Positions 1 to 64,000 of a stretch of DNA of 64,000 bases are shown here, piece after piece. A program made the position numbers and the translations under genes. The DNA lies in IMG/VR virus record IMGVR_UViG_3300045988_007243; one strand, given 5' to 3'. Source of the stretch: a virus (taxonomy: Duplodnaviria > Heunggongvirae > Uroviricota > Caudoviricetes). The notes under the pieces were generated by a model. It made no database searches and had not been told where the DNA came from. It worked only from the letters and a program-made list of their open reading frames with translations. The stretch's first letter is position 1, and every line of letters starts with the position of its first letter.

Positions 1-2938
<2,938 letters not shown>

Positions 2939-2939
<1 letters not shown>

Positions 2940-3178
2940 TACATTTTTCCTGCTCTTCTAAGTTCGTTGTAAGCAATTTCCTCTTTATACGACCTCTGAA
3001 TCTCAAGAAATTGTCTCAATGATAATAAATCAGAGAATGTCATAGCAAAGAGTTGGTCAAGTGTTTCTTTACACCCTTCCATACCATAAATAGCAAGCAC
3101 AAATTTCATCTCGTCTGCTTCTTCATAGGTTGCCTCTACAGCAGCATCAGTTAGTGGTGTCTGTAGAGTGTTACCCAT
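2939..3178 (-). CDS. tail assembly chaperone-like protein (second of pair)
   Basis: 79 aa acidic ORF between chaperone ORF and tape measure; conserved position. Confidence 0.4.
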
Positions 3179-3180
3179 GT

Positions 3181-3579
3181 TTACTGAGAAGTTAGGCTTT
3201 TGAAAATGCTTGCTTCGAAAAAACTTCCGAAGTTTGCCTCCAGCGCAAATGCTAAGTAATCAATAAACTCACCGTAGTTTGCTTGGAAGTACGTATCAAT
3301 ATTAAGTGGGAAGTCGTCAACAGTTGCCCCTTGAAATAATAAGGTAGCCATCTCTTCAAGGTTAATTTCTTCAATTCTGTCAAAACAAGCTTCAACAAGT
3401 TCTTTAAATGGAACCATTGGAGCTTCTTTCTTACCCTTGTCAGTCAGACTTGATAGCATCTGTGCAAAAGTTGGAACAACAATTTTACCCAACTTCATAG
3501 ACATCTTAATACCATCTCTTGCCCCAAGCAGAATGATATTCACTTTCTTACCGTTAATTACTCTAGATTCTGTTTTCAT
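3181..3579 (-). CDS. tail assembly chaperone-like protein
   Basis: 132 aa ORF between tube and tape measure genes; positional inference. Confidence 0.45.
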   Translation of the reverse strand: MKTESRVINGKKVNIILLGARDGIKMSMKLGKIVVPTFAQMLSSLTDKGKKEAPMVPFKELVEACFDRIEEINLEEMATLLFQGATVDDFPLNIDTYFQANYGEFIDYLAFALEANFGSFFEASIFKSLTSQ

Positions 3580-3603
3580 TGTGATTCCTTAATACTTTTA
3601 AAA

Positions 3604-3645
3604 GAAACAAAAAAGGGGAAGACCTTTTAAAGTCTCCCCCTTATA
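3604..3645 (-). terminator. intrinsic terminator after tail tube gene
   Basis: Minus-strand RNA forms GGGGGAGAC/GGTCTTCCCC hairpin followed by TTTTTTGTTTCTTTT. Confidence 0.55.
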
Positions 3646-3652
3646 GGATTTA

Positions 3653-4099
3653 TTAAACACTTGACGCTGGAATTGTAGAAGTGTAGTCTAACTTCTCACA
3701 ACCAAAAATCCAAGTTTTAGAGTTCTGGTCACGACCAAGTTCAATCTGCGGTAATTCCTGCAACCAAGCATTAATACCAGTTGCCAGAACAGAGCCTGAT
3801 GGGTCGTAGATTACGAAGTTAGAAGAGATATCTTCTTCAAGTTCCATATTGTCTTGTTTAGCTTGAATTGCAGAAAGCATCTGGTTAGAGAGAGAAGTCT
3901 GCATTAACTCAATCTCAATAGTACCTGTCTTGTCTGCATTTCTTGTCAGAGCAACTTGACCACCTGCACCAACAACTGGTGTCACAAGCGGTGATGTTCT
4001 CTGTAGACGCAAGAATGAATCTGGGGCAAAGCCTTCAATGGCAATACCATTCCAGCTACATACAACGTCTTTAGGGGAATATTGCTGATACATAGCCAT
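3653..4099 (-). CDS. tail tube protein
   Basis: 148 aa ORF directly downstream of sheath-sized gene and followed by a strong terminator; positional/size inference. Confidence 0.5.
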   Translation of the reverse strand: MAMYQQYSPKDVVCSWNGIAIEGFAPDSFLRLQRTSPLVTPVVGAGGQVALTRNADKTGTIEIELMQTSLSNQMLSAIQAKQDNMELEEDISSNFVIYDPSGSVLATGINAWLQELPQIELGRDQNSKTWIFGCEKLDYTSTIPASSV

Positions 4100-4114
4100 T
4101 CCAATTTACCTCTA

Positions 4115-5467
4115 TTATTCGTAAGCCACTGTACCTTTCAAGTCAACATCCAAGATAGCCCCTGCTAAGATACCTGCGAAGGTAATATCTTTCAGGATAC
4201 GAGCTTTCTTGTCTGCCAAAGCAACTTGAGAGGCTTTAGGAACATTAACTGTGTAAGATGACAGGAAGTTTCTGTTGACTGCTCTTTGCAGAGAGGTTTC
4301 AATGACTTGACGAATACGAGTAATACCAGTATCATCATAAGTAATCTTACCACCCTTCTGGTTAATTAGCAAGTCTCTCAGAGCAGTTTTCAGGTCTGAT
4401 TCTAACCAGTCAACACCACGGACGATATCAATCCATTCCCCACCAGAAGTAATCCCTCTACGAACCACTGGAACACCACCATCAAGGTCAATAAAGTTAC
4501 AGTGACGTGCATCTAAAGCAGATTTCTGAATACTTGTTAGTGGTCTCTTATTAGTTGGTTGTAGAGAAGCAGCTACACCAGTGAGCTGTGCATTACCCCA
4601 AGCAATTGACCCTGCATCATATGGAGCACCATAAGCAATGTATGCCATTTCTGGATAGTCTTCTGCTGCTGTGTGATGCCACAAACAAACTGTACGAGTG
4701 TACATGCTCTTAGCAAGCTGTGCTGGAACATCATTTGCACTAGCCAATTCTGTGCCCTGTAGTGCTGTTACATCTGAGTTAGCTGTAAAGAAGATTTTCT
4801 TACGAGCTTGAATCTCAGAAGCCATTGCTAAGACAAACTGTTGAGTTCTATCTTCTGCTGCAATGAAATACCAGTCAGTAGAATAAGCTTCAATGGCTGC
4901 CAGAGCGGTTGCTGCGGTATCGGCAGTTGTACTTGCAATATATACAGTCTGTGCTGTGGTTGTTGCTTTCACAAAGTCATTATCACCAGATTTGGTAATA
5001 ATCATTGTAGCAGAACCAGCACTACCAGTTACGTTCACAGAAACCTTATCTTTGATTGTTGGGTCAGCTTCAATCTGTGTTTTAAACTGTTGCAAAACTA
5101 CCTCAGCAGTATCTGAGCTTTGTGCTGTATACTGGAGTGGTTGAGAGATTCCACCACCAACAGCTACAGTAATTGAGTAGTCTGTGCTTTCAGTAACGGC
5201 ATCAGGAATTGATACAGTGTACTGCATAGCACGTCTACCAATATAAAGCTGAGTTACTTTAGGAGTCTGACTCCAAAGTTGTTTAGCAGCCTTATATGCA
5301 GCAGACCTCTCATCGAAATCTTCAGCAACTTCAGTTAAGGAAGTGTAGCCACGTACTCTTTCTTCAAAGTTATCTGTTGAAGCTAAGAATAGTGGCAAAC
5401 CAAAACCTTCTCTTGTAGTTCCTGCGGTGTTCAATGTAATATCTACATTAACAATTGGATTCCACAT
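4115..5467 (-). CDS. tail sheath protein
   Basis: 450 aa, position upstream of tube/chaperones/tape measure; composition typical of sheath-like proteins. Confidence 0.5.
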   Translation of the reverse strand: MWNPIVNVDITLNTAGTTREGFGLPLFLASTDNFEERVRGYTSLTEVAEDFDERSAAYKAAKQLWSQTPKVTQLYIGRRAMQYTVSIPDAVTESTDYSITVAVGGGISQPLQYTAQSSDTAEVVLQQFKTQIEADPTIKDKVSVNVTGSAGSATMIITKSGDNDFVKATTTAQTVYIASTTADTAATALAAIEAYSTDWYFIAAEDRTQQFVLAMASEIQARKKIFFTANSDVTALQGTELASANDVPAQLAKSMYTRTVCLWHHTAAEDYPEMAYIAYGAPYDAGSIAWGNAQLTGVAASLQPTNKRPLTSIQKSALDARHCNFIDLDGGVPVVRRGITSGGEWIDIVRGVDWLESDLKTALRDLLINQKGGKITYDDTGITRIRQVIETSLQRAVNRNFLSSYTVNVPKASQVALADKKARILKDITFAGILAGAILDVDLKGTVAYE

Positions 5468-6067
5468 TTATTTTACCCCTTTGGAGTCTACATCTAGATG
5501 GATAGTATATTCTGGTGGCTCTTGTCCTTCTTCGTAAACTAACTCACCATCAGCAATGACACGCTCAATAATACTTCCACGTTCATCTTTCAGGACTGAA
5601 TTTTTTACAAGAGTTACAACAAGAGGTGCAGAATTTTCGAAATCTGTATTGAGATAAGTATAGTCATTCGGGATTGCTCCAGTATCTAGTACTGTGGCCC
5701 CCGTTTCTTCAAGGATTAAATCTCTGACTGAACTCATCTCTAATCGTTGTTTAAGCTCAAGCATGATACTGTGAGCACCCTTACCATTTACCGTAATCAA
5801 TACAGGAATCTGAAAAGCAATTCTGTAGCAAACTACATCATCCTCAACAAACTTATCAAGAACCCAACCATAAGGTGTTGCAGCATCTTGACAGTATACG
5901 GTAATAAATGGCTGGTCAGGTTTTAAACCTTTGTCATTTGAGTTATCAGAAGGGTAAGCTCTAATTACATTCGGTCTATTATTTTTATCACGAGCTAGTC
6001 TGTGACCAATAACATCCACTAAGGTTCTAACTAGACCTTTTTCAAGTTCTGCTGTTTCTAACTGCAT
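5468..6067 (-). CDS. neck/tail completion protein (hypothetical)
   Basis: 199 aa ORF between head and tail modules. Confidence 0.3.
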   Translation of the reverse strand: MQLETAELEKGLVRTLVDVIGHRLARDKNNRPNVIRAYPSDNSNDKGLKPDQPFITVYCQDAATPYGWVLDKFVEDDVVCYRIAFQIPVLITVNGKGAHSIMLELKQRLEMSSVRDLILEETGATVLDTGAIPNDYTYLNTDFENSAPLVVTLVKNSVLKDERGSIIERVIADGELVYEEGQEPPEYTIHLDVDSKGVK

Positions 6068-6443
6068 TCATTTTATCCCTTCTAATAATGATATATTCAT
6101 AATGGGACGTATGGGCTAATTGCTGTGACCAATCCATAGTCATAAATACTTCATACTCATGACCATCAATCATAACAATGTCAGACTCATTCCACTCTAC
6201 ATCGTCTGAAGTTCTAAGTTTATATGTGGTATACAGGATTCTTGTATCGGTAAGTCTAATACCCTCCGGTAAAGCAATCTGTGTACCATTCTTTACAGAA
6301 CCTTTGATATATGGCTGGATATTACCTTTACAGTTAACCTCAACAATATCTTGTGAAGCTACCCAATCACCATCATCATTATAATAACCGTCTTCAGAGA
6401 CTTTACGCTTTACTACAAAGCTGTGTCTGTTTAAGAGTCTCAT
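6042..6443 (-). CDS. neck protein (hypothetical)
   Basis: 133 aa ORF in head-tail joining region. Confidence 0.3.
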   Translation of the reverse strand: MRLLNRHSFVVKRKVSEDGYYNDDGDWVASQDIVEVNCKGNIQPYIKGSVKNGTQIALPEGIRLTDTRILYTTYKLRTSDDVEWNESDIVMIDGHEYEVFMTMDWSQQLAHTSHYEYIIIRRDKMNAVRNSRT

Positions 6444-6922
6444 TTCTTAATACCCTTCTTAGTAGAAATTTTATAAGCAAGGTTATCCCTTAAGTCACCT
6501 GTCTCAACAAGAGGTGCGTTAAAGCCTTTTTTCTTGACTGTGGAAGGTGCATTAGGAGGGAGGATAGCAGAATTACCAAAACCCCTTTTAATTGCCTTTT
6601 GAGCATTCTTTGCAAATGCTTCTAAGGTATCTGAAGGGTCTGTGTTGAGACTGCTAAGTTGCTTATATAGATTCTTCTTAGTCTGCTCTAACAAGGCCTG
6701 TTTGTTTAGCATCATAGTGATTTCAAACAACCTACGATATACTTTACCAGAAGCTGAAGGAACCCCAATAACTTCTTGTAAATACATTAAAGCAGGATAA
6801 GAAAAACCAGAGCTATGTTGACCTTGTTCTTGAAAATACCCAACTTGAGCATTAGCCGTTTGCAAGTTCTTCATAGCCCCGACTAATTTTGCTCTAGCGG
6901 GGTGAATAACCCTTTTAACCAT
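6440..6922 (-). CDS. head-tail adaptor-like protein (hypothetical)
   Basis: 160 aa ORF, position after capsid gene. Confidence 0.3.
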   Translation of the reverse strand: MVKRVIHPARAKLVGAMKNLQTANAQVGYFQEQGQHSSGFSYPALMYLQEVIGVPSASGKVYRRLFEITMMLNKQALLEQTKKNLYKQLSSLNTDPSDTLEAFAKNAQKAIKRGFGNSAILPPNAPSTVKKKGFNAPLVETGDLRDNLAYKISTKKGIKK

Positions 6923-7371
6923 TATTCATCTCGCTCGATAATAAATACGCCATTAACACGGTTGCAGTAATCTCTGCCTTCGTATCTGGCAGCATCACCA
7001 TATTCTGTGTATTTCTTGACAGAGCAAGGATTCTGACGACGCATGTCAATATCACACTGATTAATACCACCTGCATAGGGTAGTCCTGAAACAGAGCTTT
7101 TAACAAGGTCATCATAAACAGCTTTCAGAGATTTGAATCTGGAAGAGTTACGCAAGTAAACACCACCAACCTTCTCATCTCCCATCTTGGCTACTTGAAA
7201 GAGTAAATATTTAAGAGCTTTGATGGCTGCTTTCTTTTCATCCTTTCCAGATTCTAGATAGAACCACTCTAGCACAGACTGCTCAATAAGAATCTCATCA
7301 TTATTGGTGTCTGTGCAGAGGATTCTTACTCTATCAAGAGGGTTATTGGCTGGGTCGCCTGTATAACACAT
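6922..7371 (-). CDS. head completion/connector-like protein (hypothetical)
   Basis: 149 aa ORF immediately downstream of major capsid gene. Confidence 0.3.
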   Translation of the reverse strand: MCYTGDPANNPLDRVRILCTDTNNDEILIEQSVLEWFYLESGKDEKKAAIKALKYLLFQVAKMGDEKVGGVYLRNSSRFKSLKAVYDDLVKSSVSGLPYAGGINQCDIDMRRQNPCSVKKYTEYGDAARYEGRDYCNRVNGVFIIERDE

Positions 7372-7391
7372 TCATAACCCTCCTAAGTTTA

Positions 7392-8498
7392 TCAGCCACC
7401 TTTAGCGTCAGAACGAACATCTACCAGCAACTGAGGACGTGTGCAGTATGGCAGCATGTAAGAGTGAGCTTCAAAGTCAATACCTTCGTCACGGTCTTTT
7501 TCGTATTCGAATACGTACAGTTCCTGACCAAGTGTATTTGCATAACCCATCTTAGGACATGGACCATATGCCACTTCGAAGATGTTGTTTGCTTCACCCA
7601 GCATAGAAACGTTAGGGAAAGCATGACCTACACCAACAGTTGCTGCTACACCATCAATGCTCACCAGAGTGTGAACCTTACCACGCTTGTCTTTGAACTT
7701 ACCGTTGTACTGGACAAACTTAACACCACCGTAGTAGAAAGTGTTCATATGAGCCTGAACGCCGTCAGTACCACCAGTTCTCAGAGAACCAGTAATCTGC
7801 TGCCAAGCCAGTGGAGTCTGCTGTGCAAGATAAGCGTCACGAATCTTAGGATGCTTAACAAGTTTGCTGAAGAATACACGGTCAACGACTACGTGAATTT
7901 CTTCACCGTTGATTACAGTGCCAGTCTTAGCTTCGTCTTCCATGTGCATACGCAGTTCTTCAATAGCAGCGTCAATGTCAGCATTAGGATTGTCAAGGTC
8001 GAAGTGAATAGTCTTCTTCTCGACGTCGAACTGCTTGTACAGGTCAGCGTACAGAGTACCACGAGCATCAACAACTTTACCCTTCAGAGCTTGCATAAAC
8101 AGGAACTCACGAGTAATATCGAACTTGGTACGAATCTTCATCAGCTTCTTAGCACGTACTACAGCTTCGGTAGTCAGTTCGTTTGCAGTGCCTGGCTGAC
8201 GTACACCCTGAATTTCATCAGGAGTGATGCTTTCAACTTCTTTGAAGTACATCATTGGGAAGCTGATTTGACGAACACGCTCAGGTGCGCTAGTCTCTGC
8301 TTTACGGCTATCACGGTCTACCGCATCAAGCAAGCTAACATCCCAATCAGTCAAGTCCATAAGGAAAGTAGTTTGGGTGATTGGTGCTGAACGGAACAGA
8401 CCTAAGTTGGAAATATACCCATAAGTATTTGGGATAGACTGGACTTCACCAGTCAGGTCAGCAAGGAAAAATCTGCTTTTTTCAGAATTAGTCAACAT
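7392..8498 (-). CDS. major capsid protein (lambda gpE-like family)
   Basis: 368 aa; size, sequence character and position after protease/scaffold and decoration-like gene match lambda E-type capsid proteins. Confidence 0.75.
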   Translation of the reverse strand: MLTNSEKSRFFLADLTGEVQSIPNTYGYISNLGLFRSAPITQTTFLMDLTDWDVSLLDAVDRDSRKAETSAPERVRQISFPMMYFKEVESITPDEIQGVRQPGTANELTTEAVVRAKKLMKIRTKFDITREFLFMQALKGKVVDARGTLYADLYKQFDVEKKTIHFDLDNPNADIDAAIEELRMHMEDEAKTGTVINGEEIHVVVDRVFFSKLVKHPKIRDAYLAQQTPLAWQQITGSLRTGGTDGVQAHMNTFYYGGVKFVQYNGKFKDKRGKVHTLVSIDGVAATVGVGHAFPNVSMLGEANNIFEVAYGPCPKMGYANTLGQELYVFEYEKDRDEGIDFEAHSYMLPYCTRPQLLVDVRSDAKGG

Positions 8499-8531
8499 TG
8501 TAAAATTCTCCAGAATGTCTTATTATTGTTA

Positions 8532-8909
8532 TTACAGGCCAGTTGGTACGAAATCAATACCTTTAGCAGCCAGAGCTGTCTTGACTGCATCAGCATCAAC
8601 ACCTGATTCAAGAGTAAGCAGGTCTTTTAGTTCTGCGTCACGGTAAATACCAACCACTTTCAACTGACCGTGGTAAGACAGTTGCAGGTCTGCATAAAAG
8701 TTAACGATACATACTGAATCAGCCTGAGCTTCTTGCCCTGCTGTAACCTTAGTACCATCTGCTTTCAGAACTTCACCTACACGGTATTCTGTTGAAGCAA
8801 CCGGAGTGTACTCTTTGCGAGAGTGGCCTGTTGGGGTAATCTGTTCCCAAAGAATGATATCATTCAGAGGTTCTCTGTTACCTAACTTAGTAAAACCTTG
8901 ATATGCCAT
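8532..8909 (-). CDS. head decoration-like protein
   Basis: 125 aa ORF between protease/scaffold and major capsid, as lambda gpD is. Confidence 0.45.
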   Translation of the reverse strand: MAYQGFTKLGNREPLNDIILWEQITPTGHSRKEYTPVASTEYRVGEVLKADGTKVTAGQEAQADSVCIVNFYADLQLSYHGQLKVVGIYRDAELKDLLTLESGVDADAVKTALAAKGIDFVPTGL

Positions 8910-8920
8910 TATTGTGTTCC

Positions 8921-10267
8921 TTATTTGATAAGAGATTTTAGAGCATTCTGGAGAGCCAGTTTGCGTTGTTCAGCGGTGTCTTCGGAAGCATTTTTAGCTG
9001 GTTCTTTTTCTTCTTCAACCAAATCAGCTTCGCCGTCATTACCCACTTCTTCCATAGCGTTGGAATGTTCAAGAACAGCACCAGCAGTTTCTTTCAACTT
9101 GGTAATTTCTGATTCTTTTTCTTCCATTGCAGAAGCATGGGACGCGATAGTTTCATTAAGTTTCTGGTTAGCACCTTCCATAGCATTCATAAACAGAACA
9201 CTCAGAGGGTTATCAAGACCAGCACCTAAAATAGTCGTTGCAGCTTCTTTTGCATCAAATCCAAAAGCTTCAGCAGAAGCAGAAATCTTGTTAGTCAAAT
9301 CTGACAAAGCAGCTTCCTGTTCTTTAGCTTTCATTTGAGCAACCTGAAGACGCAAAGCTTCTAGTTCTTGCTTTTCTTGTTCAGTCATTTCTTCACCTGA
9401 ATTGTTAACGTTTAAACTTACAGGAGCCTCTTCAGAACCTTGTAAGTAATTTAAGAAATCATCTTGAGACATGATTGAGTTAATTAAACCAAGTTCAAGA
9501 GCTTCCTGAGCAGAATAAACATTCGCCTCAGTATTCTTTACAGCTTCTTCAGAGAGATTACGAGATTCGGCTACAAAACCTGTAAAGGTTGCGTAGGTAT
9601 CATTAATTCTCTTTTGAAGTCTTTCTTTGCTTTCTTCTGAGAGTGCTTGGAATGGTGAACCCATGCCTTTAAACTCACCAGCTTTGATGACGTTAATTGT
9701 TACGCCATTCTTTTCAAATGCCTTAGTTAATTCCTGATGAACCATAATTACACCAATAGAACCAACATCTGCATCTGGTGATGCAATAATTTCTTCAGCA
9801 GAAGATGCAAGAGCATATGCAGCGGAACAAGCGAACTCATCTACATAGGCAATAATTTTCTTTTGGCCTCTTGAAGCCATAATGTGACGTGCTAATTCAA
9901 AGCAACCTGAAGCTTCACCACCACCAGAATCAATGTGCAGAACAATAGTCTTAATTGACTCATCTGCTAAAGCTTCGTCAAAGCCTCTACGCAAACCTTC
10001 ATAAGAGCTTAGTCCACCTGTACACATTGCATCAATGAATGTCATACGATGGGTTAAACCACCCATAATAGGGATAATAGCAATGTCATCTTTTACTTTT
10101 AAAAGACTTCTTGCTTCACCTTTGGGTTTATCAAAGTTTACTGCTGCTTGGACATCACCCAGCAATCTGTTATTCACATAAGTTGCTGCTGAGTGAGCTA
10201 ATGATTCAGTGGCTAGTAAAGGTTGGTTGAATAATCTATCAGCAAGTCTGAAGATATTCGAACTCAT
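8921..10267 (-). CDS. prohead protease (S49/SppA-ClpP-like) with C-terminal scaffold-like acidic coiled-coil
   Basis: N-terminal half carries S49-type motifs (IMGGLTH..., IDSGGGEASG); C-terminal ~180 aa is Glu/Ala/Lys-rich helical. Confidence 0.75.
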   Translation of the reverse strand: MSSNIFRLADRLFNQPLLATESLAHSAATYVNNRLLGDVQAAVNFDKPKGEARSLLKVKDDIAIIPIMGGLTHRMTFIDAMCTGGLSSYEGLRRGFDEALADESIKTIVLHIDSGGGEASGCFELARHIMASRGQKKIIAYVDEFACSAAYALASSAEEIIASPDADVGSIGVIMVHQELTKAFEKNGVTINVIKAGEFKGMGSPFQALSEESKERLQKRINDTYATFTGFVAESRNLSEEAVKNTEANVYSAQEALELGLINSIMSQDDFLNYLQGSEEAPVSLNVNNSGEEMTEQEKQELEALRLQVAQMKAKEQEAALSDLTNKISASAEAFGFDAKEAATTILGAGLDNPLSVLFMNAMEGANQKLNETIASHASAMEEKESEITKLKETAGAVLEHSNAMEEVGNDGEADLVEEEKEPAKNASEDTAEQRKLALQNALKSLIK

Positions 10268-10278
10268 TTTTACTCACC

Positions 10279-10611
10279 CTATTTGTTTAAATCTACAGAG
10301 ACTGAAGAGATAACATAGATACCTTCTTCAGCGAAGAATTGAGGTTTGCTAAGAGCACCAGTTGCCACGCATTTATCGTTAGCATCCCACAAGCTATAGT
10401 GTGAGACCGTTGCAGAAGCTGGAACAGTAATGTTAACTGTGTCTTCTGAGGCAATTAAGCCATTATCCGGTTCAGAAAAATAAATAGCCACTGGCTGAGT
10501 AACCTTATTTGCTGTAGGGTCTGCCGTTGGGTCTACATTGTGTAAAATAATAGTCGTTGGGGTTAGCGTGGCGAGGATTTTATTCTTACCATCAATAGTT
10601 AATGTTCCCAT
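10279..10611 (-). CDS. hypothetical protein
   Basis: 110 aa ORF between portal and protease genes. Confidence 0.3.
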   Translation of the reverse strand: MGTLTIDGKNKILATLTPTTIILHNVDPTADPTANKVTQPVAIYFSEPDNGLIASEDTVNITVPASATVSHYSLWDANDKCVATGALSKPQFFAEEGIYVISSVSVDLNK

Positions 10612-11111
10612 TAATTAAACCTTACTTTTTGTTTAAGGACTGTTGAATGGTTACCAGATTCATCTACCACATTTACAATCATATCATCTACTTTACCTTT
10701 GACAAGTACTTTGTAATCATTTTGTGAAAAAATGTATTCAAGTCTGTTTGTTTCTTTATTAACTGTCATTGGAGATTGAAATGCAGTGTCGAGGGTAATG
10801 AAAGCGGCTTCAATGCTTTTAACATTGATACGTTTATTCTCGCAGTTATATAACTTTACACCCAAAAGGCATGAACTGTCAAATGGAATTTTAACAATTT
10901 CACTACAATTTCCTGAAATAAACGGTTTTCCACTCATTGGAGCATCAAGTAACCTACAAATAGTGAAAACGTCAGAGGTTCCACCGTCACTTACGTAACC
11001 TGAAAGGCTGACCCTTGAGCCAGCCTCTACAGATAATTTGTCAGTGATAATAAGAACACCTCTATACGAATGCACTCGTGTAGCATTTGAAATAGAGATA
11101 ACTTCAGCCAT
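10611..11111 (-). CDS. hypothetical protein
   Basis: 166 aa ORF between portal and protease genes. Confidence 0.3.
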   Translation of the reverse strand: MAEVISISNATRVHSYRGVLIITDKLSVEAGSRVSLSGYVSDGGTSDVFTICRLLDAPMSGKPFISGNCSEIVKIPFDSSCLLGVKLYNCENKRINVKSIEAAFITLDTAFQSPMTVNKETNRLEYIFSQNDYKVLVKGKVDDMIVNVVDESGNHSTVLKQKVRFN

Positions 11112-12586
11112 TATTTATTTGCCTTATTTGCTGTGCTTGGGTCTTTCGCTGAAGGTGTCTTTGCAGTACCTTCTCCAGCGGTCTTATAACCATCTCCTGA
11201 ACGGCTTTGGCTATTTGGAGAAAGCTTTTCAGATACTGGCTGAGACTCATCAGCAGGAGGAAGACCAATATGCTCTCTAAGCTTGTTAGATAGCTCTTTG
11301 TCAACTTCCAAAGCACCTACTGCAACAGTCTTCTGAATATAAGAACCAATTGCTTCAAGGTCTGGAGTTTCGATATCATCATATGTGATTTGTACATGTT
11401 CTTCATCGTCCCACATATTAAGAGCATAAGTCTGTGCAACTAAATCACGGTTAATTACGTTCTTAATTTGCTTCAGCAGAATATCTACTGACATTGCTAG
11501 TAAGCTTGTCTTAGAATCTGCAAGAGAGAATGAACCGTATTTTGACTGACCCATAGCAAGAACATCTGACATAAATGCCATCATAATCTGCTTGGAATAT
11601 CTGTCAATAATAGAACCTGTATCGTATGCTTTAGCACCCTGTCTAGAAACTAATGAGAACTCAAAAATATCCTCTTTAGTATCTGGGTCGATATATCTAG
11701 GCCAGATTAAACCTGCTCTGTCATTAGCAATCATATCGTTAACAACAGTTTTGCAGTATTGTACGAAAGCTTTCTTTTCAGGTTCTGCATTTTCATCCAG
11801 ATAATCTGGTGGTAAACCAATCTTTGGCATACCTACCAAGTCTCTTGAAACACCAACAGCTTCATACTCTTCAATCTGAACTTTATACTTCCACGGTACA
11901 TAAGCATTAAGTAATGGTGAACGACCTTCTGGATTTCCATATTCATCGTCATACTTAAACAGCATGAATTTAGCTCGTGGAAGTTTTCTTGTCAGTGGTC
12001 TTTCTCCGAGATTAATTGCTCCAGCAATATGTGAAACATTTCTAAGATTCTGTCTAACACCAGTAACTTTTCTAAAGTCTTCGTCAAAATACCACTTATC
12101 AAGTGTTGATTGGTTTCTGATTGGTAATTTAGCCCATCCAATTAGACCATCATCAAATTTTGACTGGTACTTTCCTTTTTTACCCTGTCGCTTCTTATAA
12201 ACTTTCTCGTTAACACAGAACCCATAAGTGCAGAATGACATTACAGAATTAATAAAATCTGCCCAATCATGCTCCATGTCATCCATTAAAGAATTAAAGA
12301 AGTCTGCTCTTTCAAGCATTTTAGGGTCTTGCTCTTTTCCCTTTGGAGGTACGAATCTCCAGTTGACTTTTCTGACAAACATCTTAATAATATTTACAGA
12401 TGCTGCTACAGCAGGGTCACGCATCATTAATTGGAAAGTTTTAATACTTTCAGGGAACCTTAGTGCCTGACGAGGTTCTTCATAGATTCTTCCATTCTTA
12501 ACCTTCAGACCCAAAGAACCTACTTCACCCATTCTAAATGGTGGTAAGCTTTCTTGTGTTTCTGTAATATCTGCCATTCTTCTCAC
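11111..12586 (-). CDS. portal protein
   Basis: 491 aa ORF immediately downstream of large terminase, upstream of protease. Confidence 0.7.
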   Translation of the reverse strand: MRRMADITETQESLPPFRMGEVGSLGLKVKNGRIYEEPRQALRFPESIKTFQLMMRDPAVAASVNIIKMFVRKVNWRFVPPKGKEQDPKMLERADFFNSLMDDMEHDWADFINSVMSFCTYGFCVNEKVYKKRQGKKGKYQSKFDDGLIGWAKLPIRNQSTLDKWYFDEDFRKVTGVRQNLRNVSHIAGAINLGERPLTRKLPRAKFMLFKYDDEYGNPEGRSPLLNAYVPWKYKVQIEEYEAVGVSRDLVGMPKIGLPPDYLDENAEPEKKAFVQYCKTVVNDMIANDRAGLIWPRYIDPDTKEDIFEFSLVSRQGAKAYDTGSIIDRYSKQIMMAFMSDVLAMGQSKYGSFSLADSKTSLLAMSVDILLKQIKNVINRDLVAQTYALNMWDDEEHVQITYDDIETPDLEAIGSYIQKTVAVGALEVDKELSNKLREHIGLPPADESQPVSEKLSPNSQSRSGDGYKTAGEGTAKTPSAKDPSTANKANK

Positions 12587-12593
12587 CTAGCTA

Positions 12594-14210
12594 TCAACGT
12601 CTAAGCCCCTCATATGGGTTTCCTCTCACTAAGTCTGTGTGAGCACCCATTGATGGTGGCTTGAATAATTTAACTTCGTTAAGACTGTTGAAAGCATCAC
12701 TGGTAGCATCCACTTGGTCATCTTTAGTTTTGCCATCACCACAAAAGCCTTCAAGCTCTTGAAAGTAAGCTTCATTCCAACTACCTCTCAAGACTTTTAC
12801 AAGTCCAGCTTCAGAAGCAGCAGAAAATCCCGCAAAGCGGGTAACTTTATCTTTATTTGTTGGTTTAGCTCTTGCTCGATAGCCTTTCTCGGCAAGTTTC
12901 CTGATGAGGGATGTTGCGTAGGATTTACCAGCAGCGCCTGGGTCTTGAGGGATAAAAATACCAGTTCGCTTACCGTCACTTTCAGCAGTCAAATTAATTT
13001 GTGTTTCGACTCCAGAGGGTCTATCTCTAAATCTTACTACATCAATGATATAATAGCAACCGTCTTTTTTAGATTTACCCATCTTAACACCTGCTGTCCA
13101 GTCTGGATTAGGGTTAACCTCAGATGGTAAAGTTGCTGCTAAGTCCCATGCTCTAACATCAAATACATCTTCTGGGAGTGAATCAACAATTTCACACCAT
13201 TGTCTTTGCCAATAGTTTGAACCTTCTGCACGAGCCTTCCAGTTACCGAAACGAAGTCTTGCAACGTTTACAGAAGTGTTGTTTTCAAGCTTACCGCGAT
13301 ACTTTGGTTCTAAGAAGTCAAGAATTGGGTTATCATCAATCGTACCAGAGATGAAGGTGTATGTTTGAGGAATCTCAAGAGGGAACATTTCAAGAATCTT
13401 GTCTCTCTCCCAATCAGAAACCATCACACCATCGTTCATTACATACCAACGAATACGACCACACTTTTCAGGGTCTGGATAACCTTCTTCATCTAAGAAT
13501 GGTTCTACCCAATCATAAATAAAATGGTCTCTGTCTGGGTTCATGGAAATCTTCATGTATGAATCACCTTCAGCACCAGAACGTAGACGGGTTTGTAGGT
13601 ATGAAATCTGTGAAGCAGAGAAGTGTGTACCTTCGTCAAAGTAAATAGCTGAGTATTCAATACCCTGATGACCTTCAGCGTGCTTTTCAAGTTCTAAGTA
13701 GGTGAACTTAATAGTTGCCCCAGAAGGGAATGTGATAGTCATCTTCTGCTCGTGAGGAACCCCACCAAACTTACCAAATAGTTTCTTTGCAGCAGGCCAC
13801 AAACCACCTTGTAACTGTGTTGTATTTCGACGGAAATATACAGCATTATAGTTAGGGTCTTCAATAAACCTTAAAGAGTCCATTAACAATGCGGCAGTTT
13901 TACCAGCACCAGCAGCACCACCATAGAGAACCAAGTCAGCATTAGTATTTAAAAAGACCTCTTGAGAACCCGGTTGAGGGGCTACATAGTTCTTATCAGT
14001 CATCAATTTAAAGATAAGGCGAACTTGGTCTGGTGTGTATCTTAATAAAGTCAGAATTTGAGTTGGAAGGAATTTAGAGGGGTCTTTACCGAATGATTTG
14101 ATAATTTCTTTTACTTCATCAGAAAGCCCCAACTCTCCAGCTAGGACTTTCCTAACATCTTCCACTCGCTTCTGCTTAACAGCATTTAAGTCCATTAAGC
14201 GCCTCCGCAA
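12594..14210 (-). CDS. terminase large subunit
   Basis: 538 aa; Walker A (LYGGAAGAGKT) and Walker B (AIYFDEG) motifs, C-terminal nuclease-like region. Confidence 0.85.
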   Translation of the reverse strand: MRRRLMDLNAVKQKRVEDVRKVLAGELGLSDEVKEIIKSFGKDPSKFLPTQILTLLRYTPDQVRLIFKLMTDKNYVAPQPGSQEVFLNTNADLVLYGGAAGAGKTAALLMDSLRFIEDPNYNAVYFRRNTTQLQGGLWPAAKKLFGKFGGVPHEQKMTITFPSGATIKFTYLELEKHAEGHQGIEYSAIYFDEGTHFSASQISYLQTRLRSGAEGDSYMKISMNPDRDHFIYDWVEPFLDEEGYPDPEKCGRIRWYVMNDGVMVSDWERDKILEMFPLEIPQTYTFISGTIDDNPILDFLEPKYRGKLENNTSVNVARLRFGNWKARAEGSNYWQRQWCEIVDSLPEDVFDVRAWDLAATLPSEVNPNPDWTAGVKMGKSKKDGCYYIIDVVRFRDRPSGVETQINLTAESDGKRTGIFIPQDPGAAGKSYATSLIRKLAEKGYRARAKPTNKDKVTRFAGFSAASEAGLVKVLRGSWNEAYFQELEGFCGDGKTKDDQVDATSDAFNSLNEVKLFKPPSMGAHTDLVRGNPYEGLRR

Positions 14211-14216
14211 ATAGAA

Positions 14217-14417
14217 TTATTCAGAGTCTGTAGCAGTCTCTTCTTTCTTAACTTCGAACTTTGCATCAACAGCATCAAGAAGTGCATCCATAGATGCTTC
14301 TTTAATATCAATACCTGTTGCTACAGATAATCTATCTGCAATTGCCATGATAGTATTCTGCATAAACTCTAACTTCTTGTTAGCTTCATAAAGTTCTTTA
14401 TAAACGTTCTCGCTCAT
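14217..14417 (-). CDS. small protein upstream of terminase (possible small terminase subunit or hypothetical)
   Basis: 66 aa ORF with GGAGAAAAC RBS before ATG, directly upstream of large terminase. Confidence 0.3.
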   Translation of the reverse strand: MSENVYKELYEANKKLEFMQNTIMAIADRLSVATGIDIKEASMDALLDAVDAKFEVKKEETATDSE

Positions 14418-14452
14418 TATGTTTTCTCCAAATAATTAATCTTGTTTCCCCT

Positions 14453-14480
14453 TAAAAAAGACGGCACAGAGACCGTCAAG
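14453..14480 (-). terminator. intrinsic terminator separating tRNA array from late operon
   Basis: Minus-strand RNA: GACGGTCTCTGTGCCGTC hairpin followed by TTTTTTAAGGGG. Confidence 0.5.
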
Positions 14481-14638
14481 GAGAAACCACAATGTACGTC
14501 AGAGACATACTGTATAAGTCTTCCTATAAAGTATAACTCTGTAAAAAAGCCCTGTCTAAAAATACTCTTCGGTAGCGAAAGGAAGAATACTTATAGCAGG
14601 GCATTATTATTATTTTAATTGAGAGAGAGTAAAATAAC

Positions 14639-14714
14639 TTGGAGAATCCGAAGGGACTCGAACCCTTATAAACCTGTTTTGCAGACAGGCACATAGCCAT
14701 TTCTGTCACGGATT
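14639..14714 (-). tRNA. tRNA-Cys (GCA)
   Basis: Hand-folded cloverleaf: CCA encoded, 7-bp acceptor, T-loop ACTCGAA(rc), anticodon loop gives GCA. Confidence 0.7.
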
Positions 14715-14718
14715 CAAA

Positions 14719-14811
14719 TTGGAGGAAGATACCAGACTTGAACTGGTACACCGATTTCTCAGCTACTGGCAGTTTAGCAAACTGCTCCCTTACCTTTTAG
14801 GGTTAATCTTC
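14719..14811 (-). tRNA. tRNA-Ser (GCU), long variable arm
   Basis: Perfect acceptor pairing (ggaagat/atcttcc), canonical T-arm, 21-nt variable arm, anticodon loop gives GCU. Confidence 0.7.
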
Positions 14812-14813
14812 CA

Positions 14814-15548
14814 TTATTTCTGTAATGCGTTCTTCATTTCTGGTGTTGCAATAGCATCAATTACACCAGTTTTACAAGCATCATCAAACCAGTCTGGTAA
14901 GATACCTGCTAAGAACCCATTGATATTCGTTTTAAGGTACTCTGCAATAAGGGCAGCTTCTTCTTCAATCATCTGCACAACTTCATCTGCATAAGCTGTA
15001 ATCTTCGAGATACCTTCATTAATCTTACTAACAGCTTGGTTAGCTAAATCAGAAATAGTATCAAGACCTTTGTCAATAGCGTCTTGTAAATCACTTAATA
15101 CATCATTAACACCGTCTAGTGCACTGTTAATCGTATCAATAGCTTTTTGACCATACTCTGTAGCAACACCCATAATACCACTAAATGGTGTACAGCCAAC
15201 TTGTTCACCTGCTGCACCCATAACATTAGAATAACCTTTTGCTACCTGCATACGTGATGAAAACTCATCAATGGACTTTTGACCGTAATCTGTCAGTGTT
15301 TTGGTAGTTGATGTAGTGCTTGTCAGACTCGTGGTAAAGCTGTTAAGCAGAACTGTTGTAAGTCCAGCAGCAACAAGCTTATCTTTTACTGTAGGGTCTG
15401 ATACAGAACTAATAGAGCTTACAAGTGATGTAGAGGCAGCTACGGTTCCACCGAGAACTGCTGCACCAGTAATAAGGGGGTTAGAAAACCCTTTACCAGT
15501 TTTTAAGAGATTAAAAATCTCCTTACCTTGTTCTGTCATCTCTTTCAT
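14814..15548 (-). CDS. hypothetical protein embedded in tRNA array
   Basis: ORF-track start at 15611 overlaps a tRNA; start moved to internal ATG (MKEMTEQ...) with AAAGG RBS. Confidence 0.4.
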   Translation of the reverse strand: MKEMTEQGKEIFNLLKTGKGFSNPLITGAAVLGGTVAASTSLVSSISSVSDPTVKDKLVAAGLTTVLLNSFTTSLTSTTSTTKTLTDYGQKSIDEFSSRMQVAKGYSNVMGAAGEQVGCTPFSGIMGVATEYGQKAIDTINSALDGVNDVLSDLQDAIDKGLDTISDLANQAVSKINEGISKITAYADEVVQMIEEEAALIAEYLKTNINGFLAGILPDWFDDACKTGVIDAIATPEMKNALQK

Positions 15549-15566
15549 TAAGCACCTTTGAAATTG

Positions 15567-15641
15567 GTAGTCCAGTGGGATTTGAACCCTCTTCTCATGT
15601 TTTTCAGACACGCGCTTTAACCATATAAGCTACTTGGACTA
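15567..15641 (-). tRNA. tRNA-Phe (GAA), tentative
   Basis: Acceptor tagtcca/tggacta pairs perfectly, T-loop ATTTGAA(rc), anticodon loop gives GAA; T-stem and D-arm imperfect. Confidence 0.45.
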
Positions 15642-15646
15642 TAAAT

Positions 15647-15722
15647 TGGGGTGACCTACGGGATTTGAACCCGTATAGACCATGTTCACAGCATGGGTCA
15701 TTACCATTTATGATAAGGCCAC
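15647..15722 (-). tRNA. tRNA-His (GUG)
   Basis: Perfect T-stem and anticodon stem, loop gives GUG, discriminator C73 as expected for His. Confidence 0.65.
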
Positions 15723-15753
15723 ATTTAAGGACTCTCGTAAGAATCCTTAGAAG

Positions 15754-15829
15754 TGGCAGCGGCATAAGGATTTGAACCTTAATAAGACAGCTTCAGAGAC
15801 TGCTGCATTGCCAGTTATGCTATACCGCT
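15754..15829 (-). tRNA. tRNA-Gln (CUG)
   Basis: CCA encoded, canonical T-arm, anticodon stem with two G-U pairs, loop gives CUG. Confidence 0.55.
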
Positions 15830-15834
15830 AAATT

Positions 15835-15913
15835 TGGTACTCCATATCGGATTCGAACCGATACATAACACAGATTTTAAGTCTGGCCTCTCTGCCAATT
15901 GGAGTAATGGAGC
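15835..15913 (-). tRNA. tRNA with Leu anticodon UAA, short variable arm
   Basis: CCA encoded, A73, canonical T-arm, anticodon loop CUUAAAA; only 6-7 nt between T and anticodon arms. Confidence 0.5.
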
Positions 15914-15915
15914 AT

Positions 15916-15991
15916 TGGCGGGGGATGTTGGAATTGAACCAACTTCTTCGATTTCAAAGACCGAGGTTTTAACCTTGTAAACTAATCCCCT
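15916..15991 (-). tRNA. tRNA-Gln (UUG)
   Basis: CCA encoded, perfect T-stem and D-stem, anticodon loop gives UUG; position 1-72 unpaired. Confidence 0.55.
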
Positions 15992-15999
15992 TTAAATCT

Positions 16000-16557
16000 T
16001 TACTTTCTCAGTGGATGAATAAAGAATGCCAACATAACTCTTTCCCTTGAGAATGCTCTTTCTTCTGGGACAACACTTTTTAGTTTCCATCCAATATAAA
16101 TTCTCCAGTAAAATTGTTTACCAAAGATTTTAATTGATGGGATAAAAGCGAATAACCCCCAAGCATTACTGTTCCACATTAGGAGATAACCAGTCTGATT
16201 ATCTTCAGGGTCAGAACTTACGTTGATATTACCTTTCCACTTAGTAACATCTTTTACATCTCTTCCTAATACATGGTAAGAGAAGTTATAAGCTTTGTTT
16301 CTCCAGAGCCATCCGACTCTCTGCATATAGACACCAAGCTTACCAATCTTTCTAATCTTAGCCCATCGTTTGATATGACCTGCATCACCATCAATTGGGT
16401 TGTCATAAGTCTCCATCCATCTGAACCCGAAAGGCAAGTGTCCTTTCTTCTCACTGTAGAATGGAACTACAAAAGGTGCTAAGATAACTGCTAAGATTGC
16501 TGCAAATGGCTCTAACAAAGCTAAGAAAATCCATGAAGCATACTTTAAGTATCTCAT
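16000..16557 (-). CDS. membrane protein (hypothetical)
   Basis: 185 aa, hydrophobic N-terminal segment; lies between tRNA sub-clusters. Confidence 0.4.
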   Translation of the reverse strand: MRYLKYASWIFLALLEPFAAILAVILAPFVVPFYSEKKGHLPFGFRWMETYDNPIDGDAGHIKRWAKIRKIGKLGVYMQRVGWLWRNKAYNFSYHVLGRDVKDVTKWKGNINVSSDPEDNQTGYLLMWNSNAWGLFAFIPSIKIFGKQFYWRIYIGWKLKSVVPEERAFSRERVMLAFFIHPLRK

Positions 16558-16796
16558 TGTCTAATCCTCGTAAGGAGGTAAATGTTATTATTCGTTTCTA
16601 AACCTTCTGGTAAAACTGTCTCAAAAATAACACTCTTCAGATGTCTACCACCAAAACAATCACGTATAAATCTTTCTACTCTAGCGGGGTCACATAAGTA
16701 TCCCACTTTTAAGAAAATGTGGTGTTCAACACCAATGACCCTGACAAACTCAATACTCTCACAGTTTTCATGTTCAACTACTGTTAATGTTTGCAT
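16554..16796 (-). CDS. hypothetical protein
   Basis: 80 aa ORF between tRNA sub-clusters. Confidence 0.35.
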   Translation of the reverse strand: MQTLTVVEHENCESIEFVRVIGVEHHIFLKVGYLCDPARVERFIRDCFGGRHLKSVIFETVLPEGLETNNNIYLLTRIRQ

Positions 16797-16814
16797 AGTA
16801 TCACCTTTTTATCT

Positions 16815-16890
16815 GGCGCAGGATAAGGGATTCGAACCCCTATTAACAGCTTCGTAGACTGTTGCTCTTTCCATTTGAACTAATCCTGCA
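16815..16890 (-). tRNA. tRNA-Arg (ACG)
   Basis: CCA encoded, perfect acceptor pairing gcaggat/atcctgc, anticodon loop gives ACG. Confidence 0.65.
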
Positions 16891-16895
16891 AAATT

Positions 16896-16973
16896 GGTGT
16901 TCCAAGACGGATTCGAACCGTCACTAATACAAGGTTTGAGCTTGCATCCTCTGCCAATTGGGATACTGGAACA
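16896..16973 (-). tRNA. tRNA with Leu anticodon CAA, short variable arm
   Basis: CCA encoded, A73, perfect T-arm, anticodon loop CUCAAAC; scaffold paralogous to 15835-15913 and 17476-17552. Confidence 0.5.
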
Positions 16974-16974
16974 T

Positions 16975-17049
16975 GGTACTCACTAAAGGACTTGAACCTT
17001 TTTCTTCATCTTGTAAGGGTGATGTTTTACCATATAAACTAAGCGAGTA
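16975..17049 (-). tRNA. tRNA-Val (UAC)
   Basis: CCA encoded, perfect T-stem and D-stem, anticodon loop gives UAC (one stem mismatch). Confidence 0.55.
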
Positions 17050-17054
17050 TGAAA

Positions 17055-17141
17055 GAGGTCTGAAGTTGTGCCGCTAACTCAACTCCGTGGAATTTGTTAC
17101 GGTCTTCAGTTGACTCAAAGCGGTCTTTCACTTGACCTCTG
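17055..17141 (-). other. tRNA-sized structured element without canonical T-loop
   Basis: 87-nt interval in a tRNA-sized gap with perfectly paired 7-nt termini (agaggtc/gacctct) and internal ctgaag/cttcag repeat, but no GTTCRANY T-loop. Confidence 0.3.
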
Positions 17142-17145
17142 AATT

Positions 17146-17222
17146 GGTGCTGCTCACAGGACTTGAACCCGCATCTCCATCCTTACAAGGGATGTGTAAT
17201 AGCCAATTATACGAAAGCAGCA
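17146..17222 (-). tRNA. tRNA-Thr (UGU)
   Basis: CCA encoded, perfect anticodon stem catcc/ggatg, loop gives UGU. Confidence 0.6.
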
Positions 17223-17229
17223 TTAATTT

Positions 17230-17304
17230 GGAGCATCCAGAGGGAATCGAACCCTCAACCTCAGTTTGGAAGACTGTAATTTTCCCGTTTAAACTATGGA
17301 TGCA
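17230..17304 (-). tRNA. tRNA-Gly (UCC)
   Basis: Perfect acceptor gcatcca/tggatgc, perfect T-stem, U73, anticodon loop gives UCC. Confidence 0.65.
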
Positions 17305-17310
17305 CTAATT

Positions 17311-17386
17311 GGTGGAGAAGCAGGGAATTGAACCCTGTACTTAAGTTTGCAAAACTTATGTTTTAACCATGTAAACTACATCCCCA
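17311..17386 (-). tRNA. tRNA-Ala (UGC)
   Basis: Perfect T-, anticodon- and D-stems; anticodon UGC; G3-U70 wobble and A73 (Ala identity elements) present. Confidence 0.7.
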
Positions 17387-17392
17387 ATGTTT

Positions 17393-17468
17393 GGTACAGG
17401 TGGAGGGAATTGAACCCATCATCTTACTGATTAAGAGTCAGCCGCATAACCATTTTGCTACACCTGCA
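17393..17468 (-). tRNA. tRNA-Lys (CUU)
   Basis: CCA encoded, anticodon hairpin actga/tcagc with loop giving CUU; scaffold paralogous to 19090-19165. Confidence 0.55.
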
Positions 17469-17475
17469 TTAATTT

Positions 17476-17552
17476 GGTACACCTAGAGAGATTCGAACTC
17501 ACACTGAGCAGATTCTAAGTCTGCTGCCTCTACCAGTTGGGCTATAGGTGCA
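17476..17552 (-). tRNA. tRNA with Leu anticodon UAG, short variable arm
   Basis: CCA encoded, A73, perfect anticodon stem gcaga/tctgc, loop gives UAG; 5-nt variable region. Confidence 0.5.
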
Positions 17553-18005
17553 TTAAATCAAATGTCTTGAGAATTGACTGTGGCAATTTGGACACAAGAA
17601 CCGAAGATTCTCTTTTCTATCATCTAACCAGTTCTCGTTAATGTGGTCAACATCAAGAGTTAGAGGGTTATCCAACCAATACGGTAACTGACCACATTTA
17701 GAGCATTTGTATTCGACACCAGAGGCTATTAAAGCTCTTCTTAGTTGTGAAGACCTAGCTCTTTCACCAGATTCACGTAGAATTAGTATTTCTTCAGGCT
17801 TTCTTTTTGGTACAGTTTTAATCTTACCAGCCTTTTGTCCGAGGAAATGAGAAGTGTCTATTTCAAACTTCTCTATAACACGCTTTAGATGTGACTGAGA
17901 ACCACCTGCTGGTTTTCTCCCAAGCTTAATAAGTACTTCTCTGAATGATACTGAATCCTTTACTAAAGGCTCAAGAATATCTTTAGTCAAACTGCTACGT
18001 GCCAT
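17553..18005 (-). CDS. HNH homing endonuclease
   Basis: 150 aa; C-terminal HNH motif (LDVDHINENWLDDRKENLRFLCPNCH); free-standing inside tRNA array. Confidence 0.75.
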   Translation of the reverse strand: MARSSLTKDILEPLVKDSVSFREVLIKLGRKPAGGSQSHLKRVIEKFEIDTSHFLGQKAGKIKTVPKRKPEEILILRESGERARSSQLRRALIASGVEYKCSKCGQLPYWLDNPLTLDVDHINENWLDDRKENLRFLCPNCHSQFSRHLI

Positions 18006-18097
18006 GTGTCAATCTCCCATTAAACCTTTTTAGAGAACTTCTAAGAACCTAAGCAACAAGGTTCCACAACAAGCTGTAATAACCTTAGAAGCCCTCT

Positions 18098-18122
18098 AAA
18101 AAGACCTAAAAAGGTCTTTGCA
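18098..18122 (-). terminator. possible intrinsic terminator/hairpin
   Basis: AGACC-N5-GGTCT hairpin followed by a short U-tract on the minus strand. Confidence 0.3.
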
Positions 18123-18274
18123 TAGTCTTGTTTAATCTGGTGACTAGAACCTTTGGAGAGCTTGATATTATCTCTTCTCCGTGACACCTACTAGGTGCTT
18201 TATCAGTGTGTACGACAACACGAGGGATAAACCGAAAATGCGAGCAAGCATGGACGGTGTAAAATCTTATTAGG

Positions 18275-18362
18275 CGGTAAGTAAAGGAGTCGAACCCTCA
18301 CCGTATCTCTACAGTGGCAACAGTTTTCAAGACTGTTTGGCTGCCATTAGCCGCTACCTACC
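18275..18362 (-). tRNA. tRNA-Ser (UGA), long variable arm
   Basis: Perfect anticodon stem acagt/actgt, loop gives UGA, 20-nt variable arm; CCA not encoded. Confidence 0.6.
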
Positions 18363-18375
18363 CCTAATAAGACTT

Positions 18376-18458
18376 TGGCATGGGACGGAGGAGTTGAACC
18401 CCTTTGAAACGGTTTTGGAGGCCGTTGCTCATGCCTTAGAGTCTTAACATCGTCCCAT
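18376..18458 (-). tRNA. tRNA, identity unresolved (possibly Trp CCA)
   Basis: CCA encoded, perfect acceptor atgggac/gtcccat, canonical T-loop; internal fold ambiguous, about 7 nt longer than class I. Confidence 0.4.
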
Positions 18459-18601
18459 ACTATAATTCGAAGCTCACCGTATTATCTCAACACTGTAAAG
18501 CCCCTTCTCAGATTATTTACATGTTCTGGAAAACATGAGATACAGACCACCTCCCTACAGGAAGACCCGCTTAGGTCGTCTAAGTAATCTGCTAACTAAA
18601 T

Positions 18602-18683
18602 TGGTCGAGGCGGCAGGACTCGAACCCGCATACTCCACTTACTCGGTTAACGGCGGTTTAGAAGACCGCTGAGATACGCCCCG
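18602..18683 (-). tRNA. atypical tRNA-like gene (anticodon hairpin reads UCU, Arg)
   Basis: CCA encoded, acceptor and T-arm canonical, perfect 5-bp hairpin with loop UCU, but no room for a normal D-arm. Confidence 0.35.
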
Positions 18684-18931
18684 TAATTATCTTTAAAGAC
18701 TCTCTTAGAAAGCCCTTAAAGATGCCCACCTTATTAATCATACCGTGGGCGAGTACGCCAAATTCTTTGATGAGGGATTGGAAGACCTCACTGGTGTTTA
18801 GCCTATCAAGCTACTGCCAGAAAAACATTGTCGTTTGCATTTATTTTAAATTTGCAAAATAGACGCTACGCAACGAAAACTAAGGTTAGTATAAAGTAGT
18901 CACATCTCAATGTCAACAACTTTATTGAAAT

Positions 18932-19007
18932 TGGTACTGGTAGGTGGAATCGAACCACCGATGTTCCCTTATCAGGGGAGTGTTATAACCTTCTTAACTA
19001 TACCAGC
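18932..19007 (-). tRNA. tRNA-Ile (GAU)
   Basis: Perfect T-stem ggtgg/ccacc, perfect D-stem, anticodon loop gives GAU. Confidence 0.6.
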
Positions 19008-19008
19008 T

Positions 19009-19085
19009 TGGAGGTTCAGATGGGAATCGAACCCACATTCATAGGGCTTATGAGACCCTTGCATTACCTTATCTGCGACTGAACC
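19009..19085 (-). tRNA. tRNA-Met (CAU) (or lysidine Ile)
   Basis: Perfect acceptor ggttcag/ctgaacc, anticodon stem with GGG/CCC, loop gives CAU. Confidence 0.6.
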
Positions 19086-19089
19086 ATAT

Positions 19090-19165
19090 TGGTAGAAGTG
19101 GAGGGATTCGAACCCATCGCCTGTCAGATTAAAAGTCTGCCGCATCACCATTCTGCTACACTTCC
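19090..19165 (-). tRNA. tRNA-Lys (UUU)
   Basis: CCA encoded, anticodon loop TTAAAAG(rc) gives UUU. Confidence 0.55.
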
Positions 19166-19170
19166 ATTAA

Positions 19171-19312
19171 ATTATCTTTGTAGATAAGCTACCCAGACTT
19201 GCTTAAGGTCTGTAGCGATGTGCCTTTTTGGGTTTAAATCTAGAATTTACCCTTTCACCCTTTGTGGTCGCATACTCACAGGTAAGCTTAATAACTTATC
19301 TACAAAGATAAT
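19171..19312. repeat. 18-bp perfect inverted repeat pair flanking a 106-bp spacer
   Basis: attatctttgtagataag at 19171-19188 is the exact reverse complement of cttatctacaaagataat at 19295-19312. Confidence 0.6.
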
Positions 19313-19365
19313 TACCAGACCGTTGTTTATCATCTTAAGTGCTACCATTACACCAACTCGACATC

Positions 19366-19390
19366 TGCCGAGTGAAGGAATCGAACCTTC
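19366..19390 (-). pseudogene. tRNA 3' fragment (acceptor + T-arm only)
   Basis: gccgagt + gaagg-AATCGAA-ccttc matches a tRNA 3' half but no matching 5' half follows. Confidence 0.35.
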
Positions 19391-19424
19391 GCCTTTTCTT
19401 TACCGAGAAATAGATTGTTTAAGT

Positions 19425-19452
19425 TTTGCTGTAAACGGTCTTCTGTAAATTT
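19425..19452. repeat. 28-bp repeat tttgctgtaaacggtcttctgtaaattt, copy 1
   Basis: Identical 28-mer at 19993-20020; diverged copies at 19512-19536 and 20161-20187. Confidence 0.6.
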
Positions 19453-19619
19453 GTTGAGCCAGACCAAGTTTTAAATTTTTCAAAATTAAATTGGCTTGAA
19501 ATTTTAAGTAACTTGCTGAATTTGGTCTTCTGCTCCTTTAAAGAATACTCGTAAGAACCCTTTAAGGGAGGGGCTAAATAGCCCTCTCAAAACATCATTT
19601 TGAAATACTTATTATAAGT

Positions 19620-19696
19620 TGGCGGCTACGATGAGACTTGAACTCACATCATCTCCCGTGACAGGGGAGTATTTTCTCCAGTTAAACTACATAGCC
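19620..19696 (-). tRNA. tRNA-Asp (GUC)
   Basis: CCA encoded, perfect anticodon stem ctccc/gggag, loop gives GUC. Confidence 0.65.
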
Positions 19697-19701
19697 TTTA
19701 T

Positions 19702-19789
19702 TGGTGTGCCGTGTAGGAGTCGAACCTACCGAGTCTCAATGACAAGGGATTTACAGTCCCCACCGCTACCATCTACGGGATAACGACAC
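19702..19789 (-). tRNA. tRNA-Tyr (GUA), long variable arm
   Basis: Perfect T-stem, anticodon loop gives GUA, about 15-nt variable arm. Confidence 0.6.
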
Positions 19790-19801
19790 ATTTTAATTTA
19801 T

Positions 19802-19857
19802 ATTCAGGATAAGGACTTGCACCTTACAAATCGGTGAGCAATCGCTTCTCTCCTAAA
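19802..19857 (-). pseudogene. truncated tRNA-like element (56 nt)
   Basis: Acceptor-like ends pair, perfect T-stem taagg/cctta around a mutated T-loop ACTTGCA; too short for a tRNA. Confidence 0.3.
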
Positions 19858-19859
19858 TT

Positions 19860-19936
19860 TGGCGGTTAGTCAGGGATTCGAACCCTGTGCCATTCGCTTA
19901 ACAGGCGACCGCACATACCTTATGTGCTTCCTAACC
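19860..19936 (-). tRNA. tRNA-Asn (GUU)
   Basis: Perfect T-stem caggg/ccctg, D-stem gcac/gtgc, anticodon loop gives GUU. Confidence 0.55.
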
Positions 19937-19992
19937 ATGTTTAGTATTACCAGACCGTATCTTTCAATTTTTTCCGCTAAAAATTTCATTAA

Positions 19993-20020
19993 ATTTGCTG
20001 TAAACGGTCTTCTGTAAATT
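19993..20020. repeat. 28-bp repeat tttgctgtaaacggtcttctgtaaattt, copy 2
   Basis: Identical to 19425-19452; abuts the 3' end of the tRNA at 20020-20096. Confidence 0.6.
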
Positions 20021-20096
20021 TGGAGGCGGGTGAAGGAGTCGAACCTGCCGATACCATGCTAATGAGACATGTGAGACGCCCTTTCTCTATACCCGC
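20020..20096 (-). tRNA. tRNA-Met/Ile2 (CAU), second CAU species
   Basis: CCA encoded, anticodon stem catgc/acatg, loop gives CAU; position 1-72 unpaired. Confidence 0.5.
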
Positions 20097-20188
20097 AATT
20101 CTTAATGACCAGACCAAATCTCTTCTTTGTCCGATTTACCTTCAGATGAATAAGATTAAGTTTGCTGTAATTGGTCTTCTGTCAAAAC

Positions 20189-20266
20189 TGGCGTTCCAGA
20201 AGGGATTTGAACCCTCAAATATCCACTTTGAAAGAGTGGTGACTATACCATTTTGTCTACTGGAAC
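20189..20266 (-). tRNA. tRNA-Glu (UUC)
   Basis: Perfect acceptor gttccag/ctggaac, perfect anticodon stem ccact/agtgg, loop gives UUC. Confidence 0.65.
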
Positions 20267-20273
20267 ATTAATT

Positions 20274-20350
20274 TGGTCTCTGTTGGAGGACTTGAACCTC
20301 CGGCCTTACCGCCCCAAACGGAACGCTCTACCAAGCTGAGCTAAACAGAG
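20274..20350 (-). tRNA. tRNA-Pro (UGG)
   Basis: Perfect acceptor ctctgtt/aacagag, perfect T- and D-stems, anticodon loop gives UGG. Confidence 0.6.
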
Positions 20351-20467
20351 ATAAACTTTTCAAACTCTATGTAACCACTTTAACATTATTTTTTAGTGAT
20401 TGTCAAGAACTTTTTAAAATATTTTTCAGTATCTTAGAAAAGCTCTCATTTCGTTTCTATGTAGAAC

Positions 20468-20496
20468 ATATTAAAGGGTATTAAACACATTGTCAA
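20468..20496 (-). promoter_or_regulatory. sigma70-like promoter driving the tRNA array
   Basis: Minus strand reads TTGACA-17 bp-TAATAT about 120 bp upstream of the first tRNA. Confidence 0.55.
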
Positions 20497-20514
20497 TACC
20501 CTTTTTAAAACTTT

Positions 20515-21930
20515 TTACCAGATATAACGGTCAATCATTACTGCTTTGAGCATTACGCTGATTGGGTCAAACTTCTCACCACCAAGCAGAGCTTTTAAAG
20601 TGGCTGGAGAGAAACCAGATACCATTGCTACACCGTTATCCTTAACAGACACTTCGCAAGTACCATTACGGTTTGCTAAGTACCAGAATACCAGTTGTGG
20701 CATTTCGTATCCAGCTTTTTTGTACTTACTCTGAATTGCTTCAAAGTTTGTACGACCGTTAGCTCCATCAACCTGATTGAACTCCATATCGGAGAAGATG
20801 ATAAGCTTACTTGGCATATCTTTCTGAGTCAAGTTGTTTCTTTTACCTGTCTCAAGAATACGGTCAAAAGCAGCTTGTAAGTTAGTTGAGCCATATTCAA
20901 CGTGTCGCATCACCTGACGATGACGGTTTCGTAAATCACCACTCAGTTCGATGAAGTGAGGGTTTGTTGAATAAACCATCAACTCATTCTTAAAGCAACC
21001 TGTATTGCGTTCTGCTACATACAAGGCAAGTGATACACCAATATCCAGAGCAGTAATGGAGCCAAAATTCACCCAATACATTGAACTTGACACATCAGAC
21101 ATACATAGAATGTTTTCACCCTCTGCCATCCAGTTTGGTAGTGCTTTCCACTGCTCATTAGCAACATCTGCATTACCATACTTAACAGATTTAATCACAT
21201 CGTATGGGTAAACAGCACCAGCATTAATCTTAGTCTCACCCTTTGATAAGGACTCGATGTAAGCTTTGTAGCGTTCTCCATCTTTGCGGTTAAACAGTTT
21301 TTGGTAACGTGCAGCAGCAAGTGAAGGAATCTTACTGTAGTCAATCTTACCAAACTCATTAGCAGAGATTTTTTGCTCGACTGTATCAGATAGTGCAGAC
21401 AACAGTGTGCGGTACTCTTTCTCACTCAAGTTGGCAAACTTGCAGAAACGTTTTACAAACTGCTTATGACGTGGTTTGACTCGTGGTAACCACTTAGCTG
21501 CCAAACCTGCTGTTGCAGGGTCTAGTAATGCTGCTTCTAAATGTTTGAAGGCATCTGTCTCGAAACGAGTACCTACGAAGATTTTGAAGTCATCAAAACG
21601 ACCAAGTTCTGCAATCTTATCCATAATGCGAAGAACCTGTGTAGGCTCTAAAACTTTATCTTCAATCGCTTGAAGCAAAACAGTTCTGAAGGCTTTACGC
21701 TCACCCATACCTTCTCGTACATCTCGCATATGCAGTAAAATACGAACTGCAACATCAACATCCTCACGCAAAGCTTTGTAGAACAGGTCTGGTAAGATTT
21801 CTACATTGCTACGGCTTGAACCAGCAGCTTTGTAAAAGTCTACAAGAGCAGACATTGATGAAGTATGGTTTACAGCACCATTTTCAGTTCGACCTGCATG
21901 AAGGTGCGCATGTTTAAATAATTCGCTCAT
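20515..21930 (-). CDS. vWA (MIDAS) domain protein, possibly Ro/TROVE-like
   Basis: 471 aa; DxSxS MIDAS motif (MSDVSSSM) within a vWA-like fold; about 280 aa N-terminal domain of unknown type. Confidence 0.5.
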   Translation of the reverse strand: MSELFKHAHLHAGRTENGAVNHTSSMSALVDFYKAAGSSRSNVEILPDLFYKALREDVDVAVRILLHMRDVREGMGERKAFRTVLLQAIEDKVLEPTQVLRIMDKIAELGRFDDFKIFVGTRFETDAFKHLEAALLDPATAGLAAKWLPRVKPRHKQFVKRFCKFANLSEKEYRTLLSALSDTVEQKISANEFGKIDYSKIPSLAAARYQKLFNRKDGERYKAYIESLSKGETKINAGAVYPYDVIKSVKYGNADVANEQWKALPNWMAEGENILCMSDVSSSMYWVNFGSITALDIGVSLALYVAERNTGCFKNELMVYSTNPHFIELSGDLRNRHRQVMRHVEYGSTNLQAAFDRILETGKRNNLTQKDMPSKLIIFSDMEFNQVDGANGRTNFEAIQSKYKKAGYEMPQLVFWYLANRNGTCEVSVKDNGVAMVSGFSPATLKALLGGEKFDPISVMLKAVMIDRYIW

Positions 21931-22012
21931 ATTTTTCTCTCTTCTCTCATTTTGTTTGTTGATGTGACAGACTTTAGAGTAACTTTATAGAGTCTGTCAA
22001 CATCTTTTAAAA

Positions 22013-22384
22013 TTATTTTTTGAGGGTTGCAACAGCAGAGAACGTTGGTTTGTTATCTGTCTGAGACTGACCACCGTTATCAGGAGTCTTCTTAGTGTCT
22101 GCTGCAATGGCTTTCATCTCACCTGCTGAGTGAGTCATGATAGTTTTACCGACCTCAATCATACTCTTGATGGTTACATCGTCTGTGTTTAACCCGAACT
22201 CTGCAAGCTTAGCAGCGTCCCTTGTAACAATCGCCTCAAACAACTTTGCAGCAAACTCAGCAGAATTATCAATGGTCAGTTGAGCTTTTACAAGTGAGCT
22301 TTTGTTACGAGAGCCTTTTGGTCTTCCAGATGGGTTTCCAGATTGGCCTTTTTTAAACTGGCCTTTGTTTGTTCTGTTTTTCAT
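22013..22384 (-). CDS. hypothetical protein (GNPxGRPKG motif)
   Basis: 123 aa, basic N-terminus with GQSGNPSGRPKGS motif. Confidence 0.4.
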   Translation of the reverse strand: MKNRTNKGQFKKGQSGNPSGRPKGSRNKSSLVKAQLTIDNSAEFAAKLFEAIVTRDAAKLAEFGLNTDDVTIKSMIEVGKTIMTHSAGEMKAIAADTKKTPDNGGQSQTDNKPTFSAVATLKK

Positions 22385-22633
22385 TGGTATGCCTCTTATA
22401 AGACCTCTTAAAAGGCTTTTAAGATAAAAGATAGATATCCAGAAAGATATCTGTTTAAATAGCCTTTTTAGAGGAACCTTTTAAGTTATCTTCTAAGTAT
22501 TTATAAGCCTACACCTTGTCAAGTACTTTGTCAACAACTTTTTTAACTTGCAATAGTTCTTGACTTGTTGTATGGATTACTGTACCATCTTACTTAAAGC
22601 TGTAGGTCTGCCTTGTTCTACAAAGGAGACTTA

Positions 22634-22795
22634 ATGAGAAAATCAAATAAACCGAAGAAAGGTAAGAATACCAATCACTGTAAGGAATCAAAAAGGGTAG
22701 AGTTAATCTACTATTCATCCTCTGAAATTGGTCTGTACCTGTTCTTTCAAAATTACAGAAGACAAGAGGATTATCTATGTGTAGTTCCCAATTAG
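22634..22795 (+). CDS. small hypothetical protein
   Basis: Start moved to internal ATG preceded by AAAGGAGA RBS; basic 53 aa product. Confidence 0.3.
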   Translation: MRKSNKPKKGKNTNHCKESKRVELIYYSSSEIGLYLFFQNYRRQEDYLCVVPN

Positions 22796-23010
22796 AAATC
22801 GCAGATATTATAGATTTATATCAAACTGCAAAGAGTCATGGCTATATAACCTCAATTGGAAAGAATAGTCACTATGATGCTTTGACTGGAATGTATTTCA
22901 GGGCAATGGCTCAATCTAGTGAACAACACTTAATGGTTTCTTCCAGTGAGTTTACTTCGTTTCTCTATTGCAGCAAAATTATAAATCGCAGGAGAACTGA
23001 AAAATGTTAA
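22777..23010 (+). CDS. hypothetical protein
   Basis: 77 aa ORF, first of plus-strand block. Confidence 0.3.
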   Translation: MCSSQLEIADIIDLYQTAKSHGYITSIGKNSHYDALTGMYFRAMAQSSEQHLMVSSSEFTSFLYCSKIINRRRTEKC

Positions 23011-23594
23011 CAGTAAGTTTTAATTACAATAGTGATGGCTCTGTATCAATTAATTCACCATATGCAAATGACCTACTTAAAGAGCTAGTCAATCAGTGTG
23101 ATAGAGGTCTTCACTATGTTCAAAATTCTTTTAAACAGAAGACTATTGCTAATAACTTGATGCGTGTGACGGTTACAACATCAAATCCAAACTATGACAT
23201 TGATAGTGAGAGTCCTTACTCTTTAGTGGCTCTTGGAGAATGCAGTCAATTCAAACTTGTATGCCACGACTCAGAAACATTTCTTAAGGTATTTTCAAAC
23301 CTTATTCATAATAATAAGTATGGGTATGTTGATGGGAGTGTTAACTTCTATCCAGCGAACTATACCTGTCTGTTGATTGATAATATGAGAAGTAGCAAGC
23401 AAGAGCCTACAGAGATTTCATTTGATGTGAACTCTAGTCCAGACGCAGAAACAAGTAATAACTTTGATATGAGTTACGCACTATCACTTAGTAAGAAATC
23501 CGAGTTCATTGATTATGTCAATGGATTTGGTTTTAAGTTTGACGAGAGCATGAATCTCAAAAAACTTAAGAACCTACTTAAGACCAAAGCTTAA
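23004..23594 (+). CDS. hypothetical protein
   Basis: 196 aa ORF; hairpin with T-rich tail follows. Confidence 0.4.
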   Translation: MLTVSFNYNSDGSVSINSPYANDLLKELVNQCDRGLHYVQNSFKQKTIANNLMRVTVTTSNPNYDIDSESPYSLVALGECSQFKLVCHDSETFLKVFSNLIHNNKYGYVDGSVNFYPANYTCLLIDNMRSSKQEPTEISFDVNSSPDAETSNNFDMSYALSLSKKSEFIDYVNGFGFKFDESMNLKKLKNLLKTKA

Positions 23595-23641
23595 GTATAA
23601 ACAGGGGCTAATGCCCCTTTATCTATTTATAAGGATATTTA

Positions 23642-24013
23642 ATGAAGGCTAAGAGTGCAAAAGACTTTTATTGCTTCCTACAATCCTATATTAATTCCGT
23701 GGAGAAAGGTGAGAGATATAATCTTAACGATGTTATTGCATCACCTTTAACATGGGGACTTAGCAAATGGCCTGAAGAAGATATTACACCAACTGCCGAA
23801 CAACCTACCTATAAACCAGAAATTAAACTCCCAGATTCAGATAAGTTACTATACCCAATGTTCCACATTGTTGGGCTTGGTACGTTTCTTATGGATATCC
23901 AGTATGTAATTGGTAAGGGCTATAAAGTTGAAGGTATTGTTGTTAGTGATGTGTCTCCACAACATAAAGGCTATTTTAGATTAAACGCACGTTTAGAGGC
24001 TAAAAAGAAATGA
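23642..24013 (+). CDS. hypothetical protein, paralog of N-terminal domain of next gene
   Basis: 123 aa; shares DFY, W-P-E-DI, YKP, F-MD-QY-I-GK pattern with residues 1-120 of the 24010-25143 product. Confidence 0.45.
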   Translation: MKAKSAKDFYCFLQSYINSVEKGERYNLNDVIASPLTWGLSKWPEEDITPTAEQPTYKPEIKLPDSDKLLYPMFHIVGLGTFLMDIQYVIGKGYKVEGIVVSDVSPQHKGYFRLNARLEAKKK

Positions 24014-25143
24014 TTAAAGCAAAGACTTACCCAGACTTCAAAGAATTTGTAAAAGGTTTCGTTGCAAATGTAAAGGCTGGTAAGAGATATGATTTTAGAA
24101 CATATCAAGAAGCTATTTTACCGCTAACCTATAGCTCATATTGGCCTGAAGCTGATATTGCAGAGGTTGCGAAGTTTGACTACAAACCAGACTACAAAGT
24201 TCCTTTTAGTGATGAACTCCTTTACAGTGTTGGTGCACAGATGAGGACTGCTGATTTCTTCATGGATTTACAGTATGCAATCATCAATGGTAAAGACGTT
24301 GACACAGTGTATTGTGAATGGTTGGCAAGAGTTAAGCCGTTCTCAATGTTGAATGCTAAGTTGAAGGATGCTATTAAGCCACCAGCAATTACTCAGCAAC
24401 CAACAGGTCAAACAGTCAATGAGGGTGGCACACTTACTCTAAGCATTCTAGCAACTAACGCCACTGGATATCAGTGGAAGAAGGATGGTGAGGATATCCC
24501 TAGTGCCAATTCTGCAACTTACACAAAACAGTCAGTAGCACCTTCTGACGCTGGTTCATACACTTGTGTTGTATCTGGAGAGGGTGGAACAAGTGTTACC
24601 TCAGATGCAGCAACAGTTACTGTGAACGCACTACCTGTGATTACCAAGCAACCTTCTAATCAGACTATTAATGAAGGTGGAAACATCAACTTAGCAGTTA
24701 CTGCAACAGGTGCGACAGGTTACCAGTGGAAGAAAGATGGCTCTGACATTCCTTCAGCGACAAACGCTACCTATAGCAAGTCTGGTGCTCTGCCAGCAGA
24801 TGCAGGTTCATACACTTGCGTTGTAACAGGTGCAGGTGGTTCTGTTACTTCTAGCCCTGCAACAGTTACTGTGAATGCACTTCCGGTAATCACTCAGCAA
24901 CCAACCAATCAAGAAATCACTGAAGGTGAGACCTTAACACTGAATGTTGTGGCAACAGGTGCGACAGGTTATCAGTGGAAGAAAGGTGAGGAAGTCATCC
25001 CAGATGCAACTGCTGCAACTTACACCAAAGAAGGTGCAACCGCTGCTGATGCAGGAAGCTACACCTGTGTAGTGACTGGCGCAGGTGGCTCTGTAACATC
25101 TAATGCAGCAACAGTTACAGTTAACCCAGCAGGGGAGGCGTAA
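24010..25143 (+). CDS. Ig-like domain protein (three tandem Ig-like repeats)
   Basis: 377 aa; three ~83-aa repeats each with YQWKKDG...DAGSYTCVV...ATVTVN (Ig-like signature). Confidence 0.6.
   Translation: MIKAKTYPDFKEFVKGFVANVKAGKRYDFRTYQEAILPLTYSSYWPEADIAEVAKFDYKPDYKVPFSDELLYSVGAQMRTADFFMDLQYAIINGKDVDTVYCEWLARVKPFSMLNAKLKDAIKPPAITQQPTGQTVNEGGTLTLSILATNATGYQWKKDGEDIPSANSATYTKQSVAPSDAGSYTCVVSGEGGTSVTSDAATVTVNALPVITKQPSNQTINEGGNINLAVTATGATGYQWKKDGSDIPSATNATYSKSGALPADAGSYTCVVTGAGGSVTSSPATVTVNALPVITQQPTNQEITEGETLTLNVVATGATGYQWKKGEEVIPDATAATYTKEGATAADAGSYTCVVTGAGGSVTSNAATVTVNPAGEA
24391..25140 (+). repeat. three tandem ~249-bp coding repeats (Ig-like domains)
   Basis: Units at about 24391-24639, 24640-24885, 24886-25140 with strongly conserved motif blocks. 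Confidence 0.6.
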
Positions 25144-25607
25144 TGCAACTCTCAAGAAAAGGTTTAGATGCTATTAAGTTCTTCGAAGGTCTGAAGTTAG
25201 AGGCTTACGAAGACTCTGCCGGAATCCCAACAATCGGGTATGGGACAATCCGTATTGACGGGAAACCTGTTAAGATGGGTATGAAAATCACGGCTGAACA
25301 AGCTGAACAGTATCTTCTCGCAGATGTTGAAAAGTTTGTTGCAGCAGTGAACAAAGCTATCAAGGTTCCAACTTCTCAGAATGAGTTCGATGCACTTGTA
25401 AGTGAAACATACAACATCGGTATCACAGCTATGCAGGATTCTACATTTATCAAGCGCCACAATGCTGGTAATAAGGTAGGTTGTGCAGAAGCTATGCAGT
25501 GGTGGAACAAGATTACAGTCAAAGGTAAGAAGGTCACTTCAAACGGCTTGAAAAACAGACGTAGAATGGAAGCTGACATTTATCTTGACAGTGTATATCC
25601 AAAGTAA
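25143..25607 (+). CDS. endolysin, GH24 (T4/lambda-type lysozyme)
   Basis: 154 aa; catalytic E-8aa-D-5aa-T pattern (EGLKLEAYEDSAGIPTIGYG). Confidence 0.75.
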   Translation: MQLSRKGLDAIKFFEGLKLEAYEDSAGIPTIGYGTIRIDGKPVKMGMKITAEQAEQYLLADVEKFVAAVNKAIKVPTSQNEFDALVSETYNIGITAMQDSTFIKRHNAGNKVGCAEAMQWWNKITVKGKKVTSNGLKNRRRMEADIYLDSVYPK

Positions 25608-25614
25608 TATCTTC

Positions 25615-25644
25615 ATAGGCTCCTTCGGGAGCCTTTTTTATTTT
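25615..25644 (+). terminator. intrinsic terminator after endolysin
   Basis: aggctccttcgggagcct hairpin followed by TTTTTTATTTT. Confidence 0.65.
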
Positions 25645-25658
25645 CTAAGGAGAAAACT

Positions 25659-26057
25659 ATGAAACTTTGGGCTAGTGATTTTGGGACTTTTAAATACACT
25701 CGTAATGGTTCGCTTGTACGCATCATTGGAAACAATGTAGTTTCAAGAGGCGACAAGGTGTATACACGGTTTACTGTAGAGCTTGTTGAACTGTCACCTA
25801 TTGAGTCTGTGAACAATGGTATGTTCAAGTTTGAGACTTACAATGTCAATGAGCATGGACAATTCAATCCTCTTGGTGAAAGTGGACTTGATATTATTTC
25901 AGAGCACCCATTGACAAAAGAGCAACTTGCAGGTTACTATAAAACTGTTCTTGAAAGGCAGTTAGCAACACATGAACAAGAAGCTAACTACCATTTACAG
26001 CATTGCGAAACTTTAAGAGCAAAAATCGAACAAGCAGAGAGAGGTTTTTATGAATAA
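25659..26057 (+). CDS. hypothetical protein
   Basis: 132 aa ORF with AAGGAGAAA RBS. Confidence 0.4.
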   Translation: MKLWASDFGTFKYTRNGSLVRIIGNNVVSRGDKVYTRFTVELVELSPIESVNNGMFKFETYNVNEHGQFNPLGESGLDIISEHPLTKEQLAGYYKTVLERQLATHEQEANYHLQHCETLRAKIEQAERGFYE

Positions 26058-26445
26058 TAACAGTCATATCCACGTTAAAGTTGATGTCAGTCGTTACAGC
26101 GAAAATGAGGAACTAGACCTGCGAGATGCTCTTCTATTTGAGAAGAATGGCAATCTTCATTTGCATTTTGAAGGTACAAATACGTACCTCCACAGATGCC
26201 GAGATGATGCAGACGGTTGTCCTGTTTTTGCTTGGTATAATTTAGAGTTTCCTCTTTATGCCATCCACTATCCAGATGGTGGAGAAGACTGGACTACCCA
26301 ATCAATCTTTGATGAGCTTAACGGTATTCCAGTTGAGCAAGAAGAGCAAGAACCTGTTGAACTCACCTTTACTTTCATCAAAGAAGAGAAAGTTGGTGAT
26401 TTGTCTGTAACTGAAGCAATTCAAGTTTCACAGGTTATTCGTTAA
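26050..26445 (+). CDS. hypothetical protein
   Basis: 131 aa ORF, overlapping start/stop with neighbours. Confidence 0.4.
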   Translation: MNNNSHIHVKVDVSRYSENEELDLRDALLFEKNGNLHLHFEGTNTYLHRCRDDADGCPVFAWYNLEFPLYAIHYPDGGEDWTTQSIFDELNGIPVEQEEQEPVELTFTFIKEEKVGDLSVTEAIQVSQVIR

Positions 26446-26738
26446 TGAGCAAAGTACAGGTTATCTTCCCTATTTGTGACTTCTCACTAGAGCGTGAACT
26501 TGACCTGTACGAAGAAATTACTGACGAAATCATCTGGTCTGTTGTAGAAGAGGCTATCAAGAAGCTGTATGGTGGCCTCTTAAACCCATCAAGTAAAAAG
26601 CTCAATACTAAACAAGTAGCTGATACGTACACTTCATACGATGCCTACAACAAACCTTTTGAGAATACCTGCTTTGACCTTATGGTAGGTAATAATAAAG
26701 TCAACTATTTCTTCGTCAGAGAGTTTAACGATGAGTAA
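26445..26738 (+). CDS. hypothetical protein
   Basis: 97 aa ORF. Confidence 0.35.
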   Translation: MSKVQVIFPICDFSLERELDLYEEITDEIIWSVVEEAIKKLYGGLLNPSSKKLNTKQVADTYTSYDAYNKPFENTCFDLMVGNNKVNYFFVREFNDE

Positions 26739-27075
26739 GCTCCATGTCACAGTGTACAAAAACTTCTCAGATATTAAAGAGTCTTTAACCAATAAGCTTG
26801 ACATGCAACGGAAAAGACTCTTTTTAATGTATGACATTGATAACTACAACCACCCTAGAGAGTTTAACTACAAGGATGGTACAAAGGTTGTTGAATTTGA
26901 AGATTCTGTAACAGTGTATGTCAAACATGACTTACCAGCAAAGTACATAGGGATGTTAGAGTATTACATATTTAAACATACAGGTATGCGTGGTGAGTCT
27001 GTCAAGATATCTTCTATAGAAGTTTTTGAGAAACCTAACACACAACTTAAAAAGTATTTAATGAGGAAACTATAA
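26731..27075 (+). CDS. hypothetical protein
   Basis: 114 aa ORF. Confidence 0.35.
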   Translation: MSKLHVTVYKNFSDIKESLTNKLDMQRKRLFLMYDIDNYNHPREFNYKDGTKVVEFEDSVTVYVKHDLPAKYIGMLEYYIFKHTGMRGESVKISSIEVFEKPNTQLKKYLMRKL

Positions 27076-27656
27076 TGTCAGAAGAACATGAGCACATCCA
27101 ACCAGAAGTTACATTAGTCAAACATTTCGGGAATGTAGAAGGCTGTGTAGCACTTTTTCAGACCAACATTAACTCTCCAGTCAAACTGTGCAAATTGACG
27201 ATAAACACCAACAACATCAGTGTATGTGTGAATGAAGAAGTTCAATACTTCAAATTCAATGACAAAGAGGTCGATGCTGCACTATTGAAATATAGAGCAA
27301 ATCTTGAAAAAGATATTGACCATAAAGAGGTGGTGAGTCTCTTTGCAGACCTTCATAAGCTTCTTGATAAGGTTGAAAAAAGAACATACTACATGAATAA
27401 TGGTTCTATCATTACCACTATGATTTCACCATGTATCTCTGAGCCAATCTTCACAGATGACGGTGCTTACTACATTGTAGCTTCAGCGGTATCTGATTGG
27501 TGGTTAAAGAACAACGCCCTGAAAACAGTGATTGATGCTATCAGAGAGCACATCCCTACATTCAGCCCGTGGAAAGGGAAAGGTGATGAGTTTATCGCAC
27601 TATTGAGTGAAGAGAGCAACAAGCGCAGTGCATTACTGCCTAAAAAATACTCTTGA
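27075..27656 (+). CDS. hypothetical protein
   Basis: 193 aa ORF. Confidence 0.4.
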   Translation: MSEEHEHIQPEVTLVKHFGNVEGCVALFQTNINSPVKLCKLTINTNNISVCVNEEVQYFKFNDKEVDAALLKYRANLEKDIDHKEVVSLFADLHKLLDKVEKRTYYMNNGSIITTMISPCISEPIFTDDGAYYIVASAVSDWWLKNNALKTVIDAIREHIPTFSPWKGKGDEFIALLSEESNKRSALLPKKYS

Positions 27657-27739
27657 CCGAATATACAACATTAACTATGATGGGAGCTATCGAGAGGTAG
27701 TTCCCTTTTTAGTTTCTTGAGAAGATACGTGGTGAAAGA

Positions 27740-27958
27740 ATGAAAAAACTAACTACAGTTGAAGATTACTACAAACTGTCCCTGTTAGAACAGTATCGCA
27801 GAAGCCAGAATATCAGAAAATGCTATGGTAAACACGCCGAAGGTGATTTTTACCATTGCTATGATGCAGATTTAAAAGGCGTAACACCTAGAGGGAAAGT
27901 TCTGCAAAGATTTGTTGACCTTGAATGGAACAAACGATTGAGAGGGGTTGGAAAATGA
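27740..27958 (+). CDS. hypothetical protein
   Basis: 72 aa ORF. Confidence 0.3.
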   Translation: MKKLTTVEDYYKLSLLEQYRRSQNIRKCYGKHAEGDFYHCYDADLKGVTPRGKVLQRFVDLEWNKRLRGVGK

Positions 27959-28458
27959 TTTACGAAGAGAGATACAAGATAGATTATCAGGATACTCGAC
28001 ATCACACTTCTTTAAGAGTGACAAAACCAAATGGAGATACTGGTATCATAGCACATTTTGGTGGTGATTATTGGTACGGTACGGGTTGCTTTGAAGGCTA
28101 CAGTCAAGAATACTTGAAAGCTTTCTACAGAGACTTTACAAACGACTACAACAGGGTTGTTGATGAAAAGAATAAGTGCATTAAGCATGAACACCATGCC
28201 AGAGGTTGTCTAAGTATTGTTATGGTACTTGCGTTCTTCTTAGCAATGTTACTGGCAGTATCAGCAATTAGCTGCATAGCTCAAGATTTGACAATTACAC
28301 AGATTACTGCAAAGCTACATGATGTTTGGTACTTGTATGCTGTTCCTTTAGCTGGTATTATCATCTCACTAATGAGGTTCAGAGTTCATAAGAAACGACT
28401 TAAGGACTCTGAGGGTAAACTTGAAGAGGTAAGTAAAGAATGCAACCTACAATTATAG
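27925..28458 (+). CDS. membrane protein (hypothetical)
   Basis: 177 aa with two hydrophobic helices in C-terminal half. Confidence 0.4.
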   Translation: MEQTIERGWKMIYEERYKIDYQDTRHHTSLRVTKPNGDTGIIAHFGGDYWYGTGCFEGYSQEYLKAFYRDFTNDYNRVVDEKNKCIKHEHHARGCLSIVMVLAFFLAMLLAVSAISCIAQDLTITQITAKLHDVWYLYAVPLAGIIISLMRFRVHKKRLKDSEGKLEEVSKECNLQL

Positions 28459-28534
28459 CTGTATGTATTCGTTTTGCAATCGCTGAAATGATTAACAAGG
28501 CAATCTTGAAAGATGCCTATGGAGAGACTAAGTA

Positions 28535-28759
28535 ATGATTAAGACACCTGTACCAATTTTTGGATTTCCTTCTATAGAAGAGTTTAAAGTTTATCTTGAC
28601 AAAAACTTCTACAATGAGCAGCCTGTTACTTTACTGAAGAGTGACTTATCAGAGCTTCTTGATATGGTTATCAAGGCAACTTCTGAGAAGGAACCTGAGC
28701 AGAAAGCTGAGAAGAAGACTAGTAAGAAATCCGATAAGAAGACTGAAAAGTCTGAGTAA
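28535..28759 (+). CDS. hypothetical protein (Lys/Glu-rich tail)
   Basis: 74 aa ORF. Confidence 0.3.
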   Translation: MIKTPVPIFGFPSIEEFKVYLDKNFYNEQPVTLLKSDLSELLDMVIKATSEKEPEQKAEKKTSKKSDKKTEKSE

Positions 28760-28811
28760 TAACTTAGGGGTTACTTGATAGCCCCTTTGTAGAAACTTAG
28801 AAGGTAGCGAA

Positions 28812-29234
28812 ATGAAAGAGCTTATTGGTAAAAGATTGACAGTTTATTGCTCTAAAACAAAGAAACCACTCACTTCTGTGAAGGTCTTTGATGTTGACGA
28901 CACTGGTGTAGAGTATCCAATCCAATGCACAATAATTACTCCATTCAATGCAGATGATATGGATTTTAAAGAGTGCGAAGTGATATCTTTTAATGCTGAT
29001 GGGTATTGGAGAGGTAAGTTAAACAAGCAATCGAAAGATTTTGATATGCAAATCCTCATCAATGAAGGCTATATCGGTGTAAAAGATATCCTTGTAGAAG
29101 CCTATGAAGAAGGTATAATAGATGTTGTGCATGATGTTGAAGAAGCTTTAAAGCTCATTATGCCACATTTAGAATCTGGAAAGCTGACTTTAGAGATGCT
29201 TAATAGGGTTATTCGGAGAGCTTATGAAAATTAA
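28812..29234 (+). CDS. hypothetical protein
   Basis: 140 aa ORF. Confidence 0.4.
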   Translation: MKELIGKRLTVYCSKTKKPLTSVKVFDVDDTGVEYPIQCTIITPFNADDMDFKECEVISFNADGYWRGKLNKQSKDFDMQILINEGYIGVKDILVEAYEEGIIDVVHDVEEALKLIMPHLESGKLTLEMLNRVIRRAYEN

Positions 29235-29688
29235 AGAAGTCGTTCAAAAAGCCATGCTTAACAATTCAACTAAACATGAAATGTACATAGAGATTTGTGA
29301 TAAGTTGAACTGCTCAAGACATGCTGCTAAGGTTCTTGTACATTGTTTTATCTGGGAATGCTCAGAGGCTTATATGCAATATGTAGCGTTTGAGAGTTCT
29401 CACTTACTAGGTGATGTAGAAGCTGGTGAGAAGCTAAAAGAACCTGAAGTGAAAACAGTCCCTAAAGTTGGTAATACATACCCTCTTAAAGACTTCAAGA
29501 CTGGAAAGGTTGTTGCAAAAGGTGTAGTAGAATCTGTTTATCACGATGGTAAATACTTACTTAAAATATTTGAGTATGATAGCCACCACACACACTTATG
29601 TGGGATTACATTCTTAGTAACAGAAGAAGACCTCATTAAGAACAACGGCAACAAGTTCGCAGTTCCAGCTTACCAAGTTTTACGATAA
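29224..29688 (+). CDS. hypothetical protein
   Basis: 154 aa ORF. Confidence 0.4.
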   Translation: MKIKEVVQKAMLNNSTKHEMYIEICDKLNCSRHAAKVLVHCFIWECSEAYMQYVAFESSHLLGDVEAGEKLKEPEVKTVPKVGNTYPLKDFKTGKVVAKGVVESVYHDGKYLLKIFEYDSHHTHLCGITFLVTEEDLIKNNGNKFAVPAYQVLR

Positions 29689-29692
29689 TGGT

Positions 29693-30250
29693 GTGATAGA
29701 TATGGAAAAAGATAACTTAAAAGAAGTTGAAGGTAACTACTTAGTACTTGACTGGAATGATATTCGTGGAGCACTCTACGAAGAAAGCCTTAATAGGTTA
29801 GAACAAATTATCTTTGCAGTACGGGGTTACAGAGAGGTTCAAAATGGTAAAGAGCCACTTGAAGGAATCTTTGTAGAGAAGTCTTATCCGTTCTATGAAG
29901 ACACTTTACAGAAAGTTAAAATGTACTTTAGACAGAAGAACCGTAAAGTGGTCACTATGGTATCTCTTGGTGGACAGAATATGTCTGTGATGGAAGATAT
30001 TAATCCTAAGAGACCGAGTAAAGGTATCTGTATAAAAATCACAGGACATGAAGAGTATATCTCAGTGGATGATTTTAGTTCATTCTGTAATGGCTCTTGT
30101 GTCTTTAATGGTTTTCACTATGATATCCGAGTGTACCCAATCAAGGGAGATGATATCATGATGCAGGTATTTGATAACAACAACGGCTTTACTCATTTTT
30201 ATCAGACAACCAAGTCATCACTAAAAACAGTTCTGGAAACACTGATTTAA
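29693..30250 (+). CDS. hypothetical protein
   Basis: 185 aa ORF, last of plus-strand block. Confidence 0.4.
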   Translation: MIDMEKDNLKEVEGNYLVLDWNDIRGALYEESLNRLEQIIFAVRGYREVQNGKEPLEGIFVEKSYPFYEDTLQKVKMYFRQKNRKVVTMVSLGGQNMSVMEDINPKRPSKGICIKITGHEEYISVDDFSSFCNGSCVFNGFHYDIRVYPIKGDDIMMQVFDNNNGFTHFYQTTKSSLKTVLETLI

Positions 30251-30260
30251 AATATCTTAA

Positions 30261-30293
30261 GAGCCTCCTTAATTGGGGGCTTTTTTAATTTTT
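30261..30293 (+). terminator. intrinsic terminator ending plus-strand block
   Basis: gagcctcc-ttaatt-gggggc hairpin followed by TTTTTTAATTTTT. Confidence 0.55.
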
Positions 30294-31960
30294 ATAAAAT
30301 TTTATCGGTTGTCCCAACCTCTGGGTCACCATCATATGTGAATAAAATATCTATCCTTCTTAGCAACCTTCTTAATCTTACTCTCTATATAGTTATATAG
30401 TACTATATAGTATCTTAGTAACTATCTAGTGGTCTTAATAGCCCTCTGTATAACCCTTCTAACAAGCCCTCTAACAAACCTTCTTAACAACCTATACAAT
30501 CACCTTAACCATCTCTCTACACCTTCTTAGAAGCCCCTATACACCTCTTAATCTCTATGTCAGCTATGATACCCTCTATAGGTGTTCACTAGGAAATACT
30601 AAGCCTCTATATAGACTGTTTTAACAAACTTAACAGGAATATCTTTACAGACCTTATCTCACAAGGTCTAACACGGTACTAACAAGGTATCTTATAAGCC
30701 TGTTTATGCCTGTATTTTTAAAAGACTGTATAGGTAATTATTCAGAATTTTAAAATTTTTATAAAATAGGACTATCAAGTCATTTTTTAGGGTCTTTGAA
30801 GGGACTCAAAAATATCTGATTAGGGTGTATATCTGCTTGGTAGCCCTTAACAGCTCCCTTACAAGTACTTTGCAAAATTTTAAAATATCCTTAACAATCT
30901 CTTAACAGTTCTCACATCTTCTTAACAACTCTTCAAAGGTCTTAACAGATTCTTAACAGAACTAACAAGGCTGTAACAGTTTCTTAACAGTTGATACATA
31001 GGCTTTACAGAATCTTAACAGATGACTAATAAGAGCTAACAGGGATTGGTAGATGATTCGGATGAAGCATCCTCATAACAATACCAATTAGTTAATTTTA
31101 AAGAGTTATTTTGTTAAGATAATTAACAAGTTTCTAACAAGTATTTAATCTTTTTAACAAGCTATTAACATGGTCACTACTCTTTTCTTATCGTTCCCTC
31201 TCCCTCTTAGTGATTCTCTAAACATACCTCTTAAAAGCTCTCTATAGCTCTTTATAAGCCCTTTTAAGCCTCTTCCTAGTAATTACACCCCAACTGTACA
31301 GACACCTTTTTATAGAGCTTTACAGGAGCTTTTAAGGCTATGTCAAAGACTCTTACAAGGCTTTTACGTGGTTTTAACAGAGATTTAACAAGGGGCTAAC
31401 AAGTTGCTAACAAGTGCCTTAAAAGCATAACTATGTAGGGATTGTTAAGAATTTGTTAAGAAAATGTTAAGGGGGCTAGCATTTACGTAACTTTATAGCT
31501 TCTTTTACGTAACTTTGAAGCAACTTTATAGCCCCTATAACATACTTTTAAGACACTAACAATAGGATTCGATAGATTCCTATCTCATAGCCCTTTTTAG
31601 TAGTTCACAAGAATACTAACGAGATAATAAAGCTTATAACCTTATAAGATTCTTTTAAGCCTCTATAAAGCCCTGTAAAGAGCTTTTTAGGGTGAGTTAA
31701 TGCAATCCCTTAAGTTATATTGATAAGGCTGTTATAGAGCTTTATAGAGCGTTTTAGTGGTTGCCCTTCCCTTTCGGGTTATGGGCTTATATTTAAGTTG
31801 ATTTGATAAGAGGTTATAGAGTAAACTATAGAGTTATTGCTTTTAAGGTATGGGATAGATTCTGGAAAGGAAAGGGAAAGGATTGTATAGGGATTCGATA
31901 AGACGTAAAAAAGCCCCTATGAGAAGGAGCTTTGAAGGTATCTGGGGCTATTTAGCCCCG
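30290..31960. repeat. ORF-free region dense in TTAACA(A/G) iteron-like motifs
   Basis: No ORF of 60 aa or more on either strand over about 1.7 kb; dozens of TTAACA(A/G) in both orientations, including phased arrays. Confidence 0.6.
31375..31475. promoter_or_regulatory. convergent 11-bp-phased iteron arrays (candidate origin/operator)
   Basis: Four direct (T/C)TAACA units at exact 11-bp spacing (31375-31418), then three inverted TGTTAAG units at 11-bp spacing (31443-31475). Confidence 0.45.
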
Positions 31961-31969
31961 TTGCGTCGA

Positions 31970-32218
31970 TTAGTTGTAACCTTGTTTATTGTAGTACAGT
32001 GAGATAATCAAGTCACCCCAGTAATGATAGTGATGCTCGTCGTTTAATGCCTCTTTTACAGCGTCTTTCCAGAAGTCATCAGTAGGGTTATAATCTGGGA
32101 TAACTTGCTTGATAACTGTCTTCACTAATGAAAAACACTCATCAGTTCCACCAATATCAAATTTAACGTCCAGAGTATAACAGCCATAAGCATTGACAGT
32201 TGCGCGGATAGTTGCCAT
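31970..32218 (-). CDS. small hypothetical protein (cassette gene 1)
   Basis: 82 aa; start preceded by conserved TAAACTAGGAGATTCAAAA leader. Confidence 0.5.
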   Translation of the reverse strand: MATIRATVNAYGCYTLDVKFDIGGTDECFSLVKTVIKQVIPDYNPTDDFWKDAVKEALNDEHHYHYWGDLIISLYYNKQGYN

Positions 32219-32221
32219 TTT

Positions 32222-32290
32222 TGAATCTCCTAGTTTAAGGACTTTACTTAGTGGGGAAGGCCATTCCCTCCCCGTTGATGAGTAATTTAC
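32222..32290 (-). promoter_or_regulatory. repeated leader element, family A (GC hairpin + RBS)
   Basis: ggggaaggccattccctcccc hairpin plus conserved aaggactttacttagtgg and RBS; copy 1 of 5. Confidence 0.5.
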
Positions 32291-32550
32291 TGCATGTTGG
32301 CGTATGTTGCAAGCCTTTTTTCGTTGTATTTTGTAAGAATCTCACAAGATAAAACATCGTAATTTGTAATAGCGTTGCCTTTGTCGAGGTCAAAGAATCC
32401 AAACGCTTTACCGTCTTTGAATCCTACAACTTCATAAGACTCTTTGATGATTTCACCATTGAACAAATCGCTTTCAATGCGGTGTAATAATGCTACGTTT
32501 TCTTTGTCGGTTGCGATTTGTAAAAGTGTGGTCAATTCTACGTTTTCCAT
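32287..32550 (-). CDS. small hypothetical protein (cassette gene 2)
   Basis: 87 aa. Confidence 0.45.
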   Translation of the reverse strand: MENVELTTLLQIATDKENVALLHRIESDLFNGEIIKESYEVVGFKDGKAFGFFDLDKGNAITNYDVLSCEILTKYNEKRLATYANMQ

Positions 32551-32560
32551 CTTGATAACT

Positions 32561-32620
32561 CCTAGTTTAAGGACTTTACTTAGTAGGGAGGTTATCCCTC
32601 CCGTTGATTAGTAATTTACT
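32561..32620 (-). promoter_or_regulatory. repeated leader element, family A variant
   Basis: gggaggttatccctccc hairpin with conserved flanks. Confidence 0.45.
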
Positions 32621-32770
32621 TGTTTTGATATCTGATTGCAAGCAATTTTTTAAGTTTATCTATAAAGAATCTTTTAAGTTAATCCCTTTTAGATAAACCC
32701 CCTCGAACAAAGTTACCAATGTCAAGGGGCATTGTCAACACTTTTTTAAAAGTTTTTTGTAAGTTATTGA

Positions 32771-33112
32771 TTAACTGATGAATATTTTTTCAGGTTTTAC
32801 ATAGCTGATACGCTGACTTTTTAGCAAGTCATCCCAGATTATTGCCGCAATATGAGAATAACCAGACTCACGCAAGAGCTTCATTGCTTTACATCTCGTT
32901 TCAAATCTGGTTGCGTAGTACTCACTATTCAAAACAGTTTTCTTCCCTTCGTTATCTGTATGGATAATCTGCATTACTTGAAAGGGGCTGACATCCTCGC
33001 CTTTGTTCCATTGCTCAAAGTATTTTAGGCACTGCATAGGTGACATCTTATCGCTTACTTGAGTTGACCAAGATGCGCCAGCTTTATCGGTAATTACGGT
33101 TACATAAGCCAT
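32771..33112 (-). CDS. small hypothetical protein (cassette gene 3)
   Basis: 113 aa; conserved leader upstream. Confidence 0.45.
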   Translation of the reverse strand: MAYVTVITDKAGASWSTQVSDKMSPMQCLKYFEQWNKGEDVSPFQVMQIIHTDNEGKKTVLNSEYYATRFETRCKAMKLLRESGYSHIAAIIWDDLLKSQRISYVKPEKIFIS

Positions 33113-33184
33113 TTTTGAATCTCCAGTTTAGGATTTTATTTAGTGGGGAAGGTCATCCCCTCCCCGTTGATTGACAATTTACAG
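33113..33184 (-). promoter_or_regulatory. repeated leader element, family A
   Basis: ggggaaggtcatcccctcccc hairpin with conserved flanks. Confidence 0.5.
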
Positions 33185-33201
33185 ATTTTTATCAGGCTTG
33201 T

Positions 33202-33435
33202 CTAGTCTTTTTCAATGATAATTTCATATTGACCGTCAACACTGTCGAAATAGATTCCGTCGTCATCTTCTGTCTTAAAGTAACATTGTATATCATCACT
33301 GGCGGGATAGTCTTGCCTTGCTATCTGGCAAACTTGAATAGCATTTTCTTTACTTCCTGTAAACTCTTCAAGCCCTTTAAAGTCACATGAATGGCCATTA
33401 CAAATTGAGAGGATGAGATAAACGGTTGTAAGCAT
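33202..33435 (-). CDS. small secreted/membrane-anchored protein (hypothetical)
   Basis: 77 aa with hydrophobic N-terminus. Confidence 0.4.
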   Translation of the reverse strand: MLTTVYLILSICNGHSCDFKGLEEFTGSKENAIQVCQIARQDYPASDDIQCYFKTEDDDGIYFDSVDGQYEIIIEKD

Positions 33436-33444
33436 GATTTAAGC

Positions 33445-33475
33445 CCTCTAAAAGCCCCTACAAGGGGCTGATTAG
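33445..33475 (-). terminator. possible intrinsic terminator
   Basis: agcccc-ttgta-ggggct hairpin followed by TTTTAG on minus strand. Confidence 0.35.
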
Positions 33476-33501
33476 TGTTTATAAGGTGATTGCATAGGTT
33501 T

Positions 33502-34044
33502 TTAGAAAAAGCTCTTTAAATCCTCTTCTGCAATGTTTCCTGTCAGTGTGTCCATGATGTCACAAAAAACCTGAATACTGTCGGACTGTTGAACACTTTT
33601 AGCAAGAAGTTCCAGAGACTTATCAAGATAGTTTAAATTTGGGTTATCCAGTGAAGGAAGACAAAAAGGCGAAAACATAGCATTAAATTCAGTGATGTAA
33701 ACCTTTTTAATCCAATTTAAATCGAAATATTCTGTAAAACTTGCCACACTCGACATATTATCACAAGAATAATCATCATTTAACTCATCTTCTGGAATAT
33801 CAAGTTCCAAGATGACAATGTTTTGAGTTTTCATCTGAAAAGCTGCGGTGATAGTGGCATTGCCCAGAGCTTGTTGTATACCTTCAGATGCTATCTCTTC
33901 CGCATCGTCGCCATAGATTTTATTTTCTGGATAAACGTAAAAATTGCCGTCCATATCCGAACAATTCCATGCACCTGATGGCTTATCACCGTTATTAATC
34001 AGGTTGAGGAAATTTTCTTGAGTAGTTCCGTGATAACATTTCAT
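33502..34044 (-). CDS. hypothetical protein
   Basis: 180 aa, acidic; conserved leader upstream. Confidence 0.45.
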   Translation of the reverse strand: MKCYHGTTQENFLNLINNGDKPSGAWNCSDMDGNFYVYPENKIYGDDAEEIASEGIQQALGNATITAAFQMKTQNIVILELDIPEDELNDDYSCDNMSSVASFTEYFDLNWIKKVYITEFNAMFSPFCLPSLDNPNLNYLDKSLELLAKSVQQSDSIQVFCDIMDTLTGNIAEEDLKSFF

Positions 34045-34140
34045 TTTTAGAATCTCCAGTTTAGGATTTAGTGGTAAAGCTCTTTATCTGAGGCTTAAGT
34101 TATCAACTTTTAAGCCCCTTGTAAAGTACTTTATTTGTTA
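34045..34140 (-). promoter_or_regulatory. repeated leader element, family B (ggcttaa...ttaagcc hairpin)
   Basis: Conserved ggatttagtggtaaagctctttatctg + hairpin + ccttgtaaagtactttatttgtta. Confidence 0.5.
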
Positions 34141-34334
34141 TTTTTGACAACTTTTAAAACTGCAAGATAGCCTAAGCAATAAGAATCACCGAAGAGAGTC
34201 CTACCCATGAAAGAATCCTCTTTGATATCCTTTGCAGTGACAGTTTTTTCTACGCCGTGGGAAAGGACTATATCACCAACTTTGATATCTTTGATGTGTG
34301 TAGTTTCAATGGTTAAACCATTAATAATAGCCAT
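34131..34334 (-). CDS. small hypothetical protein
   Basis: 67 aa; conserved leader upstream. Confidence 0.4.
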   Translation of the reverse strand: MAIINGLTIETTHIKDIKVGDIVLSHGVEKTVTAKDIKEDSFMGRTLFGDSYCLGYLAVLKVVKNNK

Positions 34335-34433
34335 TTTCAGAATCTCCAGTTTAGGACTTTATTTAGTGGGGAAGGTCATTCCCTCCCCGTTGATGTGTAA
34401 TTTAGACTATCTAAAAATCAGTGTCAACAAAAA
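34335..34433 (-). promoter_or_regulatory. promoter + leader cassette, family A (TTGACA-17-TAAATT, GC hairpin, RBS)
   Basis: Minus strand: -35 TTGACA (34422-34427), 17-bp spacer, -10 TAAATT (34399-34404), then hairpin and RBS. Confidence 0.55.
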
Positions 34434-34437
34434 TTTT

Positions 34438-34842
34438 TTATAGTTCTGCATAAATTGCATCGCAGATATTACGGAAATCGTGATTTGCCAAATTACGCTG
34501 CAACCAAGTGGCGAAAAAGTCAGCGATTGCAAAGTTAGCATCATACTCGACAGATAACCACACTTTAACAGCAAATCGGAACATTTTCAAATCTAACTCT
34601 TTATTCATTACCTTAGATTTGCCTAACATGTCGGCCATTTCATGTTGTGCACCGTCTAGCGTGATACCTGCTGCAACGTCAGTCAATGAGTTTTTTACGC
34701 TTTCAACGTCTAAGATAACACTTTGAATCTTCCCAATAATGTTTTGCAGTGTTTTATCTGGTGCTGATGACGTGATAACATTAATCCGGTTAACGGTCAA
34801 ACGTGCTTTTAAAATTGATAATTCACGGTTATTAATAGCCAT
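34438..34842 (-). CDS. hypothetical protein
   Basis: Start moved to ATG at 34842 (MAINNRELS) directly after the conserved RBS; ORF-track start 34857 lies within the repeated leader. Confidence 0.45.
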   Translation of the reverse strand: MAINNRELSILKARLTVNRINVITSSAPDKTLQNIIGKIQSVILDVESVKNSLTDVAAGITLDGAQHEMADMLGKSKVMNKELDLKMFRFAVKVWLSVEYDANFAIADFFATWLQRNLANHDFRNICDAIYAEL

Positions 34843-34935
34843 TTTTAAGTTCTCCAATTTAGGATTTAGTGGTAAAGCTCTTTATCTGGGGCTTACTTTA
34901 TCGAACTATAAGCCCCTTGTAAAGTACTTTACATT
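34843..34935 (-). promoter_or_regulatory. repeated leader element, family B (near-identical to 36483-36580)
   Basis: Perfect 8-bp hairpin ggggctta...taagcccc; about 95 bp near-identical to the copy at 36483-36580. Confidence 0.55.
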
Positions 34936-35201
34936 AAATGCAGTTTTTTGCCTTTTACTATAATGTAACTCGATGCGCTATTGCTTTGCACATCTTGATA
35001 AATTCTGCGTAAACGTCCTTCGTAGTATACTTTCCAACTGGTTGGAATCTTTTTCCCGTATCCTGTAGCAGTTTTTTGGAGTCCTGCAACTTGCCAATTT
35101 AAGATGTGTTGCTCAGCTTGTAAATCATCAAAGTGCATCACACCATTCACATAGTGACGCAGGGTTACGTTTAAAGTGCGACCGTTGTTAGTAGTATACA
35201 T
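34929..35201 (-). CDS. small hypothetical protein
   Basis: 90 aa; conserved leader upstream. Confidence 0.4.
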   Translation of the reverse strand: MYTTNNGRTLNVTLRHYVNGVMHFDDLQAEQHILNWQVAGLQKTATGYGKKIPTSWKVYYEGRLRRIYQDVQSNSASSYIIVKGKKLHLM

Positions 35202-35227
35202 TTTCAGAATCTCCTAGTTTAAGGATT

Positions 35228-35386
35228 TTATTTTGACAGTTCACTAATTAAGACATCAAAGATTATATCATTATCTGCTACAGTTGCAACACCAGTGATA
35301 TAATCAATTTCTAAGATAACAACAACTTTCGTACATAAACCGTCATCTATATCATTCCAGACAACTTTATCACCTGCACAAAACAT
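35228..35386 (-). CDS. small hypothetical protein (about 52 aa, below ORF-track cut-off)
   Basis: ATG at 35386 directly preceded by the conserved leader; hand translation MFCAGDKVVWNDIDDGLCTKVVVILEIDY... Confidence 0.35.
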   Translation of the reverse strand: MFCAGDKVVWNDIDDGLCTKVVVILEIDYITGVATVADNDIIFDVLISELSK

Positions 35387-35484
35387 TTTTGAATCTCCTA
35401 GTTTAAGGACTTTATTTAGTGGGGAAGGTCATTCCCTCCCCGTTGATGTGTAATTTAATCTATCTAAAAACCAGTGTCAACAGT
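35387..35484 (-). promoter_or_regulatory. promoter + leader cassette, family A (TTGACA-17-TAAATT, GC hairpin, RBS)
   Basis: -35 TTGACA (35475-35480), 17-bp spacer, -10 TAAATT (35452-35457); near-identical to 34335-34433. Confidence 0.55.
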
Positions 35485-35809
35485 TTTGTTTTCGTTTGCT
35501 CAATTCTTGAACAATTACAGCGTAGTAGTCTTTTAAGTCACTGACATTTAAAGCATTTATCAGAGAATTATAATCATCAACTAACTGAAAATTATCTTTG
35601 AAGATGTCACTTATCTGATAGGTTTTCGCTTTATATCTGAAGCTCATCTCTAGCCGCTTTATTTGCTCATCACTGAGGCGCCCTAGAAAGCTTTCTACAA
35701 GGTTATTACTAACCTGCTGCGTAATTGCCTTACTTGCTAGATTATAGGCTTTATATGCCTTATATAGCGCGAAAATGGCAATGATTGCAGTGATACCAGT
35801 CATTAACAT
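35477..35809 (-). CDS. membrane protein (hypothetical)
   Basis: 110 aa with N-terminal transmembrane helix; GAGGAAACACC RBS. Confidence 0.45.
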   Translation of the reverse strand: MLMTGITAIIAIFALYKAYKAYNLASKAITQQVSNNLVESFLGRLSDEQIKRLEMSFRYKAKTYQISDIFKDNFQLVDDYNSLINALNVSDLKDYYAVIVQELSKRKQNC

Positions 35810-36099
35810 GGTGTTTCCTCTTTACGTGATACTTTGCCATTTACAGTTATCTCATAGGATTCTAATAAATCGCTTTTAGACTTTACAGGACTTTTAAAAG
35901 TATTATCGTATATATTAACTTGTAATACAGGTTTTTTATACTCCCTGCAACTGTTCCATAAGCAAATCACTACACGACGACCTTTTATTTTGCCGTGTAA
36001 CCATTCCATAACATCATGCCTATTCCTTGATGTCTCGATAAAATCAATTTTGTTGAGTAATTTGCTCAAATTTTCACGCACTTGATTTGATAATTTCAT
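35803..36099 (-). CDS. small hypothetical protein
   Basis: 98 aa; conserved leader upstream. Confidence 0.4.
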   Translation of the reverse strand: MKLSNQVRENLSKLLNKIDFIETSRNRHDVMEWLHGKIKGRRVVICLWNSCREYKKPVLQVNIYDNTFKSPVKSKSDLLESYEITVNGKVSRKEETPC

Positions 36100-36200
36100 T
36101 TTAGAATCTCCTAGTTTAAGGTCTTTATTTGATAAAGCTCTTTATCTGGGGCTTAAGGTATCAGCTTTTAAGCCCCCTGTAAAGTACTTTATTTGTTAAT
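36100..36200 (-). promoter_or_regulatory. repeated leader element, family B
   Basis: ggggcttaa-N11-ttaagcccc hairpin with conserved flanks. Confidence 0.5.
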
Positions 36201-36482
36201 TTTCAGCTTTGCATAACTTCTCATTGTACGAATGGGGGATGTTAATGCTACGCGTCTAATGTATGCCTTTTTCGTGTATACATTTGTCTTCCCGATAGTG
36301 TTTACACATGTAAAAAGGTTTATCGGTGAATTTTTTAACTTCAACTGTTTATCAACCTTCACGCCCCACCTTACAGCAGATTGTTTTCCGTTGTCAACCA
36401 CTTTCCCGCATAACTTTTTAGCCATAACGCGAGCGTCATCACGAGTCTTTGCAGTAATTACAACGTTTTTGATAATAGCCAT
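36189..36482 (-). CDS. hypothetical protein
   Basis: Start moved to ATG at 36482 (MAIIKNVV) after the conserved RBS. Confidence 0.45.
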   Translation of the reverse strand: MAIIKNVVITAKTRDDARVMAKKLCGKVVDNGKQSAVRWGVKVDKQLKLKNSPINLFTCVNTIGKTNVYTKKAYIRRVALTSPIRTMRSYAKLKINK

Positions 36483-36580
36483 TTTTAAGTTCTCCAATTT
36501 AGGATTGAGTGGTAAAGCTCTTTATCTGGGGCTTACTTTATCGAACTATAAGCCCCTTGTAAAGTACTTTATTTGTTAAT
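36483..36580 (-). promoter_or_regulatory. repeated leader element, family B (near-identical to 34843-34935)
   Basis: About 95 bp near-identical to 34843-34935 including perfect hairpin. Confidence 0.55.
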
Positions 36581-36953
36581 TTTGAAGATAGTTACATAAC
36601 CATCGCTGCCGATGATTTGTGATGCTCCAGCTTTTTCTACTTGATAGCCCATATTTTCAAGATGGTAAACAGCATCATCATAACCATATGCACCGCCCTG
36701 ATAACGTCTCTTATCACATCTTACTAATACCTTTCCACGTCCTGCCAGTGCATTTAGTACGGCTTTTTCACTTGAAAGTGTACCATCTAACATGGTTGCC
36801 GTGTAATGGTTGATTCTATTCCCGTTTACATCATACTTAAAATTGAATGCGTGAACAACGATAATGTTACCTTTAAAATTTTCATCAAGTGACTTCTCCA
36901 GTGCGTTGCGAAAGTTGTCTTTGTTGATGAATTTAGGTGCACGATATGCCATT
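36569..36953 (-). CDS. hypothetical protein
   Basis: Start moved to ATG at 36953 (MAYRAPKF) after the conserved leader; 128 aa. Confidence 0.45.
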
Positions 36954-37199
36954 TTTGAATCTCCTAGTTTAAGGTTGTTGAGCTTGTCGCCCCGTCTGAT
37001 GCAAATATTAGATAACACAGTTCAAAGAGTCAAGAAAATTTTTAAAAATATTTTTTGCAAAATTGTAATGAAACGGGTGCGCGCGACTACCACAAAACAG
37101 AACTACAATCAAGAATTATTTTTCAATCCGCTACAAATTTTTCTGTTGACTTTTATTTTCAGATGTGGTAGCCTTGTGAGAAATGGCGACAGTCCCACC

Positions 37200-37400
37200 T
37201 ACCCCCACCTACCTGCACAATTCTAAAATGATTTTTCTTGCCCGACCTGATTTTTCTCTGCACGTTTTGAAAATGAAAAAACCCTTTGGAGATTACCTGC
37301 ACAGTTTGAAAATGAATTTTCTCTTTGGAGTTCAAAATTTTCTCTATAGATTCCTCTACAGAACTCTACCTGCACAAATCTGAAATGAAAAAGCCCTCCT
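37200..37400. repeat. direct repeats TACCTGCACA...GAAAATGA in non-coding region
   Basis: TACCTGCACA occurs at least three times (about 37211, 37294, 37366), each followed by (T/C)TGAAAATGA within about 15 bp. Confidence 0.5.
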
Positions 37401-37461
37401 TACCTGAAAAATTTACCAGATAAGAAAGGCTTAGTCTATTGTGAATATACTACGAAGTTTC

Positions 37462-38247
37462 TTAGTTCTTTGCGTCTAAGAAGGTAAGTTCTGGTGAAGA
37501 GAAGATTAACTCAATATCCTCATCAGTTCTTGCATAGATATAAGCATCTGCATCACTGCCAAATGTTACTGCAATTCTGTGATTGCTCTTCGACAGGTGG
37601 GTAACTAGAGCGTTACTCAGAGACATCTTCTCAACCGGAGGGTTACTTTGATGTATCTTACCTTTTCTTCGTCTGAAGAGGGTAACTGCATCATTAGTGA
37701 ACACTACTACACCTGCAAAGTATTCTGGTTCACAGTAGTTCTTCCAACCTGAGAGTAACTTGTGGTACATCTCTCCTTCATAGACATATAGATAAACATC
37801 TACACTCTTCATCACCTGATTGATGATAACTGTGACGGCTTGAGGGTCAAGTCCACCGATACCTGCACCAATCATAGGTAAACCAACTTTCTTCAACTGG
37901 TTAACTTCACAGTATCTGTTAAGCTGTTTCAAAGATGACTCTAAAGCACTGTATCGGGCATCTTTACCAGTATGAAGTTGGGTGTAAAGGTTAGCTATAC
38001 GGCCTTGTTTTAAACGTGCTACAGAGAAATTACCTAGTAAATTTTCACAGGGTTTGTGACGAATGCCACCTGCAAACAGGTAAACTTCTGTGTCAGTATC
38101 ATACACTTTTGGATAACGCTTAGAAATAGTTGCTGCAATACCTGCACCCATGAAATTCATACAGTTGCAACCATGACCAATGATATCAAATTTGCCTTTA
38201 TCAAATGCGTCAAAGATATCACCTTTGATGATTTTTACAATACCCAT
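37462..38247 (-). CDS. macro domain protein (ADP-ribose binding/hydrolase-like) with unknown C-terminal domain
   Basis: 261 aa; N-terminal IIKGDIFDA...DIIGHGCNCMNFMGAGIAATI matches macro-domain signature. Confidence 0.6.
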   Translation of the reverse strand: MGIVKIIKGDIFDAFDKGKFDIIGHGCNCMNFMGAGIAATISKRYPKVYDTDTEVYLFAGGIRHKPCENLLGNFSVARLKQGRIANLYTQLHTGKDARYSALESSLKQLNRYCEVNQLKKVGLPMIGAGIGGLDPQAVTVIINQVMKSVDVYLYVYEGEMYHKLLSGWKNYCEPEYFAGVVVFTNDAVTLFRRRKGKIHQSNPPVEKMSLSNALVTHLSKSNHRIAVTFGSDADAYIYARTDEDIELIFSSPELTFLDAKN

Positions 38248-38448
38248 TTAACATCTCTCCCAAGATTCTTTATCTTCTGAAGGTTTTACACGTTGCCCTT
38301 CGTGGTCTACCCAGATACACCCACAACCTTCACAGATTACTGGCATTGCATAACCAGCTTTAAAGTCATCTTCAGTGATAAGACCTTTTAAGTCACCTGT
38401 ATCACGTCCGAACATTTCGATAGAACAGTCTTTACAGAAGTCAGCCAT
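38248..38448 (-). CDS. small Cys-rich (zinc-ribbon-like) protein
   Basis: 66 aa with CxxC...CxxC spacing. Confidence 0.4.
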   Translation of the reverse strand: MADFCKDCSIEMFGRDTGDLKGLITEDDFKAGYAMPVICEGCGCIWVDHEGQRVKPSEDKESWERC

Positions 38449-38460
38449 ATAATATATACC

Positions 38461-38688
38461 TTATAGTTCAGTTTCTCGTAATTCTTTACCTTCATCATAG
38501 AAGCATTTATAGAATGTGTCTATAGAGATTCTGGCAAAGGTGAGGTCTTCAAAGTATTCCTCTGGAGTTGTCCCTGTAAAACTAAAACTGTCGAGGCTGT
38601 AAAATGGTATCACTGTGTCGTGACTCACGAAAACACATGCTGACGTGACTTCTCCAGTATCTTTGTCAATTACCTCTAGAGCTTTCAT
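38461..38688 (-). CDS. hypothetical protein
   Basis: 75 aa ORF. Confidence 0.35.
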   Translation of the reverse strand: MKALEVIDKDTGEVTSACVFVSHDTVIPFYSLDSFSFTGTTPEEYFEDLTFARISIDTFYKCFYDEGKELRETEL

Positions 38689-38989
38689 AGCTTACCTTTT
38701 CGGTTAGTTCATATAAATCAACATGCTCAATACTGTCGATGTTGATATCAATCTTTTTGAAACGTTCTATCACTTCGTTGTCAGTCATCCATATCAGACA
38801 CCAATGATTCTGGATGGATTCTTCAAGAAGGTCAACACAATCTTTAAAAGTTTTTGTATCACTTCTTGTTCCTACCACTGCGATTGTTCCATATAACCAC
38901 TTACCGTTGCCATAGGTCACTTGTGCTACACCAACCTCTTTATCTTTCTCATAGTAAACGGCTACAAAATCTCTTCCATTAATCTGCAT
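38666..38989 (-). CDS. hypothetical protein
   Basis: 107 aa ORF. Confidence 0.35.
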   Translation of the reverse strand: MQINGRDFVAVYYEKDKEVGVAQVTYGNGKWLYGTIAVVGTRSDTKTFKDCVDLLEESIQNHWCLIWMTDNEVIERFKKIDINIDSIEHVDLYELTEKVSYESSRGN

Positions 38990-38991
38990 AG

Positions 38992-39261
38992 TTACTTCCT
39001 CGTTTTAAGAACTGCTAAGATTTCTTTAGAGTCTGGTAAGAACCATGTGTAGTGATTCTCTTTGATTTCTGGATGAGTGTCAACCTTTATTTTGCACTCT
39101 TTACCAACATGCTTAAGTTGTGCTGTGACACCTTGCATAAAGATATGGCACATCACATTATCCATAATGGTTGGTGAGAAATCAACCCGCATATAAGTTT
39201 CTTTTGGTCGTGGTAGCAGTAAGTACCCTTCTACATAGAAAGTATCTTCGTTCTCTGTCAT
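38992..39261 (-). CDS. hypothetical protein
   Basis: 89 aa ORF. Confidence 0.35.
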   Translation of the reverse strand: MTENEDTFYVEGYLLLPRPKETYMRVDFSPTIMDNVMCHIFMQGVTAQLKHVGKECKIKVDTHPEIKENHYTWFLPDSKEILAVLKTRK

Positions 39262-39527
39262 TGCTGCTTATTCCCTAATAAAATCATGTCAATAAGGTTA
39301 TTAGCTTTGATTGTACACTGGTAAAATCCGTCACGGTAGAACTCAAGTGCTGCTGCTACATCACTACCTGTGTTGCCTTTGATAATATACCGTGATTCTT
39401 CTTGTGTGTACTTATCACTCTCACTTACTTGGGAGTTTTTGAATGTACTGCTCACTTTGTTCGTTGAACACCCTGACATAGTTATCAGTAACACAAACAT
39501 TATAAAACTCTGGCTTAGTTTTTTCAT
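39258..39527 (-). CDS. o-spanin-like lipoprotein (embedded/overlapping)
   Basis: 89 aa; signal peptide with lipobox (LITMSGC); start lies inside the preceding ORF in another frame. Confidence 0.5.
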   Translation of the reverse strand: MKKLSQSFIMFVLLITMSGCSTNKVSSTFKNSQVSESDKYTQEESRYIIKGNTGSDVAAALEFYRDGFYQCTIKANNLIDMILLGNKQQ

Positions 39528-39768
39528 ATGTTAGTACCTCTTTTGTATGCTTATTCTTAGCAAGCACATCTTTCAAATCATTTTTGTAATTGGTGCTGAG
39601 TGTGGCTAAACCTTCCTGATAAGCATCTTTAGCAACACTTATTAGTTTCTCATTATTTAGCTCAGTTTCAGCAACTTGATAGTCTCTGTAAGAGTATCCT
39701 CCCCAGACACCTGCACCAACTAAGAAAACAATTATGAAAGTAGCTTGACAGAACTCTTTAAATGTCAT
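39421..39768 (-). CDS. i-spanin-like protein
   Basis: 115 aa; N-terminal transmembrane helix then helical periplasmic domain; overlaps lipoprotein gene. Confidence 0.5.
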   Translation of the reverse strand: MTFKEFCQATFIIVFLVGAGVWGGYSYRDYQVAETELNNEKLISVAKDAYQEGLATLSTNYKNDLKDVLAKNKHTKEVLTYEKTKPEFYNVCVTDNYVRVFNEQSEQYIQKLPSK

Positions 39769-39792
39769 TTAACAATCTCCTAAAATGAAAAA

Positions 39793-39815
39793 GGCTCCCG
39801 AAGGAGCCTGTATCT
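39793..39815 (-). terminator. intrinsic terminator
   Basis: Minus RNA: aggctccttcgggagcct hairpin followed by TTTTTCATTTT. Confidence 0.55.
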
Positions 39816-39820
39816 TAACC

Positions 39821-40285
39821 TTAACCGAGGACTTTAGCAAGGATATTCGCAGCCATCGAAGAAGCTTTTGCAGCAGCAGCTACCCCAGCTTTGATAGCGT
39901 TATCCTTGATAGCAGATACCGTTGCAGCATCAGTAAAGAGATAAGTAGTTGTTTTAGAACCACTTGTAAAGGAAAGCATAAGAGCAGTTTCCAGATTGAA
40001 AGAGCGATACGGAGCACCTTCTTTAACGATACCTTCAGCACCTAATTCTGAGGCCATCCCCATATCATAGATAGTCATCAGGTTTTCTTTGTGTGCAGTC
40101 GTTGAACCAGAACCTTTGACGTGTTTCTTAACATTCAAAAGAGCACGATACTCTCGGATGTTGCCGTCTGCTTTTACATTGACAGCACGGAAGATTTTAC
40201 CCTCAAAGTTGTTCTTGATAATGTTACGAACTACTTCAGATTTGTTTGCCGTAACGTCCAGTGCTACCGTAATGATATTGTTCAT
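39821..40285 (-). CDS. hypothetical protein
   Basis: 154 aa, Ala-rich C-terminus. Confidence 0.4.
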   Translation of the reverse strand: MNNIITVALDVTANKSEVVRNIIKNNFEGKIFRAVNVKADGNIREYRALLNVKKHVKGSGSTTAHKENLMTIYDMGMASELGAEGIVKEGAPYRSFNLETALMLSFTSGSKTTTYLFTDAATVSAIKDNAIKAGVAAAAKASSMAANILAKVLG

Positions 40286-40409
40286 AAGTTTTCTCTCAAT
40301 GTTTAACTAACATGGTTTTGATGTGTGGAAGGATTCTGTTCACCTTCTGCACATTCTTCTCTGTATCTTCTATAAAACATACTATATTAAAGTAAGGAAG
40401 AATGCAAGA

Positions 40410-40991
40410 CTAAATCATCCTCACTTTCAAACTTTCTGCACTTATAGAGTTAGTTCCAAAACCACGCATAAAAAGCAAGTAATCATGCTCTATATTGTGC
40501 CTTAAAAACATCTCAGTAGGTATTCTCTGAGATTCACCTCTCGCTGTCAAGAGTCCAATTGCAGCATGGTTAGCAATTGCATCAATAATATTGAAAACAT
40601 ACGTTGGTTTTGCTCTTACAGAGTCAAGCAAATTAGTGTACTGTGAAAATGACCCATCAATCAATTCTGTTGAGCAATCTTCGTGATTAAAATTTGTAAG
40701 AACACCATCAATATCTGCTAAGATGAGGTTACCTTTTTCTACAAGGTCTTTATTGACTATGACTAAGCTGTCACGCCTTACACCTATAGTTTGTCCAGTC
40801 TCTTTATCTACAACATTCACAATTGTCTCTGATGTGTGGAACTCTTCGAGTGAACATACAACTTCTCTTGCGGTGTCTTCAAAATCCCTACACTGTTCTG
40901 GAGTCCATACACAGGAATCAAGACCTAACTCATGAGGGTGCAAGTCGTAAGCATGGCACAGTACTTCATCAGACTTTCTTAATTTTTTCAT
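40410..40991 (-). CDS. HAD-superfamily hydrolase-like protein
   Basis: 193 aa; motif I-like LILADIDGVLTN. Confidence 0.4.
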   Translation of the reverse strand: MKKLRKSDEVLCHAYDLHPHELGLDSCVWTPEQCRDFEDTAREVVCSLEEFHTSETIVNVVDKETGQTIGVRRDSLVIVNKDLVEKGNLILADIDGVLTNFNHEDCSTELIDGSFSQYTNLLDSVRAKPTYVFNIIDAIANHAAIGLLTARGESQRIPTEMFLRHNIEHDYLLFMRGFGTNSISAESLKVRMI

Positions 40992-41517
40992 GGTTTACCT
41001 TAGAAATGTTTGTTGCAAATTCACATTGAGCAATCACTTTCATATTGTTATAGACATCTTGAGAATATTTCTTAGCTTTAGGAATTTTGTATGAATACCC
41101 AGCATTATAAGATGCTAAAACTTTTTGTAAAGTCTTCTTTGACTTTGGTTGACCATGTACCTTCGTCCAAAACTCAAGCTCTTTGTGAGTTTCCTTAGCA
41201 GCATAATCAAAGTCTTTTAAGAGTTTCTTTTTAGCCACATTAGGACTAATTTTGTTACGCTTTACAACAGTCTTCAAGTGATTCTGGAAAATACCATAGT
41301 CATGGGTCTTTTTATTCTCTACCTTCAGACCTAACTCTGACTCTTGTAAGGCTATAGCAGCTAGAGTGATACCCCAACCTTTACCCATATTATTCTCACC
41401 ATACTGGTAAGCTTTTAACATGTTTACTTTTTGGCTAATTGATAGCTCTGGGCAGTCAACTGCATAAGATAAGTGTGCTGTAAACATTAAGCACAAACCT
41501 AGAATCAATTTCTTCAT
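40969..41517 (-). CDS. secreted lytic transglycosylase (SLT domain)
   Basis: 182 aa; N-terminal signal peptide; SLT motifs (ALQESELG, YGIFQ, SYNAG). Confidence 0.55.
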   Translation of the reverse strand: MKKLILGLCLMFTAHLSYAVDCPELSISQKVNMLKAYQYGENNMGKGWGITLAAIALQESELGLKVENKKTHDYGIFQNHLKTVVKRNKISPNVAKKKLLKDFDYAAKETHKELEFWTKVHGQPKSKKTLQKVLASYNAGYSYKIPKAKKYSQDVYNNMKVIAQCEFATNISKVNHEKIKKV

Positions 41518-41577
41518 TGGTTCCCCTGTTTAGTTTATCGTGACATCAATTATACAGCACTCTGCACAAAATACAAA

Positions 41578-41608
41578 TAAAAAAGGCCGCCGAAGCAGCC
41601 TTTTAAGA
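41578..41608 (-). terminator. possible intrinsic terminator
   Basis: aaggc-N10-gcctt hairpin followed by T-rich run on the minus strand. Confidence 0.35.
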
Positions 41609-41617
41609 AATTACTTA

Positions 41618-42727
41618 TTAGATTTCACGTTTACGTTGAGAGATGAGTTCACCAGCAGTGCCAACGATGACATGCAAAGCTTCAGTCTTACCGTCCCATG
41701 CTTCCAGCACTTTACGTTGATTATCAACGATTGCTGCAACTTCATAACGAGAGGAACGCATCTTCATATCGTTGTAATCAGTTGGAACAGATACAACATC
41801 TCGTGGATGGACACGAACCTTCAGGATTGTATCACCTGAGAAGCAACGAACATAATCCCAAGCACCAACATGAAGACCTTGAGAGCAAGTTACGTTACGG
41901 TTATTATCAACCATCCAACGTGGCATTTCTACAATGTTACCCAAATCATTAGGCACTTTGTAGGTGTGAGAGTCAACCAGCTTGCCTTCACGAGTAGAGA
42001 CTTTCTTCCAACCAATGATGTAGCCTTCTTCATCAATTTCAACATCAAGGTGAGATACAAATCCCCAAAGTTGTTCTACAGAATCTTTAGATGGGTTTTC
42101 CATCAGTTTTTCGAAGAACATCACAAGGCGTTCGAAACCTTTATCTCCAGTCTTCATCATGTGAAGAATACGGTCAACCAGAGTAGAACGCATCTCAACA
42201 GCACCGTAGAATAACTTGTCACCTTTGATTGTGATAGCTCCCTGCGTGAAGTTTTCGATAGACTTACGAATGTTCATCAGTTCAAAGGCTTTCTTGAACT
42301 CACCTTTCACAACATGAACTACAATCTCTTGATAGTTCGGATGAGTAGACTCAACAATTTCAGATTCTGAACCGTAAGTCATAATTACAGAGTCGCCAGT
42401 AATCATGTACTCAATCTTGTCATCTTTCTGCATAGCTTCGTGCAGTTTATTTACTGGAGCTTTCTGTACAGAATCTTTAACAACCTTTTTAACTGGCTTG
42501 TCAGCTTTCTTTTTAAAGGTCTTAGCAACTTGCTTCAAAGTCTTCGTAGCTGGTGTAGAAGTCGCCTTTTTATTCCCTTTTAAGGTTGCTTCATGACGCT
42601 CTACAGCACGACCGACTGAACGGGTTGAGGTATTAAATTTCTGTGCAATAGCTGTTTTAGTCAGCTTGCCCTCTTTAACCAGTTTGTAAATTTCTGCGTC
42701 AATCTGTGCTTTAGTTTTGGTAGTCAT
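41618..42727 (-). CDS. rIIB: rIIB-like protein
   Basis: 369 aa with N-terminal HTH-like segment, immediately downstream of rIIA-like gene. Confidence 0.45.
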   Translation of the reverse strand: MTTKTKAQIDAEIYKLVKEGKLTKTAIAQKFNTSTRSVGRAVERHEATLKGNKKATSTPATKTLKQVAKTFKKKADKPVKKVVKDSVQKAPVNKLHEAMQKDDKIEYMITGDSVIMTYGSESEIVESTHPNYQEIVVHVVKGEFKKAFELMNIRKSIENFTQGAITIKGDKLFYGAVEMRSTLVDRILHMMKTGDKGFERLVMFFEKLMENPSKDSVEQLWGFVSHLDVEIDEEGYIIGWKKVSTREGKLVDSHTYKVPNDLGNIVEMPRWMVDNNRNVTCSQGLHVGAWDYVRCFSGDTILKVRVHPRDVVSVPTDYNDMKMRSSRYEVAAIVDNQRKVLEAWDGKTEALHVIVGTAGELISQRKREI

Positions 42728-42806
42728 CTTATTACTCTCTCTTGTTAGTTAATAAATCATTTTGTGATGCTATTCTAAGGGGCTTTGAAGCCCCTTGTCA
42801 AACACT

Positions 42807-45173
42807 TTAATCGTAAATTGTAGTCCCTTCTGGAACACACTTCACATCAAAGCCTAAGAACTTACCCACTTCGATAGGTGACACTTTATTCCAATCTAAA
42901 TGAGAAAGCAAGAAGTTTTCTTGTTTTCTTTTTGAAAGGTAGTTTGTCACCTTAATGACCATGCGGTCACCAGCTTTCTTAATTTTCTTGTAAAGCTTTG
43001 TATCATTGTCAAGGCATTCTTTCAAAGTTTGCAATCTACTAACAGTGTAAGTGTATGCAAACGGTGCAGCAACGTATTGGATTTTACCGAACATTGCCTC
43101 TACAGCCTCTTCATTACCTTCTAGGAAGATAGTTTTGTTTGTATCCAGTGAATAGCAATAACCACGAGAAATCTTCCTATTATTGAATGTAAAGTTTCTG
43201 GCAATAATCCAGCTACTTGTAAGGTCAAGAACACCATCCATGTAGATGCGTGTCATATACCTGTTATGATTAATCCAATGAACATCAGTTAAGCTGTCAT
43301 TCAAGAGCTTCTCATCTACTTCAATCCAGTCTTCTGGTATCTTTTTCCAATTTGCTTTTCGGAAAACATAGACTGTCTTTCCAATAACATTAGCAACTGA
43401 CTTAGCTACATCTTCTGGGGATGAGCAAAAACATCTACCATCAACTGTGTCGCCTACTGCCTTGATATAAAGCTGAGACTCTTCAATTGTGTCTAAGTCC
43501 TCTGACACCTCTTTGTAGGAGGCTACACCTTCTGCTGGAACAGCTTTCCAGAGTTTTACAACACCTCTTACAGCTTCTTTACGCTGGTAATGGTGTTCCT
43601 TATCAGACATTTTCACAATCTTTAACAAGCTTTTATCAAGTTTGTGCAGATTGATTAAGTCATCTAACTCTTTTTCAGTCGAGAATACAAAGACAATACC
43701 ATTGTATCTGTGAAACAGACTAGACTCACTTGCATAGTCTCGACATGCACCACGCAAGATTTGGTTACGCCCAACAGTCTTCTCAGTGCCATTTTTATTT
43801 CGACGGTCATTAATCACGAACAAAAACTGTCCAATCTGGCTTTTGCGCATTGCACCAAAGATGTTGAACATGCTCGCCTCTTGAGTGTAGGATAGTGCTG
43901 TTGCACGAATCTTACTCTCTAAAGAGTTAAACTTGACATAAGCAACTGGGTCATAAAGATAATCTACTTTAGGGATATTGTTCCCGTTCCTATCAACCTT
44001 AATATTACCTTTACCGTCACGTTCGTAAATGACTGAGCCGTCTTCTGCGTAGATAATTCCACGACGAATGTTTAGCAATTCTTCTTCCAGAGAATCAAGC
44101 TTAACACCTCCCCACTCTAGCTTTGGACACACAGCATTAAACATCTCTCGTGAGTTCAAACGTAACTCAGCATAAGCCTGTGCAGCATCCATGAGTGTAG
44201 GTTGACTATTAACTTTCTTGATAACATCCTTTGTAATCGCTTCAGTTATCTTTTTAGTAGCCTCAATGATAACATTTTTTGTCGTATCATTCATCTGCAA
44301 TGCTTCACGAGAAGCTGCAATAGCAACTGAACCAATAGGCATGTAGATGTTTACAAGGTCTACGCTCCTACGGAAAAACTCTGGCAAGACTTTGAAGAAA
44401 TCATCACCAAGTAATGCTTCCATGTTCACTGGATAGGCAATATTACCCATCACCACATTAAACTCTGTCCTGTTACCACTAGAACGCCAGCTTTGCTTAT
44501 GAATCATGGCATCATAAACACCTTCTTCACGGGCAATGACGTTCATATCTGCTAATACATCGTCGTACTCAATATTACTTTCTGGTTTTACAGTGAAGTA
44601 TGAGTACACATTTCCAGCTTCTTCAAAGAACTTTGAGATACGGTGGTCAGCAACTGCCACACGTACAGCTAAACCATTAGGTTCTTTTGTTGGGTTAGTT
44701 GTCAGCTTAGTTACTTGAGGGATACCATTCTCAAGATAAACAGAGTACTTATTAACAACACCGTCAACATAGCTAGATACTGTGAATGACTGAGCAATTG
44801 CAAATGGTGACTTTGAGCCGATACCCATTGCACCAATGTAGTCATTAGAGTCATTCTTCGTAGAAGCTCCATAGTTTAGGTACAAACTCATAACTTTATC
44901 ATGAGTCAATCCAGTTCCAAAATCACGAACTTCAAAGTAAGGCTCAAAACGAGTAGGTAAATGCACATGGAACGGGATGTTCTCTTTTCCAGCTTCTTTC
45001 TGAGCATCTACTGCGTTACATGACAGTTCACGAATCACTGCCCTTTCTTTAAAGGTATACACACCAGAACTCAAAAGGCTGAACATCTCAGGTGTCATTG
45101 TAATCTGTGCTTGAGACGTCTCTAAAGAAGTTGAACTCTTAATCACTTCTGCGTGGTCATTTACCATGCGCAT
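42807..45173 (-). CDS. rIIA: rIIA-like protein (N-terminal GHKL/HATPase_c-type domain)
   Basis: 788 aa; N-terminal ATPase-like motifs (ELSCNAVDA, RDFGTGL, GAMGIGSKS); size and rIIB-like neighbour. Confidence 0.55.
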   Translation of the reverse strand: MRMVNDHAEVIKSSTSLETSQAQITMTPEMFSLLSSGVYTFKERAVIRELSCNAVDAQKEAGKENIPFHVHLPTRFEPYFEVRDFGTGLTHDKVMSLYLNYGASTKNDSNDYIGAMGIGSKSPFAIAQSFTVSSYVDGVVNKYSVYLENGIPQVTKLTTNPTKEPNGLAVRVAVADHRISKFFEEAGNVYSYFTVKPESNIEYDDVLADMNVIAREEGVYDAMIHKQSWRSSGNRTEFNVVMGNIAYPVNMEALLGDDFFKVLPEFFRRSVDLVNIYMPIGSVAIAASREALQMNDTTKNVIIEATKKITEAITKDVIKKVNSQPTLMDAAQAYAELRLNSREMFNAVCPKLEWGGVKLDSLEEELLNIRRGIIYAEDGSVIYERDGKGNIKVDRNGNNIPKVDYLYDPVAYVKFNSLESKIRATALSYTQEASMFNIFGAMRKSQIGQFLFVINDRRNKNGTEKTVGRNQILRGACRDYASESSLFHRYNGIVFVFSTEKELDDLINLHKLDKSLLKIVKMSDKEHHYQRKEAVRGVVKLWKAVPAEGVASYKEVSEDLDTIEESQLYIKAVGDTVDGRCFCSSPEDVAKSVANVIGKTVYVFRKANWKKIPEDWIEVDEKLLNDSLTDVHWINHNRYMTRIYMDGVLDLTSSWIIARNFTFNNRKISRGYCYSLDTNKTIFLEGNEEAVEAMFGKIQYVAAPFAYTYTVSRLQTLKECLDNDTKLYKKIKKAGDRMVIKVTNYLSKRKQENFLLSHLDWNKVSPIEVGKFLGFDVKCVPEGTTIYD

Positions 45174-45359
45174 AATACTTTCCTCTTAGTTTACTGTTAA
45201 ATTACTTATTAAACATTTTACCAGAACCACCACACATAGGGCAACAACCTGCTCTTGTATAACCTTCTCCGTTACAGTAGTCACACTTCTTGTGTTCTGC
45301 AAAGTACTTACAAAGAAGATAAACAAGGACTGCTACACTACCAAGTGACAGTAAAATTT

Positions 45360-45695
45360 CTACCCAATATGCTTGCATGACTCACCTCTCATGTTTTTGT
45401 AAAGGATAAAGCTTCTGTCATGGACGATACTTGTAGATACTGCAAAGTTACTTTCAAGCATCTGTTTGTTTGGATTGTAGAAGCTTTTTTTAAACTCGTC
45501 AAGCGCAAATTGGTGATGGTCTGGAAGACCTTTTACACAAACCTTTATTGTGATTGCTGCTGCAATCTTGCCAGTCAGTTCTTCTTTAGCTGCTACTAAA
45601 ATTTTGTTAAGGAACTTTTTACCATCTTCAGGTTTCTTAATGTTCTCCCAACGTTCTTCTAAGACAATGTTGATGTTCATCTCTTTGATTTTCAT
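45360..45695 (-). CDS. hypothetical protein
   Basis: 111 aa ORF. Confidence 0.35.
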   Translation of the reverse strand: MKIKEMNINIVLEERWENIKKPEDGKKFLNKILVAAKEELTGKIAAAITIKVCVKGLPDHHQFALDEFKKSFYNPNKQMLESNFAVSTSIVHDRSFILYKNMRGESCKHIG

Positions 45696-45713
45696 AATCT
45701 TCTCCAGAAATTA

Positions 45714-45738
45714 AAAAGGCTCCCGTAGGAGCCTCTTA
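45714..45738 (-). terminator. intrinsic terminator after NAMPT-like gene
   Basis: Minus RNA: aggctcctacgggagcct hairpin followed by TTTTTAATTT. Confidence 0.55.
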
Positions 45739-45748
45739 TCATATACTT

Positions 45749-47530
45749 TTAAAGCTGCTTGTCAATATTATTTCGAATATCACCAAGAGTTGTGTAACCG
45801 AACTGCTCAGAGTCACTAAAGACTAAACGTAAAGCACAAGCTGGGTGGTCAAGTACATCTGCAAAACTCTGGAATCCATAGCCATCTACAGCTTTCAGCT
45901 TATCACCATCCCACATAGGTGCTACACCACCAAAGGCAGATTTCTTAACACCACTATCTGTTTTAGGGTCTTTTGCAAGCATAATCTCTTTACCACCAAT
46001 GCTTGCCAGAGTTGCTTTGACAGCAAATGCAAAGGTGTCACGAGTCATGTACTGGTAAGTGTAAGAACCTACACCAAACACTACGTTAGAGCTTGCAAAA
46101 CCCATTTCATACAAACGCTTCAGTATTTCGTTTGCACGTTCCAACGTGATAGAGTCGCCATAAATAAGCCCGATATGCTCATCCAGTACTTTAAAACCTT
46201 TAGAGTTGATAGTTCCCCCAAAGATGTTATACAGTGTCTTGATAGCTCCATCAATCTCCGCTACAGGACGTGTTACAACGTTTGCAGAACCAACCATATA
46301 AGCATTTTTCAACAGCACTGTATCAGCAACTTCAAAGTCTTCTCTGTCAACAACCATTTCGTAGCCTTCTGACAGTAGCCATCCAGCAATACCATAGTTG
46401 ATGTTTTCAAGCTTCATGTTCAGAACAGCATTCAACATTGTGTCGCTGGCTTCCAGCTTGCTTAAGTGTTCGTAATAAGCCTTTTTAGCACACTCTAAAT
46501 GGATTGCTTTGTATCCTGTGACAATATGTACAGGGTCTCCAGAGTCAGGGCGAATTACCAGTTTACCATCACGTTCCATAATTTCTTTACGGAGTGCTGG
46601 TAAGATTTCTGACACAGTTCTCCAGAAGTTATAAGTATCTGAAACAATACTTGCAATACCAGTTGGGTAAGTTTCTGTTAAGAAACGACGGAAGGTTTGT
46701 AACTCACCTTTAAAGCGTCTTTCTTCTTCAATCAACTCATTACCACCTTCCCAAGCAATGTTTGCACACATTACAGAGTGCTCAGTGGCTGGTACAGAAC
46801 TACCAATATCAGAGATTAGGTAAGACTGACCATAGATTCGTTTAGCCGTGTATACAGCAGGGAAACTATCAGTTCCTTTAAAGCTGGTTAAGTGACCTAC
46901 AGCATTAAATGCGTCATCAGTAAAGCCGGACATACCACGCATAGCAAAGTCATGGCACTGATAAGGCAAATGTAAGTCGTTGTCACAAGTAAGGTCAGAC
47001 CACTTCTTACAGATACGTTTGTAGTGCAATGCAATAGTTGCAATGGTACAAGCCTTCCAAATCTCAGCAGAGAAAGCATCTTCCAGATATCCCGCTACCC
47101 AATGGAAACCTGAAACAGTGTTCTGGAAGACAATCATTGGTACACGCATAGGAACAACTGTGCCTTCTTCTACAGCGTAGACTTCAACTGGTAGATAACC
47201 TAAGTCGTGGAGTGCTTCCCAATGTTCTCGACCAATAGCATCTTTGCCCAGAACACCGTTCATGATTTCTAAGATTTCGTCAATTGCTTCTTTTTTGTCA
47301 CGTTCAAAGAAAGTGGCGTTCCAGTGGTCTATCAAGTAATCTTTAACGAAACGTTGAATACCAAAAGCTACTACACCATCAATTGCTAAAGGGCTGTTAA
47401 ACCATTTATCGCTACGTGGTGTCAGGTTCAGCATAAGGTACTGTGTGGCATCTGGATACTGATATATATGTGATGCCTTGTAAGCATCTGCGTTTAAACC
47501 TGCTGGTACTGCATAAAGTGATTTAGTCAT
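45749..47530 (-). CDS. nicotinamide phosphoribosyltransferase family protein (NAMPT/NadV or Namat-like)
   Basis: 593 aa; NAMPT-family signature incl. HDFAMRGMSGF...GHLTSFKGTDS. Confidence 0.75.
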   Translation of the reverse strand: MTKSLYAVPAGLNADAYKASHIYQYPDATQYLMLNLTPRSDKWFNSPLAIDGVVAFGIQRFVKDYLIDHWNATFFERDKKEAIDEILEIMNGVLGKDAIGREHWEALHDLGYLPVEVYAVEEGTVVPMRVPMIVFQNTVSGFHWVAGYLEDAFSAEIWKACTIATIALHYKRICKKWSDLTCDNDLHLPYQCHDFAMRGMSGFTDDAFNAVGHLTSFKGTDSFPAVYTAKRIYGQSYLISDIGSSVPATEHSVMCANIAWEGGNELIEEERRFKGELQTFRRFLTETYPTGIASIVSDTYNFWRTVSEILPALRKEIMERDGKLVIRPDSGDPVHIVTGYKAIHLECAKKAYYEHLSKLEASDTMLNAVLNMKLENINYGIAGWLLSEGYEMVVDREDFEVADTVLLKNAYMVGSANVVTRPVAEIDGAIKTLYNIFGGTINSKGFKVLDEHIGLIYGDSITLERANEILKRLYEMGFASSNVVFGVGSYTYQYMTRDTFAFAVKATLASIGGKEIMLAKDPKTDSGVKKSAFGGVAPMWDGDKLKAVDGYGFQSFADVLDHPACALRLVFSDSEQFGYTTLGDIRNNIDKQL

Positions 47531-47575
47531 CTTTTAATATCTCTCAAAATGGGGCTTTTAAGCCCCTATAAACTT

Positions 47576-48472
47576 TCAATCAAGGTTTGCTACAGTAACT
47601 TGGCCGTAATGTGTTAAGCCACGGTCTTTAGCTTCACCTAAAGAGTTTGTAGTGTAAATATGGTCGATACCATTGTCAAGAAGGTTTTCAACATCTTTAG
47701 AGAAGATACCATGTGTTACATAAAGCTCCACACGTTTTGCACCTGCTTCACGTAGGTGTTTAGCTGCCTCTATGAAGGTTCGACCACCATCACAGATATC
47801 ATCCAGAATCATGACGGTTTTATCTGCCAAATCAACATCATCAAGGATTCGCATACCAGTAATTTCACCAGTCTTAAGGTTACGTACTTTAGACATTGTG
47901 ATGTATGGTTTATCCACCTCTTTAGCAGTCTCTGCAATCTTCTTAGAAGCACCTGCATCTGGGGCTACTAAATAATCAATCAAAGGGTCATTCGCATAGT
48001 GGACTGCAATTTCCTTTTGAGGAATACTTTGGAAGCAGTTAAACAGGTTATCTGGAACGTAACTGTGAGGGTCAACTGCACAGACTGCACCAAATCCCAT
48101 TGCATTTACCTGTTTAGCAAAAACCTTTAAAGCTGCTGCGTCGCCTTTAAACATGTGACGGTCATAACGTGCATTTGGTAAGTAGTAAAAGATGACAGTC
48201 TTTAAAGCATAATCATGAGGAATTAAATCATCAATTGCTTCTTTAGCAAGTGCCACAGCAAACAATGTATCCTTATCATAACCTTTTACAATCATAATCA
48301 CATTGTTGATGGATGATGCTGCATAAGCAGTGAAATCAACAAACTCTGGCGAAAAGTGTCCACCAATCTCACCAGAAGGAAATTGGATGATGTTAAACTC
48401 TTCTTCATGAGTCCCTTTAGTTGGTGAATGAACTGTAACACGGATAGATGTTTTCATAGTTTTCTCTCTCAA
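47576..48472 (-). CDS. ribose-phosphate pyrophosphokinase family protein (PRPP synthetase-like / possible ADPR-PP synthetase)
   Basis: 298 aa; type-I PRTase/Prs C-terminal motif (VMILDDICDGGRTF); N-terminus diverges from housekeeping Prs. Confidence 0.65.
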   Translation of the reverse strand: MREKTMKTSIRVTVHSPTKGTHEEEFNIIQFPSGEIGGHFSPEFVDFTAYAASSINNVIMIVKGYDKDTLFAVALAKEAIDDLIPHDYALKTVIFYYLPNARYDRHMFKGDAAALKVFAKQVNAMGFGAVCAVDPHSYVPDNLFNCFQSIPQKEIAVHYANDPLIDYLVAPDAGASKKIAETAKEVDKPYITMSKVRNLKTGEITGMRILDDVDLADKTVMILDDICDGGRTFIEAAKHLREAGAKRVELYVTHGIFSKDVENLLDNGIDHIYTTNSLGEAKDRGLTHYGQVTVANLD

Positions 48473-48747
48473 TCAAAGGTTATGTTTGTTACTGCCATTG
48501 CAGATTTGCATTTTGCAGGGTCTACAACGTGATAAAGTACACTACAGTTACCTGTGCTGTCTGGTACAGGTTTGACCCATTGATGCTTTATAGTTGGCTC
48601 TCCTAAATCTTTGTAAGAGCCATCTGTAAAATTGTTTACCATCTCAAGTGCAATTGGTTCTGGGACATGACCACGTATCATGTACATCTCACAGCCGTTA
48701 CCACCTTCACTCACTAATGGTAGAATCTCCCACTTTTCTTTAGCCAT
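48469..48747 (-). CDS. hypothetical protein
   Basis: 92 aa ORF. Confidence 0.35.
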   Translation of the reverse strand: MAKEKWEILPLVSEGGNGCEMYMIRGHVPEPIALEMVNNFTDGSYKDLGEPTIKHQWVKPVPDSTGNCSVLYHVVDPAKCKSAMAVTNITFD

Positions 48748-49255
48748 TATAAGTTGCCCTATAAACTGTCTCGAACTTCAACAGGAGAGATATTGCCAAA
48801 TCTGTATAGTTGTTGTCAAGCACATCTGGCATATTATTTTTGATATATTTCTCTTGCTCTTCATAGGTCATCTTGGGGATACTTAGGAGGCTATCTCCTT
48901 GCTTCTGGTTATCAGTTTTAGTTTGGATAAACCAGTTTGCACAGTGATGTTCACCACCTTTTGTAACAGGTTTGTGATGACCTAATGTAAATGTTTGCTT
49001 ACCCGTATACCTGCAAAGATTGTTCAGTGTTGCAATGGTGTTCTTCACAACACACCATTCATACAGGTTATCTATTGTGTAGTGTGGGTAATAACGGACA
49101 AGTGCTCTTTCACGGAAGTTATCACGATTCCAAAGAACCATGTGATTAGAATTTGAAGGGTCATATTTGTGGGAGTCTATAAACTCTTGACGCTCATCAA
49201 AGCTGAGTCTTAGAACTGACATTGCAGCAGAACGTTTTAGGTTTGACAGATACAT
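48740..49255 (-). CDS. HNH endonuclease-like protein
   Basis: 171 aa; His-Me finger-like LGHHKPVTKGGEHHCANW. Confidence 0.45.
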   Translation of the reverse strand: MYLSNLKRSAAMSVLRLSFDERQEFIDSHKYDPSNSNHMVLWNRDNFRERALVRYYPHYTIDNLYEWCVVKNTIATLNNLCRYTGKQTFTLGHHKPVTKGGEHHCANWFIQTKTDNQKQGDSLLSIPKMTYEEQEKYIKNNMPDVLDNNYTDLAISLLLKFETVYRATYNG

Positions 49256-49305
49256 ATCATCTCCAAAATAAAAGGGAACCTTTACAGTCCCCTTATAGTA
49301 TCTGC

Positions 49306-49626
49306 TTACTGAGCTACTTTCAAGATTCTTGTGAATGGAATTTCACTTTCTTCCATTAACTCTTTAGTTTCTTTGGTAACTTTCACAAAGTTATCTAGGC
49401 AGATAATCTTCTTATCTTTCTTACTATAGGTTAATTTAACCTTTTCAATATCTTTCTCAGAGCTTTTCTCTTCATTGAAGAGTTTTACAGCCTCTTTGAA
49501 TGGGATATATGAGCCATCATTATCACTAATGAATCCTGTACCACAATAGTAGGAGTTATGCTCTATAGCCATAAACTGGCACAGTAAGAAAATCTGTAAT
49601 TTACGAGTGTTATAAACTTTGCTCAT
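49306..49626 (-). CDS. hypothetical protein
   Basis: 106 aa ORF. Confidence 0.35.
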   Translation of the reverse strand: MSKVYNTRKLQIFLLCQFMAIEHNSYYCGTGFISDNDGSYIPFKEAVKLFNEEKSSEKDIEKVKLTYSKKDKKIICLDNFVKVTKETKELMEESEIPFTRILKVAQ

Positions 49627-49628
49627 GA

Positions 49629-49913
49629 TTATTTAGCCTTCTTATTACGTTTACGGTTACGAGCTTTCTTAGCTGCTCGTTTAATAGCTGCTGCACCAGA
49701 CTGACGGTGGGCTTGTTTCTTACCACCTTTGCCACGGCCTACATAGATGTAAGGCTGCTGTTCAATTTGGCTTGTAAGAACCTGTGCAACCGCTGAAGCA
49801 TCTACACCGACCTGCTTTCCAGTCATAGAAACAATTGCTGCTGCTTTTGCCAGTGCCTTCAAGAATCCAGCTTTCATATTACCTAAAATTCCCATTTTTA
49901 GTCTCTCTCTCAT
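49629..49913 (-). CDS. small basic protein (hypothetical)
   Basis: 94 aa, Lys/Arg/Ala-rich C-terminus. Confidence 0.35.
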   Translation of the reverse strand: MRERLKMGILGNMKAGFLKALAKAAAIVSMTGKQVGVDASAVAQVLTSQIEQQPYIYVGRGKGGKKQAHRQSGAAAIKRAAKKARNRKRNKKAK

Positions 49914-49993
49914 TAAAGTTTAATACAGAACTTATGAAGTTCTTCTTCAGTGATACCAATTGGAGTTATACCTTAGTCCATTTGCCAGAATAA

Positions 49994-50479
49994 TCATTCT
50001 GCTCGCCATTGGCAATCGCCTTGCCACCCATACTCTTTTCTCCAGAGGTTTTGGTTATCAGAACCACGATATGGTTTAACTGTTGGTTTAGATGAATCAT
50101 ACTTACCATCAATCACCACGTCAACATATTTCATCACATCAAGGTGAATTTTTTCATGTAACTGAAAACCTGTCCAGAGCCAGATAGATTTTTCTGGGTA
50201 AACGGTTTTAATACGTTTGCATATGTTGGTAACCTCTTGAATGTTTCTATCATCCAGAGGTTCTCCACCAAGTATTGACAGCCCACTGATGGCATTATCA
50301 TCCATTAACTTAATGATGCCATAAAGGTTTGCATAAGTGAACTCTTTACCAGCATTAAACTTCCAAGACTCCCTGTTAAAGCAGCCTTCACAGTGATGTT
50401 TACAGCCAGCTACGAAGAGGCTTACACGAACCCCTTCACCATTAGCTGTGTCAAATGGTCGAATCTCCATGTAATTCAT
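49994..50479 (-). CDS. nrdG: anaerobic ribonucleotide reductase activating protein (radical SAM)
   Basis: 161 aa; CxxxCxxC cluster motif (GCKHHCEGC); close to nrdD. Confidence 0.75.
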   Translation of the reverse strand: MNYMEIRPFDTANGEGVRVSLFVAGCKHHCEGCFNRESWKFNAGKEFTYANLYGIIKLMDDNAISGLSILGGEPLDDRNIQEVTNICKRIKTVYPEKSIWLWTGFQLHEKIHLDVMKYVDVVIDGKYDSSKPTVKPYRGSDNQNLWRKEYGWQGDCQWRAE

Positions 50480-50514
50480 CTAGTTACCTCACCAATATTA
50501 TTTAATTGTTTTAC

Positions 50515-50910
50515 TCATTCAAACACCACCTGACAAGGAACCTGTTTAGTAATAAATTCTTCACAGTGCTCTTTAATGAAGTTTTGTAATGGTACACAAT
50601 CTTGTGCGCAAGTCATTAGCATAATGTACTCTGGATTCATAATATTTTCAAGACTGTAGAAGACAACATCGTTAGATAGTTCATGACCGTCTTCTTCAGA
50701 CCAAGTTCCAGTGACTACAGCTAATTTGTCAAGCAATTCATTAGGCAATGCTACACCATCTTCTACAGAATCACTTAGAACGTTGTCGCTGATGTACAAT
50801 GTGAAGGTCGTATGGAATGTTGAATATCTTACGTGATTCTTTTCGCAAGAGCCACACTCTGAGGCGTAGTCTTTAATCCACTCTAACTGTTTTTGGTTCA
50901 ACTTAATCAT
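50515..50910 (-). CDS. hypothetical protein
   Basis: 131 aa, Cys-containing. Confidence 0.35.
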   Translation of the reverse strand: MIKLNQKQLEWIKDYASECGSCEKNHVRYSTFHTTFTLYISDNVLSDSVEDGVALPNELLDKLAVVTGTWSEEDGHELSNDVVFYSLENIMNPEYIMLMTCAQDCVPLQNFIKEHCEEFITKQVPCQVVFE

Positions 50911-51107
50911 AATTTCACCCTAGTTGGTAATGCACTGAATGCTATAGCTAACCCTAAAAATGGTTTGAAGCATGACCATAAATCCATTTGTCCATGATAT
51001 GATAAACTCCATTGTGGGTCTGAAAAACCCCATACCATAACACTAACCCCAAAGAAGAAGATTAGAATGTGGAGTATGTATATCAACGTTTTTGATATTT
51101 TAAACAT
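50907..51107 (-). CDS. small membrane protein (hypothetical)
   Basis: 66 aa, two hydrophobic helices. Confidence 0.35.
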   Translation of the reverse strand: MFKISKTLIYILHILIFFFGVSVMVWGFSDPQWSLSYHGQMDLWSCFKPFLGLAIAFSALPTRVKL

Positions 51108-51271
51108 TTTAACTTATCTCTCAATTCACAATAAGAAAGTCCTAAAAAGAACCCTAGTAAGACAGAACCTATGAATAGGCCAATGATGTTCTCTGCCATA
51201 TCTAACATCCAATAAAAAAGGTGATGTAAGCCTATCAAGACCCACACCACCTTGTCAAGTTTTACATAAGG

Positions 51272-51829
51272 TTATTTTTTCTTACAATTGTCAAAATGAT
51301 ATCGAGTCATGTTACCAGCACCACCAGTCATACCACAATGAGGGCAAGTTTTCTTTTTCTTTGGCTTTTTTCCGGCTTCTGACATCTTCTTCCTTGTTTC
51401 TATAGACCTTTTACAACCTTTTGATTTTGTATTGCCTATTTGAGATTCTCCTAATCGTCTTCGATGTTCTTCAGTGAAAACCCTACCTTTATTCACAATA
51501 GATAAAGCTTTCGAGTTCAAAGCTCTTACCTTTTCATAGTCTCTGGATGATATTTTCCTATCTAGGCCATCATGAGCTAACCTGTTCCATGCAAACCATA
51601 ACTTATGATTGTTTGGATACATCTTAACCAGTAATTTATGAGCTATATAATGCTCTCTAGGTGTAAGCAAAGCAATATTATCTCCACTAATTTTATCTCC
51701 ACCTAGACATACTGGTATGATATGGTGTCTTTCATAACCCTTACCTTGACATTTGTAGTATGTAAGAGGCACACCCCTTTCAGAATGTGCCTTCTTAATA
51801 ATTGCATTATATATTAGTTCGTAATTCAT
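51272..51829 (-). mobile_element. free-standing HNH homing endonuclease gene downstream of nrdD
   Basis: HNH motif (ERHHIIPVCLGGDKISGDNIALLTPREHYIAH) plus Cys-rich C-terminus; start set at internal ATG because ORF-track start overlaps nrdD. Confidence 0.6.
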
Positions 51830-51836
51830 TTGTATG

Positions 51837-52784
51837 CTACATAGAAACCCTATCCTTAATTTCTGCCATCTTAGCGTCATTCATTCGAGACTGACCTTTA
51901 ATTTTTGTGAATGACAAGTACCCGCACACCCTGTTAATCACAGAGATATCATGTGAATGGCAAACCTCACATTCTTCAACATCAGCCTTTGGTCTGTTAC
52001 CACAATGTTCACAGATTGCTAAGTCAAAGTTAAGCCCTTGATAAAAACCTTTCAACATCCCTCTTGTAATACAACTTTTAAGTGCTGGTAAGTTTTCTGG
52101 GTTAGCTACCCTTACATACTGGATTCTGCCACCTCTACAGATATGGAAGAATGGCTCTTCTAATTCCTGCTTCTCAAATGGTGAGATGTTTGCTGCAACA
52201 TTCATATGGAAACTGTTTGTAAAGTATTCCTTGTCAGAAACGCCTTTAATAACACCAAACATATCTCTGAACTGTTTTAGCTGAGTTCCACACAATGACT
52301 CTGCTGGAGTGCCATATACTGCATACAGGAAGCCATCTTCATTCTTAAACTCTTCAGTTTTCATGTTAATGTATGCCAGAACATCGTATGCAAAACTGGA
52401 ACTTCCAACTTCATGAAGTCGTTTACCTTCAGCAAGAACAGATAACTCATCAAGAGCAGTAACCCCAAAAGAAGCTGTGAAGGACTTCACAATATCCCAA
52501 CCAACCTTGTCAGTAGGCTTCTTAGTCCCTTTATACAGACCACCTTGTGTGAATGCAAGAGGGTTAGAACTTGCTGGCATATTGGCAATCATTTCGTAAC
52601 GTTTCTTATGGAAGCTGCGAATCATTTCTAGGTACTTATCAAGCTCTTTCCAGAAATCTAAACCATTCTCTTTAGAATACTGGTAAATCATTGGTAAGTT
52701 CAAAGATACAGCACCAATGTTAGCACGACCTACATAAAACTCTTCACCATATTCGTTATGGTATGGTGATAAAAATGCTCTACA
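51837..52784 (-). CDS. nrdD: anaerobic ribonucleoside-triphosphate reductase, exon 2
   Basis: Frame stays open upstream of ORF-track start (TTG at 52703) and encodes CRAFLSPYHNEYGEEFYVGRANIGAVSLNLPMIY, continuing from exon 1 ...VISPMG; glycyl-radical motif RVCGYL near C-terminus. Confidence 0.7.
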   Translation of the reverse strand, partial: CRAFLSPYHNEYGEEFYVGRANIGAVSLNLPMIYQYSKENGLDFWKELDKYLEMIRSFHKKRYEMIANMPASSNPLAFTQGGLYKGTKKPTDKVGWDIVKSFTASFGVTALDELSVLAEGKRLHEVGSSSFAYDVLAYINMKTEEFKNEDGFLYAVYGTPAESLCGTQLKQFRDMFGVIKGVSDKEYFTNSFHMNVAANISPFEKQELEEPFFHICRGGRIQYVRVANPENLPALKSCITRGMLKGFYQGLNFDLAICEHCGNRPKADVEECEVCHSHDISVINRVCGYLSFTKIKGQSRMNDAKMAEIKDRVSM

Positions 52785-53526
52785 CTTGTTGTTCAGGTAA
52801 GTTCGCTAAGCTTACCCCGCTTTATTCAAGCTGCTTACTGTCGCCAGTAAGTCCAGACTATATCTTCTACTTATTTCTAAGTAGCGTACCATTTCGAGTC
52901 GCTTGACCCTACACCGCTACATTCATCACGGTTAGTCGTTCGGCATTTAGATGTATTCAAACTCATATTCGAAGTTATTATGCTCTTTTACACCCTTCAA
53001 TATTGAAGAGATGGTCTTGCGATTGTGTCCAAGTATATTGGATAACTCTCGTATTGACTTAGTAACAATAACTTCCTTTGTCACTTTGTGTGTGGCTTTC
53101 ACGGCATATGAACGCTTGTGGAACTTGTAGCACCCGTTCTCATAACCTTCTTTAGCATTCTCAGAATGAGTACCCCATTCTAAGTTGGATGCGTGGTTAT
53201 TTAGTTTGTTATCGTCCTTATGTTTTACAATTGGAAGATTATTTGGGTTAGGTACATATTTCTCAGCAACTAACCTGTGGACATACATGTCACGATTCTT
53301 CTTACCGTAAAACCTCACTTTCATATACCCAGTGTTGGATTTCCACTGCGTAAGCTCTACACCATTTTCCCTAAAGACTTTTCCATCTTCAGTGACGTGA
53401 TAGTTTGGCATGTAAGACTCCTATGTTGTATAGTTTCTTACATCGTACATCATTTAGCACAGGATTGTCTACATCTGTAGAGTTTCCCTGTTTAGGCACG
53501 TTTTAGATGAGCTATAGAGCCTGTTA
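52785..53526 (-). mobile_element. probable group I intron in nrdD carrying an HNH homing endonuclease ORF
   Basis: 742-nt insert between exon 1 (ends ...GGU) and exon 2 (starts UGU...); in-frame stop right after exon 1; insert ends in G; contains HNH ORF. Confidence 0.6.
52947..53411 (-). CDS. intron-encoded HNH homing endonuclease
   Basis: 154 aa; HNH motif (VHRLVAEKYVPNPNNLPIVKHKDDNKLNNHASNLEWGTHSEN) with C-terminal NUMOD-like region. Confidence 0.7.
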   Translation of the reverse strand: MPNYHVTEDGKVFRENGVELTQWKSNTGYMKVRFYGKKNRDMYVHRLVAEKYVPNPNNLPIVKHKDDNKLNNHASNLEWGTHSENAKEGYENGCYKFHKRSYAVKATHKVTKEVIVTKSIRELSNILGHNRKTISSILKGVKEHNNFEYEFEYI

Positions 53527-54723
53527 ACCCATCGGCGAAATAACCTTGCCAGAACGCTCAAAAGCCTCTGCTACAGCACCATGACCAGATACACTTAAGA
53601 AATCTGGATACATAGCTTTAGAGCAACACTCAATAGCTTTACTGTACAGGTGACCTTGACAGATATTTTCATCATGTCTCTTCTGGTCATAAATATAAAC
53701 CAGTTTAGGGAATACAACAGGCTTCTTACTCTTACCTTGTCCATTCATGCGAACATCAAGAATGGTGTTTGCAATCATGTATTGCAGTCGGTTGTCTTCA
53801 TTAGACATATCTGAGTCGAGCAACCCAAATGTTAAAGTTGTGAATGCGAAATCACCACGGCTGCAAGGTACAGTGTTCAGTTTCATTTCAAGTGACTGAA
53901 AACCTTGAGTTAATTCAATCTGTAGCTGCTCCATGACATAATTATGGTAATGTTCTTTAGGAATACCATAAGATGCTGCTTTCTCAGCATGATAGCGTAG
54001 AGACTTCTTAGCATACGGTACAAGCACCTTATCAATCTCTGCTAAAGTAAATCCACCAAATTGCTGTGCAGTTGCTGAAAGAACTACATCACCAATAACC
54101 TGTAAGGCTGACAGCACAGACTTCGGTTCACAGTATTCGATGCCAGACATCTCAAAGCCACCTTTCAGTACTTTACCAATGTCAAACAAGCAACAGTTAA
54201 TGCCGCCAAAAATCAGGTCTCTTAAATCGTGGATATAGATAAACCCTTTTTCAATGGCTTCAAGTTCCTCTGGTGTTAAATGGTACTGCTTAAAGATTTC
54301 TTTAGTCAGGTAACCACGAATAATTGAACCTTTTGTAGAAATTAAACTGCTGTCAAAGTTAGCGTTTTCACGGTCACCTAAGAAGAGCGTGTCTCTAGTC
54401 TTTTGGTAAAGCTCATCCCAATTTTGAGCAACCTCTTTCCGGTAATTTCTGTATGTTGAGTAAGACTCATAAATCTCGTGATTGACTTCTGCCAAAGCAC
54501 CCTCAACAATGCTGTGAATATCATTGACTGAGATGAGTAAATTATTCTGCTTAGTGGACTTTACCAGAATCCTCATAAATGCTGACTCAAGAGCTTGGGT
54601 AACATCTGGTGGGAGTTCTTTATATCCAACCCTGTTAGCTGACTTAGTTACTGCTGCTAAAACTTTTTTGATATCAGGTTCTTCAAGTGAGCCATTCTTT
54701 TTAATAATCTGTACTTTGTTCAT
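53527..54723 (-). CDS. nrdD: anaerobic ribonucleoside-triphosphate reductase, exon 1
   Basis: 398 aa N-terminal part of class III RNR, ending ...YPDFLSVSGHGAVAEAFERSGKVISPMG. Confidence 0.7.
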
Positions 54724-54771
54724 TATTGCCCCTTTACATGCTAAAAAGGTCTCCGAAGAGACCCTTTCATT

Positions 54772-54978
54772 TTAAATCTTTTTAGAAAACTTTGAAACGA
54801 GTTTTCTTAGTTTTTCAGTGATGCCTAGCTGTATCTCTAATATTTCGAAGATAACCCATAGTAACATGGCTCCAAACAATGAACCTTGTTCAAAGTCAGT
54901 AAATAGGTTAACAATCAGCATACCAATCACAATAGCTGGTGCATCAACAACCAAACCTTCCCAAATGCGTTTAAGCAT
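54772..54978 (-). CDS. small membrane protein (hypothetical)
   Basis: 68 aa, hydrophobic. Confidence 0.35.
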   Translation of the reverse strand: MLKRIWEGLVVDAPAIVIGMLIVNLFTDFEQGSLFGAMLLWVIFEILEIQLGITEKLRKLVSKFSKKI

Positions 54979-55213
54979 TATTCACCTCTGCCATAAAATT
55001 CTGTAGCGTCCCAACAGGTTTTAGGTTTTGACCGTCAGTTTTCATGATGAATGGCATCTGACGAACTGGCATCTGTGCAATATCCATCAGGTCTGACAGT
55101 TCATAATCCTGCCCTAACATTCTCACAACATGGTCAATACCACGAGCTTTTGCAAAATTCTTTGCAGTCTCACACTGAGGGCATCCAGTTTTGGAGTAAA
55201 TCACATAAGTCAT
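54971..55213 (-). CDS. glutaredoxin-like protein (NrdH/Grx family)
   Basis: 80 aa with CPQC redox motif, adjacent to nrdB. Confidence 0.6.
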   Translation of the reverse strand: MTYVIYSKTGCPQCETAKNFAKARGIDHVVRMLGQDYELSDLMDIAQMPVRQMPFIMKTDGQNLKPVGTLQNFMAEVNNA

Positions 55214-56286
55214 TAAGGAACCTCTAAAAATCCACTATTCAAATCATCTACAACAGTATTCAATAGGTACGCACCGTTCTGTTGCTCCTGATTAGCATTC
55301 TGCTCTTTATCAATTTCCATCTTCTTAATCATGTACTTCAAAGGTGGTTCTTTAGGAGCTACAAAATCTCTGGGAATGCCAAACATATCATACAGTGGGG
55401 CAGCATTATAGTAAACCCACTCATGAAGAAGCTTTGTATTTAAGCCAACTACAGCACGTCCTTCGGAGAAGATATAATACGACCATTTCTCTTCACTTTC
55501 AACTACTTCATCTAAGATTACTTTAATCTCTGGAAGAATTTGTTGAAAAGCTTTCTGCCACTCATCATCTCTTAAAGTTTCTTTTAAAACTTCAATATCA
55601 ATTTTAGTGTGAAGGATTTCGTCAAGCATAATTTTCTGGACAGCTTGAGCAATACCCTGAAATTTATCTTGAGCATCAAGTGCAAAAGTACATGCAAAGG
55701 ATGCCATAAAAGATATACCTTCAAGTGCAGTCACTGCAAACAGCCCTTTCAGAATCACTTTATGGAAGTGTAAAGGGTCTTTGTCCAGAAGTGAGTCGCG
55801 CACATAACTCAGACGATAGTTTATACCTTCATCCAGTAATTCTTCAAGAACACGATTCACAGTTTTTAATCGGTCTTGTACAGCAACATTCTGGTTAATC
55901 TCATCTAAGATTGTTTCAGGGTTTTTAATACATTGCCTTACAATCTCTGAGTAAGTAAGAGCATGTAGGTTTTCAATCTCAGACTGCTTCATAATTGCAG
56001 TTGCATAGATGTCATCAGAGATAAATGGTGCAAAGGCAAATGCCAAACTCTTAGCAACTTGAGTATCTGCTTCCCACTGCCACTTAAGAATCTCAAGCAT
56101 TACACCTGACATTGATGCTGGTACACTCTCAAAATCAAGACGTGATTGTTCAAAAGGGAACTCATCTTCTGACCAATCTTGTGCTTTTTGTTGTTTATAA
56201 AGCTCAAAGATTTTTGGGTAGTGTTTATTAAGTGAGTCAAAAGTTTTTCTCTCACCACCTAAAAAGATTGGGTGCTGGTTAATCAT
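55213..56286 (-). CDS. nrdB: ribonucleotide reductase class I beta subunit
   Basis: R2-like helices/ligands; start set at ATG 56286 forming ATGA overlap with upstream stop rather than ORF-track start 56346. Confidence 0.7.
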   Translation of the reverse strand: MINQHPIFLGGERKTFDSLNKHYPKIFELYKQQKAQDWSEDEFPFEQSRLDFESVPASMSGVMLEILKWQWEADTQVAKSLAFAFAPFISDDIYATAIMKQSEIENLHALTYSEIVRQCIKNPETILDEINQNVAVQDRLKTVNRVLEELLDEGINYRLSYVRDSLLDKDPLHFHKVILKGLFAVTALEGISFMASFACTFALDAQDKFQGIAQAVQKIMLDEILHTKIDIEVLKETLRDDEWQKAFQQILPEIKVILDEVVESEEKWSYYIFSEGRAVVGLNTKLLHEWVYYNAAPLYDMFGIPRDFVAPKEPPLKYMIKKMEIDKEQNANQEQQNGAYLLNTVVDDLNSGFLEVP

Positions 56287-56540
56287 AGCGTGATTTCTCC
56301 TTTCTTTATCATTTCTAAGGCTTGTTTTCTGTCTAAAACTTCCCAATTTTCTTTGTTGAACATCTCATAAGGTCTTGCGTAGATTTTACCATCTGCTGTA
56401 GAGATGTAAGAGATACCAGCAACCCATGAGTCATCCTTTTGTTTTATCATCATGTCTGTGCTACTCACATAGTACATCGTTTTCCGAGGCTTGTGGAGCA
56501 AGTATATAGGTCGCTCATGTTTTTCTATTAAATCTTTCAT
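56283..56540 (-). CDS. small hypothetical protein between nrdA and nrdB
   Basis: 85 aa; start at ATG 56540 with TGGAGAGACC RBS; stop overlaps nrdB start (ATGA). Confidence 0.4.
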   Translation of the reverse strand: MKDLIEKHERPIYLLHKPRKTMYYVSSTDMMIKQKDDSWVAGISYISTADGKIYARPYEMFNKENWEVLDRKQALEMIKKGEITL

Positions 56541-56595
56541 GGTCTCTCCAAAGTTATTTTTAGAGGGTCTTTTACGACCCTCATAGTTGTTAAAA

Positions 56596-58830
56596 CTAAA
56601 CACCACAACCCTCGCAATAAGCATCTTGCAGTGCAGATTTACCTACACCAATGCGACTGTTAAGGTAGTACATGGTTTTCATACCTACCGAGTTGGCATA
56701 AATCATGTACTTCAAAGCTTGAGCCAATGATACCTTCTTAGACTTTGCATAGTCAACATAGAAATCTGAAGAGATAGCTTGACCAGTGAACTTTTGAACA
56801 ATTGCATAACAATCAATCAGGTCAAAGGTGTCAATACCCCAAGCAATTTCATATACATACTTCAACTCTTCATAATCTGGAACAATAAACAGTACGTTAC
56901 CAGTTGCAGACTTTTTAGTTAAAATAAAGTCACGAATTGGGTACAAGCCGTTTGTCGTATTAGTTGCTAGTGAAGAACTCTCATTAGGCATGTAAGCTTC
57001 TAATACAGAGTTTCGGATTCCACCATTCTCTTTGATACGTTGTGCTAAGTCATCCCAATCATATCGTAGTTTCGCATCATGCTTTTCATCAATCTTCTTG
57101 TTAGCTGTCTTTGGAGGAACCCACCCTTCAGGATACTTAGTGAACTGCATATACTCAGGTACACCACGTTCTTTAGCAAGTCTCAAAGAAGCTTCGTGTA
57201 AGTAGTAAGAGTGCATTTCAGCAAGCTCATGAAGCTTCGTCTTACCTGCTCTTGAAGAATAGTTCACGTAGTTCTTCGCAAGGTAATGAGCCACATTTGT
57301 AAGGCCAATCCCAACAGAACGACGCTTCTGAACATGGTTACGCATCGACGGATACGGATAATCCATAAGGTCAATAACGGAGTCAACCATTGCAAGAGCA
57401 TAATAAGCAACGTCAGCGTATTCATCTTCTGAAATTCTCCCTGCAACCAAACTAGCTAGGAAGCAAAGAGCTACCTCACCATCCTCTTTCACAGCATCAT
57501 CTCTGTAAAGGTCTGTCTCTTTCTCAAAGCCGTACACTGGCAACACAATTTCCATACAAAGATTTGACATCTTCAAAGGCTCTTTAAATGGTGTATGTGT
57601 GTTTGCATTATTCGTGAAGAATGGGTACACACGACCTGTAGCATAACGCTGTTGAATAAACAGCTTAGCAATTTCACGAGCCTTTACCCGTCTGTGCTTA
57701 ACACCTGAATGTACTGCGTGACCAACTGCCATAGCAAACTCATCAGCAGATGCTGTGTAGAACATGTCATAGAGTTTTGGTGCATCTTTGTAAGAGAATA
57801 GCAACCAGTCTGTATCATATTGAACACACTGCCAGAAATAATCATTTGTACCGAATGAGTAGTCCATCTCGTTAATACGTTTAGAAGGAACCGTTGTAGG
57901 GTGCTTCAAACGCAGTAAATCTTCAATCTGCGGGTCTAGAGCAGTGTAGAAGTTATTAGCTGAACCACCACGACTCTTCTGTTTGTTTGCCTCTACAGAT
58001 GAGCGTACAAGCTTGTAATAAGGTAGTTTACCCATGTGCTCAATAGTATTTTGACGGATACCATCACCAATGGTGCGAGTTTCCATCAGCATCCCAATAC
58101 CAGCTTGCTTTGTAGTCATATCATAAGCAACCTTTGCAGCAATACCGAGAGACTCAGCAGTATCATTTGCCTTAATCAAACAGCATGACGCATAACCTGA
58201 TTTAGTTGCTCTTAACCCGTTTAAATATGGCGTAGGGGCGTTAATCTTCAGGTCAGATAGGTAAGTGTACAGCTTGATAACATCTTGCAGTCTACGGTGC
58301 TTTGGTTGCTTCTCAAAGGCTTTCATAGCCATACCCATGAACATAAATTGTGGTGACTCAAAAAGTCTTCCCGTTTTAATATCACGGATACCATACTTGT
58401 CTCTGAACTGTTTCAAGACTGCATAACCGTAAGAGATATCTTTTGAGTGCACAATGTAACCTTGCAGGTATTCAAGCTCTTCCTGTGAGTAGTCCATCTT
58501 CTCCCAAAGTCCTGCTCTCTCCATATTTTTAACGAAGGTAACCAGCGTAGGAACCTTAGTAAAGCCTCCAAAGGCTTCTTTGTAGATAATCCCCAGAAGT
58601 AGCCGTCCAGCCATATCTGAGTACTCTTGAGTTTGTTTATCAACACAAACATCAATCATGGCTTGGTGCATCTCTTTTGTAGTGCAACCCTCATAGACAC
58701 GTTTCATAGCTTCCATAGTGACTTCTGACCAGATAATTCCACGTTTATCTGCCCATGATGCCCACTTATTCAGTCTTTCTGGGTCAAAGCTTACTACTGT
58801 ACCATTTGATTTTTTAATTGTCTTAATCAT
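56596..58830 (-). CDS. nrdA: ribonucleotide reductase class I alpha subunit
   Basis: 744 aa; N-terminal ATP-cone-like segment, R1-sized catalytic body, C-terminal Cys pair. Confidence 0.75.
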   Translation of the reverse strand: MIKTIKKSNGTVVSFDPERLNKWASWADKRGIIWSEVTMEAMKRVYEGCTTKEMHQAMIDVCVDKQTQEYSDMAGRLLLGIIYKEAFGGFTKVPTLVTFVKNMERAGLWEKMDYSQEELEYLQGYIVHSKDISYGYAVLKQFRDKYGIRDIKTGRLFESPQFMFMGMAMKAFEKQPKHRRLQDVIKLYTYLSDLKINAPTPYLNGLRATKSGYASCCLIKANDTAESLGIAAKVAYDMTTKQAGIGMLMETRTIGDGIRQNTIEHMGKLPYYKLVRSSVEANKQKSRGGSANNFYTALDPQIEDLLRLKHPTTVPSKRINEMDYSFGTNDYFWQCVQYDTDWLLFSYKDAPKLYDMFYTASADEFAMAVGHAVHSGVKHRRVKAREIAKLFIQQRYATGRVYPFFTNNANTHTPFKEPLKMSNLCMEIVLPVYGFEKETDLYRDDAVKEDGEVALCFLASLVAGRISEDEYADVAYYALAMVDSVIDLMDYPYPSMRNHVQKRRSVGIGLTNVAHYLAKNYVNYSSRAGKTKLHELAEMHSYYLHEASLRLAKERGVPEYMQFTKYPEGWVPPKTANKKIDEKHDAKLRYDWDDLAQRIKENGGIRNSVLEAYMPNESSSLATNTTNGLYPIRDFILTKKSATGNVLFIVPDYEELKYVYEIAWGIDTFDLIDCYAIVQKFTGQAISSDFYVDYAKSKKVSLAQALKYMIYANSVGMKTMYYLNSRIGVGKSALQDAYCEGCGV

Positions 58831-58847
58831 TTTCGAATCCTACAGAT

Positions 58848-58872
58848 GAAAAGAGCCTCCGAAGAGGCTCCC
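58848..58872 (-). terminator. intrinsic terminator upstream of nrdA
   Basis: Minus RNA: gagcctcttcggaggctc hairpin followed by TTTTCATCTG. Confidence 0.5.
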
Positions 58873-58876
58873 TAGT

Positions 58877-59215
58877 TTAAATCTTGAAAATTTGCTCATT
58901 CTGCCACATATCGTAAAACTTATCACTTACTTTTGTGACTGAAGAAGTGTGCATACAATTCAGGGAGAACCATGATGATGTATTATCATCCATAAGTGTT
59001 TCAAGTTTTTGTGTAACGTTCACATCCATGTCTGCAACAACGTAATTGCCTCGCATCTTGCAAACAATTCTTCCAAACAAGATTGCACTTCTACCTCTTC
59101 GGTCATCACAGTACATAACTGTGTCCCCGTGCTTAACATCTTGTCCGAGGCTGTCAACGCCTAACTTAGCACCTGAGACAATATCATCATAAGATAGCTT
59201 TTTTGCTTTAGACAC
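58877..59215 (-). CDS. hypothetical protein
   Basis: 112 aa ORF. Confidence 0.35.
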   Translation of the reverse strand: MSKAKKLSYDDIVSGAKLGVDSLGQDVKHGDTVMYCDDRRGRSAILFGRIVCKMRGNYVVADMDVNVTQKLETLMDDNTSSWFSLNCMHTSSVTKVSDKFYDMWQNEQIFKI

Positions 59216-59540
59216 GGTATTTCTCCAAGTTTCTTTTTAGATACAACCAACCATAGTCAGTCCTTTCTACACCCATAAAGAGTGGAGCCATCACAACTTT
59301 ACCGAAAGTATTCCTGTGTTGGCAGATTTCAAAGGAATATTCTTTCTCAATATCAATCCCGTATTTGTATAGGACTGCTTTTAAAACTTGTTCATTGTCC
59401 AGAAGTGTATCTGGAGTCTCACCATATTTTTCTAGTAACGGGTCATTCATAAACACCGTCATAGAAATATTGTAGTTTGAGAAGTGGCTCTTTTGAGCCA
59501 CACCCTCTTTATTAATGTTCTGTGAATCCATTATAACCAA
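59208..59540 (-). CDS. hypothetical protein
   Basis: 110 aa ORF. Confidence 0.35.
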   Translation of the reverse strand: MVIMDSQNINKEGVAQKSHFSNYNISMTVFMNDPLLEKYGETPDTLLDNEQVLKAVLYKYGIDIEKEYSFEICQHRNTFGKVVMAPLFMGVERTDYGWLYLKRNLEKYRV

Positions 59541-60267
59541 CCCCTTTTAACCAGCACTTCAGGTTATTAGCATCATAATTCAGTTTCGGGTATGAGGTTA
59601 CATGGAACTGCTCACCATCATAGTAGACAATATCTGCAATCCATAGTCCATTCTCTTTACAGAAATCTTTATCTGCTTTAGAGGTAATTGGATTAACTTC
59701 TACAAAACCATCTACACCCAAATCCTTTAAGCTACATACAATACCTTTGCAGATAACGCATGTATCAGATACTACCACAAAAAGTTCTTGGCTTTCAAGC
59801 TCTACAATGTATTCACCAAGCTGTACTTTAGGGAGATTTGATTGCTTCATAATCTTCCCATCGGCTGCACGGACAATCGCATACCACTCTTTACCATCAA
59901 CCACTGACATTCTGATGATACACTCTTGACCAGTACGCTTCTCAATATCTGCAAGACGTTTTAAAGCTTCTTCATAGTCATCTGTGTACTTCAGGTCATT
60001 ATTATGGCAAACAGCTTTCATAGCACCGTTATGGTCATGTTGTGACAGATAAATCAGACCATCAAGAACATATTGCAAATCTGCCTGAGCATCCAGTGTC
60101 TCAATGGGGTCTTTTTCTTCAATTGCTTTTACAAGCTCTTTTGCTTCTTCAAGCATACACAGAGACTGGGATTTTAAAGATTCCCAATACTCATCACTGT
60201 AAGGTTGCTTTTGAGTGTTTCCACAACGAAGGTTCCAGTTTTTTACTGATTCTCTTGAGTTAAACAT
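59512..60267 (-). CDS. MazG-like nucleotide pyrophosphohydrolase domain protein (tentative)
   Basis: 251 aa; N-terminal EEAKELVKAIEE...LDAQADLQYVLDGL resembles MazG EExxE/D helices. Confidence 0.35.
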   Translation of the reverse strand: MFNSRESVKNWNLRCGNTQKQPYSDEYWESLKSQSLCMLEEAKELVKAIEEKDPIETLDAQADLQYVLDGLIYLSQHDHNGAMKAVCHNNDLKYTDDYEEALKRLADIEKRTGQECIIRMSVVDGKEWYAIVRAADGKIMKQSNLPKVQLGEYIVELESQELFVVVSDTCVICKGIVCSLKDLGVDGFVEVNPITSKADKDFCKENGLWIADIVYYDGEQFHVTSYPKLNYDANNLKCWLKGVGYNGFTEH

Positions 60268-60506
60268 TCGGACTCCTTAAAATATCTGTTAACTTTTAGC
60301 TCTCGTGTTTCAATATATTCTAGATGCTCACGTAGCTCTTGACGTTTAAGCATTAGGTGCTGCATTTGAGACTCAACAGCTTCAACTTCTTTAATTATTG
60401 ACTCTCTGGCATTTGCAAGAATGCGCTCAAGTTCTTCAATCTTGCTGTCAACCTTTGCTACATGACTCACAGCTTTACTTTTGTTAAACATTTTATTCTC
60501 TCTCAA
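60243..60506 (-). CDS. small coiled-coil protein (hypothetical)
   Basis: 87 aa, heptad-like Glu/Leu/Arg pattern. Confidence 0.35.
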   Translation of the reverse strand: MRENKMFNKSKAVSHVAKVDSKIEELERILANARESIIKEVEAVESQMQHLMLKRQELREHLEYIETRELKVNRYFKESECLTQENQ

Positions 60507-60512
60507 TAGTTA

Positions 60513-61010
60513 TCAAGTACAGTTTGCTTTCATTACCTTATGGATTCTTTTTTCAGCATCTTCATAAGTTTCTTTAGTGATAAACTTAATTGCTGCAATA
60601 TTGGCATTGTAGAAGAGTCTGAGCTTAGAGTCAATCCTTTTTGTCATTACATCGAATTTATGTTGGAGGTTTGCTTCACCATAAACTAGACCACCTTTCG
60701 TGTAGTAGGTTTGGATAATGTAAAAGTCAAAAAATTCTTTTCCAAAGCTCTCAATATCTTTTTTAATATACTCAGAAGAAGTCTCATAAGTCATCCAATC
60801 ACTCTCCTTAGTGACTACCTTCTTCCGAGTCTTGCCAGCAACTTTTCTTTTGGTCACACTATTAAGCTGTTTCTTTCCAATATAATATTGTCCGGTCTTC
60901 TTACAGTGTACTAAATAGACAAAACCAAAATGTTTAGTGGGGTCAACTTCCCCACATAAAGATATCCAATGACCATAGGTAGGACAATTGCCAAATCCTT
61001 TAATCTTCAT
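60513..61010 (-). mobile_element. GIY-YIG family endonuclease gene
   Basis: 165 aa; GFVYLVH...QYYIGKK matches GIY-N10-YIG motif. Confidence 0.5.
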
Positions 61011-62040
61011 TCATACACGGCTCCCAATTATATTTCTTGAAAGAGAAATTGTCTTTTGGATTTCTCTCTTGATATGCTATCCAGAAATGCTGTTCCATTA
61101 ACTCTAACGGTGTCTTTGTAACAGTCTGTCCATCCCATGACACATAGGTATAAGAGTCTTTTTTAGCATAGAGTTCATAGATAGCATCAAGACACTCTTT
61201 GTAGGTCTCTTTACCATCTAAAGCATTCATCACAGCTACTTTACCAGCACCTTTAAGTCCGAAGTAGTTGTCTGCATTATCTCCAGCAACAGCCTGATAA
61301 CACAAGAATTTAAAACCTACACCAACTGTTTTTGCAGCTTTTGGTTTTGATTTGATAGGGCAATCCCAGATATCACCAACATTGTTGTCAGCAATAAAAA
61401 TTAGTGGTGACTTTTCATAAGTCATATCAATACAATAAGTCCCTTCAGCTTGTCGAAGGTCTTTGTCAATACTCATAAGAGCAGCTTTCTTACCCATCTT
61501 TTCAGCTTTAGCAATTACGATTGAATCGGCTTCGAAGCCACCCCTTAAGAGTTTGAACTCTGGTCTTGACAGAAGATATTCACGACAAGCAACTAAGTGT
61601 GTTGGTGTGACAGCATCTTTACGGTTACCTTGATATTGGTGCTCAAGACCTTTAATGTCTTTATGCTTATGCACACCTTTCTCTGTTAAATAACCCACCC
61701 AAGTTCTTTCTTTACCAACAACCTTAAGCCATTCCTGAAGCACCTGTTGAGTCGCCATGATAGCTTCTTTCTCACTCTTAGCTTCTTTCCAAGTCTGTCT
61801 TTCCCATTCATCTTCATCAAATGTCAGGCCAAGCTCTTCCACAAGGATTCTCTGGTCTGCTAACCATCTTGCAGCATCTTTTGCATTATCAAACGAATCA
61901 GATTCCTCTGCTGTGAGTTTATTGACATATTTATATTTTGCTTTCTCAACTACACAAGCACCTTTATAGGCAATACTGTCAGAGTCAATAAAAACATGTG
62001 TAACTGAATCGGGAAGTTTTGTTAATGTGTACTTCTCCAT
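61000..62040 (-). CDS. 5'-3' exonuclease / flap endonuclease (RNase H-like)
   Basis: 346 aa; N-terminal VFIDSDSIAYKG resembles FEN/5'-exo motif. Confidence 0.55.
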   Translation of the reverse strand: MEKYTLTKLPDSVTHVFIDSDSIAYKGACVVEKAKYKYVNKLTAEESDSFDNAKDAARWLADQRILVEELGLTFDEDEWERQTWKEAKSEKEAIMATQQVLQEWLKVVGKERTWVGYLTEKGVHKHKDIKGLEHQYQGNRKDAVTPTHLVACREYLLSRPEFKLLRGGFEADSIVIAKAEKMGKKAALMSIDKDLRQAEGTYCIDMTYEKSPLIFIADNNVGDIWDCPIKSKPKAAKTVGVGFKFLCYQAVAGDNADNYFGLKGAGKVAVMNALDGKETYKECLDAIYELYAKKDSYTYVSWDGQTVTKTPLELMEQHFWIAYQERNPKDNFSFKKYNWEPCMNED

Positions 62041-62056
62041 TATGGCTCTCCATATG

Positions 62057-62092
62057 AAAAAGCCCCATACTAAGTACAGGGCTTTAAAGTAA
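62057..62092 (-). terminator. intrinsic terminator
   Basis: Minus RNA: aaagccc-N13-gggcttt hairpin followed by TTTTTCATATGG. Confidence 0.45.
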
Positions 62093-62103
62093 CTTTTTAG
62101 AGA

Positions 62104-62961
62104 TTAGTCTTCTGTATCGAAGTCTTCATCTTCTTCGTCATCTGGGTCTGGCAAGTCTTCATCGTCACCATCATCAGAATTATTCGAAGGTTTGTGGTCT
62201 GTTGCGTCTTCTTCAGTGATTTCACCGTTATCTTCAACACCGTCAAGGCCAAGCATAGCCAGTTCATCTTCATCCAGTTCAGGTTCACCATTAGCACCGT
62301 TACCACCAGTGTAAGGTACAAGAGTATCAATGATAAACTGTTCCTGAATAGGTTTTGTCAGAACATTGTTCTCAAAAGTGTAGAAGTGAGTAGAGAGAAT
62401 CACACTACCGAAAGAACCGTTACCAACTGCAATATCTGGATGAATTACATCATAGTTCTTGTCATCTTCATGTTTATCAGATGCTTGAGCTTTGATTTTC
62501 TTCATCGGCTGTTTAACAGCTACACGCTTACCATTTACTTCTTCAATCAGCATTACAGGGAATGACTGTTTAGCTGTCCATACAGCACCATCTTTATAAG
62601 CTGCTGCACGACTTACTTTCAAGATGTAGTAAGTGTCTGCTTCAAAAGGTGGTTTACAACCAAACTTCTCTTCGAAGTCATCTGCATCAACTGCTTCAGT
62701 AGTAACTTTATCCCAACCTTCTGGGTTCTTCTTAGACTTAGTAAACTCTTTAAAGAGTTTGTTACCGTCTTCTGCCAGAATTGATACGCTGTAGTTACAA
62801 TCTTTTCCTGGGAATTTCTTGTCAATAGATTTACCTTTACCCGGACGTGGTGAAGTGTTCAGGTAATAAAACCATACATCTTTCAGCAGGTAACGCAGAG
62901 TTTGACGTTCAGTACCGTTGTACTTCTCTACCGGAGCTTTCATTTTAACAACTTTAGACAT
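62104..62961 (-). CDS. ssDNA-binding protein-like (acidic C-terminal tail)
   Basis: 285 aa; last ~35 residues almost entirely Asp/Glu; located among replication genes. Confidence 0.35.
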   Translation of the reverse strand: MSKVVKMKAPVEKYNGTERQTLRYLLKDVWFYYLNTSPRPGKGKSIDKKFPGKDCNYSVSILAEDGNKLFKEFTKSKKNPEGWDKVTTEAVDADDFEEKFGCKPPFEADTYYILKVSRAAAYKDGAVWTAKQSFPVMLIEEVNGKRVAVKQPMKKIKAQASDKHEDDKNYDVIHPDIAVGNGSFGSVILSTHFYTFENNVLTKPIQEQFIIDTLVPYTGGNGANGEPELDEDELAMLGLDGVEDNGEITEEDATDHKPSNNSDDGDDEDLPDPDDEEDEDFDTED

Positions 62962-63179
62962 TATTTAAACCTCTATCTCAATTTATGAAGAGTACCAATT
63001 CTAATTTGTTGATACTCTATTGTCAAATACTAATTACTGGAAGTTGTGCTTATCTTTAGAAGCTGCTTTACGTGCAGTTTTTCCAGTTCTTACACGTTTT
63101 TCTTCATAGTATTTTGCTGGTTTTCCAGCAGTGGCTTTTAAGGAATCCCCAAAAACTTTTTCAAATGCTTTAGAGTGTT

Positions 63180-63473
63180 TCATGATATTCTCCGATATAC
63201 TTGATATTCAAACACATTTTCTTTCATTATAAACAGCCAACCAATATTATGTTCAGGTATAGTAATAGTGACTGTGATAATACTGTGATGGAACTTTTCT
63301 TCTACCTCAACACCTCCATCACATTTCATGTAGAGCATTCTATAGAACCTATCAATCTTTGTCAAACACTCTTCCTGAAATTTATTTAAACTTTTTTCTT
63401 CAAAGAAGGGTGTGAACCCCTCTCTTTTATAACTATCACTCAGTTTCGAATGGGCAGTCATCTGCATCCTCAC
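63180..63473 (-). CDS. hypothetical protein
   Basis: 97 aa ORF. Confidence 0.35.
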   Translation of the reverse strand: MRMQMTAHSKLSDSYKREGFTPFFEEKSLNKFQEECLTKIDRFYRMLYMKCDGGVEVEEKFHHSIITVTITIPEHNIGWLFIMKENVFEYQVYRRIS

Positions 63474-63972
63474 TTAATACAGGTGGAATCGTTGAGCTTT
63501 GACGCTGCTCTTCAGTATAGACTTCACCAGTCTCACGGTCAAACACTTCATCCTCATAATGTGGCAAAGAGTCATCATAATGGTCTTCAGCTTCACCAAT
63601 ACCAAACTGTTGGCGAATATTTTCTGCTGCGCCATCAATGTCAACTCCACAACCAGATGCTTTAATGAGACGTCCTGTATCTGGATTGTACCAAGTATGA
63701 CCAGCAATACCAGTTGACTTACCATGACGACGACATTTAGTTAACTTGATTTTTGTCAAGTTTTTCTTAACAGGGTCTGGGTCAACCTTGTTACGCATTA
63801 ACAGAATGTTGTTCATAGAAATCTGGAAATACGCACCAGAGCCTTTAATATCCTCTTCAGAGATATCTCCACCTTCGGAGTTAGCCTTCTGACCACCTGC
63901 ACTTTTACGAACGTGACAGACGTTAACCTGTGCATACTGGTAGCGTTTGCAACGGCGCAATAGCTCAGACAA
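63436..63972 (-). CDS. hypothetical protein
   Basis: 178 aa ORF, acidic C-terminus. Confidence 0.4.
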   Translation of the reverse strand: MSELLRRCKRYQYAQVNVCHVRKSAGGQKANSEGGDISEEDIKGSGAYFQISMNNILLMRNKVDPDPVKKNLTKIKLTKCRRHGKSTGIAGHTWYNPDTGRLIKASGCGVDIDGAAENIRQQFGIGEAEDHYDDSLPHYEDEVFDRETGEVYTEEQRQSSTIPPVLSEDADDCPFETE

Positions 63973-64000
63973 AACTTCCTCTTCATCCGTATCTGAACGT

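Follow-up and report, generated by a model that had tools for sequence, protein, structure and literature searches.

A gene-free, repeat-rich block in a Felix O1-like phage genome

What is the role of a 1.7-kb stretch of phage DNA that carries no gene and is filled with short repeats of the type TTAACA(A/G)? The stretch occupies positions 30290-31960 of the 64,000-nucleotide DNA analysed here (hereafter, the window), and an earlier note on it had suggested an iteron-type origin or an array of cooperatively bound operators. The window matches 257 phage records at 80-93% identity, which identifies it as the genome of a Felixounavirus (Felix O1-like myovirus). The block is bordered by a plus-strand gene that ends at 30250 and a minus-strand gene that ends at 31970. 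Consistent with the lack of ORFs described in the earlier note, the longest ORF between these flanking genes encodes only 39 aa (31883-32002), all others being 33 aa or shorter; the tiny ORFs called in the block by GenBank annotators differ from genome to genome, and a search for short coding genes in the block found neither 3-bp periodicity nor a conserved reading frame. A tRNA scan placed zero tRNAs within the block, and Rfam searches, run at gathering thresholds on the whole window and at E <= 1 on the block, returned only tRNAs and sub-threshold matches on the terminator at 30259-30284. This hairpin with its T-run lies directly upstream of the block, as the earlier note had also noticed, and each of the two bordering gene sets is closed by a terminator:

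30259-30292, plus strand: intrinsic terminator with a 10-bp stem, a 6-nt loop and a T-run, closing the plus-strand gene set
31906-31959, minus strand: terminator hairpins, GCTCCTTCTCATAGGGGC then TTTTTT, then GGGGCTAAATAGCCCC, read from sequence, closing the minus-strand gene set that ends at 31970

A terminator is annotated at the site homologous to the former in the ASO1A record, and terminators homologous to the latter are annotated in ASO1A, Tribble and Michonne. Among relatives, the block is alignable across genera at ~73% identity, with indels of 1, 2, 11, 13, 26 and 42 bp.

The block probably spans the genome termini

Comparison with related phages indicates that the block is very probably the genome-terminus region, i.e., the concatemer junction, a point that the earlier note missed, and that its central 638 bp are the direct terminal repeat (DTR). 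The block would thus be divided as follows:

30290-30838, unstranded: unique ORF-free flank adjoining the DTR, mean conservation 0.88 across 12 genomes
30826-30838, unstranded: TGTATATCTGCTT (in reverse complement, AAGCAGATATACA), a 13-bp word adjoining the DTR boundary on its outer side, with a single occurrence in the window
30839-31476, unstranded: DTR of 638 bp, assigned by homology; one copy in the circularly closed assembly, two in virion DNA
31477-31960, unstranded: unique ORF-free flank beyond the opposite DTR boundary

In SeKF_63 and ZX4221, identical copies of the orthologous segment (613 bp and 591 bp, respectively) form the two ends of the record; both records start with GCCCCCTTAACA, equivalent to window position 31476 on the minus strand, and end with TTAAGGGCTACC, equivalent to 30839. 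The record of phage I14.1, in which PhageTerm was used to place the termini, also begins at the base homologous to 31476, so three records start at the equivalent of 31476 and two end at the equivalent of 30839, pointing by homology to fixed termini. The PhageTerm class for these phages is 'DTR, T7-like', and the UAB_69 record (OL656108) carries a 'DTR' feature here that is 2 nt wider on each side. For UAB_Phi87, experiments combining Bal31 digestion with run-off sequencing established a 608-bp DTR (Bardina et al. 2016, PMC4837284), and the Kolesnikvirus phage SPARTY has a DTR of 439 bp (PMC8928762), barely alignable apart from conserved landmarks. The Felix O1-like DTRs of UAB_Phi87, UAB_69 and SPARTY are homologous to this segment, which aligns over its full length at 88% identity with boundaries agreeing to within 2 nt; DTR lengths among the 12 genomes compared range from 570 to 659 bp.

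The word TGTATATCTGCTT is invariant in 12 of 12 Felixounavirus and Mooglevirus sequences and, as TGTATATCTGCTT or AAGCAGATATACA, also adjoins the DTR in the Kolesnikvirus phages SPARTY and Hena2, extending the landmark to three genera. Read inward, both DTR boundaries have GCCC(CC)TTAACA. The inverted repeat TGSTAGCCC(CC)TTAACA at the boundaries was considered as a symmetric nick site and downgraded, since the cut positions are offset by 4 nt within it and are not symmetric; moreover, the inverted repeat may be incidental, given that AGCCC(T) recurs widely as part of the repeat unit. Folding of single-stranded DNA at the right boundary is modest (z = -2.19).

The TTAACA sites are organized in phased arrays

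The saturation with iteron words claimed earlier was borne out, in that TAACA[AG] is 11.3-fold enriched in 30290-31960, with 30 occurrences (26 on the plus and 4 on the minus strand; 18.0 per kb) compared with 99 in the remaining 62.3 kb of the window (1.59 per kb). The total of 129 is at chance level (120.7 +/- 11.2 expected), so the excess in the block is local. Further words are enriched in the block, CTTAACA 22.7-fold and TATAGAG 33.9-fold. Inside the DTR lie 24 of the 34 TAACA sites, which include the following groups:

30847-31042, plus strand: Array A, 11 (C/T)TAACA(A/G) sites in a single orientation, the first 9 nt from the terminus
31112-31171, plus strand: middle cluster of one inverted and four direct TAACA, with spacings of 12, 11, 20 and 11
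31374-31413, plus strand: four TAACA(A/G) sites, TAACA starting at 31375, 31386, 31397 and 31408, in exact 11-bp steps
31443-31476, minus strand: three inverted TGTTAAG sites, TGTTA starting at 31443, 31454 and 31465, spaced 11 bp apart and extending up to the DTR boundary

The last two groups are the four 11-bp-spaced units and three inverted units of the same period that the earlier note had described, and both were found in place; together, these convergent arrays abut one DTR boundary. In the second cluster of that note (30880-31030), repeat copies are indeed concentrated, yet they comprise seven exact CTTAACA(A/G) and two one-base variants (CTAACAAG and TGTAACAG) rather than at least eight exact copies.

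Base autocorrelation of the block has maxima at lags 10-12, 20-22 and 31-32, and in the central 638 bp it reaches 0.44 at lag 11 (baseline 0.276 +/- 0.017). In two control regions of coding sequence, the only lags that stand out are codon-related. Local TAACA spacings are 9, 11, 20, 21 and 31 bp. At long range, the 20 plus-strand sites are best fitted by a period of 10.55 bp (R = 0.74), equalled by none of 2000 random placements, and Array A by a period of 10.40 bp (R = 0.89; 0/2000 random placements as good). A global 11-bp period was rejected (R = 0.34 versus 0.74 at ~10.5 bp). The one-helical-turn phasing proposed earlier stands insofar as the plus-strand sites share a helix face, but the long-range period is 10.55 bp, not 11 bp.

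Sites, phase and register to the cuts are conserved

Across two genera, the TAACA cores are more conserved than the remaining DTR (0.93 versus 0.78), a value reached in 0 of 2000 permutations, and the middle cluster at 31112-31171 is almost invariant. Each genome has 22-31 TAACA sites. In 12 of 12 genomes, which are related and therefore not independent tests, the 20 sites on the same strand keep a coherent phase at 10.2-10.55 bp, corresponding to the helical repeat, despite the varying DTR length, and Array A has a period of 10.40-10.55 bp (R 0.84-0.90). Phase coherence is weaker in SPARTY, with a best period of 11.45 bp (R = 0.68, p = 0.0135).

The sites also keep a fixed register to the termini. 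From the terminus on the 31476 side, TTAACA starts at +7, +18 and +29 inward, a register shared by SeKF_63, ZX4221 and the Kolesnikvirus SPARTY; TTTGCAAAAT follows at +31-40 in the presumed window end, SeKF_63 and SPARTY, and as the one-base variant TTTGCAGAAT in ZX4221. At the other terminus, the sites are found at 9+11k (9, 20, 42, 53 and 64). With the window end placed by homology, the distances from boundary to internal motif are equal in the window, SeKF_63 and SPARTY, i.e., in two genera. Core conservation and the maintained phase make the repeats look like genuine protein-binding sites on one face of the helix.

The location of the DTR is already known for this phage group; the architecture of the arrays appears to be undescribed and would add a new descriptive detail. 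Felix O1-like DTR reports, as far as the papers are searchable, give repeat length and position, with TTAACA arrays, phasing and cut register absent, and literature searches covering the Felix O1, VpaE1, UAB_Phi87, Danish wastewater and PhageMaP/Bas63 papers turned up no earlier account of the arrays.

A proposed model of terminus recognition and packaging

A DTR/terminus block whose arrays position the terminase is, in our judgement, probably the best explanation overall. Packaging and terminus recognition explain more of the data than an origin or operator role, and the case that the arrays themselves serve this function is evenly poised. According to the model, each unit of a replicating concatemer would contain the DTR a single time and packaged DNA would carry it at each end, with the ORF-free flanks separating it from the terminators of the two gene sets that border the block. 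The ~20 co-oriented TTAACA(A/G) sites, lying on one helix face and in fixed register with both cuts, would form a platform on which an oligomeric DNA-binding protein of the phage assembles, putatively a small terminase subunit or else some accessory factor. This putative binder would flag the junction and direct the T4-type large terminase to both boundaries for cutting; a comparable role in positioning terminase cleavage has been proposed for the T7 DTR. Duplication of the DTR would then result from nicks staggered between the two strands, with the gaps filled by DNA synthesis, along the lines proposed for T7.

The large terminase, TerL, is encoded at 12594-14210, with Terminase_6N/6C domains and a match to phrog_979, and in the terminase tree published by Bardina et al. 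(PMC4837284) the Felix O1-like TerL belongs to a DTR cluster. No small terminase was recognised beside TerL, the upstream 66-aa ORF belonging to an unknown-function PHROG without a PDB relative, and when the ORFs on either border of the block were searched by sequence against the PDB, the matches were at chance level only. The packaging model leaves unexplained the ~10 TAACA sites and other repeat words (TATAGAG, CTTTTAAG and TTTACGTAAC) that lie outside the DTR. More speculatively, and with a rather low probability, the DTR could act as a nucleoprotein scaffold, in which the ~20 one-face sites, in register with both cuts across three genera, would carry a candidate protein filament or wrap that serves as a molecular ruler for the terminase nicks and could also protect or prime the ends. 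If true, this would provide a concrete model for end recognition by non-T7 DTR phages.

Alternative roles of the arrays

The abundance of phased direct repeats whose cores are conserved, in a non-coding region of the kind in which phage origins typically lie, could also argue for replication, with the arrays acting as phage-origin iterons beside an AT-rich stretch or as a p6-like end complex that promotes replication. Indeed, an invariant AT-rich segment (~30715-30790) lies 50-120 bp from Array A, and the lone DnaA-box match of the block (30337-30345) falls within an invariant element. However, the 8 DnaA boxes of the window are a chance-level number (11.8 expected) and form no cluster in the block; the cumulative GC skew, checked for a minimum at the block, has its minimum near 22 kb and a local maximum at the block, and it tracks gene orientation. 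Ten neighbouring proteins, all in unknown-function PHROGs, have no Pfam domain and no initiator or DNA-binding domain, the 6-8-bp core at ~10.5-bp spacing is unlike the usual 17-22-bp iterons, and the conserved site-to-cut register is not a prediction of an origin. The iteron-origin reading thus receives no support from skew, DnaA boxes or neighbouring genes, and we regard a replicative role as unlikely. A transcriptional role, in which the arrays are operators or decoys for a regulator or host RNA polymerase, or in which the flanks encode small ncRNAs made from the promoter-like TTGATAAG...TATAGA units, seems quite improbable. It would account for TCTTAACA, one base off the extended -35 element TCTTGACA, for the 12 sigma-70-like matches (6.0 +/- 2.6 in shuffles), several of which use TTAACA as the -35 hexamer, and for the invariant TTGATA-N17/18-TATAGA units at 31721 and 31805, which are followed by a hairpin with a compensatory change in ASO1A. 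All of the promoter-like matches, however, are weak (9/12 positions) and without good -10 hexamers, no Rfam family matches, and RNA folding is no better than in shuffles (z = -0.34). TAACA(A/G) has no excess outside the block (1.59 per kb) and is therefore not a general promoter or operator word, and because the gene sets on the two sides are each directed into the block and closed by terminators, there is nothing downstream to regulate.

Sites that read inward from both physical ends in fixed register might also bind a protein that shields the injected linear ends from RecBCD or controls DNA ejection. A repeat-rich region of phage T5, the injection-stop region, has been proposed to control DNA ejection. 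The PhageMaP paper reports that the Felixounavirus Bas63 is without a RecBCD inhibitor. With these data, such an end function makes the same predictions as terminase recognition; we consider it of low probability. Least probable is that the repeats have no function and arose neutrally, by slippage or amplification of an 11-bp unit where coding constraint is lacking. The whole block does consist of diverged 10-12-bp units, and indels and small palindromic insertions are frequent in it, but the alignment across genera (~73% identity), the conservation of cores over spacers, and the maintenance of site number (22-31 per genome), phase and terminus register all speak against neutrality.

Comparison with known systems

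The staggered-nick model of terminal-repeat duplication originates from T7, for which Dunn and Studier reportedly described in 1983 a terminal repeat of 160 bp; the heptamer CCTAAAG forms arrays both within this repeat and next to it. The present locus resembles that of T7 in its short exact DTR and in an ORF-free junction full of a short word in one orientation. It differs in that the phage is a myovirus with a T4-type TerL, the motif is another one and the DTR is four times longer; in addition, early promoters lie next to the T7 repeat, while the neighbouring gene sets here both point into the region. Terminase small-subunit sites are known from lambda cosB (R1-R3) and from the repeated boxes of SPP1 pacL/pacR. 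These, too, are several short phased sites beside a cut that are thought to be bound by an oligomeric subunit, yet they number 3-7 over ~100-200 bp with a single cut, compared with ~20 over roughly 560 bp and two cuts here. In architecture alone, the arrays can further be compared with R1 parC, a type II plasmid centromere whose ten 11-bp iterons are bound cooperatively by ParR, and with the complexes that phi29 protein p6 forms at the genome ends to promote replication. Both share with the present arrays the many repeats of about one turn in a one-face or superhelical arrangement, and the phi29 complex also its place at genome ends; however, no ParR/ParM or p6 homologue is evident in this lytic phage, whose ends are cut by terminase.

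How the terminases of DTR phages recognise and duplicate genome ends is poorly understood outside T7, and the conserved one-face array, in register with both cuts, offers a tractable substrate for mutational and binding studies. Felix O1-like phages are widely used in Salmonella typing, biocontrol and therapy. Hundreds of their genomes have been deposited with arbitrary start points, and the terminal landmarks TA/GCC... and ...CC/AAGCAGATATACA (slash, terminus) would permit consistent genome orientation and DTR annotation. The block is also a region that phage engineering should leave undisturbed.

Other elements within the block

Both flanks carry repeats of their own. The flank at 30290-30838 contains CTATATAGTA repeats (30385-30430), 12-bp CCTTCTAACAA units (30455-30490) and TAACA sites (30622-30685), as well as the conserved AT-rich stretch at ~30715-30790. 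In the flank at 31477-31960, TTTACGTAAC units of 11/22 bp (31482-31527) and a hairpin indel element (31564-31590) are followed by two TTGATAAG...TATAGAG...TATAGAG units (31721-31752 and 31805-31836) and a conserved hairpin at ~31763-31790; RNA folding of this right flank is unremarkable relative to shuffles (z = -0.34). A long-range pairing between CCCTTCCCTTTC and GGAAAGGAAAGGG was rejected, since the second arm is deleted in Mooglevirus and the pairing is consequently not conserved across relatives. One further element lies between Array A and the middle cluster:

31042-31089, unstranded: small palindromic insertion, GGGATTGGTA...TACCAATT, with a further 26-bp insert in this genome

This insertion is the sole copy in the window, and in relatives it is absent, shorter or located elsewhere.

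Phage identity and content of the block

The ORF-free, repeat-rich block (window 30290-31960) has matches in 257 phage records (80-93% identity), nearly all of them from Felixounavirus, the Felix O1-like myoviruses of Escherichia, Salmonella and Shigella. The window fits this genus in its cluster of 25 tRNA genes and in encoding a T4-type large terminase, a Mu-type portal, a tape-measure protein, a ribonucleotide reductase and a NAMPT homologue. Mooglevirus sequences can still be aligned to the block at ~73% identity, while in Erwinia phages of Kolesnikvirus only an 85-bp piece is alignable, which is the TTAACA array itself.

Several other loci were recorded along the window. Within the tRNA cluster (14640-20350), a weak Rfam tRNA match (18605-18683, - strand; 31.7 bits), not among the 25 genes called by ARAGORN, may be a degenerate or unusual tRNA. 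The same cluster holds a 265-aa ORF (14814-15611) whose 5' end overlaps tRNA-Phe (15565-15640) and which matches phrog_2114 (unknown function) and, more weakly, tape-measure-like and "GTP-binding domain" families. The + strand set upstream of the block includes a 377-aa protein (24010-25143) with three immunoglobulin-like domains (Ig_3, Ig_2 and I-set). The nicotinamide phosphoribosyltransferase (NAMPT/NAPRTase) homologue lies at 45749-47530; according to the PhageMaP paper, genes 79 and 80 of Bas63 restore NAD+ and act against defence systems such as Sir2-HerA.

The block is ORF-free as the earlier note had described it, the longest ORF being 39 aa, and is bordered by two genes, one on the + strand that ends at 30250 and one on the - strand that ends at 31970; the terminator said to precede it is a clear intrinsic one at 30259-30284. 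It is indeed packed with TAACA(A/G), with 30 copies (26 on the + strand) versus 99 in the other 62.3 kb, an 11.3-fold enrichment that is local, because the whole-window count is at chance level. CTTAACA and TATAGAG are enriched 22.7-fold and 33.9-fold over the rest of the window, respectively. The claimed exact 11-bp steps are present in both the four direct sites (31375, 31386, 31397 and 31408) and the three inverted sites (31443, 31454 and 31465), whereas the cluster at 30880-31030, credited with at least eight CTTAACA(G/A) copies, reaches that number only when 2 one-base variants are added to its 7 exact copies. Base autocorrelation peaks strongly at lags 10-12, 20-22 and 31-32 across the block; in two coding control regions, peaks appear only at multiples-of-three lags.

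The block harbors the putative terminal repeat

Judged by homology, the block is very probably the genome terminus, i.e., the direct terminal repeat (DTR) region, of a Felix O1-like phage. In the GenBank record of Salmonella phage UAB_69, the homologous block includes a 618-bp feature named "DTR", which aligns to window 30837-31478, and the sister phage UAB_Phi87 has fixed ends and a 608-bp DTR as determined by Bal31 digestion and run-off sequencing (Bardina et al., PMC4837284). In the independent records of SeKF_63 (Canada) and ZX4221 (China), the homologous segment is an exact repeat at both record ends, of 613 bp and 591 bp, respectively, starting with GCCCCCTTAACA (window 31476) and ending with TTAAGGGCTACC (window 30839). 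For phage I14.1, termini were assigned by PhageTerm, and the first base of its record is again the counterpart of window 31476. The annotation, the experiment and these record ends therefore place the DTR as follows.

Predicted terminal features of the window
30839-31476: DTR, 638 bp, by homology to UAB_69, UAB_Phi87, SeKF_63, ZX4221 and I14.1; left end at 31476 (- strand), right end at 30839
30290-30838 and 31477-31960: ORF-free flanks
30847-31042 (+): Array A, 11 co-oriented (C/T)TAACA(A/G) sites

A small palindromic insertion at 31042-31089 makes the predicted DTR longer than those of the relatives. The assembly is circularly closed with one DTR copy, and the two ORF-free flanks stand between the DTR and the terminators of two gene sets, both directed outward to the genome ends in virion orientation. 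The word just outside the right boundary (30826-30838, AAGCAGATATACA; also given as TGTATATCTGCTT) is invariant in Felixounavirus, Mooglevirus and Kolesnikvirus. The record of the Erwinia phage Hena2 (Kolesnikvirus) begins a single base away from the position homologous to the left terminus, and boundary-word homology predicts for it a 438-bp DTR, in agreement with the 439 bp published for SPARTY of the same genus, which were defined by PhageTerm and are confirmed in the record sequence as an exact terminal repeat.

The UAB_69 feature is 2 nt wider per side (30837-30839 and 31476-31478) than the ends of SeKF_63, ZX4221 and I14.1, and the UAB_Phi87 paper gives 608 bp for a homologous span of 618 bp; the exact end nucleotides thus vary by method.

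TAACA sites keep register with both termini and lie on one DNA face

The DTR holds 24 of the 34 TAACA sites, 20 of which share one orientation, and the three-site inverted array adjoins one of its boundaries. Read inward from the left end, TTAACA-type sites begin at +7, +18 and +29 in the window, SeKF_63 and ZX4221, a register also present in SPARTY. From the right end, sites begin at 9, 20, 53 and 64 in Felixounavirus and at 20, 42 and 64 in SPARTY, each equal to 9 plus a multiple of 11, and TTTGCAAAAT occurs at +31-40 in the window, SeKF_63 and SPARTY, hence in both genera.

Across 12 aligned genomes of two genera, conservation of the TAACA core columns in the DTR is 0.93 versus 0.78 for other DTR columns (0/2000 random placements as high) and falls off directly on either side of the core. 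Each genome carries 22-31 forward and 5-7 reverse sites, and neighboring sites are spaced by 9, 11, 20, 21 or 31 bp. The 20 co-oriented sites, spread over 560 bp, fit best to a period of 10.55 bp (resultant of site phases, R = 0.74; 0/2000 random placements as good), and Array A by itself to 10.40 bp (R = 0.89); a strict 11-bp period across the 20 sites fits poorly (R = 0.34). All 12 genomes, with DTR lengths of 570-659 bp, give periods of 10.2-10.55 bp (R 0.72-0.81), these being fits to related genomes and not independent trials, and the site phase persisted through many indels among them. The sites therefore occupy one face of B-form DNA over ~50 helical turns. Phasing is less clear in SPARTY (best period 11.45 bp, R = 0.68, p = 0.0135).

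Possible roles of the arrays

We infer that the arrays are candidate binding sites of an oligomeric phage protein, which would bind the TTAACA sites, mark the concatemer junction and set the large terminase (TerL, 12594-14210) at the two DTR boundaries. The one junction copy of the repeat would then be duplicated as in the T7 model, in which opposite strands are nicked and fill-in synthesis doubles the terminal repeat. GCCC(CC)TTAACA is read inward at both boundaries, and such symmetry would suit one enzyme working in opposite orientations; this is suggestive only, weakened by a 4-nt offset of the cuts inside the boundary inverted repeat and by the frequency of AGCCCT as a word of the repeat unit. 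Searches of Pfam and PHROGs with ten flanking proteins, of the ORF beside TerL and of the PDB identified no small terminase or other binder.

The earlier note saw in the phased arrays an iteron origin or cooperatively bound operators. An iteron origin is unlikely, though an AT-rich stretch that is conserved and a single DnaA-box match close by speak for it. GC skew merely tracks transcription, and the skew minimum sought at the block proved to be a local maximum, the local minimum lying near 22 kb. The DnaA-box count of the window is at chance level, no initiator gene was found among the ten neighboring proteins with Pfam/PHROGs, and the register of sites to the cut sites is not predicted by an origin. 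A transcriptional role of the repeats is unlikely: promoter-like matches are marginal, the motif has no excess outside the block, the block has no Rfam match and its folding is unremarkable. A role of the arrays in end protection or DNA ejection, for which these data would look the same as for packaging, is similarly doubtful, and neutral repeat expansion is highly improbable, being contradicted by the conservation of cores, register and phase.

Two further conserved segments lie outside the DTR. TGGGTCACCAT(C/G)ATATGTGA (30320-30345) is invariant across genera and overlaps the sole DnaA-box-like match of the block (TTATTCACA, 30337-30345, - strand). In the right flank, 31721-31836 holds two invariant units, TTGATAAG...TATAGAG...TATAGAG, which look sigma-70-like (TTGATA, 17-18 nt, TATAGA) and are directed toward the end of the - strand gene. 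A hairpin between them (~31763-31790) shows a compensatory change in ASO1A, from GCCC...GGGC to GCCA...TGGC. Units and hairpin could belong to a short transcript or form a second module for protein binding.

Relation to known systems

Publications and annotations already give the Felix O1-like DTR and its position. In the Felix O1-like phage literature searched, we found no description of the TTAACA arrays, nor of their ~10.5-bp one-face phasing or cross-genus register to both cut sites. The block is therefore rated as a short-DTR terminal region, now better described, and not as a new kind of element. Its nearest architectural analogue is the T7 terminal region, which holds CCTAAAG arrays; the TerS-binding repeats of lambda and SPP1, one-turn iteron arrays (R1 parC) and phi29 p6 complexes are looser analogies. 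The terminus region is of practical use for genome annotation and as a substrate to study end recognition in DTR phages.

Indel elements

The small palindromic element at 31042-31089, GGGATTGGTA...TACCAATT, is 22 bp long in UAB_69 and IME338 and, in the window, carries an additional 26-bp insert with its own palindrome, GGATGAAGCATCC. Among relatives it is present, absent, or found at other positions and in other orientations (e.g., Tribble, IME338 and L27), the behavior of a tiny mobile or hairpin indel element. Another indel element of the hairpin type, AGGATTCGATAGATTCCTATCTCATAG (31564-31590), occurs as a single copy in the window; it is present in some Felixounavirus genomes and missing from others, lies inverted and ~300 bp away in IME338, SP3 and L27, and sits beside the terminator in Michonne.

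What the first reader, a model, noticed from the sequence alone, without database searches (positions are those of the whole stretch)
31970..37018. Array of 13 small genes separated by repeated promoter / stem-loop / RBS cassettes
Between 31970 and 37018 every gene is under 185 aa and each is preceded by a member of one of two repeat families. Family A has a GC-rich hairpin (ggggaagg-tcatt-ccctcccc); family B has a perfect hairpin (ggggctta...taagcccc). All share a near-invariant leader ending in TAAACTAGGAGATTCAAAA-ATG. Two family A copies carry an exact TTGACA-17-TAAATT promoter. The hairpins lack U-tracts, so they are not intrinsic terminators. The layout resembles T4 promoter-early stem-loop (PeSL) elements, which delimit exchangeable early-gene cassettes, and such loci are where phages keep host-takeover and anti-defence genes. 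None of the 13 products has a recognisable fold.
Basis: partly seen in the sequence, partly recalled or inferred. Interest (0 to 1): 0.75.

Follow-up and report, generated by a model that had tools for sequence, protein, structure and literature searches.

The report
Swappable early-gene cassette array in phage
This stretch of a Felix O1-like phage genome holds 13 small genes, most of which sit behind a near-identical promoter, hairpin and ribosome-site unit, and related phages have gained, lost and swapped single genes at exactly these units, much as described for T4-type phages.

Summary
The window is a Felixounavirus. Thirteen minus-strand ORFs of 52-180 aa lie at 31970-36952.

- **Cassettes:** Ten ORFs are preceded by a composite cassette: six of family A (one degenerate) and four of family B. 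One ORF has only the shared leader, one overlaps its neighbour, and one follows a true terminator.
- **Family A:** TTGaca-17-TAAATT, 10 nt, an 8-bp GC hairpin, then the leader.
- **Family B:** an invariant TTTACA-17-TAnnnT promoter embedded in a 60-nt interrupted hairpin that starts at the upstream stop codon.
- **Conservation:** Across 106 (A) and 135 (B) unique copies from relatives, the hexamers stay fixed while spacers and loops vary. Stems keep pairing through compensatory and sense-strand-only G·U changes.
- **Distribution:** The cassettes occur only in this array and only in Ounavirinae.
- **Turnover:** Eighteen complete arrays give 16 gene orders and 24 gene families, 6 of them universal. 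Three genes sit in different slots in different phages. Indel junctions lie in the cassettes.

The PeSL-like reading is therefore supported, as a new member of a known kind. Promoter activity and hairpin function remain untested. Parts of the repeats had been noted before without this interpretation.

The parts
36953..37033 (-). Array-entry cassette upstream of g1. It is a degenerate A type: TTGACT (37033-37028), 17 nt, TAATAT (37010-37005), a weak GGGC/GCUC hairpin, then the leader CCTTAAACTAGGAGATTCAAAA.
   Evidence: In relatives this position holds a full family A cassette.
36569..36952 (-). g1, 127 aa, pI 9.3, PHROG 4495 (unknown function)
36483..36572 (-). Family B cassette B1 (before g2). 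TTTACA-17-TAAAGT lies at 36563-36535. The extended hairpin spans 36513-36572 and includes the g1 stop codon. The leader follows.
36189..36482 (-). g2, 97 aa, very basic (pI 10.7, net +18)
36100..36192 (-). Family B cassette B2 (before g3). TTTACA (36183-36178), 17 nt, TACCTT (36160-36155). The extended hairpin spans 36133-36192.
35803..36099 (-). g3, 98 aa; universal in the 18 complete arrays
35477..35809 (-). g4, 110 aa, with a hydrophobic N-terminal segment. It overlaps g3 by 7 nt, has no cassette, and is universal.
35387..35480 (-). Family A cassette A1 (before g5). TTGACA-17-TAAATT lies at 35480-35452, with the -35 hexamer inside the end of g4. The hairpin is at 35421-35441. The leader follows.
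35228..35386 (-). g5, 52 aa, acidic. It is a variable gene, present in 2 of 18 complete arrays. It is 100% identical in L016 and L060, whose flanking genes are 89-95% identical.
35202..35227 (-). Leader-only spacer before g6 (AATCCTTAAACTAGGAGATTCTGAAA). It is the direct-repeat partner that bounds the g5 insertion.
34929..35201 (-). g6, 90 aa, basic, universal
34843..34932 (-). Family B cassette B3 (before g7). TTTACA-17-TAAAGT lies at 34923-34895. The extended hairpin spans 34873-34932. It is 99% identical to B1 over 99 nt, including the first 4 codons of the downstream gene.
   Evidence: (D4)
34438..34842 (-). [not shown]
34335..34437 (-). Family A cassette A2 (before g8). TTGACA-17-TAAATT lies at 34427-34399, with an AT-rich stretch upstream. 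The hairpin is at 34368-34388.
34131..34334 (-). g8, 67 aa. It is a variable gene (11 of 18 arrays). In some relatives it is replaced by, or sits next to, x82a.
34045..34134 (-). Family B cassette B4 (before g9). TTTACA (34125-34120), 17 nt, TAACTT (34102-34097). The extended hairpin spans 34075-34134.
33502..34044 (-). g9, 180 aa, acidic, with an ADP-ribosyltransferase fold. H5, Y36 and E80 are conserved. It is the orthologue of Bas63 gp107.
   Evidence: PMC11482910
33449..33469 (-). Intrinsic-terminator-like hairpin (AGCCCCUUGUAGGGGCU followed by UUUU) between g9 and g10
33202..33435 (-). g10, 77 aa, very acidic. It has no cassette and its own ribosome site (GAGGG).
33113..33204 (-). Family A cassette A3 (before g11). 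TAGACA-17-TAAATT lies at 33204-33176. The hairpin is at 33145-33165.
32771..33112 (-). g11, 113 aa, universal. It is 100% identical in L016, where the neighbouring g10 is 91.9% identical.
32551..32770 (-). 220-nt spacer before g12. It holds a CCCCUUGA/UCGAGGGG hairpin followed by a long AU-rich hairpin (z -4.1). Family A cassette A4 follows: TTGCAA (32641-32636), 17 nt, TAAATT (32618-32613), with its hairpin at 32586-32602.
32287..32550 (-). g12, 87 aa, acidic, variable (10 of 18 arrays)
32219..32312 (-). Family A cassette A5 (before g13). TTGCAA (32312-32307), 17 nt, TAAATT (32289-32284), which overlaps the g12 stop codon. The hairpin is at 32253-32273.
31970..32218 (-). g13, 82 aa, universal but with several allele classes (100% down to about 69% nucleotide identity)
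31907..31969 (-). End of the array. A cassette-like remnant hairpin (CAACGGGGCUAAAUAGCCCCAGAUACC, 31944-31959) is followed by a true terminator (stem plus UUUUUU).

Best explanation
This is a hyperplastic early-gene array built from self-contained expression modules. It is functionally equivalent to the PeSL (promoter-early stem-loop) cassettes of T4-type phages, but it sits in the unrelated Felix O1 group (Ounavirinae).

**Module anatomy**
- Each module has a host sigma-70 promoter, a GC-rich RNA hairpin, a shared leader of about 35 nt with a strong ribosome site ((A)GGAG, 8 nt, ATG), and one small ORF.
- In family A the promoter (TTGaca-17-TAAATT) is followed by the invariant ATCAAC. The transcript is predicted to start about 3 nt before an 8-bp hairpin. 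That hairpin would be a 5'-terminal stem-loop of the kind that protects E. coli mRNAs from 5'-end-dependent decay (inferred).
- In family B the promoter (TTTACA-17-TAnnnT) is embedded in a 60-nt interrupted hairpin that begins at the stop codon of the preceding gene.
  - The hairpin can form only in RNA read through from upstream. There it probably acts as a 3' protective, processing or attenuating structure (inferred).
  - New transcripts would start just 3' of it.

**Consequence for gene content**
- All modules are direct repeats sharing 25-100 nt.
- Homologous recombination within a genome, or between co-infecting relatives, therefore deletes, duplicates, inserts and swaps single ORFs without breaking expression.

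**Shown versus inferred**
- Shown: the anatomy, its conservation pattern, its restriction to this array, and cassette-bounded gene turnover and mosaicism.
- Inferred: promoter activity, transcription start sites, and what the hairpins do.
For: **Anatomy and folding**
- establish the cassette layout and hairpin stability.

**Conservation across unique copies (106 family A, 135 family B)**
- In A, TTG and TAAATT are nearly invariant while the 17-nt spacer varies.
- In B, TTTACA is invariant, including its unpaired CA. T and A of the -10 hexamer are invariant inside an otherwise variable loop. The middle three bases vary (TAAAGT, TATCTT, TAAGAT, TATGAT, TAGTAT).

**Hairpins are maintained**
- 97.4% of cells are paired.
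- GC changes to UA at pair 6-56 in 12 sequences.
- Alternative arm sequences CTTA/TAAG and TTAT/ATAG both occur.
- Many G·U pairs are valid only on the sense strand: 32 of 83 at pair 21-41 and 75 of 83 at pair 7-55.
- Family A stems vary (GGGGAGGG/CCUUCCCC, GGGAGG/CCUCCC, GGGGAAG/CUUCCCC, GGGC/GCCC) but begin 2-4 nt after the predicted +1 in 84 of 106 copies. In 97 of 106 copies the fold of the first 30 nt is at or below -8 kcal/mol.

**Restriction to the array**
- In the complete Bas63 genome, all 5 A copies, 6 B copies and 12 leaders lie within 64.5-70.3 kb.
- Scans of IMG/VR hit only Felix-like contigs.
- No cassette was found in representative genomes of 185,579 bacterial and archaeal species.

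**Turnover**
- There are 16 gene orders among 18 complete arrays and 24 gene families, 6 of them universal.
- x82a, x63 and x82b each occur in more than one slot.
- Indel junctions lie in the shared leader or cassette.
- 117 of 124 segment ends are intergenic.
- The closest relative changes gene by gene, with 100%-identical g5, g11 and g13 beside neighbours that are 65-92% identical.
- A and B upstream modules combine freely with the two leader types.
- The adjacent region is collinear in 229 of 276 records, against 6 of 254 for the array.

**Other**
- The proteins are unrelated to each other.
- Felix O1 RT-PCR puts ORFs 16, 20, 21 and 22 of this array at 5 min after infection (PMC3185647).
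Against: - No transcription-start, termination or reporter data were found for any Ounavirinae phage.
- The generic promoter scan of the region is not clearly enriched over shuffles (37 found against 26.2 ± 5.2). The promoter call therefore rests on conservation.
- Family B -10 hexamers match the consensus at only 4-5 of 6 positions.
- Felix O1 ORFs 14, 17, 19 and 23 of the array peak at 25 min, not 5 min.
- Some mosaic boundaries are inside genes (WIN against L011 within g2). Recombination is therefore not confined to cassettes.
- The unique copies are phylogenetically related, so covariation and breakpoint counts are not independent events.
- The right arm of B (CCCCAGATAAAGAGCTTTAC) is more invariant than pairing requires. 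This is unexplained.
Confidence: 0.72

Rival explanations
1. The hairpins are transcription terminators or attenuators that insulate each gene, as proposed and reporter-tested for PeSL stem-loops. The promoter simply re-initiates transcription after each stop.
For: - The hairpins are GC-rich and stable, at -14 to -15 kcal/mol.
- The B hairpin begins at the upstream stop codon.
- PeSL stem-loops without obvious U-tracts reduced lacZ expression as strongly as rrnB T1 (PMC2839356).
Against: - No U-tract follows either hairpin.
- Canonical stem-plus-U-run terminators exist separately after g9 and g13.
- The A hairpin lies downstream of its own promoter, so a strong terminator there would abort its own transcript.
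Confidence: 0.25
2. Family B hairpins are RNase III processing sites in polycistronic early RNA, as between the early genes of T7. Processing would release individually stable mRNAs with hairpin 3' ends.
For: - The stem has about 20 bp (6 + 5 + 9) with symmetric internal loops, which resembles T7 R-sites (the resemblance rests on my own knowledge).
- Its G·U pairs are valid only on the sense strand.
- It sits between genes, at the stop codon.
Against: - The invariant TTTACA and TA...T hexamers at 17-nt spacing are not explained by processing alone.
- There is no Rfam match.
- The 8-bp family A stem is too short for RNase III.
- The two roles could coexist.
Confidence: 0.2
3. The conserved leader and inverted repeats are binding sites for a dedicated phage or host regulator, protein or RNA, that co-regulates all array genes. 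This would be analogous to the SAS/ESAS motifs of cluster K mycobacteriophages, or to T4 RegA/RegB targets. Shuffling would then be a side effect.
For: - The leader, and the B right arm CCCCAGATAAAGAG, are near-invariant beyond what the SD or pairing needs.
- The Mordin authors compared the 26-bp repeat to SAS (PMC4611695).
- The T and A insertions in the leader are perfectly coupled.
Against: - No candidate regulator was identified.
- Unlike ESAS, departures in the two arms here do support RNA pairing (against PMC3203893).
- The left arm of the B lower stem is variable, so a palindromic DNA operator is unlikely.
Confidence: 0.15
4. The repeats are leftovers of tandem gene duplication (a paralogous family sharing 5' UTRs), or of a site-specific integron-like system.
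For: - The units are direct repeats at regular spacing.
- One relative (Michonne) has a tandem duplicate of a [B + g2] unit.
- The B hairpin superficially recalls attC sites.
Against: - The 23 array protein families compared (13 from the window, 10 from relatives) show no detectable similarity to each other.
- No integrase or recombinase is annotated in the Bas63 genome.
- The junctions are consistent with homologous exchange in shared sequence.
Confidence: 0.03

Closest known systems
PeSL (promoter-early stem-loop) cassettes of T4-type phages RB49/phi1, T4/PST and KVP40/nt-1 (Arbiol et al. 2010, PMC2839356; Comeau et al. 2014, PMC4122927)
   Same: - Both are composites of a sigma-70-like promoter, a GGGG...CCCC stem-loop, and SD plus ATG, filling the gap between small ORFans.
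- The stem-loop lies either between or over the hexamers (as in family B) or just downstream of -10 (as in family A).
- There is an AT-rich stretch upstream of -35.
- The cassettes are concentrated in a hyperplastic region.
- Indels between close relatives are bounded by the motifs.
   Different: - The phage lineage is different (Ounavirinae), and no sequence homology was tested or expected.
- Only two sharply defined families are present. They share one leader and are confined to a single array of about 5 kb, rather than about 50 dispersed motifs.
- The A hairpin is predicted to sit inside the transcript at its 5' end.
- True terminators are separate elements.
- Promoter and terminator activity and mini-circles were shown for PeSLs but are untested here.
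Start-associated sequences (SAS) and extended SAS of cluster K mycobacteriophages (Pope et al. 2011, PMC3203893)
   Same: - A conserved asymmetric motif containing AGGAG lies a few nt upstream of the ATG of many non-structural genes from different families.
- About half of those motifs have an upstream imperfect inverted repeat.
- The motif is restricted to one phage group.
- The Mordin genome note made this comparison for the 26-bp leader (PMC4611695).
   Different: - The sequences are unrelated.
- SAS sites are spread over half the genome.
- ESAS arms do not covary as RNA and are thought to bind protein. Here the arms keep pairing, with sense-only G·U pairs.
- The cassettes here also contain conserved -35 and -10 hexamers.
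- SAS have not been linked to gene shuffling.
T7 early region (sigma-70 promoters followed by small host-takeover and anti-restriction genes separated by RNase III hairpins)
   Same: - Both are arrays of small early genes read by host RNA polymerase.
- Long interrupted hairpins lie between genes.
- One product looks like a host-modifying enzyme (g9 here; the 0.7 kinase in T7).
   Different: - T7 has promoters only at the start of the region, not before each gene.
- T7 hairpins are not embedded in promoters.
- The T7 early gene set is fairly fixed.
- This comparison rests on my own knowledge and was not tested.
5'-terminal stem-loop mRNA stabilisers (ompA 5' UTR type; Emory, Bouvet and Belasco 1992)
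   Same: A stable hairpin is predicted within 2-4 unpaired nt of the mRNA 5' end in family A.
   Different: The transcription start is only predicted from the -10 position. No half-life data exist. The comparison is from my own knowledge.
Integron gene-cassette arrays and phage morons
   Same: Single promoter-equipped or hairpin-flanked ORFs are added and removed as units at a dedicated locus.
   Different: - There is no integrase or attC signature.
- Exchange appears to be homologous, through shared regulatory sequence.
- Morons do not depend on conserved flanking repeats.

Membership tests
PeSL-type regulatory cassette | Sigma-70-like promoter hexamers at 16-18 nt spacing in the intergenic motif | tested here: met
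   - Family A: TTGACA, TTGCAA or TAGACA, 17 nt, then TAAATT.
- Family B: TTTACA, 17 nt, then TAnnnT.
- The hexamers are conserved while spacers and loops vary across 106 and 135 unique copies.
- Activity was not measured.
PeSL-type regulatory cassette | Adjacent or overlapping stable stem-loop, typically GGGG...CCCC | tested here: met
   - GGGGAGGG/CCUUCCCC folds at -15.2 kcal/mol and GGGGCUUA/UAAGCCCC at -14.4 kcal/mol.
- Pairing is maintained in variants.
PeSL-type regulatory cassette | Shine-Dalgarno and start codon of the downstream ORF at the 3' end; stop codon of the upstream ORF at the 5' end | tested here: met
   - The leader ends in (A)GGAG, 8 nt, ATG.
- The B cassette begins at the upstream stop codon, and the -10 of A5 overlaps the g12 stop codon.
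PeSL-type regulatory cassette | Located in a hyperplastic region, upstream of ORFans | tested here: met
   - 6 of 254 records are collinear over the array, against 229 of 276 for the adjacent 5.2 kb.
- No Pfam or NCBIfam family matches any product, and all PHROG matches are 'unknown function'.
PeSL-type regulatory cassette | Insertions, deletions and replacements between close relatives are bounded by the motifs | tested here: met
- There are 16 gene orders in 18 arrays.
- 117 of 124 segment ends lie in cassettes.
- Some mosaic boundaries are intragenic.
PeSL-type regulatory cassette | Stem-loop acts as a terminator or attenuator; promoter is strong in vivo | not testable with these tools
   This needs reporter fusions or TSS and 3'-end mapping. 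The sequence shows no U-tract after the hairpins.
PeSL-type regulatory cassette | Recombination between neighbouring motifs yields encapsidated mini-circles | not testable with these tools
   This needs inverse PCR on infected cells or virions.
SAS/ESAS (cluster K mycobacteriophages) | 13-bp motif GGGATAGGAGCCC 3-7 bp upstream of start codons | tested here: not met
   The leader here is CCT(T)AAACT(A)GGAGATTC. It shares only the AGGAG core (definition). The relation is analogy only.
SAS/ESAS (cluster K mycobacteriophages) | 17-bp imperfect inverted repeats whose departures do not support RNA pairing | tested here: not met
   Departures here preserve pairing: 97.4% of cells are paired, with compensatory and G·U changes.
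Intrinsic (Rho-independent) terminator | GC-rich stem-loop immediately followed by a U-tract | tested here: not met
   - The A and B hairpins are followed by ACUAAAUAAAG and AGAUAAAGAG.
- The scanner calls none of them.
- The scanner also reports no minus-strand site for the g9|g10 and post-g13 hairpins, whose U-runs are shorter than its rule. Reading the sequence and folding it shows a stem followed by UUUU and UUUUUU there.
ADP-ribosyltransferase fold (for g9 only) | Split beta-sheet ART core with an NAD-binding H-Y-E or R-S-E type triad | tested here: inconclusive
   - H5 and Y36 are invariant and E80 is conserved among close relatives.
- Distant family members give sub-threshold Pfam hits to PARP and 2CompART.
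- Catalytic-residue equivalence and enzyme activity were not shown.

The most novel reading that the evidence does not exclude
The cassettes may be more than passive homology. On this reading the array is a dedicated gene-capture and expression platform of Ounavirinae.

- The hairpins, the over-conserved B right arm and the leader would be recognised by a specific factor, such as RNase III, a phage RNA-binding regulator or a recombination protein.
- That factor would both time the shut-off of all array genes and target exchange.
- Single genes would then move between co-infecting phages at high frequency, possibly as mini-circles. Candidates are the 100%-identical g5, g11 and g13 alleles seen in otherwise 85-92% identical genomes.
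- In effect this would be an integrase-free integron of a virulent phage.
Probability: 0.15. Interest if true: 0.7.

Novelty: new member of a known kind. Interest (0 to 1): 0.45.

Why it matters
- **Generality of the mechanism.** The result extends PeSL-type modular shuffling, so far described only in T4-type phages, to an unrelated and much-used phage group. That group includes Felix O1, the BASEL phage Bas63 and many biocontrol phages. The extension suggests convergent evolution of regulatory cassettes that double as recombination linkers.
- **Annotation.** It explains repeats that earlier genome papers listed without interpretation. It also gives a conservation-based promoter map for an early region whose transcription was called unknown in the Felix O1 paper.
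- **Engineering.** The cassettes mark natural plug-in sites where foreign genes could be inserted with ready-made expression signals.
- **Gene discovery.** The variable genes are a focused candidate list for host-takeover or anti-defence functions. They include an ADP-ribosyltransferase-fold protein and several small acidic proteins.

Tried and rejected
- **Ordinary terminators.** Rejected: neither hairpin is followed by a U-tract, and separate true terminators are present.
- **Paralogous gene family.** Rejected: all-against-all BLASTP of the 23 families compared finds no similarity.
- **Known RNA family.** Rfam gives no match at E ≤ 1 except two chance hits outside the cassettes.
- **Palindromic DNA operator in B (AAAGTACTTT / AAAGAGCTTT).** Weakened: the left half-site varies (AGATTTCTTT, AAATTGCTTT), while its changes partly compensate with the right arm.
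- **Cassettes elsewhere in the genome or in bacteria.** None were found in the rest of the window or the rest of Bas63. Representative genomes of 185,579 bacterial and archaeal species gave only 4 chance 20-mer hits inside CDSs.
- **Array next to the physical genome end.** The UAB_Phi87 record starts in the tRNA region, so the array is probably not terminal. This was not pursued.
- **Protein function by sequence.** Pfam, NCBIfam and PDB sequence searches found nothing, and all PHROG matches are of unknown function.
- **g7 structure.** The model is confident, but no fold neighbour was found.
- **Literature.** Searches for Felix O1 or Felixounavirus transcription start sites, RNA-seq or PeSL links found nothing relevant.

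Full report
**Source and observation**

The window matches 254 phage records, almost all Felixounavirus (Felix O1-like myoviruses), at about 90% identity. The genes of the finding are on the minus strand. Thirteen ORFs of 52-180 aa lie between 36952 and 31970. The first starts at the ATG at 36952 behind the conserved leader, not at the GTG at 37018.

Repeat analysis and pattern searches confirm two repeat families and a shared leader. Each pattern matches 4 times where shuffles give 0.00. All matches lie within 32216-36973 of the 64-kb window.

**Anatomy, read on the sense (minus) strand**

*Family A* has five clear copies, before g5, g8, g11, g12 and g13. A degenerate sixth copy precedes g1. 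Each copy runs as follows:
- an AT-rich stretch;
- a -35 hexamer (TTGACA, TTGCAA or TAGACA), 17 nt, then TAAATT;
- ACnnATCAAC;
- the hairpin GGGGAGGG-aauga-CCUUCCCC;
- ACTAAATAAAGT and the leader CCT(T)AAACT(A)GGAGATTCAAAA, then ATG.

*Family B* has four copies, before g2, g3, g7 and g9.
- It starts at the stop codon of the upstream gene: (A)TAAAGTACTTTACA-aGGGGCTTA-loop-TAAGCCCC-AGATAAAGAGCTTTAC, then the same leader.
- It folds into a 60-nt interrupted stem of 6 + 5 + 9 bp, at -21 to -27 kcal/mol with z from -2.9 to -5.0.
- It also contains TTTACA-17-TAAAGT/TACCTT/TAACTT.
- The -35 hexamer lies in the lower stem. The -10 lies in the loop and right arm.

*The remaining genes* differ:
- g6 has only a 26-nt leader.
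- g4 overlaps g3.
- g10 follows a real terminator (stem plus UUUU).
- A second real terminator, preceded by a cassette-like remnant hairpin, closes the array after g13.

*The repeats run into coding sequence on both sides:*
- g1, g2 and g8 end in ...(I/N)NK*.
- g2, g7 and g8 start with MAI.
- B1 and B3 are 99% identical over 99 nt, including the first four codons of the downstream gene.

**Are the motifs functional or merely copied?**

I collected every copy from 22 related loci found through the flanking phosphatase gene, from pattern scans of IMG/VR and from GenBank records. This gave 106 unique family A and 135 unique family B sequences.

*Family A.* TTG of the -35 hexamer and TAAATT are nearly invariant. 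The spacer between them is variable. That is the pattern expected of a selected promoter, not of a frozen repeat.

*Family B.*
- TTTACA is invariant, including the CA that is unpaired in the hairpin.
- The T and A of the -10 hexamer are invariant within an otherwise variable loop.
- The middle of the hexamer changes freely: TAAAGT, TATCTT, TAAGAT, TATGAT, TAGTAT and others.

*The hairpins are maintained as well.*
- On 83 distinct B sequences, 97.4% of cells pair. Sliding the 3' partner by 1-3 columns gives 31-57%.
- Pair 6-56 switches from GC to UA in 12 sequences.
- The upper stem exists in two mutually compensated versions, CTTA/TAAG and TTAT/ATAG.
- G·U pairs that work only on the sense strand are common. 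This argues for an RNA structure in the transcript read through from upstream.
- Family A stems differ between copies (GGGGAGGG/CCUUCCCC, GGGAGG/CCUCCC, GGGGAAG/CUUCCCC, GGGAGGU/ACCUCCC, GGGC/GCCC). They still begin 2-4 nt after the predicted +1 in 84 of 106 copies.

These copies are related by descent. The counts are therefore not independent events.

**Distribution**

- In the complete Bas63 genome (87.1 kb), all 5 A copies, 6 B copies and 12 leaders lie in one array. It spans genes bas63_0098-0111 at 64.5-70.3 kb.
- IMG/VR hits are all on Felix-like contigs of 51-94 kb.
- The cassettes also occur in Mooglevirus (Michonne, Mordin, Moogle) and in phiSUSP1. There the array genes are only 72-82% identical to the window, while B cassettes are 79-92% identical.
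- A 20-mer scan of representative genomes of 185,579 bacterial and archaeal species found only four chance matches inside coding regions.

**Turnover**

- Eighteen arrays that reach g13 give 16 distinct gene orders and 24 gene families. Six families are universal: g3, g4, g6, g7, g11 and g13.
- Spacers are almost always 85-92 nt, so genes come and go as a gene plus one cassette.
- x82a is found in three contexts: g7|g8, g8|g9 and g7|g9. x63 is found at the head of the array and between g10 and g11. x82b is found before and after g11.
- Junction alignments show where the breaks fall.
  - The g5 insertion is bounded by direct repeats of the leader.
  - The g8 deletion fuses an A cassette to g9 within the leader.
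  - x82a is bounded by cassettes at both of its positions.
- The two leader types, CCTTAAACTAGGAG and CCTAAA(C/T)TGGAG, never occur in a mixed form. Both combine with both A and B upstream modules, which indicates exchange inside the cassettes.
- 117 of 124 megablast segment ends between the window and 18 relatives fall in the 30% of the span that is intergenic.
- The nearest relative changes gene by gene.

| Window gene | Closest relative | Nucleotide identity |
|---|---|---|
| g1 | L011 | 99.5% |
| g2 | L009 | 98% |
| g5 | L016, L060 | 100% |
| g11 | L016 | 100% |
| g12 | L005 | 98.9% |
| g13 | L015 | 100% |

- In L015, g9 is only 65% identical to the window's g9.
- Against L016, divergence drops from about 8% to zero at the end of g10 and stays zero through the cassette and g11. 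Against L011 the switch is inside g2, so some exchanges are intragenic.
- As a control, the adjacent 5.2 kb is collinear at 80% coverage or more in 229 of 276 records. The same holds for only 6 of 254 records over the array.

**Mechanism**

The best reading is an array of autonomous early expression modules that double as recombination linkers. This is the PeSL concept of Arbiol et al. (PMC2839356).

The PeSL description fits closely:
- a sigma-70 promoter;
- a GGGG...CCCC stem-loop at variable positions, including between or over the hexamers and downstream of -10;
- an AT-rich upstream region;
- SD plus ATG;
- location in hyperplastic regions upstream of ORFans;
- indels bounded by the motifs.

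What the hairpins do is inferred.
- **Family A.** With a start about 7-8 nt after TAAATT, the RNA would begin AAC-GGGGAGGG.... That is a 5'-terminal stem-loop of the type known to stabilise E. coli mRNAs (my own knowledge).
- **Family B.** The hairpin can form only in read-through RNA, because the -35 hexamer lies in its 5' arm. It would therefore act on the upstream message as a 3' protector, a processing site or an attenuator. Its roughly 20-bp interrupted stem makes an RNase III site, as in the T7 early region, a live rival.
- **Terminators.** Neither hairpin looks like an intrinsic terminator.

The over-conservation of the B right arm (CCCCAGATAAAGAGCTTTAC) is not explained by pairing.

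**Gene content**

- No product has a Pfam or NCBIfam match. All PHROG matches are of unknown function.
- The families are unrelated to one another.
- g9 (180 aa) gives an AlphaFold model of pLDDT 77.
  - The family is broad, with 329 representative clusters. Distant members give sub-threshold PARP and 2CompART Pfam hits.
  - H5 and Y36 are invariant.
  - This agrees with a remark on Bas63 gp107 in the PhageMaP preprint (PMC11482910).
- g7 folds confidently (pLDDT 91) into an all-helical domain with no clear neighbour.
- g2 is very basic. g5, g9, g10, g12 and g13 are acidic.
- Felix O1 RT-PCR places ORFs 16, 20, 21 and 22 of the array at 5 min, and ORFs 14, 17, 19 and 23 at 25 min (PMC3185647).

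**Prior knowledge and novelty**

- Whichard et al. 2010 listed the 57-bp and 39-bp sequences as direct repeats between Felix O1 genes 15/16, 19/20, 18/19 and 20/21. They did not interpret them, and they stated that transcription control was unknown.
- Guan et al. 2015 noted a 26-bp repeat upstream of 8 Mordin genes and likened it to mycobacteriophage SAS.
- I found no paper that links these repeats to promoters, hairpins, PeSLs or gene shuffling in this phage group, within the searchable library.

The finding is therefore a new member of a known kind. It is of moderate interest for phage genome evolution, annotation and engineering.

Noticed in passing
window 30250-31970: A 1.72-kb gene-free, AT-rich stretch (34% GC) lies between the array terminator and the convergent plus-strand unit. 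TGTTA[AG] occurs 26 times on the minus strand (15.1 per kb, against 1.3 per kb window-wide, and only 4 on the plus strand). The copies are often phased at 9-11 nt. CTATAAAG/CTATAGAG-type repeats are also present. This looks like an iteron or protein-binding array, possibly an origin. A gap of the same size is present in Bas63 (70492-72155).
   Followed up: partly
window 37130-37400 (minus strand): After the terminator that follows the phosphatase gene there are four copies of roughly TCATTTTcAAAnnGTGCAGGTA, spaced 73-84 nt apart. GGTAGGTGGGGGTAGGTGGG follows, and then the g1 promoter. The ~510-nt non-coding region is conserved in length in all relatives.
   Followed up: no
[not shown]
   Followed up: yes
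[not shown]
   Followed up: yes
window 32551-32770: The 220-nt spacer after g11 is conserved in length in all relatives. It folds into a CCCCUUGA/UCGAGGGG hairpin followed by a long AU-rich hairpin (-32.8 kcal/mol, z -4.1) ahead of the A4 cassette. It also contains two further TTGACA hexamers. It could be a terminator, a small RNA or the remnant of a lost gene.
   Followed up: partly
window 36473-36571 and 34833-34931; gene ends of g1, g2 and g8: The repeats run into coding sequence. Unrelated proteins share the N-terminus MAI (g2, g7, g8) and the C-terminus (I/N)NK* (g1, g2, g8). Two B cassettes within this genome are 99% identical over 99 nt, which is higher than the roughly 90% identity between genomes. 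This suggests gene conversion.
   Followed up: partly
all leaders, e.g. window 36953-36975 and 34045-34067: The leader exists in two discrete forms, CCTTAAACTAGGAG and CCTAAA(C/T)TGGAG. The extra T and the extra A are always present together or absent together in about 190 unique copies. The pair would add a U-A base pair to a small hairpin that covers the SD sequence.
   Followed up: partly
L061 6400-7350 (Citrobacter phage Michonne): There is a tandem duplication of a [family B cassette + g2] unit. Its junction is non-homologous: ...AAAATG joins directly to CTTTACATGGGG. This could be array expansion by duplication, or an assembly artefact.
   Followed up: no
window 31944-31959: After the last gene there is a hybrid hairpin. 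It has an A-like 5' flank (CAACGGGG) and a B-like 3' flank (GCCCCAGATACC), and no gene follows it. It could be a decayed terminal cassette or a landing site for new genes.
   Followed up: no
window 14640-20350: A cluster of 25 tRNA genes lies on the minus strand, as is typical of Felix O1-like phages.
   Followed up: no
window 36189-36482 (g2): This 97-aa protein has pI 10.7 and a net charge of about +18. It matches four PHROG families of unknown function. It may bind nucleic acid, and it is present in 16 of 18 arrays.
   Followed up: no

What the first reader, a model, noticed from the sequence alone, without database searches (positions are those of the whole stretch)
34843..36580. Two near-identical ~95-bp cassettes extend into the coding starts of downstream genes
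The family B copies at 34843-34935 and 36483-36580 are nearly identical over about 95 bp. In the ORF track both downstream genes appear to begin MENLKMAI, which means the duplication includes leader and start region. This is the signature of recent recombination between cassettes (gene shuffling or duplication).
Basis: seen in the sequence. Interest (0 to 1): 0.45.

Follow-up and report, generated by a model that had tools for sequence, protein, structure and literature searches.

The report
Repeated promoter–hairpin cassettes in Felix O1-like phage
The two near-identical ~99-bp stretches are copies of a repeated intergenic control cassette (promoter, RNA hairpin, ribosome-binding site) in the early-gene region of a Felix O1-like phage; such cassettes also serve as recombination points for gaining, losing and moving small genes, as "PeSL" cassettes do in T4-type phages.

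Summary
Window 34833-34931 and 36473-36571 (genes on the minus strand) match at 98 of 99 bases; no shuffle of the window gave such a pair. One detail is wrong: "MENLKMAI" comes from a TTG that overlaps the Shine-Dalgarno GGAG. The real starts are the ATGs (MAI...), so only 10 coding bases are shared, and the two proteins are unrelated.

The window is a Felixounavirus. The repeat is one of four "B" cassettes. Five "A" cassettes and eleven shared ribosome-binding modules lie with them, all within 32219-36974. Each B cassette starts at the upstream gene's stop codon. It holds TTTACA-17 nt-TAnnnT embedded in a conserved two-tier hairpin, then a strong ribosome-binding region.

Across 33 related genomes, 164 B cassettes precede at least 15 gene families. 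Gene gains and losses between relatives are bounded by cassettes. The focal pair is more alike within genomes than between them (p≈0.004). One phage record (DE7) carries both crossover junctions expected from exchange between these two cassettes, but a misassembly could give the same order.

Verdict: a PeSL-like regulatory and recombination cassette, not previously described as such in this phage group. It is a new member of a known kind, of moderate interest.

The parts
34833..34931 (-). Focal copy 1: the full block of identity. It runs from the stop codon of the upstream gene (34929-34931), through the B cassette (intergenic 34843-34928), to the first 10 nt of the downstream gene.
36473..36571 (-). 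Focal copy 2: the same 99-nt block, 98/99 identical to copy 1 (intergenic 36483-36568).
34918..34923 (-). -35-like hexamer TTTACA of copy 1 (copy 2: 36558-36563). It lies in the 5' arm of the outer stem.
   Evidence: These columns were fixed by the search anchor, so their invariance is by construction.
34895..34900 (-). -10-like hexamer TAAAGT of copy 1 (copy 2: 36535-36540), 17 nt after the -35. The T and A lie in the hairpin loop; the last T lies in the 3' arm.
   Evidence: 158 of 169 family members have TAnnnT at exactly 17 nt. The T, A and final T carry 2.0, 2.0 and 1.9 bits, and the three positions between them 0.1-0.5 bits.
34873..34931 (-). Two-tier hairpin of copy 1 (copy 2: 36513-36571). 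Outer stem UAAAGUACUUUA / UAAAGAGCUUUA, a 3x3 internal loop, inner stem GGGGCUUAU / GUAAGCCCC, and an 11-nt loop.
   Evidence: The 89-nt cassette RNAs fold at -24.2 kcal/mol, z -4.2 and -4.9. 95.6% of cells pair, against about 55% when partners are slid by one column. RNAalifold predicts the same two helices. G.U cells outnumber A.C cells 165 to 28.
34843..34863 (-). Ribosome-binding module of copy 1, CCTAAATTGGAGAACTTAAAA, with GGAG at 34852-34855, 9 nt before the ATG at 34840-34842 (copy 2: 36483-36503).
34438..34842 (-). Downstream gene of copy 1: 134 aa, MAINNR..., phrog_4327, unknown function. It is the ortholog of Felix O1 ORF20.
   Evidence: early expression of ORF20
36189..36482 (-). 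Downstream gene of copy 2: 97 aa, MAIIKN..., phrog_5089, unknown function. It is unrelated to the 134-aa protein and absent from REP9.
34045..34130 (-). Third B cassette, 83% identical to the focal copies, with a different loop (-10 TAACTT) and one G.U pair in the stem. It lies upstream of gene 33502-34044.
36100..36188 (-). Fourth B cassette: a B hairpin joined to the other ribosome-binding variant (CCTTAAACTAGGAGA). ASO1A, CRP22, SUT_S820 and Felix O1 carry an extra 170-aa gene at this site.
35387..35480 (-). A cassette: TTGACA-17-TAAATT, then hairpin GGGGAGGGAAUGACCUUCCCC, then the ribosome-binding module. Other A copies are at 34335-34437, 33113-33204, 32551-32641 and 32219-32312.
   Evidence: annotated as promoter plus terminator in ASO1A
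32219..36974 (-). The variable early-gene region that holds every cassette element in the window: 4 B cassettes, 5 A cassettes and 11 ribosome-binding modules, with 13 small genes of unknown function.

Best explanation
The two stretches are copies of a modular intergenic cassette that punctuates the early, variable region of Felix O1-like phages. Read on the sense (minus) strand, a B cassette has five parts:
1. The stop codon of the upstream gene.
2. A host sigma-70-type promoter (TTTACA, 17 nt, TAnnnT) with an A+T-rich stretch upstream.
3. A two-tier GC-rich hairpin that encloses that promoter. The complete hairpin can therefore form only in RNA that reads through from upstream.
4. A conserved ribosome-binding module.
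5. The start codon.

Proposed working. Host RNA polymerase starts a fresh early transcript for the downstream gene just after the hairpin's 3' arm. In transcripts arriving from upstream, the hairpin acts as an intercistronic attenuator or an RNA end-protecting or processing element.

Each cassette also offers about 90-100 bp of near-identical DNA in direct orientation. Ordinary homologous recombination between cassettes therefore does two things. It homogenises them by gene conversion, and the window's pair is a freshly homogenised example. It also deletes, inserts, swaps and possibly transposes the small genes lying between them.

Shown: the repeat, its architecture, conservation of the promoter and hairpin signatures, the comparative recombination footprints, and concerted evolution. 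Inferred: promoter activity, the hairpin's precise RNA role, and the circle intermediate.
For: Identity and chance.

Genome context: a Felixounavirus, with 237 related records.

Architecture: all four B intergenic regions are 86-89 nt and begin at the upstream stop codon.

Promoter:
- TTTACA-17-TAAAGT is called at both focal copies.
- 158 of 169 copies have TAnnnT at 17 nt.
- The T and A of the -10 are invariant in 93 distinct sequences inside a loop that otherwise varies.
- A cassettes carry TTGACA-17-TAAATT, kept even where it overlaps coding sequence.
- In Felix O1, ORF16 and ORF20, the two genes directly downstream of its B repeats, peak at 5 min after infection.

Hairpin: the cassette RNAs fold at -24.2 kcal/mol with z -4.2 to -4.9. 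95.6% of cells pair, with G-C to U-A compensation in 14 sequences. RNAalifold agrees. The G.U excess over A.C points to sense-strand RNA.

Recombination:
- 15 of 17 synteny-break clusters lie at intergenic regions, P=5e-7.
- Three 'two cassettes here, one there' events were verified base by base, including a chimeric cassette in REP9.
- 164 cassettes precede at least 15 gene families in 33 genomes, with loop variants shuffled among genes.
- The concerted-evolution test gave p=0.0036.
- In Felix O1 the ORF20 cassette carries a loop identical to that of its ORF16 cassette.
- DE7 has both crossover junctions and a circularly permuted, relocated block flanked by identical A cassettes.
Against: - No experiment here shows promoter activity. 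A 9-of-12 match to the sigma-70 consensus is common by chance in this A+T-rich DNA (29 found against 21 expected).
- The hairpins lack a U-tract, and the terminator scan does not call them. Classical intrinsic termination is therefore doubtful.
- Covariation is modest (RNAalifold covariation term -0.63). Many sequences are related, so the counts are not independent events. Part of the outer stem is also the -35 box, which could explain its conservation without any RNA role.
- Breakpoints at gene boundaries are also what selection for intact genes alone would produce.
- The DE7 order is a single record. It equals the alternative path through an assembly graph holding these repeats. The junction was absent from IMG/VR and from the metagenome contigs, although the wild-type control pattern was found 10 times.
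- None of the other sampled genomes shows the simple 1,640-bp deletion between the focal copies.
Confidence: 0.72

Rival explanations
1. The B cassette is only an RNA element and holds no promoter. On this view it is an intercistronic two-tier hairpin that is cut by RNase III, as T7 intercistronic sites are, or that protects the upstream mRNA's 3' end. Genes behind B cassettes would be transcribed by read-through from A-type or other promoters.
For: The shape fits: an 11-bp lower stem, a 3x3 internal loop and a 9-bp upper stem give about 20 bp, running from the stop codon to just before the ribosome-binding module. G.U wobbles favour sense-strand RNA. The promoter match is only 9 of 12. That T7 RNase III sites have this shape is from my own knowledge, not tested here.
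Against: The TA at a fixed 17 nt from TTTACA is invariant inside a loop that otherwise varies freely. That is the signature expected of a -10 element and is not needed for a generic hairpin. The Felix O1 genes directly behind B repeats are in the earliest expression class, whereas ORF17 and ORF19 peak later. The two roles also do not exclude each other.
Confidence: 0.15
2. The near-identity reflects only strong purifying selection on an old duplicated regulatory sequence. No exchange is going on between copies.
For: Most cassette positions are highly conserved across 33 genomes. The same loop variant is found upstream of the same two genes in many relatives.
Against: The freely varying loop positions are identical in the focal pair but differ from the other two B copies in the same genome. 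Within-genome pairs are more alike than cross-genome pairs. Felix O1 and contig 2706796096 each show derived states shared by both of their own copies. REP9 has a chimeric cassette.
Confidence: 0.05
3. The cassettes are sites for a dedicated, phage-encoded site-specific recombinase or nuclease, an integron-like cassette system, rather than passive homology for general recombination.
For: The GGGG...CCCC hairpin and the TAAAGnnCTTTA inverted-repeat boxes are conserved. The authors of the PeSL work raised the same speculation. The DE7 block looks like excision followed by reintegration.
Against: All ten neighbouring small proteins tested have no known function in PHROGs. The rest of the genome was not screened for recombinases. 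Junction overlaps span the whole cassette or only the ribosome-binding module rather than one fixed core. Homology of 90-100 bp is enough for phage or host general recombination (stated).
Confidence: 0.05
4. The repeat is an assembly or duplication artefact of this sequence.
For: None specific.
Against: The same two cassettes, in the same positions, occur in many independently sequenced phages. The Felix O1 genome paper reported them as direct repeats.
Confidence: 0.01

Closest known systems
PeSLs (promoter-early stem-loops) of T4-type phages: RB49/phi1, T4/PST, KVP40/nt-1 (PMC2839356, PMC4122927)
   Same: Both are intergenic composites of about 100 bp. Each joins a sigma-70-like early promoter, an A+T-rich upstream stretch and a GGGG...CCCC stem-loop whose position relative to the promoter varies; the published subclasses include 'between -35 and -10' and 'downstream of -10', matching B and A here. 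Both occur in many same-orientation copies within variable regions full of small genes of unknown function. In both, gains, losses and replacements between close relatives are bounded by the motifs, and a circle excision and reintegration model has been proposed.
   Different: The phage lineage is different (Ounavirinae, about 87 kb, not T4-like). The resemblance is in architecture; sequence similarity to PeSLs was not compared. Here the hairpin is two-tiered, starts at the upstream stop codon and encloses the whole promoter. The cassette is fused to a conserved ribosome-binding module and reaches the first codons. Promoter activity, terminator activity and mini-circles were shown experimentally for RB49 and phi1 but not here.
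Felix O1 '57-bp and 39-bp direct repeats' (Whichard et al. 2010, PMC3185647)
   Same: These are the same elements. The 57-bp repeat is the core of the B cassette and the 39-bp repeat is the A promoter, located between genes 15/16 and 19/20, and between 18/19 and 20/21.
   Different: The paper only listed them as direct repeats. It stated that secondary promoters and read-through of terminators were not understood, and gave no structure, function or recombination role.
Phage T7 intercistronic RNase III processing hairpins, such as R1.1 (own knowledge)
   Same: Both are two-tier stems of about 20 bp with an internal loop, lying between cistrons of early polycistronic RNA.
   Different: T7 sites do not enclose a promoter and are not known as repeated recombination substrates. 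Cleavage has not been tested here.
Halovirus HF2 intergenic repeats that carry promoters (PMC8707807; abstract seen)
   Same: Both are repeated intergenic sequences in a virus genome that act, or are proposed to act, as promoters.
   Different: HF2 is an archaeal virus with unrelated motifs. The abstract mentions no hairpin and no recombination role.

Membership tests
PeSL-type regulatory cassette | A sigma-70-like early promoter within a repeated intergenic motif of about 100 bp | tested here: met
   TTTACA-17-TAAAGT is called at both copies. 158 of 169 copies have TAnnnT at 17 nt. The -10 T and A are invariant in a variable loop. This is sequence-level evidence only.
PeSL-type regulatory cassette | A stable stem-loop, typically GGGG...CCCC, adjacent to or overlapping the promoter | tested here: met
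   The 89-nt cassette RNAs fold at -24.2 kcal/mol, z -4.2 and -4.9. 95.6% of cells pair across 93 sequences. RNAalifold gives the same structure.
PeSL-type regulatory cassette | [quoted passage not shown] | tested here: met
   The stretch AAAATTAACAAATAAAGTAC upstream of copy 2 is 17/20 A+T. It overlaps the last codons of the upstream gene and is shared by three of the four B copies. This comes from direct reading; no statistical test was done.
PeSL-type regulatory cassette | Many copies clustered in a variable region of small genes of unknown function | tested here: met
   4 B cassettes, 5 A cassettes and 11 ribosome-binding modules lie only in 32219-36974. Up to 9 B copies occur per related genome. 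The neighbouring genes have no known function.
PeSL-type regulatory cassette | Gains, losses and replacements between close relatives are bounded by the motifs | tested here: met
   15 of 17 break clusters; REP9, SUT_S820 and Felix O1 verified at sequence level.
PeSL-type regulatory cassette | Promoter and terminator activity shown in reporter assays | not testable with these tools
   There is only indirect support: Felix O1 ORF16 and ORF20 peak at 5 min. No U-tract follows the hairpin.
PeSL-type regulatory cassette | Formation of mini-circles by exchange between neighbouring cassettes | not testable with these tools
   The DE7 gene order is what circle excision (B x B) plus reintegration (A x A) would give. 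It is one record and could be a misassembly, and it was not replicated.
PeSL-type regulatory cassette | Host genome is a T4-type phage (the scope of the published family) | tested here: not met
   The window and all relatives are Felixounavirus, subfamily Ounavirinae. PeSLs are defined by architecture rather than sequence, so this limits the claim to 'PeSL-like'.
Intrinsic (Rho-independent) terminator | A GC-rich hairpin followed directly by a U-tract | tested here: not met
   The terminator scan calls neither A nor B hairpins. The tails are AGAUAAAG... and ACUAAAUAAAG.... A canonical terminator is called at 37391-37432 for comparison.
RNase III processing site (T7 type) | A helix of about 20 bp with an internal loop, cleaved by RNase III | tested here: inconclusive
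   The shape fits, with 11 bp, a 3x3 loop and 9 bp. Cleavage cannot be tested here. There is no Rfam match.

The most novel reading that the evidence does not exclude
The cassettes may be more than passive homology. On this reading they form an active gene-block transposition system. Exchange between two B cassettes excises a circle of several genes, and that circle reinserts at another cassette. The conserved two-tier hairpin and its TAAAGnnCTTTA boxes may be recognised by a phage protein that promotes this. The DE7 genome would then be a natural product: a circularly permuted block of at least three genes (MYTTNN, MAIIKN, MLMTGI) moved about 2.5 kb and flanked by identical A cassettes. That would extend the PeSL mini-circle mechanism beyond T4-type phages and supply a fixed genomic example of it.
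Probability: 0.2. Interest if true: 0.65.

Novelty: new member of a known kind. Interest (0 to 1): 0.4.

Why it matters
Felix O1-like phages are widely used for Salmonella and E. coli typing, biocontrol and therapy, yet how their early genes are transcribed is unresolved. The Felix O1 genome paper says so explicitly.

Recognising these repeats as promoter, hairpin and ribosome-binding cassettes does three things. It gives a concrete and testable map of early transcription units. It explains why the small early genes of unknown function, candidates for host-takeover or anti-defence roles, differ so much between otherwise similar phages. It also shows that the 'regulatory cassette as recombination linker' logic described for T4-type phages recurs in a separate myovirus subfamily (Ounavirinae).

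There are two practical consequences. The direct repeats predict spontaneous deletions and rearrangements in production stocks. They also offer natural landing pads for engineering.

Tried and rejected
- Rfam search of 31500-38500 at a permissive threshold found no relevant family.
- The terminator scan does not call the cassette hairpins, so I dropped 'intrinsic terminator' as the primary role.
- Gene duplication is rejected because the two downstream proteins share no similarity.
- I considered a second promoter or a T4 MotA-type middle promoter using the second TTTAC box with TAAATT. A spacer of 9-11 nt would put the start after the Shine-Dalgarno sequence, so I rejected it on sequence logic. 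That box turned out to be the 3' arm of the outer stem.
- I looked for natural genomes with the simple 1,640-bp deletion between the focal copies. None of the genomes sampled has it, and among 219 GenBank records only DE7 carries the junction, as part of a rearrangement.
- I tried to replicate the DE7 junctions elsewhere. There were no hits in IMG/VR for either junction and none in the metagenome contigs for the deletion junction. The wild-type control pattern was found 10 times.
- Literature searches for the motif sequence, and for PeSL-like descriptions in Felix O1-like phages, found only the uninterpreted repeat listing. The Bas63 essentiality preprint had nothing on these cassettes.
- My first extraction of hairpin sequences dropped a divergent subfamily through an indexing slip. 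I redid it.
Full report

Yes. On the + strand, window 34833-34931 and 36473-36571 are 99 nt with one mismatch, 34867 T against 36507 G. A 97-nt pattern allowing three mismatches hits only these two places, and none of 100 dinucleotide-preserving shuffles gave a hit.

All genes here are on the minus strand, so each repeat lies upstream of its gene. Identity begins exactly at the stop codon of the upstream gene. It ends 10 nt into the downstream gene, at ATGGCTATTA.

**2. The 'MENLKMAI' start is an ORF-calling artefact.**

The TTG lies inside TTGGAGAACTTAAAAATG, so it overlaps the Shine-Dalgarno GGAG, which sits 9 nt before the ATG. In CRP22, HY02 and DE7 the spacer is one base shorter, which puts the TTG out of frame. 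Relatives annotate the ATG-started genes. The ATG-started proteins align with their PHROG profiles from profile position 1.

The two proteins, 134 aa and 97 aa, have no detectable similarity. This is therefore a duplicated intergenic cassette and not a duplicated gene. The same ATGGCTATTA also opens gene 34131-34334, which sits behind a different cassette type. Six of the 15 gene starts listed begin ATGGCn. Part of the shared 'MAI' may therefore belong to a favoured translation-start context.

**3. What genome this is.**

The region matches 237 phage records, essentially all of them Felix O1-like myoviruses of the genus Felixounavirus. The best are about 90% identical over the whole 3.5 kb, and ASO1A is 96% identical over part of it.

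The Felix O1 genome paper already lists two 57-bp direct repeats between genes 15/16 and 19/20. It also lists 39-bp repeats between genes 18/19 and 20/21. These are the core of the present cassette and of its sister type. The paper gives no interpretation and says that secondary promoters and temporal control are not understood.

**4. Anatomy.**

The window holds four B cassettes: 34045-34130, 34843-34928, 36100-36188 and 36483-36568. It also holds five 'A' cassettes and eleven copies of a shared ribosome-binding module, CCT(T)AAAYT(A)GGAGA. All are on the minus strand and confined to 32219-36974.

A B cassette read on the sense strand is: TAA (upstream stop) AGTAC-TTTACA-17 nt-TAAAGT-AAGCCCC-AGATAAAGAGCTTTAC-CACTAAATCCTAAATTGGAGAACTTAAAA-ATG.

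Folding shows a two-tier hairpin. The outer stem pairs UAAAGUACUUUA with UAAAGAGCUUUA. It is followed by a 3x3 internal loop, the inner stem GGGGCUUAU/GUAAGCCCC, and an 11-nt loop. The 89-nt cassette RNAs fold at -24.2 kcal/mol with z-scores of -4.2 and -4.9.

The -35-like hexamer lies in the outer 5' arm. The -10-like hexamer straddles the loop and the inner 3' arm. A transcript started at this promoter would therefore lack the 5' half of the hairpin, and only read-through RNA from upstream can form the whole structure.

In A cassettes the order differs: TTGACA-17-TAAATT, then a GGGGAGGG...CCUUCCCC hairpin, then the same ribosome-binding module. ASO1A's depositors annotated A cassettes as promoter plus terminator.

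**5. Evidence from relatives for the promoter and the hairpin.**

An exact-word scan of IMG/VR returned 79 loci. About 30 contigs of Felixounavirus size (roughly 53-94 kb) carry up to nine copies each. Single hits elsewhere are about the number expected by chance.

Using an anchor that does not include the -10 or the 3' half, I collected 169 copies. Of these, 158 have TAnnnT exactly 17 nt after TTTACA.

In an alignment of 93 distinct hairpins, the T and A of the -10 carry 2.0 bits each and the final T 1.9 bits. The three positions between them carry 0.1-0.5 bits.

For the named structure, 95.6% of cells form standard pairs, against about 55% when partners are slid by one column. One outer-stem pair changes G-C to U-A in 14 sequences, and 41 sequences have a U.G wobble in the inner stem. 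RNAalifold predicts the same two helices on its own. G.U cells outnumber A.C cells 165 to 28, which fits an RNA made from the sense strand.

There are limits to this evidence:
- The covariation term is small.
- Many sequences are related, so the counts are not independent events.
- Columns 8-14 and 17-20 were fixed by my search anchor.
- 9-of-12 promoter matches are common in this A+T-rich DNA.
- The hairpins have no U-tract and are not called as terminators.
- Rfam has nothing.

One piece of experimental evidence exists. In Felix O1, ORF16 and ORF20 are the genes directly behind its two B repeats. Both are among the genes maximally expressed at 5 min.

**6. Evidence for recombination between cassettes.**

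(a) Synteny breaks. I aligned window 31000-39000 to six relatives. Of 17 distinct break clusters, 15 fall at intergenic regions, which occupy 28% of the region (binomial P=5e-7). Selection for intact genes would contribute to this pattern as well.

(b) Single cassettes in place of two. These cases are more specific, because here the aligned pieces overlap on a single cassette in one genome where the other genome has two cassettes flanking extra genes. I checked three base by base:
- REP9 has the MAYRAP gene, then one B cassette, then MKLSN, and lacks the 97-aa focal gene. Its cassette is chimeric. The hairpin resembles window copy 36483 and the ribosome-binding end resembles copy 36100.
- SUT_S820 lacks three genes between two A cassettes.
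- Felix O1 lacks three other genes between two A cassettes.

(c) Shuffling across genomes. In 33 genomes, 164 distinct B cassettes precede at least 15 gene families. The same loop variant precedes different genes, and the same gene carries different variants.

(d) Concerted evolution. In 17 genomes that have both focal genes, the two cassettes differ at 5.3 positions on average within a genome. Cross-genome pairings differ at 7.5 (permutation p=0.0036). The window's pair, with one difference, is at the low extreme. Felix O1 and contig 2706796096 each show derived states shared only by their own two copies.

**7. A possible natural crossover between exactly these two copies.**

I built the two junctions that a crossover between the focal copies would create and searched all GenBank phages with them. 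Only one record, vB_EcoM_DE7, contains either junction. It contains both, each as a single contiguous alignment.

Its gene order is: MAYRAP | B | MAINNR ... MAYVTV | A | MYTTNN | B | MAIIKN - MLMTGI | A | next gene. Compared with the usual order, a block has been circularly permuted and moved downstream. Each DE7 B cassette aligns to both window copies. The two A cassettes flanking the moved block are identical over more than 60 nt.

This is what excision of a circle by B x B exchange, followed by reintegration by A x A exchange, would give. That is the PeSL mini-circle model.

The caveat is serious. The same order is the alternative path through an assembly graph that contains these two repeat pairs. 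I could not replicate the junctions: IMG/VR had neither one, and the metagenome contigs lacked the deletion junction. A control pattern for the wild-type junction was found ten times. The other sampled genomes keep the usual neighbours.

**8. Comparison with known systems.**

The closest described system is the PeSL of T4-type phages. A PeSL is a composite of about 100 bp made of a strong sigma-70-like early promoter, an A+T-rich upstream stretch and a GGGG...CCCC stem-loop. The stem-loop's position defines five subclasses, which include 'between -35 and -10' and 'downstream of -10'. PeSLs are clustered in variable regions, bound the gene gains and losses between close relatives, and form mini-circles.

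Every sequence-level and comparative criterion is met here. The experimental criteria (reporter activity, circles) cannot be tested with these tools. The published scope, T4-type phages, is not met.

In the searchable literature I found no description of such cassettes in Felix O1-like phages beyond the bare repeat listing and generic promoter or terminator predictions. Papers in subscription journals were not searchable.

Features that seem particular to these cassettes:
- the two-tier hairpin that starts at the upstream stop codon and encloses the promoter;
- fusion to a conserved ribosome-binding module that reaches the first codons;
- extension of the homology into the last codons of the upstream gene, so that three unrelated genes end K-(I/N)-N-K-stop.

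**9. Verdict.**

The finding is a PeSL-like regulatory and recombination cassette in a phage group where it has not been described as such. That makes it a new member of a known kind, of moderate interest. The hairpin's exact RNA role and the reality of the DE7 rearrangement are the main open points.

Noticed in passing
window 36956-37461: A 506-nt intergenic region upstream of the cassette region holds four copies of a ~29-nt motif (+ strand TACCTGCACAnnTnnAAAATGA) at about 37210, 37258, 37294 and 37367. It also has a canonical terminator hairpin at 37391-37432 (-) and a TTGACT-17-TAATAT promoter-like site at 37005-37033 (-). These may be protein-binding iterons or a control region. Function unknown.
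   Followed up: partly
window 35228-35386 (-): A 52-aa gene with no PHROG family. Of the six relatives aligned, only ASO1A has it. It sits between an A cassette and a bare ribosome-binding module, with the flanks overlapping on that module in the other five genomes. It looks like a recently inserted gene cassette.
   Followed up: partly
window 36569-36583, 36189-36203, 34131-34145 (-): Three unrelated genes that lie upstream of B cassettes end with nearly the same codons (AAAATTAACAAATAA or AAAAATAACAAATAA, giving K-I/N-N-K-stop). The cassette homology, possibly an A+T-rich UP-like element, therefore reaches into the upstream coding sequence.
   Followed up: partly
locus L086 (vB_EcoM_DE7, OL825705.1) 3600-7710: The gene block MYTTNN / MAIIKN / MLMTGI is circularly permuted and relocated relative to all other relatives examined, with junctions inside B and A cassettes. 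It is either a real cassette-mediated transposition or a repeat-induced misassembly.
   Followed up: yes
window 14640-20350 (-): A cluster of 25 tRNA genes, including two tRNA-Met, two tRNA-Gln, two tRNA-Lys, two tRNA-Ser and three tRNA-Leu. A perfect 29-nt direct repeat lies between tRNAs at 19425-19453 and 19994-20022.
   Followed up: no
window 24547-25128 (+): Three tandem coding repeats of about 249 nt, 68-81% identical. This is the size of an Ig-like domain, probably in a structural or decoration protein.
   Followed up: no
window 39776-39809, 41568-41601, 45701-45734: Repeated AAAAAGGCTCCCGAAGGAGCCT-type hairpins with flanking A/T runs. They look like canonical, possibly bidirectional, terminators and are distinct from the cassette hairpins.
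   Followed up: no
window 33436-33501 (-): The one intergenic region in the cassette zone that has neither an A nor a B cassette. It carries a short hairpin, CAGCCCCUUGUAGGGGCU, followed by UUUUAG, which is closer to a true terminator, directly before gene 33202-33435.
   Followed up: no
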